Positions 1 to 64,000 of a stretch of 64,000 nt of DNA are shown here, in pieces (within the stretch, counting starts at the first letter, position 1; every line of letters begins with the position of its first letter). A program made the translations under genes and the position numbers. The DNA is from Zancudomyces culisetae HAW-14-8 (lineage: Eukaryota > Fungi > Kickxellomycota): NCBI GenBank assembly GCA_052426225.1, contig JBNJNM010000006.1:2728001-2792000 (forward strand), in the 5' to 3' direction. The notes under the pieces were generated by a model. The model saw nothing but the letters and a program-made list of their open reading frames with translations, was not told where the DNA came from and searched no databases.

Positions 1-318
1 GACAACAGACTCTTTGAAAGACAATTAGAAAGAACCCATCGCAGCCGCTTCGCCTTTAACCAGCCTACAATACCCAGATCAGACCCTACAAGTCCACACC
101 AACCACGCACACAGCCCATGGAAATTGACGGAACATCCACACGCCGCCCACCCATAACACCTGAAGAACGCCAAAGACGCCGTGACAACAACCTCTGCTT
201 GTATTGTGGTAACCCTGACCACATCATAGCGATCTGTCCCAGACGCCCACAAAATAGATCCACAATTACTCTCGCTGCCACCACCACACAGGAAAACTCT
301 CCAGCCCAGAACGTTTAA
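1..318 (+). CDS. gag: Gag C-terminal part with zinc knuckle (5' truncated by window edge)
   Basis: PMEID motif and [14 protein letters not shown] (CX2CX4HX4C); stop TAA at 316-318. Confidence 0.9.
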
Positions 319-335
319 AGGACGTACCTCTGGGC
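291..335 (+). promoter_or_regulatory. Putative -1 ribosomal frameshift signal (G_GAA_AAC, 6-nt spacer, stem-loop)
   Basis: GGAAAAC 291-297; GCCCAGA 304-310 pairs with TCTGGGC 329-335; inner stem ACGTTT/GGACGT. Confidence 0.65.
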
Positions 336-3300
336 TTTATCGAACATTACAAACCGTCCTCCCCTGGTCCAATCCCACAAGTCCTGAACCTTTATTCCAC
401 TTCTTATCAACCGGAATCTACCCACCAAGATTTTGACGACTGCCTTATTAATTCTAAAATTTTTGAACCTGAACCTGAACCTGAACCTGAACCTGAATCT
501 GAACCTGAATCTGAACCTGAACCTGAATCTGAACCTGAACCTGAATCTGAACCTGAACCTGAACCTGAATCTGAACCTGAACCTGAACCTGAACCTGAAC
601 CTGAATCTGAACTTGAATCCTATATGTTATCTGAATATTCATCATACCTTGACTCCGATTCCGAAAATGAATTGGACCTCGAATCCCATCTCGTACTTAA
701 TAATTTACCATCTGCAAGAACAAACTCGAACAACTTTGATGATATCAATACTTTTACAATTGATCAACCACTGACGTCTATAATGACTTCGACTACTAAC
801 GAACATTTAGTAATCCCTGTTACCTTATTCATAGCCAACAAGAGCTTAAAACTAAATGCTATGATCGATTCCGGTGCCACTAGCTGTTTTATTGACTCCG
901 AGTTTGCTATTAAAGTTAACATCCCGCTACTAAAGAAAGAAGTTCCTATCCCACTATTAGTAATCGATGGTAGATCAATTTCATCTGGATCTATCACTCA
1001 CAACACAATTCCTTTACAACTACAAACATATCACCATCACGAAACGATTAGTTTTGATGTAACTAAGTTAGGTAAATACTCATTGATTATTGGTATTAAC
1101 TGGCTTAAACTTCATAACCCACAAATCGAATGGCCTAAGGACAAACTGGATTTTAACTCAGAATTTTGCAAAAGTAATTGTAATAATCCTTTACAAATAT
1201 TTGCAAACATTAGTGATCTGGATAATGCTCCTATGAATCTCGTAAACCACAATCATATTGATTCGAAATATGTATCCATCCCCCCTGAATACCTAGACTT
1301 CCAAGATATATTCGACAAAACCTTCTCCGATCAATTACCTCCTCACAGGTCATACGACCATAAGATACCCTTAGAACCTAATTCGGTACCGCCATTTGGA
1401 CCCATATACTCCCTATCGGAACTAGAGTTATCGGCACTTAGAGAATATCTTAAGGAGAATTTAGATAAGGGCTTTATCCGATCTTCGTCGTCACCAGCCG
1501 GTGCACCTATACTATTTGTAAAGAAAAAGGATGGTTCGCTAAGGTTATGCGTAGACTACAGAGGGCTAAACAAAGTAACAATAAAGAATCGATATCCTCT
1601 ACCTCTTATCAGCGAACTCCTAGACAGATTCAGACAAGCTAAGATATTTACAAAGATAGATTTACGTGGCGCCTACAACTTAATAAGAATTGCTGAAGGC
1701 GAAGAATGGAAAACGGCATTCCGAACCCGGTATGGGCATTACGAATACCAGGTCATGCCTTTTGGCCTCTGCAACGCTCCTGCTTCTTTTCAACACCTTA
1801 TGAACGACGTTCTATCTGATTGTTTGGATAAATTCGCAGTAGCTTACTTAGATGATGTCCTTATATATAGTAACCACCTTGAAGATCACATCACTCACGT
1901 CCGAGAAGTACTTTCACGTCTACGAAAATACTCATTATATGCAAAATTAGAAAAATGCACATTTCATAAACGTAGCGTAGAGTTTTTAGGATACATTGTC
2001 TCTGATGACGGCGTACAAATGGACCCATGCAAAACAGATGCTGTTAACAACTGGCCCACCCCAACCTGTGTAAAAGATATTCAGTCTTTCCTCGGGTTTG
2101 CAAATTTCTATCGCCGATTCATCAAAAACTTTTCTGCAATCGTTACCCCAATTACTAAACTACTTCGAAAAAATATGAAGTGGGACTGGTCCGACATAGC
2201 TCAATCCTCGTTCGAAGCTCTGAAAAAGGCTTTCACCTCTGCACCAATATTGAAATACTTTGATCCGAACAAACCTATTACAGTAGAAACTGACGCTTCC
2301 GATTTTGCTCTGGGAGGAGTAATTTCACAGACAGACGAAAATAATATTATGCATCCCATCGCATACTATTCACGGAAGCTACAGCCCGCCGAATTGAACT
2401 ATGAAATTTACGATAAGGAGCTTCTTGCAATAGTTGAAGCATTCAAGGAGTGGAGAGCATATCTGGAAGGTGCGCAACATCAAATAACAGTTATTACTGA
2501 CCACAAAAACTTGGTCTACTTCACTACAACGAAAACACTGAACCGACGACAAGCAAGATGGTCCGAACTTCTAGGAAATTATGACTTCGTAATCAAATAT
2601 GCACCTGGATCTCAAAACGGAAAACCTGATGCTTTATCTCGTCGTCCGGACCATTACCCTAAAGAGGGGGATGGTGCTATAACTAACAGTAACGTTCTAT
2701 TAAAGCCGGAACAATTGATTATTTCAGCAGTAGAACGACTACAAAACAATGATAACTTGATAACAGATATTGAAAATGCCTACTCAATAGACCCCTACGT
2801 CTATACCATATTCAAACACCTACAAAACCCTAAGCTTAGACCTCCACCTATTTTATCAAAACGCCTGTCTGACTTCAAATTAACCAATGGACTACTATTT
2901 TACAAAGGACTACTTTATGTACCAAATAGTAACAACATCAAGCTACAAATACTCTACAACCATCATAACTCAAACACTGCTGGTCACTTAGGAAGATTAA
3001 AGACCTTAGAACTCATCACCAGAAATTATTACTGGCCAAGCATGAGAAGATTCGTAGAAGATTACATAGCAACTTGCGACCTATGCAATAGATGCAAAAT
3101 TTCACGACATAAACCATATGGATACCTGCAATCCCTACCAGTGCCCCTTAAACCATGGGAGTCCATATCTATGGATTTTATTGTGAGCTTACCTGACTCC
3201 CATGGATATAATGCTATCTTAGTTGTTGTAGATCGGTTTACTAAGATGTCCCATTTTATACCAACAACAAATACGATTAGTGCTTCCCAAACTGCTAAAC

Positions 3301-4241
3301 TGTTTCTCACTCACATATACCGACTACATGGTCTCCCCACAAATATTGTATCTGACAGAGGTTCTATATTTACTTCAAAATTTTGGTCAACCCTCATGAA
3401 ACTACTAAACATAAAAACAAATTTATCCACAGCCTTTCATCCTCAGTCAGATGGCCAAACCGAGCGTGTCAACCAGGTTTTAGAACAATACCTACGATTC
3501 TACTGTAACTACAATCAAAACAACTGGTCCGAGCTGCTGTCGCTAGCTGAATACTCCTATAACAACTCACAACATTCTACAACGAAGTTCAGCCCTTTCT
3601 TCGCTAACTTTGGATACCATCCAACTTCTCTCCCCAACTTAAAGATATCATCCATATCACATTCACCTGCAGCATCTGACCTCGCTTCCATCATTTCTAT
3701 TACACATAAAAAGTTGATCCAAAATATAAAAGAAGCTAATACTAGATATGCTAAAGCATATAACAAGAAAAGAATGCAACCCCCTGACTTCCCTATCGGT
3801 TCATTTGTATGGCTCAACAAAAAATACATCAAAACTACTAGACCAAACAACAAGTTGGATTATACTAAAATTGGTCCATACAAAGTCATCCAAAAAGTTG
3901 GAAACTCTGCCTACAAGCTGGAACTGCCGGACTCCATGCGCATACATCCAGTATTCAATATCTCACTTCTGGAACCAGTCGTAAGAAAAGAAACCATGGA
4001 TCGTATTCAAGAAACCCCACCCCCTATAGTTATAAATGGTCAAAATGAATATGAAGTAGAACAGATACTTGATAGCAGAGTCAGGTACAACAAGCTTGAG
4101 TACCTAGTTGATTGGAAGGGATACGATATAGACTCTAGATCGTGGGAACCTGCCATAAACTTAGAAAATGCACAAGAGTTAGTCAAGGACTATCATCTGC
4201 GGAACCCCACAAGACCTAAGCCTCGCGGTGCTCACCATTAA
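291..4241 (+). CDS. pol: Pol polyprotein in the -1 frame relative to gag (protease, RT, RNase H, integrase, chromodomain)
   Basis: Frame is open from at least 291 into the 624..4241 ORF; motifs [43 protein letters not shown]. Confidence 0.95.
465..620 (+). repeat. Hexamer tandem repeat (GAACCT/GAATCT) x26 encoding Glu-Pro/Glu-Ser in the pol frame
   Basis: 156 bp of 6-mer units, in frame with pol. Confidence 0.95.
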
Positions 4242-4253
4242 AGAGGGAGATAC

Positions 4254-4610
4254 TGTCATAACCATAAAATATAATTAAATTCTAGACCGTTGTGTCTATT
4301 TATTTTATTGGTAAGTTTAAATTACGAATTTTAATTAATAAATTCGTAATTATCATTTCATGATTTTCTAAAACATTCTAGAAATTTTATTATTACATAA
4401 TAATTTTAATAATAAGTTCCTGTCTAGAAAATTTTGATTAGTAATCAAGCGATAGAAGCAATAATTTTTATTCAAGTTTCTAACTTTTTTATAAGTATAA
4501 AAACCCTAGTTTTTTCCTTAAAATTTCTATTCCTTATCTGACAACAATTGTCTTATATATAAATAAAAAAAAATAGTACTAAACTAAATATTCCTAAACC
4601 AGTTTTGACA
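4254..4610 (+). repeat. 3' LTR of element 1 (~357 bp)
   Basis: Starts TGTCATAAC just after the PPT and ends GTTTTGACA (imperfect inverted termini); contains TATAAAAA and AATAAA. Confidence 0.75.
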
Positions 4611-4687
4611 CTAATGCAAAATTTATAGAACTACCTTCTATTCTTAACATCATCCTCCTTTTTAAGATTGAGCTCTGCGAGATGAGT

Positions 4688-7600
4688 TATTTCTGACTGT
4701 CTTCAAAATCGTTTAATAACTCCTGACTGTTTACTAGGTTTTCTTCTGGTTCCCATGTGTTGTCGTTATCATTGAAACCTTTCCACTTGATAAGGTAATA
4801 CTTGGTTCTTCCTTTGATTTTTCTGTCTAGGATCTGATCTACTTCCCATTCTTCATTATCATAACAATGATTGGTTCTGGCGGTCTTTGTGTCTGTCCTG
4901 GTATGGTCGGCTTGTAGTATCTTTCCAATAGGGAGACATGGTATACATTATGTGATTTCATAGTTTCTGGAAGATCTAGTTTGTATGCTACCTGATTAAT
5001 CTTATCTGATATCCTAAACGGTTCTAGCCTTTGGTAGTTCAGTTTGCTTGATGGTCTTGTGGTCTTGATATTTTTTCTGAATAACCATAAAATGTCATTA
5101 ATCTTGAATTCCTGATCTTTACGTTTTTTGTTTGAGTATTTCTGCGTTATTTAGGTTATCCTTTATTGTTTCCTGAATCTTCTTGATTGTACTTAGTCTC
5201 TGTTCCAACGAAGGTACATTTGTGCTGAAGTTGTTTAGCTTAAAATGATCTGCTTTTGGATGGTAGCCTGTGTTAGCATAAAATGGAGTATGCTTGGTGC
5301 TATTGTTTGTTGAGTTGTTATAGGCAAACTCTGCAAGTGGTAGTAGTTCAGCCCAATTGTCCTGATTATAAGTTGTGTAACATCTTAGATACTGTTCAAG
5401 TGTTTGATTTACGCGTTCAACCTGACCATTTGCTTCTGGGTGATATGCTGTAGTAAGATTAGATTTGATTCCTAATATTTTTGTCAATGATTGCCAGAAT
5501 GCGGATCTGAACTGTGGCCCTCTGTCTGAGGTTATCTCTTCTGGGAGTCCGTGATGTTTAAAGATGTTGTCTAAATATAGCTTGGCAGTCTTTGCGGCAT
5601 CTATGGATTCATTGCAAGCAATGAAGTGTGCTTGTTTAGTTAGTCTACAGACGACAACTAAGATAGAGTCAAAGTTATTTGAGCGTGGGAGTTTGACTAT
5701 AAAGTCAATGGATGTAAATTGCCATGGGCGTTCTGGAATTGGTAACGGGGTGAGTAGTCCATAAGGCTTGTGTCTGGAGTGCTTGGTTCTTTGACAGGTA
5801 TCACATCCTTTGATGTAGTTGTTGATATACTGTCTCATTCCTTTCCAGTAGAAGTCTTTGGCAATTAGATTATATGTCTTGAACTGCCCTGGATGTCCAG
5901 CGGTAACTGCATCATGTCTGACCTTTAGAATTTCCAGTTTCTCTGATTCTGACTTGATTTCTCTGATCCGGGCGTTTTGAATTTGGACCTGATTTATCCA
6001 TAATTTGTGCGGGAGAAGTGTGGATTCAAACTTTTGTGGGTTTGCGTAGGGTTCCCCCTCCTTAGGAAGCAAGTCGGTCCTCCGACTCAAGGCATCTGAT
6101 ACAGGGTTTAAAGCTCCTGGTCTGTAGCAAAGTTTGAAGTCATACTCAGATAGGGTACCAGCCCATCTGGCATGTCTTTGTTTTAATATGCGTTTTGACC
6201 TGAAAAAGGTTAGGTTCCGATGATCGGAATAAATAGATATAGGGTGAATTGCGCCTGATAGGTAGTGTCTCCAATGCTTGAGTGAGTCAACAATGGCTAA
6301 AAGTTCTTTGTCATGAACGTCGTAGTTCACTTCTGCGTCTACCAGCTTTCTGGAGTAAAATGCTACAGGATGTTGTTTGTCGTTGGATTCTGGATCTAGT
6401 TGTGTCAGAACTGCTCCGATTGCAAAATCTGAAGCGTCGGTCTCTAGAGTGAACGGTAGATTGGGATCGACATGATGTAGTATTGGAGCTGATGTTATCA
6501 GGTTCTTTAGGGTTATGAAGCGGTATTGCATTCTCCTGACCATTCAAATTTGATGTCCTTTTTGGTGAGATTAGTAAGTGGTTTTGCTACTTTGGAGTAG
6601 TCCCTGATAAATCTTCTGTAAAAGTTTGCAAATCCTAGAAAACTCATGACATCTTTTACATTCTTTGGCGTCTCCCAATCTAGGATACTGATTACTTTGT
6701 CTTTGCTCATAGATATTCCTTTATCAGATACGACAAAGCCTAAGAATTCGACCGATTTCTGATCAAATAGACTTTTCTCGAGTTTGGCGTATAGTCCATG
6801 CTGCCGGAGCCAAACTAGTACGTCTTTGACATGTTTTGTATGGGTATCTTGATCTGGTGAGAAGATTAAAATATCGTCAAGATAAATTATCACCGAGATA
6901 TCAAGCATGTCACGAAAAATGTCGTTCATCATGTGTTGGAATATCGCAGGAGCATTAGTAAGACCGAAAGGCATTACTAAGTATTCAAAGTGACCGTATC
7001 TAGACCTGAATGCTGTTTTCCATTCCTCACCTGGCTTCATTCTAACAAGATTGAAGGCTCCCCTGAGATCGATCTTGGTGAAAATTCTAGCTGATGATAA
7101 TCGATCTAGTAGTTCAGTGATCAGAGGAAGAGGATATCTGTTATTGACTGTGATTTCATTGAGTTCTCGGTAGTCCACACACGGTCTTAGCCCTCCATCT
7201 TTCTTGTTCACAAAAAATATTGGTGCACCTGCAGGTGATTTGCTTGGTCTGATAAAACCCTTTTGTAGGTTTTCTTTGATGTATTCTATAAGAGCTTTTA
7301 GTTCTGGTCCAGATAGGTTGTAGATTGGTTTGAACGGTGGTATTTTATCTTTATCTTGGAGTGGAATTTCGCAATCATAGGGTCTTAGTTCCGGTAGTGT
7401 GTCCGAGTTTTTCTTTGAAAAAACATCACGATAGTCCTTGTACTTAGAGGGTAGGATTAATTCAGGTTCGGGTGTACAGGTTGCTTTATTGATTTCCTCT
7501 ACCGGTTCAGGTCTTATTAACTTTAGGGTGAGGTTCTCCCAATTGATTTGTGGATTGTTTGTACGTAACCATGGTAATCCGAGAATTATAGGGCTGCTGA

Positions 7601-7964
7601 GATTTTTAACTAAGTTGAAGCTGATTTTTTCCTGAAAACTATTTATCATTATTGGTAACCTCGTTGTTTCATGTGTGATTAATCCTTCTCTAGAATTACT
7701 ATTATCTGCTAATAATAATCTGCAAGAATGGGTTTTCCTGATCATTTTGATTTTATTATGTATCGCAAAATCAAGATTCATGAAGTTTCCTGATGCTCCT
7801 GAGTCAATCAGTGCATATGTATGATTATCTTTATTATTGTTTAAACTAATATTAATAAAAAACTTGTTTTTTGAATTATTTAATTTTCTACTTTTTATGG
7901 TACTTTTCTTTATAAATAAACTACTAATAAAATTTGAGGCATTGTAGTTCTTCAGTTCCCTCAT
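4688..7964 (-). pseudogene. pol: pol of element 2, broken by frameshifts near 6520-6540 and 5120
   Basis: Consecutive Pol domains are split across ORFs 6513..7964, 5119..6543 and a downstream frame. Confidence 0.85.
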
Positions 7965-7988
7965 TCCTGAAGATTCGATTTGTTTTTT
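7935..7988 (-). promoter_or_regulatory. -1 frameshift cassette: A_AAA_AAC, 8-nt spacer, H-type pseudoknot
   Basis: Minus strand CCA AAA AAC; stem 1 TCTTCAG/CTGAAGA; stem 2 TGAGG/CCTCA; the -1 frame is continuous with pol. Confidence 0.75.
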
Positions 7989-8593
7989 GGCTTAAACTTT
8001 TCTGGGATTGGAGAGTCTGGCTGGTCAATGGACTTTTTGAACATTTTCTTGAGTTGTCTGGCCTTCCGAGGACACTCTTTCAGGGAGTGATTGGGGTTTG
8101 CACAGTAAAAACATAACTTGTTGTACTTACGGTGGTCTCTTTCTGATTCTGTAAGTCTTTTGGTTCCAATTAAGTCGATGTCCATACTGTCAGTATCTCG
8201 TCTTGAGAAGGATTTATTCGGAATCCAAGGTTCTCTCCTGAGTTTTTCGGTTCTTCTTTGAGCTATTCGGTTGTCGATTCTGATGCACAATGCGGTGTAT
8301 AACTCAAAATCTCCTGGGATTCGATCCATTGTGGCGAGCGTGTCTTTTATCTCGTCGTTGAGCCCGTCATAGAATAACTTGATTAGAGCTGCTTCATTGA
8401 AATCCGCTTCTAGTGCAATACTTTTAAAATGAGTCGAGTATGTTAGGCAGTTTGAAGTCCCTTGTCTCATTTTTGACAGTCTCATCTGGGCTTTCCAGGT
8501 AGAGTTAGGATCTCCGTAAGTGTATTCGAGTAAGGCAAAGAAATTATTGCTATCAAGGAGCGCTGGATGGTTTGATCTTCCATAGTTCGAAAC

Positions 8594-9764
8594 TGTCATG
8601 ATTTTCATGTCATAACTGCTATTTGTTTTTATTTTATTTTTATTTTAGATAGAGTTTATTAGTGTCCTGAACTAAAAAATCAAATTGAAAGAAATACTAG
8701 TTAAGTAAGTGTAACTAAATCAAAAATCTGTTCATAGGGAGTGTATCCTGGAAATAGTTGAGAAATTCTTGGTAGATAAAAAATTCGTTTCGAAGATCTG
8801 TGGTTATTATTATTGTTATTTGTGTTTGAGGAGATTGTTGATGCAGAATTGTTGAAAAAATTGAAAATTGATAGGAGATTTATAAAATGTTGAAGTGACA
8901 TTATTTTTTTGGTCAATCAGGTTCAAATTCAAACAGGTTTTTCTCCTCATCATTGTTTATGTTGTATACTTTGTAGTACATCCGCATGTATTCTTTCCAT
9001 CTAAATAATAGTTGAAATGCGTTGTAGTTTTATTCTGATAGTGCGCCTCAGTTTTCGCTCTGTATATATTCCAGATGGCTGATGCTAAATAATTTTTATG
9101 TCTTTAATAGGTGCCTAATTTTGTTGCATCCAGACATAATTTCTTCCCAATTGAAGTCGATTATTCAATTTTCCTGATTTTTTTCAAGGTGTAATTGATC
9201 AATGAATGTTTTTTTTTAGATTGGAAATTAAAAAGGAAAAAAAATTATTCCAAAAACACTTGATTCTATTACAGTCAAAGAGGCGTGTTTGATAGTTTCG
9301 GTTTCGTTTTTTTTACAGATTTTACAAAGCGAATTTTCTATCGATCCAGTCCAACTCGATACTGTTTTATAACTGCTATTTTTAATTTCACTTAAAAATA
9401 GTAAATGCTAAATTTATTTAACATTCTCTCCGCAAATTAAATTTATTCTCAAATATTCATTCTCATATGAATTATTTGTAAAAAATTTATTAAACATTTT
9501 ACCCGTTTGAAGAATGTTTCAATAGCTGCAATTCAAAAAAATATAGCAGTTAAAATATTAACGATGTTTTAGTTTGAACATTCTCTAGTACATTTTGATT
9601 AAGTTGTATTTTCCGTTTTAATATTTTGTTAAGGTAAATTATATAATCGAAAGGATTTTATTGCAAAGGAGACCTTTAGCAATAAAATATTTGCATTCCA
9701 TAGTATTTATTTAATAAATCAAGTATTAAGTTATAATTATAGTACTTAGTGTCAGGTCCTGAGA
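8594..9764 (+). mobile_element. Solo LTR (TGTCATGA...TGTCAxGTCCTGACA family) interrupted by a LINE fragment
   Basis: Flanked by GAAAC (8589-8593 and 9765-9769); homologous by eye to the LTR at 20480-21248. Confidence 0.75.
8625..9368 (-). mobile_element. 5'-truncated LINE 3' end with A-rich tail and 13-bp TSD
   Basis: TSD ATAACTGCTATTT at 8612-8624 and 9369-9381; minus strand encodes CKICKKNETETIKH..FDC (zf-RVT-like); (TAAAA)n tail. Confidence 0.8.
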
Positions 9765-10649
9765 GAAACCTAGCAAACAATATAACTATAATTGTGAATA
9801 CGACTAAAATAGTACGTCCCGCAAATAATCCTTGAAGGTAAGTATTTACGTAGTCTAGATCAGTGTATAACTTTTTTTTCTTTTGTATTTCCTTTGTGTT
9901 AATAGTTTTTTATTTTTCAATTACTACGCTTTTTCTTTTCAAAAATAATCCTACTTCCGCCATTTTTTATATATTAGATTAATTTTCTCCTTACGTTCAC
10001 CATCCATTATTTATGATTAAATAAATTAAATGATCTTATAAAACTAAATATAAACCAATTTATACTCTAGTTGTTCCTGAAGTTTTAAGTATAATCATAA
10101 AATGTTTCAGGTTATTGTCAAAATCGACACGTGATTCAATTACATATCACATAATTTTCAACCCCAACTTGACCAGTAGGATAAATAAAACTTTAAATAC
10201 AAGTTTAAGGAGAGATAATTTAACAGCCAATAATAATCATCTTTTTACCCAAAATATATAATTTATTTTTTTAATTTTTTTTTTGAAAATGTTTATGTAT
10301 AATTATAAATGTAATAAATTTTATTTGGTTTATATCATTATCCTAACTAAAAATTTTACCAAACTTTTCAATTTCTCATAATTATATATTTTGGTTTTAA
10401 ATAATTAACATAACATTTACCGACCTCCACATTATTAATTTCAATGTTTAAATTAATGTTTTAGATAGTTTTAAATTTAGTTAAATTTTTACATTATCGT
10501 CACATCATATAAAGTAAATAAGCTATGCAATTGTAATGATAGAACGAACGTTTTACAACATGTTTAGTTTCGTTTAGTTGATTCACTTGTAGTCCAGTTT
10601 AATTATAAATATAAATTATACAAGTTCAGACCTTGACAAATATATATTT

Positions 10650-12700
10650 AATATGATCAATATAGGTTAAAAATTAAAAAGGAACGATCTCGACTACTCA
10701 TCGACTTGGCTCTCCTCTCCTGGCTCGATAGAAAACCACATACATTTGACCTTGAGCCATGTTCGTTTGAATCTATTGAGCGTTTGGTACTTGTAGTCTT
10801 GGTTGATTTTTTCTCGAAGCATTCCGATAAAACAATGATATAATTCAGTTCCGTTAAGGTTGACATTCGACACGAGCTCGCGGTACGCGCGCGCTAAATG
10901 TTCCATATGGCTAAAGCGTGTAGAGTTGTCCTTCCAGGTATTTTTCCTTTATATTTATTAAACGTATTATAGATATCTTGTATAGTTATATTGTTTTCTG
11001 TTCTGTTTTCATCTTCACCTCCTTCAATAAATTCGCTATCTTCTTCCAATATTCTTACATTCGACTACAGTCGTATAGCATTTGTTTGTAGTCTTCTTCG
11101 TCCATCTTACAAAAGCTACAGCGACTATCGCCATATATTTTTCCGCAACTTCTGTTTTATGTTTCTATATCTTTCCCTGTTATAATTCCACCATGGTACA
11201 TTAGCCTTAAGAAACTTTTAATTTTTGGCTGTACATTCAATGTTCGTATATTTTTCCAGCTAAAGCTCTCTATACTGTTAATTTCTATCCCCATTGTCTT
11301 GTAGTTTGGTTCCATTTTTGGTCTCTGTTCTGTTACTATAAATTGACCCTCTAGGTATCGCCGTGCCATTATTGTTGTGTAGGACCATTCTACACTGTCA
11401 AAAATGGATAGCTTATCTTTTGGTAACCTAGTTTGTTTTGCACTATTTTCAGTCTCAAAAAAATTTTGTTCATCGATTTTACTTAAATATAATTCCTTTG
11501 ATTTCAATTCAATTTCAATTTTATATTTTGATTTATCATCATCACTCAGAATTTTTTTAAAATTACCGAAGAAATCGGGTACATTTTTTATACCTAATTG
11601 CTATAATAATAATATATCTTTTTTGTAGATATATCAATCAAATTCTTAACAAAATTACGCTTAGAATTTTTTGTTTATTAAATTCCCAATTTTTAACGTT
11701 TGTAATATCAATATTAATGAATTCATCGTATAAATATCAATTTTGACCCATATAATCCTTTTTTGGCACATTTTGAGTCAGTTTTCACCAAAATAAGCGT
11801 CTGAGTACATAATTTCACCGCTATGATATTATTTGAGTTAATAGTTAAAAATTGATTTATGCTATTTCTTGCCACATTAATTTCCGTATTGGTATTATCT
11901 ATTAACCTCGAAATAATCAAATTCCTATATATAATTAAAGAATGCAACTGGAAATCAATGGGAATTAATCCTCAACCACCCAGGTCAACTGGGAGTTTGT
12001 CACGATTGACACTAGGTACTATTGTTGCTTTAAAATATTTTATTTATATAAGATAATATACATTGTAAAGAATTTCATACCAGAAAATTTTTACTTTATA
12101 TATCAATTATATTACATATAAAAAAATGTACTAATATTATAATTAACTAATGAAAAATTAATATTATAATTATAATTTTGGTTTTGTTTTTATATCATTA
12201 CTTTATAATGAATCAGACAACAAAATGATTCAATTAAAATAAGTGTTTTGATTAATATTGTAATAATACTAATTCAAAATCTTATCGTGTCATATTCATG
12301 ACATAGTTCTAGTTTTTCGATACCAATTCTTGATTTTTTTCCGTTCCAAATAAAATTTTTGACTAAACTTTTGAGTTTGTCTCTAAAGAGTTTTCCAAAC
12401 GGTATGACCTGGGCACTGACCAAACCTTAGAAAGTTTAAAAAAATAGTTAGCAAAATCTTGCCGGATATTGATAGATGCCTCTTGCTAATCATTTTAGCC
12501 TTTGCATCTATATCCGAAAGCAACTTATCCTCCATGATTTTTGATTGATTCCATGAGTTGAAAGTGATCCATAAATAACTAAATTTGCTTCCTTATCCAA
12601 CACAGAGTAAAACCCATCAATGACAGATATTTTTCCGATGCTGATATCTAATGTTTTTCCATGATTAACTCTTGCATTATATGCCTTGCAATGCAACCCC
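10650..12700 (-). mobile_element. Degenerate LINE ORF2 (RT C-terminus to zf-RVT region)
   Basis: Fragments KRHLSISGKILL, IGIEKLELPVDLGG*GL (read across the LTR insertion) and WKNIRTLNVQPKIKSFL; many stops and frameshifts. Confidence 0.65.
11998..12303 (-). mobile_element. Solo LTR (hairpin-ended family) inserted in the LINE
   Basis: Minus-strand termini TGTCATGAATATGACA...TAGTGTCAATCGTGACA; TSD GAGTT/TAGTT (4 of 5 match). Confidence 0.7.
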
Positions 12701-12701
12701 A

Positions 12702-12783
12702 CCATAATTATAATAATATTTAATCTTCAACATAATAATTGGTTTATGCTTTGTTGTAATTCAATAAAACTCGTGCTGTGACA
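12702..12783 (+). repeat. Partial copy of the short (~135 bp) LTR
   Basis: TTGGTTTATGCTTTGTTGTAATTC and AATAAAACTCGTGCTGTGACA match the 3' half of the family. Confidence 0.65.
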
Positions 12784-14120
12784 ATGGGGGCCACACAGCA
12801 TAGACCTCTTCACTTCATCCAACAACAACCAACTTCCGGTATACGGGAGTTGGTACAAGGACCCGAAGGCTGCAGTCCAGCACGCTTTCCGAACGACATG
12901 GTAGACGTGGAAGAGCTCATACATATGCCCTATATGGAACTTACTTATGTGGGTCTTTAAAAAGATCAAGGAGGACCGGGCAAGAGCCACACTGATTTCA
13001 CCAAACTGGCAATCAGCAATGTGGTACCCGTCGTTGAGGAGGATTTGCTGCAGGAGATCCATACAAGTACCAGCAGCGACAGTAATGGCAGTGTGACCCA
13101 CATCGATAATGGAGAAGAACAAGGTCCGGACACTAATGACATGGAGGGTAGACGGGGATCGAAAAGGAAAGAACTCTCAAGCGAAGCTCTCGAACTTATG
13201 GCAAAGTACCCAAGAGCTACAAAAAGAAGAATGCAAGCGGAAGGGATAGTCAACAAGTTCATGCGATGGAGTGAGAAGCGAAAGGACAGTACAACCGGAG
13301 TAATCAGTATAATTAACTATCTAACAGAGATATACAGAGAAGGCAGACTATCGCCTCAAACAAACATTAACTACAAGTCGACATTGGTAGGAAAAATCGA
13401 TCATGACAACACTACCGCAGAGGAGCATAAAATTTTAAACGAGTTTACAAAGACCATGAAGGAATTAAGCTTTAAGAGTTTCATTGACGTATATTATAAC
13501 ATAAAAATAATTATAGAGGAAATTAAAATTGGGGGGAAAATGGAAGCCTAAGCATATCACAGTTAACAAGCAAAGTTTGCTGGCTACTCGTGGTTACCGG
13601 ATTCATGAGACCGAGCGATCTGTTCTGGGCGGACGACGCACAAACCAAAGTAACAGAACACCATATAAGCATAATAGTGATTGCTCCTAAAGAGAAGAGA
13701 GAAGGGTCACCAATTATCAAGGAAATAAATATTAATAGCTACAGTGACCGAAGAATATGCCCAGTAGCGGCATATACGGAATACAAGAAAAGAACATGAC
13801 AAGTGAGCTGTGTCATAGAACAAAAAAATATCCAAATATTTTATTACATAGAATATTGAGACACTAATAATTATAACAAACACTTGTCTACTAGCTCAAT
13901 AGGACGATATATTAAAGAATAAAATAAGTTGATGATATTACCAGCTGGAACAAAAAAGATCAAAGCATGAGCACAGGGTGCCTAGTTGGCATTACGAGCA
14001 GGTAAAAGTCGAGGAAAGATTGTCTACCATGCATTCTGGTTCAATCTTAATGTATTCAATAACCACTACCGCCTGAGCCGGTTTTCAAACGTAAAAATCA
14101 CACAGGCGATACTGGGCTAG
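12784..14120 (+). mobile_element. Degenerate DIRS-like retrotransposon fragment (methyltransferase-like domain and tyrosine recombinase)
   Basis: WGPHSIDLFTSSNNNQLPVY..DPKA (DIRS MT-like); GFMRPSDL, APKEKREG, CPVAAY (YR motifs); stops and frameshifts. Confidence 0.75.
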
Positions 14121-14818
14121 GAAGTTCACAATTCGATACCACTCCGTGATATACAATGAGTTTCAAAAAAGTCTCAAAATATTGATAAAATTTTTTTCAA
14201 GTGTAATATCTCGCACAATTTTATCCAGAAATTACGCATTTATTAATTAGTATAAATCACAAATAATAATATTAATTTTTTATATATTGTGATTTTTTTG
14301 GTAAAAAACTCATTCTGAAATTGATATTTGAAAAATATAATATAAATGTAACAATTTTGGTAATTTTTCGAAAAAAATTTTAAAATATCTAACTTTATGT
14401 ATTCTAATCATAAATTTCTAAATCTTGTTCTGTGACATATATATTATTTTTAAATATTACTATATAATTTTTTAAAAAATGATATCTGAAATACGTAAAC
14501 GTGATATAATAACGCGACAATTGAATGTAGAAGCATGTAACAGCCAATATGTTACATGATACGACCCATAATATATGATATTCATATTCTATATAACCAT
14601 TTGTTTTATGATAATGTATTAATTACCTATTAATTACAACATGTCCTTACAATAAAAATCGTTCTGTGAAATTTTGGATTCTTCTAACTCCTAGTTAATC
14701 AGTCTAGTTTAGTTATAAAAATAAATTAAATAATCATATGATTATGGGTAATAATGTGCCAAATACTCCCGAAATAGTATAGTTTTCCGGAGCCTCTGAA
14801 CATTTTTTTCCCTTCATG

Positions 14819-15205
14819 TGTTGGCTTTAATTGAGTTTATTTAGAATTTGCATTTTGAAGAATATTAACTTCATAAATGAAGAGAATAATTTACACTGCA
14901 CTTCAATAGACACTTTCTGTCGGGGTTTAAATAATTGAAGAGACAACTAAAAAATAAGAAAAATTATTGTTGTGCATGAATTATTATACGTTAGTGATGT
15001 TTCAGATAATAATCACATCCAGACATTTACATAGATGTAATCCAGTAGAGAATTTATATATAGATGTAAACCATATTAATCACGTTATCATGTTATGTTC
15101 TAATTCTGTTATTGTAACTTTACGTGTTCATTTTACAATAAAATTTGAAATAATAATATATTAATTATAACTGTTAAAGCTAAAAATATTAACTAATTCA
15201 TAATA
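14819..15205. mobile_element. ~390-bp AT-rich insertion in the gag remnant (possibly an eroded solo LTR)
   Basis: Absent from the homologous copy at ~24120-24135; begins TGTTGG; CATG/TATG at the flanks. Confidence 0.4.
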
Positions 15206-17632
15206 TATGGCTCAGATCCGCTGACAGTTTTGAGCAAAATCAGATTCATTACCTAAAGAAAAGAAAAGGATTGATTTTATCTGTGCCCACTTCTCAGTCC
15301 ATGTCGTCACTTGGTTTGAAGATATTCTTAATCCGAAGCCAAGCTCCCAGAAACCACACCTAATCTATTGTCCTCATATGAAGAGTTTATATAAAGTTTC
15401 AAGATCAGATTCTCTGACCCCGGCCACAAATCACGTTGCCGATGACAAATCTGCTGAAAAAAGACATCTAATTCATTTGGGGTCCTGATCAGCAAAAGTC
15501 ATATGACACACTGAAAACCATGCTTACGACTTCACCCGTGTTACGGTATCCTGACCCCGGTAAGCAGTTCCTAGTTGAGACTGACGCATCAGACTATGCC
15601 ATTGGTGCAATTCTGTCGCAAGCCGACGAGAAAGGAGACTTCCGCCCCTGTGCTTATTACTCTTACAAGCTCAAGGCAGCAGAACTAAACTACAATGTTT
15701 ATGATAAGGAGCTACTAGGAATAGTAAAGGCACTTAAGGAATGGAGACATTACTTGGAAGGCGCTCGACACCAGTTCATCGTTTTGACAGACCATAAAAA
15801 CCTTGAAACCTTCAAAACTTCAAAGGTACTCAATAGACGCCACGCAAGATGGTCATTGGAGTTCAGCCGTTACGACTTTGTGATCACCTATAGGCCTGGA
15901 AAGCTTGGAGAAAAACCTGACATTTTATCACGTACTTGGATCATGACCGCGCCTTACAAGACAAAACTATACTCCCAGCCTCAGTTTTTATCGACAGTCT
16001 AATAACCACCAATCTGTTTCTCCTAGATGATCTCGGCCTACAAACACAAAATGAGCGAATAGAATTAACTAAAAGGGCAGAAACAGAAGCAGCTAAAAAA
16101 CATCTCGCTGTAGGATCAACACCAGACAATCTCATTACTCTGGGAGATTTAGTAGTGGTACCTAAAGCATCAGTATTTAAAGTGATCAGTTCAAGGCATG
16201 ATAGCAAGTTGACAGGCCACTATGGATACAAAAAGACAGTAGAACTACTGAAAAGAGACTTCTGGTTCCCACATATGCATCGTTCAGTCAAGGAATTCAT
16301 CGCAGGTTGCGACAGATGCAACCGATCCAAGACATCAAGGAAGAAAAAGCAAGGACTTCTTCAGCCACTAATCGCTCCTGATTCGCTATATAAATCTATT
16401 TCAATGGATTTCATCACTGAGTTGCCCCCTTCAAAAGGGAATACCACAATTTTAGTGGTTGTAGTTCGGTTCAGTAAAATGAGCCATTTTATACCACTAA
16501 AGAAACTGCCTTCATCTATGGAAACTTCTGAAATCATCCTCAATAACATCATCAGACTCCACGGTTTACCTGAAGAGATCATCTCTGAGCGAGGCTCTCC
16601 GTTTGCATCAAAGTTTTGGAAAGCTCTTTTTAACACTTTAGTTGTAAAAATCAAGCTCTCAACAGCGTTCCATCCTGAAACTGATGGACAAACTGAAAGA
16701 GTAAATCAGACTCTGGAATAGTATCTCCGTTTTTTCTTGCCATACCAACAAGATAATTGGACAGACCTTCTGCCATTGGCAGAATTTGCCTATAACAACT
16801 CTACTCACGAATCTACTGGATCATCCCTGTTCTTCATCAACTATGGATACCACCCACGCTTTGATCCACCTTTAATCAATAGCCATTGTTATGCCTTCTG
16901 TGCAAGAAAGAATCAACCAAATCCATCATATTTGGAAAGAAACCAATAGGCAAATCACTCTCGCTTCTTCAGCATTCAAAAAATCTGCAGACAAGAAAAG
17001 AAGAAAAAATCCTGAATATACTATAGGTGAATAAGTATGGCTATTAACAAAGAATATTCAGACTACTAGGCCTAGTAAAAAACTGGATTATAAGAAAATT
17101 GGACCATTCAGAATCAAAGAAAAGCTCAGTGATTTAGTCTACAAACTTGACCTCCCCGTCTCAATGAAAATACATCCAGTCTTTCATGTTTCACTATTGG
17201 ATAAATACTCACCTCCAGTGATTTCTGATCAACCAGCCACGCCGGAACCCATTATTATCAACAATGTATTAGAGTATGAAATTGAGGAAATACTCGATTC
17301 AAAGCTTATAAGAAATAAACTTTATTACTTGATACATTGGAAGGGATACGATATTAGTGAACGAACTTGGGAACCAGAAGCTTATATATCTGCATACCAA
17401 CACATTATTGTTTTCCATACTAAATTCCAATCTAATCTAAAATAAATATGCAATTATCAAAAAAAAATAAATATTAAAATCTTAAAAAATAATAATCTAA
17501 ACAACATACAACATTCAACAAAAAAGACCCATATCAAAAGAATAATTAAATAGTTTGTAAAAATTTTTCAAAAATTTCAAATTATAGTATAAAAATTATA
17601 ACTTCCCCTGAACAAAATGAAAAATAATAATC

Positions 17633-17865
17633 GAGTGAACTCGCTTAATTTATAAGCGAGTTTGCTGTAAGATCGTCAGGGAGAAGACGAATCAGCTGGT
17701 ATGAATGTGGGGCTATAGGCGGCCAATGTGCGCAAGCGAAAGCGAGCACCGGAGCGTCCCACCTCTTCTAAATTTCTTTTAGGAAGCCGGTACTGATTTG
17801 CGGAACACCGAATGGTGTGGCTCTCAACGTTAATTTCGATTAAAAAATATATAGTCGAATTTCCC
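17633..17865 (+). ncRNA. Candidate structured cis-RNA element in the retrotransposon 3' UTR (copy A)
   Basis: GC-rich island with about 9 predicted helices and a GNRA loop; ~90% identical by eye to 24288-24518. Confidence 0.55.
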
Positions 17866-18132
17866 AACTTTGATTTAATATAATTTCATATATCTCTCAA
17901 TAATATAAAAATTATTTAAAATAAAACATATTTATATCATCGTATTGTTCATTATTATAAAAGTACTTTTAATACTTCTTATGGAGGGGGATAATGTAAC
18001 AGAACATAATCTAGTGATACTACCCATTATTATTTTATACATTTCTTCTTCTATATAATCATTGGTTGTATGCGTAGTTGTAATTCTTAGAAAATTAGAA
18101 CCTGTTTAACCAATATAACTCGTTTTGTGACT

Positions 18133-19110
18133 ATAGTTTCTCGAAAATGGTGCATTTATCCCGTTAAAAATCTACCCACCGCATTAGAAACCGTCGACGC
18201 TTTCATATAGAAAGTTTTCATAATACATGGCATGTCAGACGAAATCATTTCTGACAGAGGCACGCAATTCACATACATATTTTGGCGCAGTCTGTTCAAA
18301 CAGCTCAGAGTATCGATAAAACTTTAATCCACTTTCCACCCAGAAACAGACGGGCAGACTGAAAGGACTAATCAAACTGAGAGCTAAACCTCAGAATGTA
18401 CAGCAATTATAAACAAGACAACTGGACAGAACTCCTCCCGTTAGCCGAATTTGCATATAACAACGCGAATCAAGCTTCACACTTAAGTCGCCGTTTTTTG
18501 CTGTATATGACTACAACCCAATAATGGACCCACCTATAGCTAATTCAGACGACACCCCACAGGCTCGCGACAAGATAAAAACAATGGAACGGATCCACAA
18601 ACAGCTAAAAAAGAACCTATCCAACGCCATTAAAAACCAAAAAAAGTTTGCAGACAACAAGCGTTCTAATCCCCCAATATTCAAAAGCGGTGACATGGTA
18701 TGGCTAAATTCAAAAAACATCAAGACCGAAAGACCCTCTCAGAAACTCGATTGGAAAAAGCTGGGACCGTTCAACGTACTAAAGAAAATTAACCAGGTAA
18801 CTTACAAACTGGCTCTCCCAGCTAGCATGAAGATCCATAATAGTTTTCACATTTCACTGTTAGAACCATACCACGCTAATAAGATTCCCAAATGAATCCG
18901 TCCTCCACCCCCGCCAATAATCGTAAATAACCGGGAAGAATTAGAAGTAGGTGAGATTTAAACAGTAAGACTTTGAGAAAAAAAATTTACTATAAGATCA
19001 GATGGAAAGTTCAAGAACCTGAAGAGGACACATGGGAACCTGTGGAACACTTAAACTGTCCCGAACTGGTAGCAAAATTCAACCAAAATACAACAGAAGC
19101 AACTTAATCA
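18133..19110 (+). pseudogene. Chromovirus integrase/chromodomain fragment from another element
   Basis: SDRGTQF, HPETDGQTERTNQ, LGPF, WEPVEHLNC motifs with stops and frameshifts. Confidence 0.85.
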
Positions 19111-20479
19111 TTATCACAACTAACCATTATTCTCCCAACAAAACTCACTAGCAATAAGGCACCGTACATGGTTATTGGATAAAGGTCCAGAGATTTTAAC
19201 TGAGTGGGGCGCCGGGAATTGTCACCATATTCTACTTCCCATTAGAACCTAAGACCACCCACAGTTTGGACTCCCCTTTATGAATTAACCATTTCGACAC
19301 AGCAAAAGCTGTTTTTAACCGATTTTGAGTTTAAGTGGTAAAATAATATTTAAACAGCGAATTAAATAATTCGGCCACAGAAATAATTATTAGAATCGAT
19401 TTCATCTCGAAATAGTCTTAGTTAAAAAATTTACTTAATAATCAAATTCAATTAATCTGCGTAGTAAAATATTATCAAACAAGGGACAAATATATTAATA
19501 TTTTAAATTTAATAATATTATATATTTTCATTTCGAATTTATCCTAACCCATGGTGTTAGGATAATATTGAATCAACCAATAGTTATTAAAACATTTGTT
19601 AGACGTATTTAAACATTAACCAAGCATATATTAATCTCTAAGTCTTTTAATCTTATATATAGGTATCAATTAATAAAAAAACATATCATGACATAAATTA
19701 ATATATAAAATGTATTGAAATGTAAATACAAGTATAAAGATTATGAGTTTTTGGTTTTTATAAATAAATTAAAATTTAAAATACATAGTTTGATTCATGA
19801 TATCATGTCGATAACATTATATTGTTAAATATAAATAATAAACATTTCTATACACAGATTTAAAATAATATAAAAAATTAATGTGATAATATTAGAGGTA
19901 TAAATCTGAATATAATACATCCGATTATCAATCCCAATAAACTACCCAATTTTAGTATTTGACTCTCAAAATTTTAACGAAATTATAGAATGTTTTAAAA
20001 ATTTATATGTTAGAATACTATATTAAAAATTTAATATACTTTATGAATATTAATTGTATAAAACAATTGTTACAAAAAATTAAAAATATAAAAGCAGGCT
20101 AAAGTGATGAGTAATATACAGATAGATTAATTTACTCTGTAACTATCAAAGATAAAAAAATATAATTATAAAATGGCAATGAAAATAGTATTTATCTTAT
20201 AACTTGGGTAAATAATAACTAACACAAATCATATATTGATGAAGTTCTGAAAAAGCGGATCAGAGTGTAGAAATGCTTTATGTAAACTAATAGGCTGACG
20301 ACCTCGACAAACCTTAATTGCATCCAGTCCCACATATCGATAAGTTTTATGATAAAAAGAGAACCACTAATCTGGGGGTAGTATACTTTAACTTTCACAG
20401 AATACAGGACGCAAATAAGTCTTGAAAGAGACATACGGGTAAATGATCTAAAAGTCAACATTTTCGAGACATCGAGTAC

Positions 20480-21248
20480 TGTCATGATCCAAGCATGACA
20501 TTATTGCTATTAATATAACATATTAAAAATAGCAAATGTTAATTTTATTAACATTTTCTCCGCTTTAATTCTTACTCCATAAATATTAATTATTGATAAG
20601 AATTAATATTTATTACAAATTTGGTTTTACCCCAAATTATAAAATGTTAACTGTGGAGTTAGCATTTAATATTAATTAATTTTTAAGAAATAGTTTAAAG
20701 TAAAATTTTATTATGTTATACAATTAATTTTGTATATTGAAAAACTATATAAGAACAATGATTTTATTGCTTTAGGAAACTTTAGAAATAAAATGCTTTC
20801 ATCTCATAGTAAATATTAAATAAATCATATTCATACTAATGTCATGATCCAATATGACATTTTGGGAAAAAACCAAAATAAAATTAAATTTGGGTAAAAT
20901 CAAAATTAACCACATTTTGAGAAAAAATAAATTATCCACAATTTGGGTTAACCAAAATTGGTTCACATTCTTTTTCAAATTCCCAACCCCCAACTCATTA
21001 TTAAATTACATTTAATATCGAGTTGTGCTGTTATGTTTCATGCCTAGTTATATATTGTACTTTAATTTTATTCGAATTAAAGTGAGTTTTAAAACTATAA
21101 ATACTTAGAGATTAATTGTAAAGATCTTTAGCAATAAAATAACAACTTTCTTTAACTATAGCTTTCGAACATAAATAAAATAATAATATCACTCAGTTGT
21201 CAAGTCCTGACAAGTATATACATATATTATTAGTGTCAAGTCCTGACA
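20480..21248 (+). mobile_element. Solo LTR (hairpin-ended family) containing a second related LTR
   Basis: TGTCATGATCCAAGCATGACA...TGTCAAGTCCTGACA; perfect TSD AGTAC (20475-20479 and 21249-21253). Confidence 0.85.
20840..21212 (+). mobile_element. Nested solo LTR with the same termini
   Basis: TGTCATGATCCAATATGACA...TGTCAAGTCCTGACA; TSD eroded (ACTAA/AGTAT). Confidence 0.75.
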
Positions 21249-23853
21249 AGTACAAGAATAAATTATCCTTTATCATAATCCCTGACTGCATGGAAATACC
21301 GAGCTATGGTGTCGTCAGAAGAGCAGAAAAATATATGGAACCGTACGATAAATCATAGATGATGGGATATGTTAGTAACACAATTGCAATGCGATATACA
21401 CATACGACCTCAAAATTGTTTTCGCAAGGTAAGACAAACAGGTCAAGCTCCCAAGCGTATAGCCTTCGAAGGAACCAAGGTTGCAATGATGTCGAAATAC
21501 TGCGACCCACTCTGCACCTGGTGTGATTGACAAGGACATTGAAATCCTCATGCGAAATTTACAAATTGCATCAAGATAATAACCAAAAAAAACAACAAAA
21601 CCACAACAAAAAACAAAAAAACGAAAAATCACTCAATTAAAACAACCCCGAGATATTCTTCAATGAAGAAATAATAGCAAACACCTATGCAGGGGAGATG
21701 GACAAGAAATTAAAAACAGGATGGATGTAGACAACGAGGGAAACATCAACCAAAACAAACACTAAATTGAGGAAACGGAAACGAATAGACTAACACAGGT
21801 CGAAGAGCAACCTCACAATTGCGGACCTGACAAATATACAATTAACCTAAACACTGAAACTAATAACTCCAATGCAGAAACTACAATGAGTAACATCACA
21901 AACCCCACCAGCCTAAATGCCAATAATTACCAACCAGGAGCGCAATCGGCCAATCCAGAACTACTAAGTAAAATAGGTAACATATTTCAAAGCAACACAT
22001 ATTCGTTTTATACATTAGGGGTCCCAACAATTAATATTCAAATAAATTTAACCCAGTTTGTATTTATAATTATATAATTATATGATTATATAAAGTTTTA
22101 ATAACATATTTCTTGCTTGACCTAAAAAACTATAAGTAAATATATAATAATATATTTTCAAACGTCTAAATTTTGAATCTAGATATACTGTCAGAAAATA
22201 ATTTATTTAAGTTGGGTTATTTAATGTTTTCAATTTAGGATTCAAAATTAATTACACATGTATAAAATTTAATATAAACTTAACTGTAAATACTGCGTTT
22301 CTGATATATACATTTATATATAAAATATCAATTATATCATTTCCTAATACTTTCTTCAATAATATGATATTATAGTCAGTAAACTAAATAATTAACATTG
22401 TTTCTGAACGAAAATGCTAAATTTATAAATATTAATATAAAATAAACTATATATATTTAAATTATATAATTTACCACTATTATTTTCAAGTGATTACAAT
22501 CATAATTTAAAACGGGTAAAATATTTGTATAAAGTAAATATTATAACGACATCGTATGAGGACAATAAAGATAAAAAATTTCGCTTTATGATTAAGTTAA
22601 ATGATTAATCTAAAATCTTTAGCTGATTTAGTATTAATATATATTAAGAAAAGTGTAGACTATATCTACGTTTTATAATAAATGAAAATATACCTAAACT
22701 ATTAAAAGCATTAATCGTAGGATTATATACTTTTTCATCATTATTCATGATGAAAATTGTATTCACATAACCTTAAAAATCAAGAAATACACGATATCTG
22801 AAATTAAGTACAATTTCGATCATATATATATTTAATTATTTACTTTATTATAGTATAGTACAACAATATGAGTAGAGATTATATAAATTATTATATATAA
22901 AATATCATAGTTAATAAAAAAATGGGTATTTATAATACCTAATTAACTTTAATAGAATGTTATAAATTTTATGAAAAATCTTTAATAGTAAAAAAACGAT
23001 TATATGTTGCTATAATACCGAAATTTTAAGTACAGATATAACTTATAAAATATAGTACTTGATCAATTCAAGAATGAATATTTTATTTACACCGATCTAA
23101 AAATTTAATTATTGTATTATATATTATAATACAAAATGTTAATATTAATATCATTCTCACCTTTAATCTTTATCCGTATAAAATATTTATTGATTTTAGA
23201 TAATTTAAATAAACTGGGATATTATCTAATTAAATTATTGACAATTGTAGAATCAAAAGAAATATTAAAATAATTAGTTTTAAATTAATAAAATTTAAAA
23301 TAGTTTATAATATTTTAATCAGTATTATTTATCTAGTATATTTATAATGCACGATATCATGAAGATTTGGAAAAAAATATCAATAAAATACTTTTCCTTA
23401 TAGTAATAAATATTAATAACCTTTCGTCAATATAACCAAAATTACTTGATGTAAAGGCGTGAAATGAGTGATCGAGAAAATTTAGCTAGAAATGATAAAA
23501 AATGAAAAAAGTAAGGAGGGCTGTGATCGAGTAAATCATGACAAAAAAAAGAAAAGAGAAAAAGTAAGGAGTGCCGAGATTAAGAATAAGAGATAGAAGT
23601 CAAATATTCAGGACTCATTTGTAAAAATACTTAAAGATGAGGTAGTAATATAGCAGCAACAGAGCTCAATAAACTTTATAGTGAGCTGCAATAATCTATA
23701 ATAAATAAATTCGGGTCGGAAAATTTAACTTAAAATTATGATTACAGATACATTATGTAACTATAACGAACTGTTAATGGAATATTCAAAATATTTTTTT
23801 GAATATTACATTAATATATTTTATCAAATATTAAATATACTATTAATTAATTA

Positions 23854-24810
23854 AAGATAATCCAATATTGTTACTTCTTAATTCCCTTATAAATGATATA
23901 TTAAATATCTAAATATCATTTGTTTATGCATATGAATAATTCACCTATGTATTACAACCTGATTATACAATAAAACGCGTTCTATGACATTATGTAATTC
24001 TTCTAACTCCTAGGAAATCTGTCTAGTTTAGTTAAAAAATTTATTAAATAATCAAAAAATTATGGGAATAGAGACAAATACACCCGATAAATAAAAGATT
24101 TCCGGAGCCGCGAAACAATTTGTTTCAATCGTGGCTCAAACTCGCGGACAGTTTTGGTCATAATCCGATGCATTTACTACTTTACAAATTCAATACCATA
24201 ACACAATTAATTTTTGAAAATTGTATAATATTTCAAAATATAGTAGAAATATGATAACATTCCCTGAAAAAATATTAAATATTAATAGAGTGTACTAGCT
24301 TAATTTATAAGCGAGATTGCTGTAAGAGCGTCAGGTAGAAGACGAATCAGCTGGTAAGAATGTGGGGTTATAGGCGGCCAATGTGCGCAAGCGCAAGCGA
24401 GCACCAAGTGTCCCACCTCTTCTAAATTCCCATTAGGAAGCTGGTACTGATTTGCGGATCACCGAATGGTGTGGCTCAAAACGTTAGTTTCGATTAAATA
24501 TTCAAAGTCGAATTTCCCAAAATTCGATAAATATATATTTATAAATATATCAATATATTATAAAAAAAAAAACTAAAACAATCAAAACAAAAAATATATA
24601 TATAATTATATTTATAAAACTCAAATTTACCAATAGTATAAAAGTATAAAAATATTATTTCTTTGAAGGAGGGTATTGTAACCGCCAATAATGTTACATC
24701 ATACTACAAAATTATATTATACATTTCTTCTATATAATCATTTATTATATGCTTTATTGTAATTTTCTAAGAATTTAACCTGTTTAACCAATAAAACTCG
24801 TTCTGTGACA
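23854..24810 (+). mobile_element. TRIM-like non-autonomous miniature LTR element (copy B)
   Basis: Eroded 5' LTR ~23854-23989; 3' LTR 24677-24810; PPT GAAGGAGGG; ~690-bp non-coding interior colinear with both ends of copy A. Confidence 0.8.
24288..24518 (+). ncRNA. Candidate structured cis-RNA element (copy B)
   Basis: Homolog of 17633-17865; GNRA loop reads GCAA instead of GAAA. Confidence 0.55.
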
Positions 24811-26245
24811 TGAGGTCTTAAACTTTCTGATGGGCGAACTGCTTCTGGAACTCATGGCTTGTTGATTGTGGAATTTGCGTGGACATGTGGAGACGGTGTG
24901 TATATCTCCACCACAGTAGAAACAGAGACGGTTATACATTCTGTTATCTCTTTCAAATTCGGAAACTCTTTTGATCCCCATTGAGTCCACGTCCATACGG
25001 GTTATTTCTCGGTTGGAGAAGTGAGAGGGCGGAATCCATGGTTTTATCTTGATTTTCTCTCTTTGCGCTGATAGATGCGGTTATCTATCCGGATACAGAG
25101 TGCGGCAAAATCTTCAAATCCTGGCGGGTGTGATTCTAGGGTCGATAGGGCGTCTTTGATTTCGTCGTTGAGACCCTCATAATAAGACATGAGCAGTGCA
25201 GGCTCATTATAGTCGGTCTCTAGGGCAATGGACTTGAACTGGTTCGTGAACGCTAGGCACCGTGATTTCCCCTGGCGGAGGTTGTTTAACTTGTTTTGGG
25301 CTACCCAAACCGCGTTTGGTTCCCCAAAGGTGCGGTCAAGCTGTGCCACAAAGTTATCGTACTGGAACAGGATCGGATGACGGGATTCTTGAAGGGTTCG
25401 GAACCAGGTCTGTGCCCCCTCGGTCAACAGCGTGCCTATGAACAGGACTTTTACGTGATCGGTCGGGAAACGGCTAGGCTGGAGCTTGAAGACTGTGGAA
25501 ACTGTGGATAAGAAGTTTTTTACATTGTCCTTTCTGGACCCTGAAAACTTCTCTGGTGATGGCACCTTGGGTTCTGGGATCAGTCCTCTTTGGACATTGG
25601 CGGACTGGCGGAGCGTGTCTACTTCTTCTGTGAGTCTGGCCATTTGGTTCATGAGAGTTTGAACCATCTCATTGGTTAAGATTGGTTCTTCGGACATGAT
25701 TCAAGAGAGAAAAATATTATGTTAAGACTTGAATATTTAAGATTAAATTATTTATTACTATTAATTATTTAGAAAAATATTGTATTCAATAGTGAATAAG
25801 ATATTTTTCTCTGAAGTTCTCTTTCGATGGATTTCGAAAGGGTTTTTATACTTTTACTCCAGAGATTTTTTCATATAAAATTTTCTTAAGTAAAGTTGCT
25901 ATCAAATTATAAATTTGACTATTAAACTTATGAGTAACTGATGTGATTAACTACCGTGAATTTAGTGTGTCAATGATTGCGTCATTCATGTTATTCTGAC
26001 GATTCTTTGAATTATTAGTTTCGGAATTCTTTCTAGGTTTCTTATTTCCTAAAATGGTCTGTGGATATTATTATAACAAATTTCATCGAGAAATTCATTT
26101 TTTCTTGACTTGGTTAGATTAATTTAATAATTTGTACTTAGTTACATTTAATTAATTTGTAGTAGTTACATTATAGTAATTTGTATATGGTTACAATTAT
26201 ATTTTGTAACCTTCTTGATTTGGTCATGGAGAATTATGTAAACAT
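24811..26245 (-). mobile_element. 5' portion of a chromovirus related to element 2 (5' LTR, PBS, gag)
   Basis: gag ORF 25044..25697 (PEKFSG, WFRTL, GLNDEIKD) continues after a frameshift to CFYCGGDIHTVSTC; LTR ends CTTAACA at 25720; outer LTR boundary approximate. Confidence 0.85.
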
Positions 26246-26273
26246 GAATTTATTTAATTTATTTTGAAACAAT

Positions 26274-28800
26274 TCATAAAAGTCTTCTTACAAATTCATA
26301 AAGAGTTGTTGCTTGCGCTACACACTCTTCACGGCTGCGAAAGCCTGCTTGTTCCTTTGCTAACAGCTTCACTCTGTTATCCTCCTTGTTGAGTCTTGTT
26401 GCAACTATCTTTGCAACAAGTTTAACCATGGATGGAATGAGTGAAATGCCCCGATAGTTGTTGGGGTCTGTGAGGTCCCCCTTTTTGGGCACCGATACTA
26501 CAATACTGGTGCTCCACCTCTTGGGTATCTCTTCCGTCTCAAAGATTCTTGTTACCATTCTAAATATTGCGACAGCTAGCGGCGAGGTTGGCTCTTCTTC
26601 CACTTGCACCAGCTTCCATATTTCGTTTGGGATCCCGTCTATCCCTGCTGCTTTGTTGTTTGGGGTATATTTTAGGACTTCCTTAATTTCATCCCACCTT
26701 ATTTCATCTGCACAGTCTTCTATATCCTGTAGTTGCTCAAATTCCATTTCCTCCCATTTTTTGGGTTTCTGCTATTGCCCGTGAGGTCTTTAGCAAGATC
26801 CCCGAAATGATCCGCTCAGATTCTTTTTTTGATTTCTTCCTCTGACCACCTCTCCTAGTTTATTTTGAATCGGTCCGCTACTAATACTGATTGATACCCT
26901 TCCATTCCTCGCTTTTATCCAGCTCCATAGTTGCTCGGTTTGTTCTGGGTTAGGTACATACTCGCTCTTTCTATATCCTTTATGTAAGCCTTCCGCATAT
27001 CTCTTTTTATTTTCTTGTTTCTTTCTCTTTTACACTAATAAACTTTTTCTCTACTGAATCATCATTCAAAAGTTTTTTATATAGTGCTCATCTTTTCTTG
27101 AATATCCTGATTGTGATTTATGATAATATTTTTGTTGTGTTTGCGGGTCTATTGCCCACTTCGTCGTATTCTTCGGCTGATTCTTTTACTGCTACTTCCA
27201 GTTCTTTGGCCATTATTTCCGTATCATCTAAGGCCATCAGCGCTGAAAACCGATTATTGGTTTTGTATTCTTCCGCGTTTTCTAGGATAGCCTTAATATT
27301 CATCTTACTCTTCTTTTTCTCAGCCTTTAACTGCTTCATTGACCACTTTGCCTGTACTGGCAAATGGTCTGATAAGTCGAGTGACTTGTCTACCTTGCAG
27401 CTTTCTGGTCTTTCTTGGAACCCTGAATAAAAGATGTGATCGATCATCCGGCCCATCTTTCTCCCTACTCTCCTTGTTCCTGTCGCATTAGTGATTATTG
27501 TCTGGTTAAATGATATACCAGTCTTTGTCATTAATGCAGTAGCTCCTCTCTTATCCATATTAAAGTCCCCTAGAACTACCGTTTTAATTTCTTTATTGTT
27601 ATTCTTTAGCTTTATGGTGTTCCACGAGTGTTCCCTTTGCTTGTTTTCTTCACAGCCCTGCTGATGGAATGTGTACGTTAATGACCACAGTCACCATCTT
27701 AGACCCATCTTCGTATATGCCTATGAATTTCCTATCATCCAGAATGGTGTCGATTTATATTTCTCTATACTGAGACCAGATTTATCTCTCACGGCTATCA
27801 GTAATCCATTTCCTCCTCTTTCCAGTTCAAATTTGGACTCAATAGACGTGTATCCTGCCAATTTGCATCTATAAGTTTTTTTACTTAGTAAAGTTTCTTG
27901 TAAAGCTAAGATATCTGGCCCTTCCTGAGCTATCACGTGCTCTAGTACCGCTTTAGATCCTTTAATACCTCGTATGTTGTATGTCCATATATTAATACTA
28001 TTATTTTTGTTTATTTTATGCTGTATGGGCTGGTATGTGGCCCCTCTTATGTTTTTTGGTCTCTCCAACCTTCCATTGCCCGAATGTCTTCATTAGTTTA
28101 CTTTTTTTTTTTCGCTGATCTCGTGATTTGCACCCTTTTTCTCGATTATCTCGTATCTTAACGCTTGTTGGATTGTTTATTTTTTTTTACTTAAGGTATC
28201 AGGATATTACCCCCCCTCATACCTAATTGCCAGTTTTATTGAGCTCATCAATGTTCCATAACAGGAGTTTTGTAACAGCCATAATGTTACATCTAATACC
28301 CATAATTTTATTTTACATTTCTTCTATATAATCATTTGTTTTAAGCATTGATGTAATTCTTAGAAATTACATTTTGTTTAACAATAAAACTCGTTCTGTG
28401 ACAAGTTTTTGCCTCCTGTTATCCATTTTTTCCGGTTGTCCTGTATATGTATTTAAGTTATATATGCACTCTAGTGACGCATTTTGGGGTCCCCAAGTGG
28501 TCATTTCTAGTACATTTGGTCCCCGCTGAGTCGAGATTTGGTGATTAGTCTTCCCTAATTTAATCCTCATTGCCGCTGAACTCAGCGACATGATTCAGTG
28601 CATCCTGAAAATCGCCATGAGTGTGGTCCTGGGCTGGAACCCCCACTTGACCACTTTTTTCCCGACTCGTTTCGGATTCTGAATCTTCATCCATCTCATG
28701 CCTTCGCTCGATATGTCTGAGCCAATACCTTAATGAGCCGGGTTTGGAGTTTTCTAGCTTTGTAATTGTATCAGCTTCCTTGGTCATAATTTTGGTGGAA
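26274..28800 (-). mobile_element. Degenerate LINE: ORF1 remnant, APE endonuclease and RT N-terminus
   Basis: WTYNIRG, ILALQET, GDFN, IDHIF, SDHLPV (APE); KAAGIDGI, PKKGD..PNNYRGISL, QAGFR (RT). Confidence 0.9.
28271..28403 (+). mobile_element. Solo short LTR (133 bp)
   Basis: TGTAACA...TGTGACA with perfect TSD AGTTT. Confidence 0.9.
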
Positions 28801-29039
28801 ATGTATTGATTTACAATTAATTTTTTGTTTTTATATTAATACAATACAAATAAATGTATTTATTGTATTTGAATACGGTAATATAATTTAGAAATATATA
28901 TTTTTAAAATTAAAAATACTTTATATCACAGATTTGAAATTACTTATAATTATGTAGGGGAAGCATTTATACTTTAAAATATTTTAATAGCAAATCACAA
29001 GGATATTAACAATCTAATATATTTGAGAAAGTGTGAATA

Positions 29040-29200
29040 ATATTTCCATTTTACACATATTAAATAAGGAAATTCAAATTCATGGAGGATCTAAACTACT
29101 ATAAAATTAAAGGATTAGAAAGAATTAAAGCTATAATTTCAGATGGTGCTCCAACTATGTACCTAAGCTACGATGGACACTATGTACAATTGTAAGTTTA
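29040..29200 (+). pseudogene. Possible hAT transposase fossil
   Basis: IKAIISDGAPTM resembles the hAT (T/S)DGAP.M motif; single motif only. Confidence 0.3.
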
Positions 29201-29206
29201 TGTATC

Positions 29207-29345
29207 TGTCTCATAACGAGTTTATTGAATAAACAGTTTGTAATTCTTAGGGAATTACAACAAAGCATAAACCAATTGATTATATAGGTGATAAAATATA
29301 TAATTTAATTATGTGTAATATGTTGAAATATTAATTGTTGTTACA
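29207..29345 (-). mobile_element. Solo short LTR (139 bp)
   Basis: Reverse-complement match to the family; perfect TSD GTATC. Confidence 0.88.
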
Positions 29346-30545
29346 GTATCAATTAGTTTTATGGATTTAGTTAGTAATATATAATAGTAATTTAATTGAC
29401 AACTTAATGATAAATTAAATTTTATAATTTTATTAATATTGTAATAATTTTAATCCATAAAGATTACCAGTAATACTAAAGATAACACAGAAAAGTAGTA
29501 TACTTGGTAGATTCAACAACTTGATTGTCAAAACTTCCAACTTGATAGAATCATATGATTAATACAAAAATTTTAATTGAATGATCAGATGTATCATTAA
29601 TTATATCAATTATTCAGATCCAAGCAAAGTTTAAGCCTTGTTAATTTATTTATAATAGTTTATTGTTTCAAGTGTATTTAATAAGTAAATTTTATAATTA
29701 ACTGGTCAGATAATAATGAAATTTCAACAATAATATATATCATTAAAACTTTTATTTTAGAATTGTACAAGTCTTCAACTGTTCAAAAAAATTCATTTGA
29801 AAAAATAACATAGATCATTTCAGTTTAGCTGAACTTTTGTTACGTATCTGCTAATATAGATTCTGCTATACTAATTGGTATTAATGTAAAATAGATGATA
29901 TAATACTTGTTAATCATAACATACATTCTCTTAAAAATTGTATCAGTATTTATTTATATTTAAAAAAAATAACTGATTTTCATCAACTCACTTTCTTGAG
30001 TTTTTGATCTATTAAACTAATCTACAAAACTTTATACACAACATATATATTTCTAATATAATTAACTAACAAGTCATTATAGATGGATGCAATTCAATAG
30101 ATTAGAGTCGATAGTATTAGTTAAGTTTCTCGATGTAAATTGTGTAATCAATTATAAATTTTTATCATATCTTCAATATTAGATTTATAGACTATATATT
30201 ATCATTTACTGAATAATCATAAATTGATTGTCCACCATACAATATTAATTATCGAGGTTGATATTTTAAACTGTCTAGACTTTGTTGAAAAAAGCTAAAT
30301 TTTTACTGTAAGAACGAATAATCTTGGATTATATAGTTGTATTTTGTAACTTCATAGATTTTTTGTTTTAGTTTTTGATTTAGTTATATTGTTAAAATGT
30401 TAAAAGAGATTTTGTAATTTTTTTGAATTTATATCTGAATTCTAAATTTTTAGTAAAATTTTTTTATTAAAATAACAAATTTACTTTCTATTGGATATTT
30501 CAATTTCTTTTTTGATTCATTCAATACTGCTATACAAATTAAAAT

Positions 30546-32753
30546 ATGAACTCCAATCTACGATTATATATATATCTCATTATATTCAGGTCGATAAATG
30601 TAGCATTAATCAAAACAATTCACCATCCTGATGAAGCTTGGCAAAGCCTAGAAGTTGGACATAGGCTGGCTTATGGTTATGGCTATCTGACTTGGGAATG
30701 GAGAGAAAAAATCCGAGGTTGGGCATATCCTCTACTTTTTGCTTCACTTTACCGAATTTCAGCTTTTTTTGGATTGGATAACCAACTACTTGTAAATAAC
30801 TTTATTTATCTCTAGTTTTTATAATTGTATTTAGATATTAATACTAAATTAATCGTCTTTAGTTTTTAGGTCCCTGGATTCTTGTTATCCTAATCTCAGC
30901 ATCTATAGACTACTATACATTTAAATTTGCTGTAAAATTTGGTGATAATCGTATTGGTGAATGGACAGTAAGTTTCACTTTCTTTCTTTTTAATTTGTCA
31001 TAATCTATTTCTCTGGATAATTTATTTTAATTATTTCACACATGATTACCTATTAGTTGTTATGTTCGATTATATCTTGGATGTCTTTTTCTGGAATTCC
31101 TCGACCGCTTAGCAATTCTATAGAAACTATGTTCGCTGCTCTGGCTTATTCATATTGGCCTTGGGCGAAGAATTCTAATGAATTATCTTTGAGAGAATTT
31201 TCGCATAATCTGAAGCTCTCATTGATCTTTGCTGGAATTGGTTGTATTTTTAGGCCAACTAATGGAGTAATATGGGCTATAGCTGGAGTTGGGCTTTTGC
31301 TTCGAATTAATACCAGATTGAAACTTCACACCCTTATAAGCGCCTGTGTAGTTGGGTAAGACTCTATTTATATTTTCCTTAATATTTTGCAATTTTTTAT
31401 AATTCAAAAACTATATTAATCACTTTTAAATTTTCAACATTAGGACGATATTAATCACAGTCATGTTTGTAGTAGATAGGATTGGTTATGGAGAGTGGTG
31501 TTTTCCTGTGTACAACTTCTACAAATTCAATTTGCAAGAAAACTTGGCAGTGTGGTTTGGAGAGTCATCTGGCTTGTTCCATATTTTTGTCAGTGTTCCA
31601 GTATTATTTACCACTCTATTACCATTAATAGCCCTTGGAATATATTGCGAGTTACTTCCCTCGTTCAGCCTTCAAAAATCTAACAGAATTGGATCATCTT
31701 TGATATCACGGGCATGCTCCATCGCCTCAGCGGTTGAACCTGCATTGGTTGCATTGGGTACAATAATCGTATATTCATTTGCAGGACACAAAGAACCTCG
31801 GTTTCTATTTCCTCTTTTGCCCATAGGCTTTGTGTATTCAGGAATCGGTCTAAACACTCTCTATGGCTCTTCTGGGTTTTTCAAATTGCTTGGTCTTTTG
31901 AACATTGATGAATCATCCAATTATTCTGATTTCAAATTAAAGAATAATAACCTGCTATCATCCGTAAAGTACGATTCCCACCCGAATCCCAGATCAAGAA
32001 ATCAAAAATATTCATCCAACAACAAACTTCTAGCCTTTCTTTCACAATTGACTTTTCCCAGCAAAAAACTGTTGCTGACTTTTCTTGTTATTACCAACAT
32101 TCCAATAGCTCTTTACTCCAATCTATTCCATAAAGCAGGCTCAGTGAGCGTGATGAAATTTCTCAGGCGTGAGGCTCAAAATGGAAACGTTTCAGACATT
32201 GGCTTTCTAATGCCATGCCACAACACTCCTTTCTACAGTCATATTCATACTTCCGTTTACATGTGGTTTTTGACCTGCGACCCGCCTCTTAAAAAATCTG
32301 AGCTTGAATCTCATTACTGGGAGGCTCAGGACTTTGAAACGGACCCTATTATGTTTCTGAACAAAAACATGTTTGAAAAGCCTCCCCCTTCTGAACTCGA
32401 AAAACTGGCTATGGTTCGTGACCCTTATTCAAATGTTTTACATTATCCTGTCATAACCCCATTCGATACCCCTCCACACACCTCTGTAAATGGCAGTTTC
32501 AAGTACTGGCCTAGCCATCTTGTGATGTTTGGTGCTATGGAAGCTAGAATATCCGGCTATTTGATTAAACGAGATTACAAAAAGGTAACTTTTTCTTTTT
32601 TTATGGCAATTTTATATAACACCCCTTCGTTTTATATGGTTTATTTAACTGATTTTTATTTTTGACATTAAATAGTGCGCAAGCTTTTTCAACACTATTT
32701 GGGATTCTGATCAAAGGATTAAAGGAGATGTTGTTGTTTACTGTAAAGTCTAA
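30546..32753 (+). CDS. GPI10: GPI mannosyltransferase 3 (PIG-B/Gpi10), about 5 exons
   Basis: PDEAWQSLEVGH, TWEW, SNSIET, HKEPRF, LMPCHNTP, FLTCDPP; GT-AG introns ~30792-30861, 30968-31056, 31356-31444, 32585-32675. Confidence 0.93.
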
Positions 32754-33036
32754 ATGCGCCAATATGGCTTTTTAGTATTGTTTTTTGTTTAGTTTTCGAG
32801 TTATTCTTTAGTCCGCTATTCACATGACATGTAAACTATTTTTATTATCACTTTTGATTTTTCACTCTCATTTGCTGATTTCATTTTCGATTTATCTATT
32901 TTGATAATAAATTTCAACAACTTTAGTTAAAAATTTTTTATCATTGTAGCTATACATTACTTATAAATATTAAATATCAAAACACTTGAATCAATACCAG
33001 ACTTTGATATAATCTGTTGGTAATATATATCTAATA

Positions 33037-34173
33037 ATGCTGAGTATTCAAAGATTCAATAAATTAGCCACAAGGTTGGCTAACCTGAATACACTAGTCT
33101 ACAAAAACAGCATCTCGGTCACGGAAATCACGAAAAATGTTAAATTTCAACAGCGATTCATGTCGGTTACAAAAGACGATGGTCAGTTCAAAACATGGAA
33201 ACCCGTCACCCCTGGTGTACGCCACAAAAAAATGGCATCTCGCGCTCATCTTTGGAAAGGAAAACCAATTCGTACTCTTACAGTTGCCAAACGAAGAACT
33301 GGTGGTAGAAACAACACTGGGAGAATCACTGTCAGGCATAGGGGTGGAGGTGCCAAGCGACGTATCAGACTTTTAGACTTTTTCCGAAAAGATCAAGGAA
33401 TTCAAGAAGTAGTCCGATTGGAATATGATCCTGGACGCACAGCACACATCGCATTACTCAAACATTTGGAAACCAAAAAGTTTTCATATATACTCGCACC
33501 GGAGGGGCTCAAGCCTGGTATGACCGTACAATCATATATGTATCTAAGCAACTCTGTCAGCAATGGCAAAAACAAAAAAAACCGTAGTGTATCCAGAAAA
33601 TCAGATTCCAACCAAAACTCGGCAATTCCAAATACATCACTGAATTCTAATGAGCTACAAGAAGATGATAGCGTCGAAAGAATGCGTGAACTTAGCAACC
33701 TTACTAGATCTATCAAGGTTGAGGTTGGAAATTGCCTCCCCCTAAAACTGATTCCCCCAGGCTCAACCATACACAGCATAGGTTTACATCCCGGTGATCG
33801 TGCTCGTCTTTGCCGTTCAGCAGGTGCCAGTGCTCAGCTTTTATACACTGCCCAACACGGTACAGCTCAAATCAAGCTATCCAGTGGTGAGGTTCGACGT
33901 ATCCCAGTCGACTGCTGTGCCACAATTGGAACTGTTAGCAATTCGAACCACAAATACGAAGTAATAGGTACTGCTGGTGCCAATAGGCGTCGTGGATGGC
34001 GTCCTACTGTCAGAGGTACTGCTATGAACAAGCATGATCATCCTAATGGTGGTGGTCGTGGTAAGAGTAGAGGTGGAAGACAGCCCACAAGTCCTTGGGG
34101 CAAGTTGGCCAAGGGCGGTAAAACAAGATACAAGCTCAACCCGCTGGTCATTCGCCACAGAAATAGAAAATAA
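33037..34173 (+). CDS. RML2: Mitochondrial ribosomal protein uL2m
   Basis: GGRNNTGRITVRHRGGG, EYDPGRTAHIAL, RPTVRGTAMN..DHPNGGG; N-terminal presequence. Confidence 0.96.
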   Translation: MLSIQRFNKLATRLANLNTLVYKNSISVTEITKNVKFQQRFMSVTKDDGQFKTWKPVTPGVRHKKMASRAHLWKGKPIRTLTVAKRRTGGRNNTGRITVRHRGGGAKRRIRLLDFFRKDQGIQEVVRLEYDPGRTAHIALLKHLETKKFSYILAPEGLKPGMTVQSYMYLSNSVSNGKNKKNRSVSRKSDSNQNSAIPNTSLNSNELQEDDSVERMRELSNLTRSIKVEVGNCLPLKLIPPGSTIHSIGLHPGDRARLCRSAGASAQLLYTAQHGTAQIKLSSGEVRRIPVDCCATIGTVSNSNHKYEVIGTAGANRRRGWRPTVRGTAMNKHDHPNGGGRGKSRGGRQPTSPWGKLAKGGKTRYKLNPLVIRHRNRK

Positions 34174-35230
34174 TAACCTATTTATTTTTTTCCATTCTTT
34201 ATTTTATTACCTTGTCGATTCATTTTTTATTGCTTTTATTTCTTTAGCACAATAAAATTATATTAATGTAAACTAATACTATTTAATGACTATTTGGTCT
34301 TGTCCGATTTTCACATTATTCACTGTGTAGAGACTGCGCTGCAGTGATTGCAAGGATTGTCTTAGATGACAACGAACTTTAGACTAAATTTTAGAAACGG
34401 CGAGACTAAATGGCCGTTTAACCTAAAATAGGATATAACTACATGAAAGCATAATTATTTATTTGTTTTTATTTAATGGGATATCTTTTAAACTGGGTGT
34501 GATATAAAATATCGAGTTTTTTGGTTAAATCTGGTAAAACAACTCGCTTTCGTCATTAATATTTTAACAGTTTGGTATCCTAAATTTTAAATGCCTATAC
34601 AATTATTAATTTTAATATTGGTGTATATCAAAAATAAATTCAAGTTTCTGGTTTTGCATTTATTATTTACAGTTTGATCATAATAGTTAAACTTTACTGT
34701 TTATATATAGGGTAGGTAGTTCCTTGAGAAACATTAAAAAATCCTTTATAATTACATAGTCACAAACTAATCATTTCTCATTAATAAGAGTTTTAGAAGG
34801 ATCTGTACATCATATTTTAGACTACAAGTTCTAGTTTCTAACTATTCTTATATTTAGTTAACTTTTTAATAACTATAATATTGACACATTAAAATTTATT
34901 CATAGAGCCATTAAGACCAAATCTAACTTGACACTGGTTCTAGAGGAATTATGATACTTGGATTAAACATGTTTTAAATATAATTGTGAGTGCAATGTTG
35001 CTGTATTTAACTCATGCGCCTTTTTTTCATTCCTGTACTATTTTATAATAATCACTTTGAGTTATTACATTTCGTGATATCCATACAGTTTGTAAAAAAA
35101 AAAGTAAAATATATATATTGCCACTCTTCTTCAGCACTATGGGGTAGGAAGAGGATTATATTTGTAATTTCCGTTTCCACAACCTGCATCAATTTATAAA
35201 ACGCTAAATCAGTAAAGCTAGAATATAAAA

Positions 35231-35782
35231 ATGATAGTCAATACATCGACTTTGGCATGCATACTCGTTACACTGGCGTTATCATATTGTCAAAGCCAAC
35301 GCGAAACTCTTGAAGAAACTCCAGGCGAGAAATGCGTAAGAGATCAGTGTGGTGGAAATGCTGTAAACGTAAAATGCATTGCTTCCTGCTATGGTGTACC
35401 CAGCCCAAACGAAACAATGGTTAACCAAACCAACAGTTGTTATGTTGATTGCATCGCAAAACGCTTAACCACTGATGAATATACACTTTGTGTCGACTAT
35501 TGTGTGAAAAACTTTTACAAACCATCAACCTATATTGAACCTGATATGAATTCAATATTATCCTCAAAACAAAAAAATGATGATGATTCTAATTCAAGTA
35601 ATCAACAATCCAATGAAAAGAACAAATCGGTAAACAAAAATGCCACTCTTGACAATTATAAACAAAATAAACAGCCCAAAAGCCAAGAAATCCTATCGGA
35701 TTCCAATGCTGCCCTTTGTCGTTCAAACTTTACCCTTGCACTTCTTGGACTTGCTATTTTATTCCAGTCCCTTATAGCTTAA
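35231..35782 (+). CDS. Secreted Cys-rich, probably GPI-anchored surface protein
   Basis: Signal peptide, four CxxxC pairs, S/N-rich stalk, hydrophobic C-terminal tail. Confidence 0.7.
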   Translation: MIVNTSTLACILVTLALSYCQSQRETLEETPGEKCVRDQCGGNAVNVKCIASCYGVPSPNETMVNQTNSCYVDCIAKRLTTDEYTLCVDYCVKNFYKPSTYIEPDMNSILSSKQKNDDDSNSSNQQSNEKNKSVNKNATLDNYKQNKQPKSQEILSDSNAALCRSNFTLALLGLAILFQSLIA

Positions 35783-35956
35783 ATCTTTACTAAGAATTTC
35801 TCATTTACTTTTCATTCGTGATCTCCACAGATATGGTTGATATTTAACATTTGCATTGTTAATAGTTACAACATTTCGTGTAAAAAAGTAGTATTTGAAT
35901 AATTTACATAAACTAAAGTTATAATATACAAAGGTATTGTGATAAGCTGTACTATG

Positions 35957-37421
35957 CTAAATAATTCCATCTAGCCAATCTGTAACATCCTGCATCGAAG
36001 ATTTGCCCATTTTACTCGGTGCATTGGATGACTTTCTAACGTTTCCATCGTTATTGCTGATTTCAGCTTTAAATAGCTTATTTGCCATTGGAGTAGTATT
36101 GGTAATGTCTTGGTTTTTAATTTTACCCTTGGGAGAGTTGTCGAGAGTTTTAGCTATTGGCATAGTTTAATTATTTAATACCTTTCTTCACAACTGAATT
36201 AAAACTAAAATTGACATACCTTTAACTTTGAGATTTAGTTTTTTCAACTCTTTTCCACTATCTGTATAAAAAAATTTAGAAATTGAAGCGTTAGAAAGGA
36301 GTTAGAATATGTTGGATAATATAAATACCTTTATTTGCGCTGACAGTCTCCTCAACATACGCTTCATTTTTTGGTATACATTTGACCTGGTTACCCTATT
36401 ATTGACAGAATTAGAATTAGTATATACAAATTTTCAGCTCATTGAATTATACAAATACCAACAACCCGAGTATTATATGACCACACGCTTACATGGTATC
36501 CCAAATCACCAAAACTGAATGGTAATAGTGCATAGCTTTCAATCGGCACATTATCCTTACTAACAAGCTCTAGCTCAGGAACTTGAAAAAATGCATCATA
36601 TGTATCCTATTTGTATTGAAAGTAGCAGTGTATATACCCAATATATCTTAATTTTTTCTAAAAAGTATGTGTTTGAGTAAAATAGAGTGCTTACATCTAC
36701 AATATTGGAATCCCCTAAGCTCGACGTTCTCGTTTCTGGAACCATAAATGATCCCTGTGATTGAAGAGACTCTAAATAAACATAATTTCGATTTGTTCTG
36801 AATAAAATTCTTGAAAGCTTTGTAATCCATTCTATATTTATATCTATTAACAAGTAATATTATCTCATCGTACCATTCTTTTTTTCGTCAAAGTACTTTA
36901 GTAAAGCAGAAACTTCTGCATTGATTTCGTCTATTTGTTACATGTTTTTTCAAATTAAGATGTTTTTTTTTATGTATTCTAAAAAATAAACATTTTAACC
37001 TTAAAAGTAGCTTTAAAAATATAGCAATACTGATTTTTAAAATATACCTTCAGATTCCTCCTCTTGTTCCAAGTATCTCCATGAATTGTCGACGATTTCT
37101 CGCTTTCTATAACCTAAAATTAAAAATATTTTTTCAATCAAATATCTGATACCATCACCAAACAAAAAGATAAATGTACTTGCTTTTTGGAATGCCTATT
37201 TGATTTCCAGGCCCAGCCTTAGAAACTCCTAGCTTATTTGTAGAGGGTTTGGATTCAGATCTTTCCACTTGAGGGCTGGGAGTATCCTTTATTTTCGAAC
37301 TGTTTTTTTCCTTTTGCGAATTATTTTTTATGGGTTTGGGGTTCGAATCGGCATCTTTCGATTCAGGATTGTTTTTTTTATAGTTTCTGCTCGCCTTTTG
37401 TTTATATGGATCTGGTCTCAT
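35957..37421 (-). CDS. Aven-like protein (multi-exon)
   Basis: Exon YRKREIVDNSWRY and C-terminal DVTDWLDGII resemble conserved Aven motifs; splice sites present; internal exon structure not fully resolved. Confidence 0.55.
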
Positions 37422-38270
37422 TTTGTAACAATTGTTTTTTATTATCTGTTATTTTTAATACTAAATATACTCGTTTCCTAAGTTTAACAATAAATACTGC
37501 TTTCTCGATTTAAAATTTAGTATGGAAGCAGCCTATCAAAAGTGGAGTTAATCAAAAATATCCCAGCATTATTTGAAACAACTTGGATCCAAATACGCAG
37601 ATAATAGACAGAATTAGCTAAAAGCAGGTCTTATGGTGCTAAATAATCTGCGAATTTACATTTCACGACTATTTTTTAGTTGATTTATCTGTCAAGCTGA
37701 GCAAATGACTGTTAACATTGTATGCTATGAGTGTAACTGATGAAAAAACATCTGACCATCATTAATTATTTTAATTAACGTGCTGAGCTTGTAGGTTTGT
37801 ATTTACCAACTACACTCCTGAAACTTCAGTAAAAGCCAAGAATATTCCTATTTGTTTATCATGTATAATTATCAACTCTTATGCAGAAATTAGTCGTCAT
37901 CTTTGACCAATACTATCCTTTTTTTTTCGGATCACCTTATGCAAATGCTATAGATTTTTGATATTTTATGATGTCAATCACTTTTCCCACATAGACTGAT
38001 TAAGTGATTATTATTGAAAATGGCAATTCTACTACTAATGTACATATTTCATTAGTATTCTTTTCTTTAATCCACAGTTTGCTATTGCTCTTTGAATATA
38101 CTACTCCTTTATTGTGTCTTTTATTTTAACTTGAGTTATTTTATCAAATAGTGCATATCAAAAAGTATATACTACAGCACATACAAATGAACAGACCAAA
38201 AAACAGAAAATAAAAATGTTTATAAAATTTCCCAAAAAAGACATTTATTTACACCCCCTATTCTTTCTTT

Positions 38271-38301
38271 TCCTCTTGCTCTTGCTCTTGCTCTTGCTCT
38301 T
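38271..38301 (+). repeat. (CTCTTG)n microsatellite
   Basis: About 5 units. Confidence 0.8.
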
Positions 38302-39759
38302 TCATTTTTTCTTTCAATGTTTTTATTAATCGAGCACATAATTCAACTGACTCTTGTTTAATTAAATTTAAGTAACAAGAACCTTAAACAAAAACTGTTG
38401 TTTATTACAAATTGATAATTAAAAAACCCCAAAATTAACGCTAACACTGACTAAAATATTTTTTCAGCCCTTTATTATAAAAATTTAGAGACTCGTGGGA
38501 GTTCACGTCTCATTCATCTATATTTTCCTTTTATTACGTATTATTGAATGCTCTAATTATGGTTAATATTATCATCCAGGTTTTTATTTGCTTTTAATTT
38601 GTTATATCCCGAAATTCGTTATTAGTAGGTTAACTACTAAGAGTAAATGAGTAAATGAGTAAATTAGCAAGCAGAAACGTACCAAGCTGCTCACAACACG
38701 CGACTGATTCGAACATTTCCTGTGTTTAATCTCGTTTGAAAATTGTTCTATCTACCCCACGTTTATTATTTTTACTTTTTGGCAAATGTAGAAGCGAGTA
38801 GTTGCGGAAAGTGGGTTTCGAATAAAGTGACTCGAAAGAAATGAACCATTAAATCAATGTCACCACCGAGGCATCTTTTTACACTAGCATTAGCAACCAC
38901 ATTACCCCTACACAAAATTTGCTTTATAAATGTGTTTCATTTGGCTGAATATTTTTATGTAATTGAGGTTTTGGTGCAATTTCAAAAGTGTTAATAAGAT
39001 GGCGAATGTGAAAATATTGTTGAAAATTTGTAGTGAGCTAAATCCAGAACATTTAAGCACATCACGCTTAAAATGTGGCTATGAAGGTAAATAAATGCGC
39101 TCAAAAGTTTCTTATTTGCAGTTAATATCTTGAGGCATACTAGGCTACAGTAAATAACAGAGTGCGTTAAAAGCAAAAAATCTTTTCATTGAAGCACTCG
39201 AGACTTTATTTCATATACCCGGATAAAACATGACATTAGTATTTTTAAGCTGGCCTATAGCCTCTATACAATCACAAACATCTCTCTAGAATACAACAAA
39301 AGCGAGGAAATATCCAAAATTCATCAAATCGTATTGATACAAAGTGCAGCTTTAAATTTTGGGTGAATGCTAGTTCGAATACAGTATTTATGAGCAATAA
39401 AATAATATTATAAAGAATATTAAGTTTAAATCACATCCTAATTACTAGAATGCTAAAGCAATACTTTTTACTATCTTTTAACAATATTTGCTAGGTTTTT
39501 ATATTTTAAATTAGAATAGCATTTTAGTGATAATACTCCAAATTGTATTGCTAAAATCAAGATAGACTAAAAAGAAAGCAAAGGATAAGTGTCTAGAATA
39601 GGGCGAAATACAATACATTCGCTACACATTTTGCTCTATTGAATACAAGCTACTACAACAAACAAAAAATAGAATTGGACAGAGCGAGAAAAGTTATGAA
39701 AGGGCAACTGAGACGGAAAATAAATAATCAATAGGCAAATAATTATACTGGAAAAAACT

Positions 39760-41155
39760 ATGGTGGTTCATGGGAGAATCATAAACTTAAAAGTTAAACT
39801 AGATGAAAGTTACATTATATTACGAGGAAGTAACGATGAGGCTCCAGGGCTTATATTAGGCGGTGTAATAATAATGAGGGTAGATAGCCCTGTAATATTG
39901 AAAAAAATGGAGCTAGATTTTATTAATGACTTTCGTTTATATCTGAGTAAGGGTAAGGTGGTAGTTTGCGATTATAGGAAGAGAGGAAGAAGTAGAAAGA
40001 AAATTAGGTTACATTTATATATAAACTGATACTCTGAATTATTATATTCATATTTACCATGTATTTTAATGTTTAAAAATAGATAAATTAAAACCATCAG
40101 AACAATATAGAATCGACGAAAAAATACTTTTACAAAAAAGAGATTTTTTAGAATGTTTTGATGGGCCAAAACAATTCACACCAGGAGAATATACATTTAG
40201 CTTTTCGCTACCAATACAAGGATCGATGGTAGAAACCACAACTTTGGAGCATTTTACAAATAAATATCATCTAAAAGTGGTTGCACAAGGGAATAACCTT
40301 TTTTCCAGTGCTGCTTTAAAAGAAAAAATCAACATAAAGAGGGATGTCTTGACAAACGGTATGATGAATATTTCTGGAATAGATATCCAAAAGACATGGA
40401 AAAGTGCATGTGATATCAGAATCACAGTACCCACAAACGTATTTTCTAGAGGAAGTGCTGTGGAAACCACTTTTCTATTTCAACCTAGAGTCGAAGGCCT
40501 AGTGATAATGTCTGTTGGTGTAATTATGCTTGAGAATGTTAGATACTCATCTCGAGATGGTCTAGTAAAAAAAAAAACGTCAAAGATAGTTTCTTCTATT
40601 TCAGGCAAGTTAAAACCACCACCAGCATATAACTCATCGTTTGAAAAACAACCAATGCGGATCTGTACAGAGCAAAGCCATATTGAAAGAACAGACTCCA
40701 AGTTTTCCGTTACTAGAAGAATACCAGACATTGCTAGACTTTTCTGCTGCTCCTTTTTTGACGTGAGACGCTTGTGTATTTTTAACCCGGAAGATAAGAA
40801 CAAAGAATCTAAAGGATTTCTCGATAAACGAAAGTGTGGCGGTACCAAGCTATTGGGTGTTGGTTCAGATACTATAACAATGTATCTGCCTGAAAATAAG
40901 CTAAAAATGATGTACGATTCAGCATCACAGTTTGCAAAAGTTAGCCATCGGTTGAAATTCACTATAAACATCAAAAATAAACAAGGACATGAACACTGCG
41001 TATGGCTAAGCGTGCCTGTTTATGTGGTACCAAGTAGGCCTGAGTGCCTTGAATATCTGGATAGACTGCCTTTGTATAAAGATGTACACCTTGATCAGAC
41101 AGTGACACATATAAATTCGACGGTCGGGCCCCCAAGCTACTCCGAGGATAATTAG
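39760..41155 (+). CDS. Alpha-arrestin (ART/Rod1/CreD-like ubiquitin-ligase adaptor), 2 exons
   Basis: ILRG..DEA..LILGG, PGEYTFSF, VSHRLKFTI; PY motifs PPAY, LPLY, PPSY; intron ~39953-40082 restores the frame. Confidence 0.8.
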
Positions 41156-41725
41156 TTGATTATTAGATATCTGAGGTTTTTCTTTTTTCTATTTTTTAAA
41201 AAATAATCTTTTATAGTTTTAATTGCAGAAATTTTGATACATATGCCCACATCCCTATAGACAAACGAACTATATGTTTACTATGGTGTGTGTTACATTG
41301 TTTTTTATAAGACTATCTTTTTTGGTTTTAGCATAGTTATGTCGAAACATTAGTTAATAAAATAAATATAGAGAAAAATGGAAATAACATTTATAACATA
41401 AATATATCAAGATATTCAGATGAATACTTTTCAAAAGAACCTTAAAGTAGAATACTTTGTAATATACATTTATAGTACCGCAAAACATTCTATAACTCAT
41501 ATTTAAAGTCAACCAAGGAAATCAATTAGGAGTCGATAATGCCTAATTATATAAAAATATCCACAGCTATTGCTATTATTTAATAAAAGTCAAGCAGTAT
41601 ATTTCAGCCTGAAATTAGGAGCTAACGAAAAAAACATCTATTATCTACAAGAAATAGTGTCTAAAGAAATATCTAGTTTACAATTCAGACCTAAAAGGAA
41701 AAAAAGACAGTAACTACCAGCAATC

Positions 41726-42244
41726 TCAATAACAACAGTCACAATCAAAAGGACAAAGTTCAGTATCGCCCTCGCCCTCACCTATTTTCAATTCATCAAA
41801 GTAAAACACACGTAGGGTATCCACAGTCTTCCTTCCATTCCTAAGACCACGGGAATCGCTGAATCCGTCATCATCGTTAAATTTCTGAGAATTTGTAGTT
41901 TGTTTGTTCTTTTTTGCGTCTAACTTGCTATCGTTGGCGTGGCCAGAGGCATCAACCACGATCACGCTTGATTCCTGTTCAGCATTACTGGCCAGATCAC
42001 TAGTGTCTTTATTTTTGTTGTCGGTTTCTTTGTCTTTTGAAATAGATTTGACTTCAGTGTCCTTCTTAATCTTGTTTTTGTTTTTTTTCTTTGTCTTTTT
42101 TGAGATTTTTGCTGGAGTTGATGAATTTATTGCAGGAATTGTTTTCGAATCGGGAACACTGATACTTTTGGATTTATCTTTGCTCGAGCCCGCCTTTTTA
42201 GTTTTTGAGCCAAAGATGTTGTCTATTTCTATTGCAGAATTCAT
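41726..42244 (-). CDS. DUF1764-family protein
   Basis: EIDNIF N-terminal motif, Lys-rich middle, C-terminal GDTELCPFDCDCCY. Confidence 0.85.
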   Translation of the reverse strand: MNSAIEIDNIFGSKTKKAGSSKDKSKSISVPDSKTIPAINSSTPAKISKKTKKKNKNKIKKDTEVKSISKDKETDNKNKDTSDLASNAEQESSVIVVDASGHANDSKLDAKKNKQTTNSQKFNDDDGFSDSRGLRNGRKTVDTLRVFYFDELKIGEGEGDTELCPFDCDCCY

Positions 42245-42608
42245 TCTTTATATGGTTTTCGCTCGCTTAGTGTTGGTTTCGTTATAACTTGAGTTATAAG
42301 TATTTTGTATCAGAAAAAAATTTTACAAAAAAAATATAAATGTACACTAAAATAACCTAATTACCAATCCGATAAAAATTCAAAAAATCGATCGAGTCCA
42401 CTAGTTGGTGGGAACACAAAAGCTAATTGGAGAATAGAGGAATAATTAGAAACTCGAGATTTTCAATGAATGTGTTTTAGAATATCTGTTTCATACAAAA
42501 GCAACGAGTATTTTATAAAGTAGCGGGTTTTATGTTTAGACAAGCAGTTTTTCCTAAACTACAAATTATACACTCAGAAAACGGTATCAATCGATATTCG
42601 AAAAAACG

Positions 42609-43691
42609 ATGAACGGAAAAGATTGTTTGGAATGTAAAAATAATGTGGAACATCATTCGATTCCAAAAGGCTTTTGCGTATTAGAGACGGGAATATATAG
42701 AAATGGTGAGCTGTTTTTATTTGAAGAGCATGTGGATAGAATGTTAAATGCAGCCAGCTATTTTCAAAAGTACTGGGCACATACACCAGAAAAGCCATTT
42801 GAGAATATCCCAAGTAAGGACGAGCTCAAGAAAGCTATGTTGGACGTGCTCCACAGTCAAGTAGGACAGTTTAAGCCAACCGATGTGATTGCAGTAAGGA
42901 CAAAGATAGATAGATCCAATTATGTACTTTGCGTATGCAAATAGTAGAATTTGCCTGATATCCAATTGGTGTGTCTACTTTGTATGAGCAATTACTTGGA
43001 AATATAAAAATAATGGGAAATAAAAACACTTATATAGACTAGAATAATGATGGATACCAAGTGTCAACTCAGTGCAGAATTGTCTGTATTTCATGATGTT
43101 ACCAAGGCCGGCGGAAATAAAAAAGTGGTAATAGACAAGGAGCCAATAAACACAAACAGCCCCTTTGTCAAGAACAAAACAACTCATAGGGATATTTATA
43201 ACATGAGTCGAGAAAGAAATGGTACGTTGATAATTATGCACTCTAGACACACATTGCAAGAATAAGACAGGAGTATAGATCATCCTTGCGATAGAAAGTT
43301 TTTGTTTTTAACAAAATATGTCGTTGATGTTTATTATTTCGTTTGTTGTGATGTAGGTGTGAGTTTTGATGGACCAATATTTGATGCTATTTTGCACAAT
43401 GAGGATGGAGAAATAACTGAGTCAACGATAGCAAACGTTGCAATCAAAGTAAAGCAAGACCAAGATGATGGTTATGTCTTGGTTACACCGATCAAAGATA
43501 GTGGACTTATTGGAGGAACCATGAGAAGACGTTTGCTTGAAAACAAAGCAGGAAAGTGGGGCAAAATGATAGAGGGAAAGATCACAGTGGACCAGCTTAA
43601 GGAGTTTATTGGGGTTGAGGGTGAGGAGAATGTGTTTTGCTTTAACTCGGCACGGGAAATTTATTGTGTTGATGTTGTTTCGGCAGAGTAG
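42609..43691 (+). CDS. Class IV aminotransferase / aminodeoxychorismate lyase-like (Abz2-like), 3 exons; start uncertain
   Basis: LET..HVDRM, KTTHRDIY, NEDGEITESTIANVA, SGLIGGTMR; in-frame GT-AG introns ~42894-43037 and ~43222-43356. Confidence 0.8.
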
Positions 43692-44319
43692 AATGGAGGG
43701 ATAGAGATGGATACACTTGAACCGTTGAGTTGGTCTGTTTTCTAGTCTTAGCGGTACTCTCTTTATTCAATGTTTCTGCTTGTGAGTATCGAATTACATT
43801 GTTGAATCGGAGATTATATTCGGTTTTTACTGTTTTTAATTTATTTACAAGAGTGAAGCACATTTAGATGAAATCATGTTGATATCGCGAAATTAGCATA
43901 AAGTTGAAATCACGTAACAAGCTAAAAATGTCCAAATTAATAATAATAAATAACAAACAGTAAACATGCAAGTAAATAAACTTGAAATAAAATTGAAATC
44001 CGAGAAAAAGATGCAATTATTTACATTCAGAATTAGCAAATAGCACTATTTAGCTCAAACCAGAGCCAATTTCTAAAAATAATAAAATAATGGTGATAAA
44101 AAAAATAATATACATTATGAGGGGGTGACTTTACATAAATTAAAACACCCGCTATTTGATGAATAGCAAAGGCGCACAAAAAATAAAATAAAATAAAATA
44201 AAATAAAATAAAAAACTCTAGTGCAAATTCGAAGAACAAGTCAATTATTGTATTTTGAATCTGGGGATATATATACTAGTGAGATCTGTATAATTAGAAA
44301 AGAAAAATACGGCTAAAAA

Positions 44320-47300
44320 ATGAACCAGGTTGATGGGGACGAATTTATTGACATTGAGGGGCTGGATATAGAGAAAGAGCTCCAGAACATAGAGATGCGT
44401 TTGGGAAAGAGAGATGCGGATGCAGGAAATCAGGTAGTAAAATCGGTGGATCTTGAGAAAAATGTAGATTCCGAGAAAAAAGAAAAAAATGGAGACAGCA
44501 AGAACGAAGAGGAAGAGGAAGAGGAAGAACAGGACGAGGACGAGGAAGAGGACGAGGAAGAGGAAAATGGTGACAATATGGATGAGCTTAACCAGGATGA
44601 TTTGGAAGCGTATTTTACACAGGTTGATGATATAGGTTCAGTGGACCTTGGAGATATCAATTTTTCGAAAATCTTGGAAGATTTGCAGATAATTGGGGCA
44701 AACGCGGGAGGATCGGGAACAGGAGCAGGCATTGAAACAGGGGCAGGGGCGGATATGGGAATGGGGATGGGGATGGGAATTGGAATGGATATGGGGATTG
44801 TAGGGATTGATGGGGCAAGTTCAGTGGCAGAGGAGCAACCCAAAGAGATCGAGGAGCAGCAATTACAAGAAAAGATTATTGATAAAGGAGAAGAAACAAA
44901 AATTATAAATGAAATAGATAGTATTTTGGAAAGCAAAATATCACAAATAGGGCTTAAGCGGGCAAGGACGCTGACAATAGGAGATAATAGGGCGCAGTCA
45001 CATCCACCACTACCATCGCAGTCTTCATCACTGCTAGAGCCAAGTGAACAGGGACAGGGAGGTAGCAAAGAGGGAGACGAAAATATGATGAATGGGAATA
45101 CAAAAAACAGCGAAGATCAAAATGGCGACGAGACAGAAATTGCGCGGATTAAGAGGGCGAGAACGGAATCACCAAAAATGGCGGCACGAGATGTTGTTGT
45201 TGAAATAGAGAGAAGAATTTCGAATGTAGAAGCGGAAGAAAACAGCAATACTCCTGTGGAAGGGGTAGAAGAAGGCGAGAAGGGAGGAGAAAAGGAGAAG
45301 GAGAAGGAAACCGAAGATAAAACACGGGATGAAGAGGAGAAGAAGCTAGAAGTAGAGCAACGGGCGATCGTAGGTCAGGGAGCGGAAGAAGCAGAAAATG
45401 TAGAAACAGAAACAGAAACGGGAGAAGGAGAAGAAGCAGGGTCAGGAGCGGTAGAGATGGAAAACATTGAAGTTGAGAACAAAACTAATGGACTTGAGAA
45501 TATGGAAGTAGAAAAGAAGGAGGAGGAAAAGACAAGCGAAGAAGTGGAAATTAAGACAGAGGCAAAAGTAGTGGAAGATGTGGAGATGGTTGAAGATGAT
45601 GGTAAAGGATCGGAAGAAGAGGAGATGCAGGCAAAAATCAAAAAAGCGGTTCTAAAGGCAAATATGTACTACAAAGGAGCGAATTTTGAGCGATACCGAA
45701 TGATGATGGGGCAGATAGGCCTGAGAGGAGGAATGGAAGTGGCAAAAAGCATAAAACAAATGTACGAAGGGCAAAAGTGGGGGAGAAAAGCGGTGGAAGT
45801 AGAATGGAATAACAAAAGCAATGTAGTATCGGTGTGTTATGCAGAAAAAGAACAACAAGAAGAGGAAAAGACGAGAGCAGTTGGGGCAGGAATAAGGGTG
45901 TATGCGGTAGATATGGGAGTAGATGAATTAAAGGAAGTGGGGACGATTAAAATAGAGGCGATGGAAAGCAACGAGGGGGAGGATGGCATGGCGCAAAATG
46001 AGTTGTATGAGTCTGGTGAGGGAATAAATAGGGTCAATAATGGGGAAAATGGAGGAATTGTGCGGGGCAAGATAGAAAGCAAGGCATTTTGGGATGGAGA
46101 TAATAGGGGAGGGGGAGGAGGTAGAGTCGCATTTGTGGATCCAAGAGGAAAGATAGAAATATATACATGCAAAGAGAAGAAAATACAGACGATTGATATG
46201 GAGTGTCCAGTAGCTGCAATAGAGTGGCTTCAACAAAGCAAGAAACATGTAGCTAGAATATTTGTGGATGGGGAAAAGGAAAAAGAAAAGGAAAAGGAAG
46301 AGGAAGAGATGGAAAATATAGAAACAAAGACAGAGACAGATATGAGTGTGGGTGCGGGTGTGGGTAATGTGGAAATGGATATTGGGGGGTATATAAGAGG
46401 CCGGAGGAATGGGTTTATGTACACAAATGTGGTTTTGACATGTGCAGGAAGGTTTTTGCTGAACAACAATGACAGAAAAGATAAAGCTGGGTCGGCAGAT
46501 ACAGCGGATGAATTGGAGCATGATGGACAGCAGTACATTGATTTAGGTGTTCCTTATAAGGATCAGTGCTCTGGAAACGAGACAGGAGTAGCAGAAAGTA
46601 GGGAAAGCGATATGGAAGGTGTGTGGATGATAACACATGCGGATATCCGGTTGGTCAATTACAAATATTTTGTAGTTGCGGCGGTGTGGAAGTGGATAAA
46701 ACAGGAGGAGAGTGGACAGGAACAAGAGGTAGAAGTAGAGGTAGAGGTAGAGGTAGAGGAGCGATGTGTATTGTATGTGATAGAGTGGAAGTGTTCGGAG
46801 AATAATTTGGAGCTATTGGATAGTGAATATGTATATGTACACACACAGTCTAGGTACGGACAGCAAGATGGTGGTATTATTAATACTGAAGACACAGATG
46901 ATATGATAGGAAAGAGGACAGAATTAGGAAGATGTAGTCAAAACCAAAAGGCAAAATCGAGTGGTAGTATTCAACATGTTAAACTTATACAACAAACCAA
47001 CCCAAATCTATATAATGGCGGGAGAAATAGTAAAAATGATAACGATAACGATAACGATAACGAGGATGATTCGAAAAAGTTGCTTGAATTGCCAATAGTG
47101 GCATTAGTAATCAGTCATATTGACAATTCAAATCAAGAAAGCCAAAATATTGAGAATGATATTGGTATAGAATCTAACGTTTTGCAATTTTACAAAACAA
47201 AGCTTGACAAAAACCAAATAGTACATGTTTACAAGAACAACAGCATTAATATCAACGACATTTGTACCAGTGTCGAGAGCTCAGGCCGAGGACTAGTAAA

Positions 47301-48906
47301 CAACGTACAAGTGTTTAAGCCAACAGTGATTATTAGCCATAAACAGGGTGGAGATGATAATGAAACCAAGTACGAGAGACTCGGGATAAGTTTAAGCGAC
47401 GGGAAATACTTATTGAGCAATGGGTGCATTGATGATAGAATTAGGTTTGCCACGCTATTTGAAGCAAGAGATGATGGTAAATATTGTACAGCAGTCAATG
47501 AAAATCTCAACTCGGCGGCACGAGTAAAAATCCACTCTACTGGTAACCACGGTGCGAGCGGAGCAACGTTGGAATTCCTATATCTAACACGCGAGCAGTA
47601 CACGACCATTCATGGTAGCGTTGGGTTTGCCAAAATACTGTCTGCCCAACTAGCGCTGAATTTGTTGAATAATGCAAACTCTCGCGATGTGGTACAGGTT
47701 ATTAAACAGCACTTTGATGCTGCCAACCAGGACGAGGAGGATCTAGCAATCCATTTACAAAGCGTGTTGGTACACAGTGGTGATCTCCTGAGTCGAGTTT
47801 TGTTTGAAAAAAATGACGGCTCGGCAAACCTAGAGTCGTGGATTTTCACTCCTACCAGCTCAACATTTACTATTTTTAGAAAATACTTTGAGCTATCCAG
47901 TACCATTCTGGCCCAGTGCAAATTCCCACCTTCGTCTTCATCCGTCAACAATGACCCAAAGAAGAACACCCTAGTAGTCGCTGCGACAAACCTCAAGATC
48001 TTTTTGGAGTTTTCGTCTATTCTGTTTAACTACCAGCGGCTACAACGCTCGTCGTTGTTCAGCCTAGAGTATAAACAACAACAACTGGTTAAATTTGCAA
48101 ACTGGGCGCTAACCTTGCTGAACTTTTTGGTCAAAGAAACATTTTTGGAATCTAAATTCCACGCTTCTTTAGCCAGTCGGAGTGAAGACACCACCAACAA
48201 ACCATTGTGTACTAGCGCCTTGCTTATAACTCCGATTTCTCTCAAAATCATTTCTGATGTCTTGGCTTTTATTATCAACTTTCTCACGTTTATCTCTTCG
48301 CTTTCTCAGTCCCAACCACAAACTAACATTAACCCAAATAACGCTCTGCTTCAATTTAGCCAATATGTAAAACGTACTTTTCCTCTTCAACCCAAGACTT
48401 TACTCAGTATTGTAAATTCTATTTCCCAACATGTCAACAATACCACATTTGCTCCTGCTTCCACTTATTCCATCTTTGATCTGCTAATCAAAAACACCGA
48501 CCCTTCTCACCACAACCATGACCTCCGCTCCCTTATCTTTTCCTCTATCCAATCCCAGATCTCCTCCGAGTTTGCCTCTGACTCTACTCTTCTGCTTGAT
48601 CTAATCAAATTCAAAAACAAAAATCTCGATTCTCTGTTGGTTTCCTCTCAACATTCATCCACTCCCGAACTTGTAAATAACCCCAACGCCAACCCTTCTT
48701 ATTCCATTGAGCTGCCTTTATTCGGTTCTTCATCCTCCACTCGCTCTTTAGCCACTATAAATTCATCCTCCGATCCTAGCTCTGCCACCCCAGCAAACCC
48801 AAAACCAGGTTACTCGCTTCCATCCATAAATATGCCCAACATTTCCCTCTTCAACACTCCCATAAATACCCACAATCAACTGAACTATGTTGGCCTACAA
48901 CGTTAA
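44320..48906 (+). CDS. 1528-aa protein with acidic N-terminus; possibly Mediator Med16/Sin4-like
   Basis: Long uninterrupted ORF; WD-like segments (W..KSNVV, RVAFVDPRGKIEIY, VAAIEWL) followed by a helical region; family call is weak. Confidence 0.45.
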   Translation: MNQVDGDEFIDIEGLDIEKELQNIEMRLGKRDADAGNQVVKSVDLEKNVDSEKKEKNGDSKNEEEEEEEEQDEDEEEDEEEENGDNMDELNQDDLEAYFTQVDDIGSVDLGDINFSKILEDLQIIGANAGGSGTGAGIETGAGADMGMGMGMGIGMDMGIVGIDGASSVAEEQPKEIEEQQLQEKIIDKGEETKIINEIDSILESKISQIGLKRARTLTIGDNRAQSHPPLPSQSSSLLEPSEQGQGGSKEGDENMMNGNTKNSEDQNGDETEIARIKRARTESPKMAARDVVVEIERRISNVEAEENSNTPVEGVEEGEKGGEKEKEKETEDKTRDEEEKKLEVEQRAIVGQGAEEAENVETETETGEGEEAGSGAVEMENIEVENKTNGLENMEVEKKEEEKTSEEVEIKTEAKVVEDVEMVEDDGKGSEEEEMQAKIKKAVLKANMYYKGANFERYRMMMGQIGLRGGMEVAKSIKQMYEGQKWGRKAVEVEWNNKSNVVSVCYAEKEQQEEEKTRAVGAGIRVYAVDMGVDELKEVGTIKIEAMESNEGEDGMAQNELYESGEGINRVNNGENGGIVRGKIESKAFWDGDNRGGGGGRVAFVDPRGKIEIYTCKEKKIQTIDMECPVAAIEWLQQSKKHVARIFVDGEKEKEKEKEEEEMENIETKTETDMSVGAGVGNVEMDIGGYIRGRRNGFMYTNVVLTCAGRFLLNNNDRKDKAGSADTADELEHDGQQYIDLGVPYKDQCSGNETGVAESRESDMEGVWMITHADIRLVNYKYFVVAAVWKWIKQEESGQEQEVEVEVEVEVEERCVLYVIEWKCSENNLELLDSEYVYVHTQSRYGQQDGGIINTEDTDDMIGKRTELGRCSQNQKAKSSGSIQHVKLIQQTNPNLYNGGRNSKNDNDNDNDNEDDSKKLLELPIVALVISHIDNSNQESQNIENDIGIESNVLQFYKTKLDKNQIVHVYKNNSININDICTSVESSGRGLVNNVQVFKPTVIISHKQGGDDNETKYERLGISLSDGKYLLSNGCIDDRIRFATLFEARDDGKYCTAVNENLNSAARVKIHSTGNHGASGATLEFLYLTREQYTTIHGSVGFAKILSAQLALNLLNNANSRDVVQVIKQHFDAANQDEEDLAIHLQSVLVHSGDLLSRVLFEKNDGSANLESWIFTPTSSTFTIFRKYFELSSTILAQCKFPPSSSSVNNDPKKNTLVVAATNLKIFLEFSSILFNYQRLQRSSLFSLEYKQQQLVKFANWALTLLNFLVKETFLESKFHASLASRSEDTTNKPLCTSALLITPISLKIISDVLAFIINFLTFISSLSQSQPQTNINPNNALLQFSQYVKRTFPLQPKTLLSIVNSISQHVNNTTFAPASTYSIFDLLIKNTDPSHHNHDLRSLIFSSIQSQISSEFASDSTLLLDLIKFKNKNLDSLLVSSQHSSTPELVNNPNANPSYSIELPLFGSSSSTRSLATINSSSDPSSATPANPKPGYSLPSINMPNISLFNTPINTHNQLNYVGLQR

Positions 48907-49162
48907 ATTTGTTTTTTATTTTTTTATTTTTTCATTTTTTTCATGCTTTATTACTAACAGGACTAATTCTTTATATATTCTTTATTCAATCTTTATTCAT
49001 CCTTTAATCTATAATTTAAATCATTAATCATCAATACAATCTATTACATACAAATACTCCGCAACCCCATTCCTTCTTTTACTTTCCATTCCATCCCCCC
49101 CCTTCCGCTTCCCCTTTCCCCGTTCTTCTTCTCCACCGCTCCTCCTAGACTCATGATATCTG

Positions 49163-49744
49163 CTATTTATAACTTAGATTATCTATCTCGCTATCCATAA
49201 TCGCACAATCCAACGAATACTGGGGATCTAGCTCCATCCTAGATTTGGATTTAAACTCAACAGGGCCAAACTCCTCAATTGCCTCCAACAGTTCTAGTTC
49301 GGAAACCTTGGAGCCAAACAAGTACCCCAGACACTCCGAATCAAAGTTCCCAATAATATCATCGCCTGGTCCATCGATATCACCTGGGTCACAGCCACCA
49401 TCTCCAAAGAACCCGTCTATCCCACCACGCCCACGAGCCCCAACCATATTTTCGTGTGGTAACAGCGATGCAGGCGGCGTCTCAAATGTGCCGTTCTCAT
49501 TAATGAGCTGTACATATCTCCGTCGAAACTCTGCATTCTTTTGCTTGTCCACCTTCATGAGGTTGTGTATATATACCTGCTTGGCGAATGAGACGTGCTC
49601 GGCCTGGTCTGGTGCTGTGCTGAATTTTGGTTTTGGTTTTTTCGAAAAATATATGTTGTTTCCTGTATCCAGGTAAAATTCAAGTTGCTTTTTCCTGACC
49701 GAGTCAATAGCGCTGATATTCGTATTATCGTTGTTGTACTCCAT
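49163..49744 (-). CDS. Hypothetical protein (193 aa)
   Basis: ATG-initiated ORF with higher GC than its flanks; no motif recognised. Confidence 0.6.
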   Translation of the reverse strand: MEYNNDNTNISAIDSVRKKQLEFYLDTGNNIYFSKKPKPKFSTAPDQAEHVSFAKQVYIHNLMKVDKQKNAEFRRRYVQLINENGTFETPPASLLPHENMVGARGRGGIDGFFGDGGCDPGDIDGPGDDIIGNFDSECLGYLFGSKVSELELLEAIEEFGPVEFKSKSRMELDPQYSLDCAIMDSEIDNLSYK

Positions 49745-49971
49745 TTTTATTTTATTGTTTTTTTTTTTGTCATTAACTATCGGGTTTTCTGCATTTTAGA
49801 CATTTATATTTGTTTATTTTATCTCTTTTAAATTGAAAAAGAATATGAAAATCAATAATGATTTCATCTATAAATTTGTAAAATTACTTTAAAAAAAATT
49901 ATATATTTACTTTCATCTAGACTTTTCAATATGGAATAATATTAATAATAGAAATAATAATAAAAATAATA

Positions 49972-51415
49972 ATGTTCAGTATCCGCAAACCCACAATCTT
50001 GGAAACATTCAAAAACAAATACAACGTTATACTTAAAGAAGCCTGGCTGGACTCGTGCATTTCACAATTTACCACCAATCAAAATACAAGCGCACCAGAG
50101 CTACTCGACACCTTTGTATTCTCGCGTTTTTTGGATTCCAGACTATCAAACTCTACCAATCCTTCACTGGACCTTTCCACCAAGCATTTCCATATCTTGG
50201 AGATCATCGATATCCAGGATGTCGGTATCAGCAAGTTCAAGCTGTACACCGCGATAAAGCTGAAAAACGACGCCCGCAACCAAACAACCCAAATCAATTT
50301 GTTGAACAACAGCATTTACGCCCAAAAGATTCTCAACCAAGCGTCCGAAATCAAACGCTCCGGTCTTCAGGATGGAAATTTACCAGGACAGGGTGTACAC
50401 CCGGGCCAGGGACCCCAGGGTCACGGTCAGGACCAGGGAAACGACGACGATTTTTTTGAATTTGGAGACGAAAATGACAAAGAGTAGGTTCTACTTTCTA
50501 CTTTTTATTCTCTACTTTCCTTCCAATAATAACCCTGTGATATATGCTTCATTTATTACATGATCCTTTCTGTGCTTATTTCATTTATTTTATTCTCAAT
50601 TTATCCATTGAGACGATTTAGCTGGAAATACATTTCACAACTACACTAATTAAATATAGGAACAATCCCCAAGGATACAACCCAGAATTCAGCAAGTATC
50701 ACCACTATCACTATTTCTCCTCCCCCCTCCCACCCTTTACTTTTAGTTTTTTCCTTTTTATTTGTCTCTAAATTGTTTATCTACTCTAACAATAGATCCC
50801 TTAGATACAGTTGTCAACGGGTTGCCCCGAAACATGCTCAAACTGGTTTTGTCTGATGGTGCATCCCAGCTTGTAGGCTTGGAGCTTAATGAAAGAAACA
50901 AAAACCTGGATCTACACGTGTGCCTGCCATTGGGAACCAAGGTAAGCCACACCCCCATCCCCCTCCTTACCTCACTTCTTTCATATTTTTATTCCTCCTT
51001 AATACTTGTGTTTAGTCCCCAGTACATCATATTCGCTTTTCCATGTTTTTTTTTATTTGGTATCCACACAAAAATTCATTTTTTTAAAAAAAAAAGTACA
51101 CAAGAAACCATATATATCTCTGTCTGTCTCTCACTCTCACTCTCACTCTCTCCCCCTATCCCTTTGTTCCAATAACAAACTTTTAATAAACATTAATACA
51201 TTGATGAACTGATACATTGGTAGGTTCTCTTAAAAAACCCAAATACGCTCGCACCTTCAAACATTGTCGTCCTTGACAACGAGTCAATAGAACTACTGGG
51301 CGGTTGTGGTTACCAAAACACCACAGCAAACGAAAAAATTCTTCTGGACCGGCTTGCCCAGGACCTTGGAATTCCTACCGGAAATGGAGCACCCAATCTT
51401 CAGCAGTCCAGGTAA
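49972..51415 (+). CDS. RMI1: RMI1-like protein (N-terminal helical domain and OB-fold), multi-exon
   Basis: [35 protein letters not shown]|VLL, LLGG; last exon 51224-51415. Confidence 0.75.
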
Positions 51416-51893
51416 TCGGCCGCCATCATTAGTTCTAGCGCGATCTCAGGCTCGATTGGAAATTCGGGAATTTCCATGTACACCTGCGCAGCTGCTGAAT
51501 TAGCAGAGTACTTCCACTTGTATATTAGATATTTGCATACTTGGTTCAGAATCCTACCTCTATTAAACAATAATTTTTGTTTTTTTTTGATAAATGTTTG
51601 CTTAAATGAACAACAATATCTCGATGAGAAGACCATTCTAGTCTCTTTTTTTTGTTAAACCTCCTTTAAATTTTAAACATAAATACATTTAGGTATTACT
51701 CTATATCTGGGAATACAATTTCATTGCTCGTGGCTTCGGCAAACTGAGCAATTTCGTCATCGTCAGCTCCGAGATCATACCCCTCTAACATTCGACTGAT
51801 CGTTCCGGACTGCACGGCAATTTCCTTATCCAGATAAAATTCATAGTCGTCGCCGCTAATGATTCTTACTTTTGGTGACTGATTTTGGATCAT
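51400..51893 (-). CDS. ELC1: Elongin C, 2 exons
   Basis: [39 protein letters not shown]; intron 51699-51560. Confidence 0.95.
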
Positions 51894-52373
51894 TTTTTAC
51901 ACCTTCACTATTTTTTTCTTTTATACCTGAATCCAAGCTTTTTGGGATCTTGAAAATGTATTTAATAATGTGGGTAAAAGTTTGCGTAAAAAATGAGATT
52001 ATCATAAAACTATTTTTCTAAAATAAATAAATTGATCCAATTCCATTTGTAATAATTTCAGATTTAACAAAAAAAAAAAGCAAATACCATTGAGCTACTG
52101 CTGCACCAAACGGTATTTAACCCTCCATGATTCGCAAAAGTTGTTGGTTTGTGTTCTTTAATTCTCATAATGTCCAAGTGGTATCAATAACAATGCTGGT
52201 AATAATAATGCTAAAAGTAATAAAAGGTAAAATTGTATAAACAATAGCGAACATGAGAAAAACGTACAAGTACTACAAAAGCTAAACGGATGCACAACAA
52301 AAAAAAAAGCCGCATGAATAAAACTATCATGCTAAGCAGCATCAACATTAGTGATAATGATAATAATAACAGA

Positions 52374-54902
52374 TTAATAGGAATGCTTAACGACCCAGTC
52401 AATGGCATCGGCAACATTGTGGTTTGCAGCCTTGGTGTACCAGGCCTTTGCAGTGGAAAGATCTTTGGAAAAAGGCAACTCTAGTGTTTTAGTCATGGAG
52501 GATGAAATAATTGTAGTTTCGGGATCGTGGAACCAAGCAAGTTTGTATTCAGCGGTTGGATATCCTTGCACAGCAGACTTTTCGCACCATCTATATGCTT
52601 GAGAAAGAAACTCTAGTTGGTTGGGGGATTCAGATAGCTCATTCTTAGCCTTGGCCAGGTACATTCTGCACAGCGAATATTGCGCTTCCTTGTGGCCAAG
52701 GTTTGCAGCTGTATGATAGGAAGCAAAGGCAATGCGGTGACTCCTCAAAAACTCATGGTCGCCAGTTTCGTGCAGACAGCCCAACAGATAGTGTGCTGGA
52801 GGGTATCCAAGGGTGGCAGCATGAAACAGCGACGAGTGGGCCAGCTCAGGGTTGTAAGGAAACTCAGAAGATACGTCTATATGGACAGGTGGCTCGTGAA
52901 GGTACATCAGAGCTAAACAGTACGCGCCATATGGACAATCCCGCGATGCAAACCGTGAAGAGAGCCGAAGGTATGCATGAGCATAGGAGAGATTCACAGA
53001 CAAACCTAGCTCGCCGCACAAATATGCTATGGCTAGACGGTACGCTGCGGCGGGCTCATTCAGATGCGAGGCAAAGATGTACCACTGAAACGCCTTTTTG
53101 AAGTTGCGTTCGTTTTCATAGTGGATTGCTAGTGTCATTGCCGAACTTGCGTGACCCAGTTTTGCAGCTGCTGCGTAGTACTTGATCGCCTTGAGAACAT
53201 TTTTCTGCTTGCTATATATTTTTCCGTTATAATACCAGTCTGCCTTGATAAATATAGCCTCGGCAACATTATCGCTGGCTAGTCGATCAACCCAATATTT
53301 GGCCAGTTCCAGTACACGACCTCGATCTGCCCTGAAGATTGCTGTTGGAAGCTTGTTTAGGAAATATTGCGCATATTTACTCACATTGTTTTGCTGTTTG
53401 TCCATTTCCTCCAACGTTTCGGCCGATTTAATCAGATATTTGGCGAACTCCAACTGAATAGAGATTCCTTCCCGACCTCGCTTGTTTTGCAGTTTTGCCA
53501 ATCGGTTATATTCTTCAATATCTCCTATTTTTAATTTGTTTGCTTTTGGTGATCCTTTTACCTCTGCCAGTGTACGATGTATCGACATTACTGACCCTCC
53601 GATCCTGGAATATCCCACTATCTCTCCCTTTTTATCTTTTTTCGTTTGATTGTCATCATTTGGTTTTCGAATCTCCCCTTCTTCTATCTCAAAAACCAGC
53701 GCATCCTTTTCTTTTTCTTCCTGATAACCCGCTAAATTTGGATCAGTTATATCATTTAATCTTGGATCTGTTTGAGAATCGTTTATCGGTAGAGTTCTCG
53801 TCAGCTCAGAAGTGTAGTCTACACAACTATTCTCGATATGCTTACCTCTATCTTCCAGATGCTTGACATTTTCGCCTTGCCCACCCCTGGGCGACATGGC
53901 CTTATACGCAGAATAAACTTCTTGTACCTCTTTGCTTTTTTGCAACAGCTCTTTTTCTTTTTCAACCGTGCTTTCATCCATACTTGTCATAGATACTGCT
54001 GAAATTGATATAATTGAAGGCGGTCGTCTGGAGTTTCTTTTTTGAGAAGTTCCCGCACTTTCAACACTACTACTTCTTGCTCTGCTATACGTATTTTGCG
54101 ATTCCGTAAAACTATCTTGGCTCTTGCTACATCTATTATCGCTGCTTTTTTGGGTTACACCGTATGTTTTGCCGTGCTTTAGGTCAAAATAAAATGGATT
54201 GTTGCTGTTGACCCGACTTTCCCTTGCGCTGTCCTTTGTTCTTGTTGATCCTCGTTTTTTAAATTCTTTTTCCTTCAGCTTATATAACGAAGCATCCGAA
54301 CCCTTTCTACTCTTTGTACTCTTGTTGCTCTTTATACTACCTGTACTAAATTTACGTCCTAGTTTTACACTTTTTCTTTTACTGTCATCTGTTGTGCCTA
54401 TGTCTCTGTTTAGTTCCGAAAAAAACTCGGAGACCTTTTCATCACCACTAGCATATGTTTCACCTGTAGATGATGTTGTGTTGTTTGGTGATCGATATAC
54501 ACCACTCATTGAATACCTAGACTCACTCCTCTCGTACGAAAGATTTGTTTTGGAACTCCCCCTCGTTCGGCTCAATAGCATCAAGTCGCTGTTGTTGTTA
54601 CTCACCGGTTCTGTAATACTTGGATCATATTTTACGTTTGTAAACAAACTATACGACAGTCCAGTATCTTGGGAATGTGCGTCTATATCGTTGTGTTTAT
54701 TGATATCCTCTTGTGTCTTAAGATTTCTCGCTTCAAAAGCCTGTGTACCGTCAAACCAATTTAGTATCTCCATATCACCCATTGTGGTGTCTTCTATGCT
54801 TAGTTTAGGCAACCCCATGAAAATGCTACTTTCTTGCCTTCGGCCGCTTCCCATAACCGCCATATTGATACTTATTTTGTCTTTGTTGTCTCTTTTGTGC
54901 AC
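52374..54902 (-). CDS. Sel1-repeat protein, chitin synthase activator Chs4/Skt5-like
   Basis: Ser-rich N-terminus then tandem Sel1 repeats (AAKLGH, AATLGYPPA, AANLGHKEAQY, AYRWCEKSA). Confidence 0.8.
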   Translation of the reverse strand: MHKRDNKDKISINMAVMGSGRRQESSIFMGLPKLSIEDTTMGDMEILNWFDGTQAFEARNLKTQEDINKHNDIDAHSQDTGLSYSLFTNVKYDPSITEPVSNNNSDLMLLSRTRGSSKTNLSYERSESRYSMSGVYRSPNNTTSSTGETYASGDEKVSEFFSELNRDIGTTDDSKRKSVKLGRKFSTGSIKSNKSTKSRKGSDASLYKLKEKEFKKRGSTRTKDSARESRVNSNNPFYFDLKHGKTYGVTQKSSDNRCSKSQDSFTESQNTYSRARSSSVESAGTSQKRNSRRPPSIISISAVSMTSMDESTVEKEKELLQKSKEVQEVYSAYKAMSPRGGQGENVKHLEDRGKHIENSCVDYTSELTRTLPINDSQTDPRLNDITDPNLAGYQEEKEKDALVFEIEEGEIRKPNDDNQTKKDKKGEIVGYSRIGGSVMSIHRTLAEVKGSPKANKLKIGDIEEYNRLAKLQNKRGREGISIQLEFAKYLIKSAETLEEMDKQQNNVSKYAQYFLNKLPTAIFRADRGRVLELAKYWVDRLASDNVAEAIFIKADWYYNGKIYSKQKNVLKAIKYYAAAAKLGHASSAMTLAIHYENERNFKKAFQWYIFASHLNEPAAAYRLAIAYLCGELGLSVNLSYAHAYLRLSSRFASRDCPYGAYCLALMYLHEPPVHIDVSSEFPYNPELAHSSLFHAATLGYPPAHYLLGCLHETGDHEFLRSHRIAFASYHTAANLGHKEAQYSLCRMYLAKAKNELSESPNQLEFLSQAYRWCEKSAVQGYPTAEYKLAWFHDPETTIISSSMTKTLELPFSKDLSTAKAWYTKAANHNVADAIDWVVKHSY

Positions 54903-57561
54903 TCTGTATGTGTATGCGTATATGTATGTTTATGTTTATGTTTATGTGCTTAAATGTGTGTATATGATGTGGCTGGCTATTTATCCTAGCTTTTTAAGTT
55001 TTTGAAAAGAAAGGCTAATGGTATTTAATCCCAATATGTTTGTTAGTGTTGGACTTAGTTTGCTTTTGGTGTTTTATACAATTTTTTTTTAGCAAGATCT
55101 TTTTTACGTATTTATATGGTGTAGTTTTGTTTATTTATTTTGTGTTCAAAACTTTGGAACTTGACTTTACGATAGTTACTATTTCCAGCCAGACGTTTTT
55201 TTTTATTACATAGCTTTTGCACCTGTGTCACTAAGTTACCAATTTTCGACAATATATATAAATCTGGTTTTATAAATCTGATATGTTCAAAAGTTGGAAT
55301 AAACAGTCCTGGATTATTCACTTTGTCGGTTTTATCGTTGTGATATCGCCTGTATTTTAACAAATGTTGATATGTGCTAAATCAATGGCTTTTAAAATAA
55401 TTCAAACTATCTCGATAAATAAGTATAACTTGAACCTGCAAACCTACAATATACCTTTTACTTAGCACTTCATTTTTAAAGGAATATCATCTGAATTTAT
55501 TGCTAGTTAATTACGTATTTGTGTCTTTACCTTGTGAAAGTGAAAGTGTAAGTGTAAGAGAGCAACAGGCAAATTGATCAGAGAATTAATAAGCAAATAT
55601 ATCAGCTTTGTTTGCATCAAATGAAATAACTCGATGTCTAATTTCATTTCACAACCCAAAATTTTCTACAAGTTTTAGACTTAGCAAATGAAATCGTCAT
55701 TCCGTCCCAACTTCCCATTTTGCACGATTTTTTTTTTGGTGTTTCTCATTTTTCAAAATAGCAATTATGATAGGTTTATTCCATAATTTTTTTCTAATTC
55801 CGAAATTTAAAAAAATAAAGTACACTCTTTGGGCAAATGTTTAATTGAGGGTTGGTGATGCTACCCCATCTCTACCAGCTTAGTGCCCACTCTTCAATAA
55901 TTCGTTCAAACTAGAAGCCCAGCTACTATTTATAGCGTTCTTGTACCATACTTAAAACGCATAAGAATACCATTGTATATTTGCGTCCCTAAAGCCGATA
56001 GTGCGGCCGGCATAATGCATTTTGTTCCAATACACATTTTTCTCGCTTTGAAACATTTCAACCTCTAAAAGGCTCAGCATTTCGGTACTTTGAGAGCATC
56101 ATCCACTTACCTTGTTTTAATTTATTTTATTCTGCATTTGGTCATCAAGTTGAGCAAACGCAAAGCCATGTTTGAGGTCTTTTGTTTCAGCTGTTGTCTC
56201 CATCTTTTAACAAGGTCTTGAATGATTCTTTGAACATTTATGGGCTCACTTTTTTTTTACTGCTTTTTCAAGACAAATAGTAAATTTTAACAAAGACAAA
56301 GGCCGAGCGATTAGAAGAGTTTGAATGTTTATGAGCACAAACTCAACAAGTAAAAATAACCTTTAGTCTTTCATAAGTACATAGACAGATTAGCATCATG
56401 TTCAAACATCATTCACTTTTCTGGTCAAACCAGCCTGGTAATAAACTGTCTATGTACAAAAATGACTGGTTAACACCTCGACACCACCCCACTCCATCCT
56501 CGCTCCCTTCTCAACTCGGTTTACTCGCCTACTCGGCTTAAGGATAATCACAAAAAAAATTGTTTCTTTTTTAAATATTTATTTTACACTCACTCTTATA
56601 CTGTAAATAGAAACACCAACTTAATTCCTACTTGGAATAACACTCTCTATTCACAGTGTGGAAAAGTAAAAGTCTTATATCGCCTTTTTTATTAAATAAT
56701 GTTATCAATGTATATCTAAACAACATATATAGCTTTTCCCATTCTCAATTCTGGCTACTAGACTTTAAACTTGTACCTAATCTACTAACCCTTTATCTTT
56801 CGGACTTTATGTATTTCGCTTTTGTTTATTTGCATTAATTCCCATTAATATATATTTGCGCCGGTTTATGTAATATACGTGACTAGTTGGAAATAGCTGG
56901 GATTGTTATTACTTAACTAACCATCTATTTTCTTAGCTATCCGCTTTAAAATATACTTTAAAGATCTTGTCTGTTCCCAACATTACCTTCGCCTATTTTT
57001 ATTTCAAGCTTGTTCATTTACTTGGTATACCAAACAGGTCGTTTTTAAACATGGCCGTTTGTTTAGCTTTTGAATGTCAACAAAAAGAAAAGGATGTATT
57101 AGTAAAATTCAGAGCCACTTAAAAGCTATATAATACCCCTAATATACACAGTCTCATGTGTTTGCGCTAGTTAAAATATACACCAAGCATAAGCCTATCC
57201 CTCTAGGGTTGGTATAATAACCTTGGTTTCTTTTGTGTTTTTAATGATATATAGAAACGTACATATCCTTTCGAATAGTGAAAAAAGGTAGCTGGAATCA
57301 GCACCAATAATATCCCTCACCCTCCTCCTCCCCTTTGGCACTGACACCATTTCTTCTATAAAAAAATCGCGAATATTTTATAATATCTTCAATATAGAAA
57401 GCTAGGATCTCAGAATCCAGTATTAAGTGAATGAAGTCAAAATATCATTAACTGTTGATAAAGTATATTGCCTTGTGTAAAAAAAATCAATCATATGCAT
57501 AAAAAAAGCACAAATAGGTAAGTGTATATAGTACGATATTTAAACGAGAAACTAAGTATGT

Positions 57562-58506
57562 TTAATCACTCTTGTGAAGCAATTTCTTGACACCTTCTTC
57601 ATACTCCTTCTTGTTTTTGGCAAAAATGTCTTTATATTTTTGTTTTTCTGATTCTGGCAATGCTCTCCACTGAGTGGCAATATCTTTGAAGTGGTCAGTT
57701 ACTTTCTTTGACTTGTCAGATTTGACTGAAGCGAAACGGTCAGCGAAAAACAATGAAAATGAAGTCGCTGGTCTCTTTGGAAGACGGGGATCGTCAAGCA
57801 ATCTTAATTCTGACTTCTCCTCGTTCTTTAGAGTAACGTTTCTTCTCCTTCTACGGGAGTTTTCAAGTTTAACGAGATCTATATCAGTAGTAGCCCACCA
57901 CTTTTCTGCCTCTTCTTTTCTACGCGCGTTTTCCTCCTTGGCTTTGGCAATGTATTCATGCTTTTGTGCATCGGTCAAGGATTTCCAGCTTTGGGCAGCA
58001 TCTTGCATATTTTTCTTTACGGAGCCAGTTTGCTGTTTGAAAAACTCGATCACAAAGGCAACATAGGGTGTTATTGCTCTCGAGCTTGGTGGTCGTAAAA
58101 GTGCTGTCTTTCTGTTGATCTTGGCTTCGCGGATAGCGGCTTTTGTTGGTGCTCTCTTTGTGCGACCAACTCCGAGTTTCTTGACCTTCTTGGCCTTTGG
58201 CTTCTTTGCCTTCTTGACCTTCTTGGGCTTCTTCGCCTTTTGAGGTTTTTTAGCTTTGCTAGCCCTTTTAGTTTGTGAAGACTTTCTTGTTACACCAGCA
58301 GATTTTCCGGCTCTTCCCTTGGTCGCGTTTGAATTTGTATTTCTAGCTACAAGATTGGATGACGTCAGGCTAAAAGCCCTAACAGCAACAGCCCTCAAAT
58401 TGGCACTTGAGACTACATTCTTACAGACTGAAAGGCGAATGTTCGAGATTCCCTTGGATAATATCGGCCTTGATTGAATTGTGATTTTCGTTACTAGTCC
58501 AGACAT
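57562..58506 (-). CDS. Mitochondrial dual HMG-box protein (Abf2/TFAM-like)
   Basis: Presequence; HMG boxes (PYVAF..WKSLTDAQKHEY; PKRPATSFSLF..WRALPESEKQKY). Confidence 0.85.
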   Translation of the reverse strand: MSGLVTKITIQSRPILSKGISNIRLSVCKNVVSSANLRAVAVRAFSLTSSNLVARNTNSNATKGRAGKSAGVTRKSSQTKRASKAKKPQKAKKPKKVKKAKKPKAKKVKKLGVGRTKRAPTKAAIREAKINRKTALLRPPSSRAITPYVAFVIEFFKQQTGSVKKNMQDAAQSWKSLTDAQKHEYIAKAKEENARRKEEAEKWWATTDIDLVKLENSRRRRRNVTLKNEEKSELRLLDDPRLPKRPATSFSLFFADRFASVKSDKSKKVTDHFKDIATQWRALPESEKQKYKDIFAKNKKEYEEGVKKLLHKSD

Positions 58507-59740
58507 GATGTATATTATTTCTTTATATTTTCGTTGTATGTTTTAATATTCTCTTCAAAGCGTGTAAAATATCAGAAATTATAATATTTTTTAGTGGATA
58601 TTTGAACGAAAAATTTTAGCAATTATAATCACCAAAGCTAGCGGCTAATGAAAACAACACTTAGTGTTTTTGCTTTAATTTACCATGTCACAGGTTGCAA
58701 AAGTTGCTGCAATTATATAATGTTGCATTTAAAGCCCAGCCAATGGCTGCAAAATTATTAACCTCCTGCGAAGCCCTCCTGAAATATTATTTTACTACAG
58801 ATAAGTTTTTGTCAAATTGTGTTTACATTTTAAATTGCTATTCTTTGTAAACATGAAGATAAGCTTCGTGGAATTGACTATTTCTATTGGATTCTTCTCT
58901 ACGTGTTGCTAGCACAGTCAAGAAAAAAAGACTAAAACAATTCATATCAGCCAAATCTTGTGTTGAGAAAAGATTGCTGAAAAGTACACTAGCGCTGATA
59001 ATAGAGATATCTCAAGTTTATTAGAGGTTGTATGGTTCTCCTGTCCAATAAACAAAAAAAAACCTCAACACATCTTCAGTCACGAAAGGTTTTTCTTTTA
59101 CAAGATAAGAGATGCCTGCACAATCTACCAGGAAAACGGACACTTAATGCGCAAAAAGCTTTTGTGTAGGGTTCTGTTCTTCTAAAAAAAACCAAAAAAA
59201 AAAAGAGTAGCTAAACCCTGGTAAAGAAGCAGCGTGGACATATTTCATGGTTGAAAACAAAAGTTTGTACAAGTGCTTGAGTTTTCTACGCAGGCTAGTA
59301 TTATTATACCGAGGTAATCATGATAAAAGAGAAAAAGCCAGCTTTCTAAAGCTCGGCTAAAAAAAAATGCTGTACTTCAAACCACTTGGCAGGGTAGCTT
59401 CGGCCAATTTTGCTTTATATATCACACTGTCAAGTGTCTGTCACTTTTTGGGTTGATATTGATACTAGCTAATAGTGTATGGTAGCTCAACCTACAAGCC
59501 GTCTTTCTTAAATACGCGAAAGTTAACTCTACAACTTTGTCCAACTTGTTTATTATTTACTTGTTTTTTTTAGAAAAAAAGTGCCACATGGTAAAATTGG
59601 TAGCTCAGGGTGAGGGTGATTAATAAGACCAAGTAAAATGCTATTAAAGTATAATTATTGAGACGGTACCATACCTTTACTAGCGTCACTGAGAGAGGGA
59701 GATTGGATTGAAAAAATAAAATAAAAATAAAAGGAATAAA

Positions 59741-61576
59741 CTAGTAAGGTTGTGGTAGGGCTAAATGAGGGATATAAACCTGGTAGGGTACAGTACCATC
59801 ATTGCTCGCTTTTTGTACATGTATATGAGCAATCACACCCTTTGATGAAAGATCTTCTGCAAAAGAAGCAAAGTTTCTTCGGCCTAGCAACTTTTTATTG
59901 TTATTTGGAGGGGTCTTTCCATTGACGTCTTGAGTAAAAAGCTCGTACATAATCTCGTCAGTATATTCATCTAGATCAAATGTTTTTGAACCATAGTGTG
60001 CGAGGCGTATCACAGAGTTAGGCGGAGGAGTGTTAACTATAGCCGAAGAAATAATTTGCTGCATCATTCTGTAGTCATTCTCGGGAAGAAGCTTCAATTT
60101 TCTGGTTGCAAACCGGCCAGCTCCACAACAGTGGACATCACCAGCAACAAATGTTACTCTGATTCCTCTTGATTTTGCCAGGAGCTGAAGTCGCAAAATA
60201 AATTGTTTTCTTTCTTTCATGTGAATTGCGGCAGTCCAGTGATCATTTAAGTCGTCCAATAATTCTGGTTCGCCAAACTGATTCATAACACTGGCTAATG
60301 TTCCATCTTCTTTGAAAACGCCTAGTGAAGTTAGCCCCGACTTTTTCATAAAGTTCATTCCTGATTCCACATAAGTCAGTCTGGGGTACAGAATGGGTAC
60401 GCCAAGCAACACAAAGAGATGTCTAGTTGATGGTGGCAGGTTATCCAATCGTGCAAAGATTTCATGGTATGCATTGTCACTAACTATTTTGGGCAGAGTG
60501 CGCTCATAGCGAGTGTCAACACCAATAACTGAACTAAAAGGTCCCATTTGCTTTAAAAATGTAAAGCCTGTGTTTCCAAAATATCCATGTTTTCGGGAAA
60601 GATCAATATTTGTCTGCGCCTGGAATAGGAGCCAATACTTGAACACATACTTTTTTATTCCCTGGAACACATTTGAGTTAAGTAGATATTCAGGGTATGA
60701 TCCCCACCCATCAAAAATGTCGTGATCATCAATAATAAACGAGGATGGTATTGTTGTGAGCGCATCCGTAAATCTGTTTGTGTGGAAAAACCTCTGCACG
60801 TATATAATAAAGTAAAAGTTATCGATGAATTTCTCCATATCTGGTGTAAATGGGTACTGGCACCTATCTTCCTTGTTCCGAACCTTTAGGTAGTTTAACC
60901 AAACACGTCCTTTCCACAACGCATCCGCATATAGCTGATCCCCTCCCCCAAACATTACATTAAACGGGAATGTTTCATGCTTGTTTAAAAGATCATCCCA
61001 CACCACATTATCCCCACCAAGCTCGTTTTTTCTCTCTTCTGATACATTTGCTGACCATCCGTTACAAGTAAAGAAACACCATCTCCATCCACTTGTTTGA
61101 CTTGGAACGGTAAATTTATAATACAACTTGTCATTATTGATTTCATAGAATATTTGCTTTTCGATACTGTAATCTAGCGTTACCCGAACATCAAATCTGT
61201 AGAACAATGTTTGCTCAAATTCCCCTATCTTTGTTGGTGTACCCAGAGTGGTTACGTTGATCGTGTGGTCATAAAATGTTATTGTTGGAACAGATGATGA
61301 TCGTGGTACCAATACCATGACGCTTCCCACCCATTCTGCTGTTGTCAAATCTGTGTCGACAAACATAATGATTGGTCCTAGAATCCCATCCCTTCTGCGA
61401 TTGTGTTTTGGCATACCATTTTCGTTAAAATGCGTATAGTAGTTGTAGTCGCTTTCTTTGAGATCTTTTGGAAATTCTCCAAACATCTCCTTGGGATTTA
61501 TGCGGTTTGCATCTGGACTTTGGCTATCTTTTTGGTTCTTTTGAAATTCCTCTGGGTTTAGTGCTGGAAAATCCAT
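59741..61576 (-). CDS. PhoD-like phosphatase (fungal PhoD_2 type)
   Basis: GGGDQLYAD, DDHDIFDGWGSY, DTRYER, DDLNDHW, GDVH. Confidence 0.88.
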   Translation of the reverse strand: MDFPALNPEEFQKNQKDSQSPDANRINPKEMFGEFPKDLKESDYNYYTHFNENGMPKHNRRRDGILGPIIMFVDTDLTTAEWVGSVMVLVPRSSSVPTITFYDHTINVTTLGTPTKIGEFEQTLFYRFDVRVTLDYSIEKQIFYEINNDKLYYKFTVPSQTSGWRWCFFTCNGWSANVSEERKNELGGDNVVWDDLLNKHETFPFNVMFGGGDQLYADALWKGRVWLNYLKVRNKEDRCQYPFTPDMEKFIDNFYFIIYVQRFFHTNRFTDALTTIPSSFIIDDHDIFDGWGSYPEYLLNSNVFQGIKKYVFKYWLLFQAQTNIDLSRKHGYFGNTGFTFLKQMGPFSSVIGVDTRYERTLPKIVSDNAYHEIFARLDNLPPSTRHLFVLLGVPILYPRLTYVESGMNFMKKSGLTSLGVFKEDGTLASVMNQFGEPELLDDLNDHWTAAIHMKERKQFILRLQLLAKSRGIRVTFVAGDVHCCGAGRFATRKLKLLPENDYRMMQQIISSAIVNTPPPNSVIRLAHYGSKTFDLDEYTDEIMYELFTQDVNGKTPPNNNKKLLGRRNFASFAEDLSSKGVIAHIHVQKASNDGTVPYQVYIPHLALPQPY

Positions 61577-62667
61577 TTTTGTTTCCGTGTGTCAGTGGTT
61601 GCGCTATGTATAATTAAAAAATAATTATGATCGGGTCACACTTGGAAAAGAGTGAAAACTAGTTGTTTAAGAATAATACTTTTTAAATATATCCTGTAAG
61701 CGGATAAAAAGCGGAGTTCAGTTTTGTAGTCTTATATTTTTTTTTCTGGGATACAGAAACAAGTCTTGGGGTTTTGCTTATATTACCCAAATAAAAATAT
61801 TGCCGCGAATAATCAATTTGGTATCATCCCAGTAAATAGTGTAAATCACAGCTACACTATTTGTTTGTTCGGTGACTTGTTTGCATAAGCAAGTACTTTT
61901 TTCAGCTAAACCAAGCGAAATTTGTATTTAAAAAAAACTGCAGAATCGTGAGGGAATTAACTGAACAAACAGTCTACACAGGCTATTTTACCCCCTTGAA
62001 TACACCCAAGGTTTATCACATTGTCAAAAATTCACGTTGGTTTTCATCACTATTTATTTGCCTCTTCATTCATTTTTTTGTAATATCGTCCCAAAACCAC
62101 AGATAATTACTGGAGATATTATGCAGTAGACGCATATCGCCAAGCCAACTGATAAATTGGTCTTTATGTCGTGTTGCGACCTAATATTGTAACTTTATTT
62201 GATATCTCCTTTTTAACTAACTCTAAATACTTACTGCTCAAAATACTGACTAACCAACTAACTAACTAACTCCTTTTTCAAGTCTTTATCTTCCTATTAT
62301 CCTTATCTCTAATTCACTGTGAGTTATCCAATTTACGTTAATATTTATTATCTAGAATTACTACTGTCAACCACAACAATAGTTTATACTACTACAAATT
62401 TTGAATAAATTCAAAATAGATTATCACTAGGGTCATTTGATCAATTATATGCTTGGCAGTTACCTGTACTTTACATCACCATCACTATATAATTTTGTTA
62501 AGGTTTGCCTTTCGTGGATACAAATATGTTTTTAGTAGGTGAATTGTAAATGCAAACTTGAACATTTCACCTATCTAGCTTGTTGAACTTTTTCAGATTC
62601 ATGACATGCCATGCCATCGTGGTAATACGTTGGTTGAACGTTCTTACTAACATATCTCGATTAGCTA

Positions 62668-62695
62668 ATATAATAATAATAATAATAATAATAAT
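62668..62695 (+). repeat. (AAT)n microsatellite
   Basis: About 9 units. Confidence 0.85.
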
Positions 62696-63612
62696 ATATA
62701 TTTTAAATAGAATAGCCATGTTTATATAAGAGTTTTAATTCTTGTCACAACATAAACACTGAGCTATTCTTACCCAAGCTTAAGCATTTACATTGTAATT
62801 CGTTCCACATGCTCATAGTTAATGCAACACAGAACGCTTAGCTTGAATCATAATGGAGAAGTTCGAAATGAATCCTTAAATTCGTATGTCTTTTGCAAGA
62901 GTAATTCATAGTGACACTAGTTTGGAGAGGGAGAGCTTGTAATGTTTTGGTGCAATACTTAACTAACGTTGTACTTGAGCTATGTAATTATGAGCTCTAT
63001 CATATATCTAGTGTTTAAAGAGTATATTGCAGATATATATACGCTTGTTAATAGAAAAGAAAATTAAAAAACAAATATATATCTTATCATATAACACACA
63101 GCACTTTAAATAACTTATTCAAGAACATCATCTCCAACCTATAAACACTTTTGAACTGATTTACAACGTATTTCCATATTCCAAAAATATACGACTGGAG
63201 GCAAGTAAACAAAAAACAAGTAAAAATAACCGGGTAATACTCTATATATTGTTTTAGGTTTGTGATCCAGAAATATATTGAACTTTTATTGGAGGCTGGG
63301 CTTTTATTTACTACGAAAACTTTACAAGCCACCCAATAGTATTTATACCAAATATAAATGGTACAAAGCATAAGTCTGCATTGGCTTTACTGTCCTGGAA
63401 ATTCACCCAAAATGTGTTACTACCCTAGGTGATATTCTCCAGGATACTTTTTCTATACTTAAAAGTTGTAGGCTTGTGTTTAATAATAATAAAAAACAGT
63501 ATTTCATGAAAACCACACAATTCATTGTTGTTTAAACATCATCGCTAATATCTATATAATAACCTCGGTTTTCGTATTATTTGAAAGCAATTGTCAACCA
63601 GAATATACAAAT

Positions 63613-64000
63613 ATGGATCTTTCATTTATATCGAAACAGAAGACTAAAAAACAAGATGAAGAGTTGAAGGATGATCAACCTTTAGAAGAGACTATCCAAG
63701 TGAAACAGCTATCCTCGTACGAGACGCTCTTTGACAGTGAAGGTGCTCCAACAATAAAAATAAGAGAAGACGACATTTTAGGCCCAATTTTGATGTATGT
63801 CGACTTGGATTTGTACACTGGAACGTGGAAAGGAAGCGTACTGCTACTGGTGCCCATTTCTGTACAAACGCCAACAGTAGAGTTTTACGATTCTCAATGT
63901 AACAGCAAGTTTATGGGTAGCCCAGTTAAGATAGGACAATATCAACAGTCGGTGTTTTATAGATACGATTTTTCGGTACCATTAGATGACTCTATTGACA
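63613..64000 (+). CDS. Second PhoD-like paralog, N-terminus (runs off the window edge)
   Basis: Open frame MDLSF...ILGPILMYVDLDL..WKGSVLLLVP..PTVEFYD..KIG..FYRYD aligns with the N-terminus of 59741..61576. Confidence 0.85.
   Translation, partial: MDLSFISKQKTKKQDEELKDDQPLEETIQVKQLSSYETLFDSEGAPTIKIREDDILGPILMYVDLDLYTGTWKGSVLLLVPISVQTPTVEFYDSQCNSKFMGSPVKIGQYQQSVFYRYDFSVPLDDSID

What the first reader, a model, noticed from the sequence alone, without database searches (positions are those of the whole stretch)
17633..17865. Conserved multi-helix RNA element in the 3' UTR of a chromovirus, retained in its miniature derivative
Seen: between the pol stop and the PPT lies a ~230-nt GC-rich island in otherwise very AT-rich DNA. 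A second copy at 24288-24518 has about 16 differences over the ~190-nt core (counted by eye), while the flanks and LTRs are much more diverged. The sense strand folds almost completely: GAGT/GCTC closing stem, AACTCGCTTA/TAAGCGAGTT hairpin, CTGTA/TGCGG, CGTC/GACG hairpin, AATCAG/CTGATT, CTGGT/GCCGG, GTGGGG/TCCCAC, GTGC..GC-GAAA-GC..GCAC, CTTCTAA/TTAGGAAG, ACACC/GGTGT, and TTCGATT/AGTCGAA. The tetraloop changes GAAA to GCAA (still GNRA), and the G-U pairs favour the sense strand. I do not recognise it as tRNA, 5S, SRP, hammerhead, HDV or an intron. Inference: an undescribed cis-acting RNA module (packaging/dimerisation signal, a nuclear-export element analogous to the MusD transport element, or a new ribozyme) needed for mobilisation.
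Basis: partly seen in the sequence, partly recalled or inferred. Interest (0 to 1): 0.82.

Follow-up and report, generated by a model that had tools for sequence, protein, structure and literature searches.

The report
Conserved folded tail in fungal retrotransposon
A 230-base GC-rich stretch in the tail of a fungal jumping gene is better conserved between its two copies than the DNA around it and matches no catalogued RNA family; it is predicted to fold and likely acts as a handle that routes the element's RNA to its particles, but two copies cannot prove the fold or the function.

Summary
The island is real. In a Zancudomyces culisetae window, two defective copies of one chromovirus family carry a 45% GC block between pol and the PPT, among 11-17% GC flanks. 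The copies differ at 22 of 225 island columns against 83 of 348 in the linked flanks, PPT and LTR (p=1.4e-5); G/C sites differ at 7 of 103 against 32 of 72. It is non-coding and has no Rfam match. The fold is only partly supported: 0 of 64 pairs are compensatory, copy B folds no better than shuffles, and non-circular tests range from p=0.72 to p=0.007 (post hoc). No third copy or homologue was found in the window or in 108 fetched loci, none from this family; the host genome was not available. Best reading (0.5): a selected cis-acting RNA in the position of the MusD transport element, likely routing genomic RNA to particles. A sense-strand self-cleaving ribozyme is unlikely, as it would cut off the PPT. 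That the mini element was itself mobilised is not shown.

The parts
14536..14671 (+). 5' LTR of defective element A
   Evidence: TGTAAC start, aligns with the other LTR copies
14672..14830 (+). Leader shared with element B, with a T-rich primer-site-like stretch and a possible gag-start remnant
   Evidence: 81% identical to 23992-24124 over 14672-14809; local alignment
15200..15426 (+). Weak gag remnants, followed directly by RNase H (protease and RT absent)
   Evidence: profile hits E 0.003 and 0.035 among six frames; no PR or RT hit by blastx
15427..17445 (+). Broken pol: RNase H, integrase, SH3, chromodomain; 3 stops and frame changes
   Evidence: Pfam, blastx, stop count
17633..17859 (+). 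GC-rich conserved island, copy A (conserved block extends about 17598-17866)
17638..17662 (+). 5' hairpin (P2): strong in A, 3 of 10 pairs broken in B
17688..17800 (+). Central predicted domain: stacked stems P5-P6, three-way junction with P7 (leading to P8/P9 and the GNRA loop at 17738-17741) and hairpin P10
   Evidence: pair probability 0.75-0.99 in A; P5, P6, P7 and part of P10 recur when B's domain is folded alone, but P5, P6, P8-P10 do not in B's whole-island fold
17806..17817 (+). Hairpin P11
   Evidence: probability 0.99 in A, 0.74 in B
17835..17859 (+). Hairpin P12: stem unchanged, loop variable
   Evidence: probability 0.95 in A, 0.81 in B; 5 differences in the 11-nt loop, none in the 7 pairs
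17983..17991 (+). Polypurine tract of A
   Evidence: sequence
17995..18132 (+). 3' LTR of A; abuts an integrase fragment of another element
23856..23989 (+). 5' LTR of mini element B (degenerate start)
23990..24204 (+). Leader of B and possible gag-start remnant, up to the deletion junction
   Evidence: gag profile E 0.18, not significant
24288..24512 (+). GC-rich conserved island, copy B
24665..24673 (+). Polypurine tract of B
   Evidence: sequence
24677..24810 (+). 3' LTR of B; abuts a minus-strand gag of another element
28271..28403 (+). Solo LTR of the same family, 5-bp target duplication AGTTT
29207..29345 (-). Solo LTR of the same family, 5-bp target duplication GATAC

Best explanation
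The island is a conserved non-coding module in the 3' UTR of a Zancudomyces chromovirus family that is predicted to fold in the genomic RNA and likely works as a protein-binding handle routing the full-length RNA out of the nucleus and into particles. Shown: position between pol and PPT, no coding frame, excess conservation, no family match. Inferred: (1) selection acted while the family was transposing, since elements that lost it would copy less well; (2) the functional form is sense RNA, with the stacked stems and three-way junction at 17688-17800 plus hairpins P11 and P12 as scaffold; (3) the long invariant unpaired stretches (17714-17727 in the P7 loop, the P8/P9 internal loop) and the GNRA loop would make tertiary or protein contacts; (4) the partner would be a host export factor or the element's Gag. 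Steps 2 to 4 are untested, and export cannot be told from packaging here.
For: Island 22 of 225 differences vs 83 of 348 in linked flanks, PPT and 3' LTR (p=1.4e-5); G/C sites 7 of 103 vs 32 of 72 (p=5e-9). Frames are not shared and a 1-nt indel lies in the core. With a fold made from A alone, 0 of 28 stacked internal pairs in 17686-17862 are broken in B against 4.05 expected (p=0.007; region chosen after seeing the data). Position matches the ~400-nt MusD element adjacent to the 3' LTR (PMC4588558 passages; PMC5767303 passages). The deletion in B ends about 85 nt upstream of the island.
Against: Two copies only; 0 of 64 pairs compensatory. A-only fold over the whole island: 11 of 71 pairs broken vs 10.3 expected (p=0.72); central domain 3 of 38 vs 3.7 (p=0.44); stacked pairs whole island 5 of 44 vs 6.8 (p=0.25), central 0 of 19 vs 2.2 (p=0.053), B-based 1 of 18 vs 1.3 (p=0.61); fold retention p=0.36. 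B's folding z is +0.26 and A antisense is as stable as sense. A/T sites are not significantly better conserved than in the flanks (15 of 122 vs 51 of 276, p=0.14). The G/C contrast is inflated by new G/C mutations in AT-rich flanks. No leader-island pairing above shuffles. A chromovirus with an intact pol frame in the same window has its PPT right at the pol stop, so chromoviruses in this host can lack such an element. The export precedents come from mammalian elements.
Confidence: 0.5

Rival explanations
1. No selected function: a GC-rich segment captured once by the family, later homogenised between these two copies by gene conversion or template switching, so that it merely has a more recent common ancestor than its flanks.
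For: Both elements look mosaic: LTR pairs 67-77% alike, no target duplications, 5' LTRs group together by 8 sites vs 1 and 1. Most non-circular fold tests are not significant.
Against: Conversion would also lower divergence in loops, yet P10 and P12 loops differ at 3 of 7 and 5 of 11 sites; GC stays at 45% among 11-17% flanks; high identity starts and ends near the GC block.
Confidence: 0.14
2. A DNA-level regulatory cassette (internal or antisense promoter, enhancer) or a captured piece of an uncatalogued host small-RNA gene, kept for its sequence and not for its fold.
For: Conservation is concentrated in G/C sites; antisense folds as well as sense; TRIMs are known to capture small-RNA promoters (PMC10886601, abstract and introduction); an unchecked note of this scan (e1-7825816) reads a similar 3' cassette in another fungus as promoter-like.
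Against: No tRNA, no 5S, SRP, RNase P/MRP or snRNA match at E up to 10; captured promoters in known TRIMs lie in the LTR; no shared downstream or antisense frame; differences avoid stacked pairs in 17686-17862.
Confidence: 0.13
3. An RNA stability element that protects the long 3' UTR transcript from decay, as the ENE does for Evade, by another structure.
For: A 3' UTR structure raises stability and mobility of the LTR element Evade (PMC12501189, abstract and start of introduction); same position.
Against: No U-rich internal loop: the sense strand has one U4 run, in a variable loop of A only.
Confidence: 0.12
4. A domesticated RNA: the island is kept by selection on the host after insertion, while the elements around it decay.
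For: If each element's two LTRs were identical at insertion, their 23-33% divergence would predict at least as much in the island; 22 of 225 has P of 2e-7 or less under that.
Against: A's pol has only 3 stops in 659 codons, which puts decay near 3% (0.6-8%) and rejects 12% (P=0.002); deviation at near-invariant residues 18 of 170 vs 12 of 170 for the intact pol; two solo LTRs 79% alike both keep perfect 5-bp duplications. So LTR divergence more likely reflects family diversity and mosaicism than age.
Confidence: 0.07
5. A ribozyme of an undescribed class.
For: Multi-junction predicted fold, GNRA loop kept through a change, long invariant unpaired stretches.
Against: No Rfam match; no hammerhead core; HDV-like descriptor hits are not shared by the copies and arise in 9 of 40 shuffles; cleavage of the sense RNA here would remove the PPT and 3' repeat needed for copying (inference).
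Confidence: 0.04

Closest known systems
MusD transport element (MTE) and IAP RTE of mouse LTR elements
   Same: Non-coding, multi-stem RNA next to the 3' LTR of an LTR element, acting in cis on the unspliced genome (PMC4588558, PMC5767303, PMC12786077; passages read).
   Different: Host is a fungus and the element a chromovirus; about 230 nt vs about 400 nt; no kissing loop or pseudoknot shown here; no export test; I did not compare the sequences directly.
ENE of Arabidopsis Evade (Copia93)
   Same: 3' UTR RNA structure of an LTR retrotransposon that promotes mobility (PMC12501189, abstract).
   Different: No U-rich internal loop here; larger, GC-rich predicted fold.
TRIMs, and Cassandra, Helenus, Ajax (TRIMp3)
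   Same: Copy B is under 1 kb, non-coding, with two LTRs and a PPT, and holds an RNA-like conserved module (definition in PMC10886601).
   Different: The module is internal, not in the LTR; no tRNA or 5S match; no target duplication; one copy seen.
Tcn1-like chromodomain Gypsy elements of fungi and non-seed plants
   Same: RNase H-integrase-chromodomain order; T-rich stretch after the 5' LTR with no obvious tRNA primer site, as for SM-Tcn1 (PMC2864245 passages).
   Different: In SM-Tcn1 no self-priming was found; the passages read mention no 3' UTR RNA element ('UTR' and 'untranslated' 0 occurrences). Clade membership of this element was not tested with a tree.
Retrozymes (non-autonomous LTR elements with hammerheads)
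   Same: Small non-coding LTR derivative with a conserved RNA motif (PMC4918200, search listing only).
   Different: No hammerhead core; motif not in the LTR.

Membership tests
Chromovirus (Ty3/Gypsy with chromodomain) | Chromodomain at the integrase C-terminus after RNase H and integrase core | tested here: met
   Pfam PF17917, PF00665, PF24626, PF00385 in order at 15472-17442
MTE/RTE-type transport element | Non-coding, adjacent to the 3' LTR | tested here: met
   ends 123 nt before the PPT in A; no shared frame
MTE/RTE-type transport element | Ordered multi-stem fold | tested here: inconclusive
MTE/RTE-type transport element | Long-range kissing loop and pseudoknot | tested here: inconclusive
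   only 5-6 bp loop-loop candidates common to both copies, no control for chance, no two-sided change
MTE/RTE-type transport element | Drives export of unspliced RNA through NXF1-type factors | not testable with these tools
   needs a reporter assay
ENE (poly(A) triple helix) | U-rich internal loop between two stems | tested here: not met
   no U-run of 4 or more shared by both sense copies
Hammerhead ribozyme | CUGANGA and GAAA core around three stems (motif recalled) | tested here: not met
   no joint match on either strand of either copy; no Rfam hit
HDV-like ribozyme | Nested double pseudoknot with catalytic C (descriptor recalled) | tested here: not met
   hits only in B sense flank and A antisense, not shared; 9 of 40 shuffles also hit
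TRIM | Under 1 kb, two LTRs, PPT, no coding capacity | tested here: met
   B spans 23856-24810
TRIM | Mobilised as a unit: target duplication and near-identical LTRs | tested here: not met
   no duplication; LTRs 67-75% alike
TRIM | Many uniform copies in the genome | not testable with these tools
   no genome held
Cassandra/Helenus/Ajax (TRIMp3) | 5S- or tRNA-derived sequence inside the LTRs | tested here: not met
   island is internal; ARAGORN 0 genes; Rfam nothing over A's island and 3' LTR to 18100 or over the whole of B
Any Rfam 15 family | Score at the family's gathering threshold | tested here: not met
   0 hits in the window; best E 3.8 near A, none near B at E up to 10

The most novel reading that the evidence does not exclude
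The island is the first member of a new class of large structured RNAs, a multi-junction GNRA-bearing domain of about 230 nt, that early-diverging fungal chromoviruses use as a 3' packaging or export switch (or, less likely, as a catalytic or host-domesticated RNA), conserved with covariation across Harpellales and sufficient to let protein-free mini elements travel.
Probability: 0.15. Interest if true: 0.8.

Novelty: new variant of a known kind. Interest (0 to 1): 0.4.

Why it matters
The cis-acting RNA elements next to the 3' LTR that I found described are from mouse elements (MTE, RTE) and a plant element (Evade ENE). My ten paper searches turned up no such element for a fungal chromovirus; the library lacks most subscription papers and I read no supplements. 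A compact element in a fungus would give a short, testable handle on how Ty3/Gypsy RNA is chosen for export and packaging, and on what a non-coding derivative must keep to be carried along. A 26-contig assembly of this species with 3.03 Mb of retroelements exists (PMC12611240 passages), so the key test, covariation across copies, is cheap.

Tried and rejected
Host genome: none held. Sequencing runs: none was listed, so no reads were laid. More copies in the window: blastn, covariance model and nhmmer find only A and B. Exact-pattern scans: viral contigs 0, 1 and 1 hits, metagenome contigs 0, prokaryote genomes 0 and 2; the four hits (L105-L108) do not extend under the model and L105 and L106 read as unrelated sequence. 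Integrase-related loci: 22 + 2 new viral (L104 matched 20 residues only) and the best 80 of 594 from 2 of 64 parts of the metagenome collection, at most 53% identical over the integrase. None holds the island by blastn (102 loci), by the model (L001-L100; L101-L106; 5 loci without filters) or by nhmmer (106 loci). The model rests on two sequences and would miss distant relatives, and none of these loci is from this family, so this is weak evidence of absence. Plasmids: no match; phages: 5 matches at E 0.8. Protein searches found no close member of the family: among the 120 listed in each, the metagenomic relatives reach 57%. Coding origin: a 69-aa antisense frame found 1 hit among 1.84 billion proteins, a tandem-repeat protein at 28% identity, taken as spurious. 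Leader-island pairing: no better than shuffles, 33 and 37 of 40 as strong. Palindromes: four 6-nt ones are shared by both copies, about the number chance gives by my estimate. Bacterial-type promoter and terminator scan: uninformative for a fungus. Resemblances to group I and II introns, RNase P/MRP, SRP, 5S, tRNA and SECIS were considered by eye from recall and dropped, as the order of parts did not fit and Rfam gave no match. Earlier scan notes: no look-alike sequence.

Full report
Context. An open frame at 33013-34173 is 100% identical over 87% of its length to mitochondrial ribosomal protein L2 of Zancudomyces culisetae, with Smittium next at 62%, so the window comes from this insect-gut fungus (Harpellales) or a very close strain. 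No genome was held and no sequencing run was listed, so only the 64-kb window gives copies of the element.

Anatomy. Element A has a 5' LTR (14536-14671), a leader, weak gag remnants, then RNase H, integrase, SH3 and chromodomain frames (15427-17445; Pfam; blastx) with no protease or RT hit, a 3' UTR, a PPT (17983-17991) and a 3' LTR (17995-18132). Element B (23856-24810) has LTR, leader, a deletion junction near 24205, the same 3' UTR, PPT and LTR. Homology between A and B covers 14544-14809 with 23862-24124 and 17548-18131 with 24205-24809. Two solo LTRs of the family with intact 5-bp target duplications lie at 28271-28403 and 29207-29345. The island (A 17633-17859, B 24288-24512) is 45-46% GC among flanks of 11-17%. 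A different chromovirus with an intact pol frame (258-4241) has its PPT at the stop codon and no such UTR. Among fetched relatives, a rough pattern found a PPT in 66 of 78 loci with a chromodomain end: 28 within 150 nt, 19 at 151-400, 19 beyond, so a long spacer is not rare.

Conservation. The copies differ at 22 of 225 aligned island columns and at 83 of 348 columns of the linked flanks, PPT and 3' LTR (p=1.4e-5). Sites that are G/C in A differ at 7 of 103 against 32 of 72 (p=5e-9); A/T sites at 15 of 122 against 51 of 276 (p=0.14). G/C sites elsewhere in this element therefore change faster, not slower, which argues against a lower mutation rate as the cause, with the caveat that new G/C mutations in AT-rich flanks inflate the contrast. 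The island is not coding: no frame is shared and a 1-nt indel lies in the core; the longest frame found only one repeat protein at 28% identity.

When did selection act? Each element's own LTR pair is only 75-77% identical pairwise or 67% in the multiple alignment. If these pairs were identical at insertion, the island would be far too conserved (P of 2e-7 or less), which would point to selection by the host. But A's pol has 3 stops in 659 codons, about 3% decay (0.6-8%), and deviates at 18 of 170 near-invariant residues against 12 of 170 for the intact pol. Neither element has a target duplication, and the two 5' LTRs group against the two 3' LTRs by 8 sites to 1 and 1. I read both elements as mosaics of a diverse family, with the island kept by selection during transposition and a few percent of later decay. 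This is inference.

Fold. I then used a 64-pair version that leaves out that outer P11 pair and one outer P10 pair and adds one P7 pair. On it 0 of 64 pairs change on both sides, 2 change to G.U and 3 break; paired sites differ at 5 of 128 and unpaired at 19 of 99 (p=0.0003), but this model was drawn with both copies in view. ViennaRNA supports P2 and P5-P12 in A (0.75-0.99), but only P4, P7, P11 and P12 in the whole-island fold of B, and gives P1 and P3 no support in either. Folded alone, B's central domain recovers P5, P6, P7 and part of P10. Against shuffles, z is -3.05 for A, +0.26 for B, -3.53 for A antisense, and -1.59 and -0.18 for the central domains; A's signal comes mostly from the 5' hairpin (-4.70), which B breaks. 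Tests that fold one copy and use the other as witness gave: whole island 11 of 71 pairs broken vs 10.3 expected (p=0.72), central 3 of 38 vs 3.7 (p=0.44); counting only stacked internal pairs, whole 5 of 44 vs 6.8 (p=0.25), central 0 of 19 vs 2.2 (p=0.053), central plus P11 and P12 0 of 28 vs 4.05 (p=0.007), B as reference 1 of 18 vs 1.3 (p=0.61), antisense p=0.49 and 0.60. The one significant value is from a region and rule chosen afterwards. The fold is plausible for 17688-17862, unsupported for the outer junction, and not established.

Known families. Rfam 15 gives no hit at gathering score in the window and nothing better than E 3.8 near A, nothing near B. ARAGORN finds no tRNA. Motif scans, with motifs recalled from memory, find no hammerhead core, no shared HDV-like topology and no shared U-rich loop on the sense strand.

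Relatives. No third copy is in the window. Six exact-pattern scans of viral, metagenome and prokaryote collections gave 0, 0, 0, 1, 1 and 2 hits, none extending. In 104 loci fetched through the integrase (L104 a 20-residue match only), at most 53% identical over the integrase, no island was found. The metagenome scan covered 2 of 64 parts and kept 80 of 594, and the model rests on two sequences, so absence is weakly tested.

Mechanism. A conserved non-coding block that survives in a derivative lacking nearly all coding sequence, just upstream of the PPT, fits a cis-acting element of the genomic RNA. [quoted passage not shown] A stability role has a precedent in the Evade ENE (PMC12501189, abstract and start of introduction), but the U-rich loop is missing. 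A self-cleaving ribozyme on the sense strand would cut the PPT and 3' repeat off the template and is unlikely (inference from the replication cycle, PMC10886601 part 1 of 6 and passages). I put 0.5 on a folded trafficking or packaging handle, 0.14 on no selected function, 0.13 on a DNA-level or captured cassette, 0.12 on stability, 0.07 on host domestication and 0.04 on a ribozyme. That B was mobilised as a mini element is not shown: it is one copy, with no target duplication and unlike LTRs.

Novelty. Ten paper searches showed no description of this motif or of a structured 3' UTR element in a fungal chromovirus; the assembly paper's passages (PMC12611240) give repeat totals only, and PMC2864245 (passages) does not mention UTRs. 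The library is incomplete and no supplement was read, so a repeat-library entry could exist. The kind of thing is known; this sequence appears undescribed. Verdict: real conserved island, probable RNA element, fold and function unproven; new variant of a known kind; interest 0.4.

Noticed in passing
window 23990-24005 and 14672-14690; LTR positions about 92-107: The stretch after the 5' LTR is complementary to a site inside the family's LTRs (10 nt for B's leader against solo LTR D, 8 against C, 7 against B's 3' LTR; only 5-6 nt for A's leader), as expected for self-priming; no tRNA-type site seen. No control for chance was run.
   Followed up: partly
window 14536-14671, 23856-23989 vs 17995-18132, 24677-24810: The two 5' LTRs share characters against the two 3' LTRs (8 sites vs 1 and 1), which independent retrotransposition does not predict; against the solo LTRs the grouping is unresolved (3, 4, 1). 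Mosaicism, a DNA-level duplication or alignment artefact remain open.
   Followed up: partly
window 18133-19100 and 24811-25700: Both 3' LTRs abut truncated pieces of other chromoviruses (an integrase-chromo fragment after A, a minus-strand gag after B) whose missing halves are not found upstream of the 5' LTRs.
   Followed up: partly
window 258-4241: Chromovirus with an unbroken 1327-codon protease-to-chromodomain frame, a Glu-Pro-type repeat near its start, and the PPT directly at the stop.
   Followed up: partly
window 12703-14120: A partial LTR-like stretch related to this family's LTRs runs into broken frames that by eye resemble the RNase H end and tyrosine recombinase of a DIRS-type element (motifs recalled; the 196-aa frame has no Pfam hit).
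   Followed up: no
window 44317-48906: Single 1529-codon frame, acidic and low-complexity in its first half, with no Pfam family.
   Followed up: no
window 17607-17611 with 17676-17680: A 5-bp pairing between an upstream conserved stretch and the P4 hairpin region is possible in both copies and chosen by RNAalifold; it competes with P4.
   Followed up: partly
L032 6338-7190, L037 6308-7133, L050 2956-3731, L061 6332-7037, L071 6338-7107: A group of metagenomic chromoviruses has 700-850 nt, GC-rich spacers between chromodomain and PPT with open frames of 100-210 codons, possibly extra genes.
   Followed up: no
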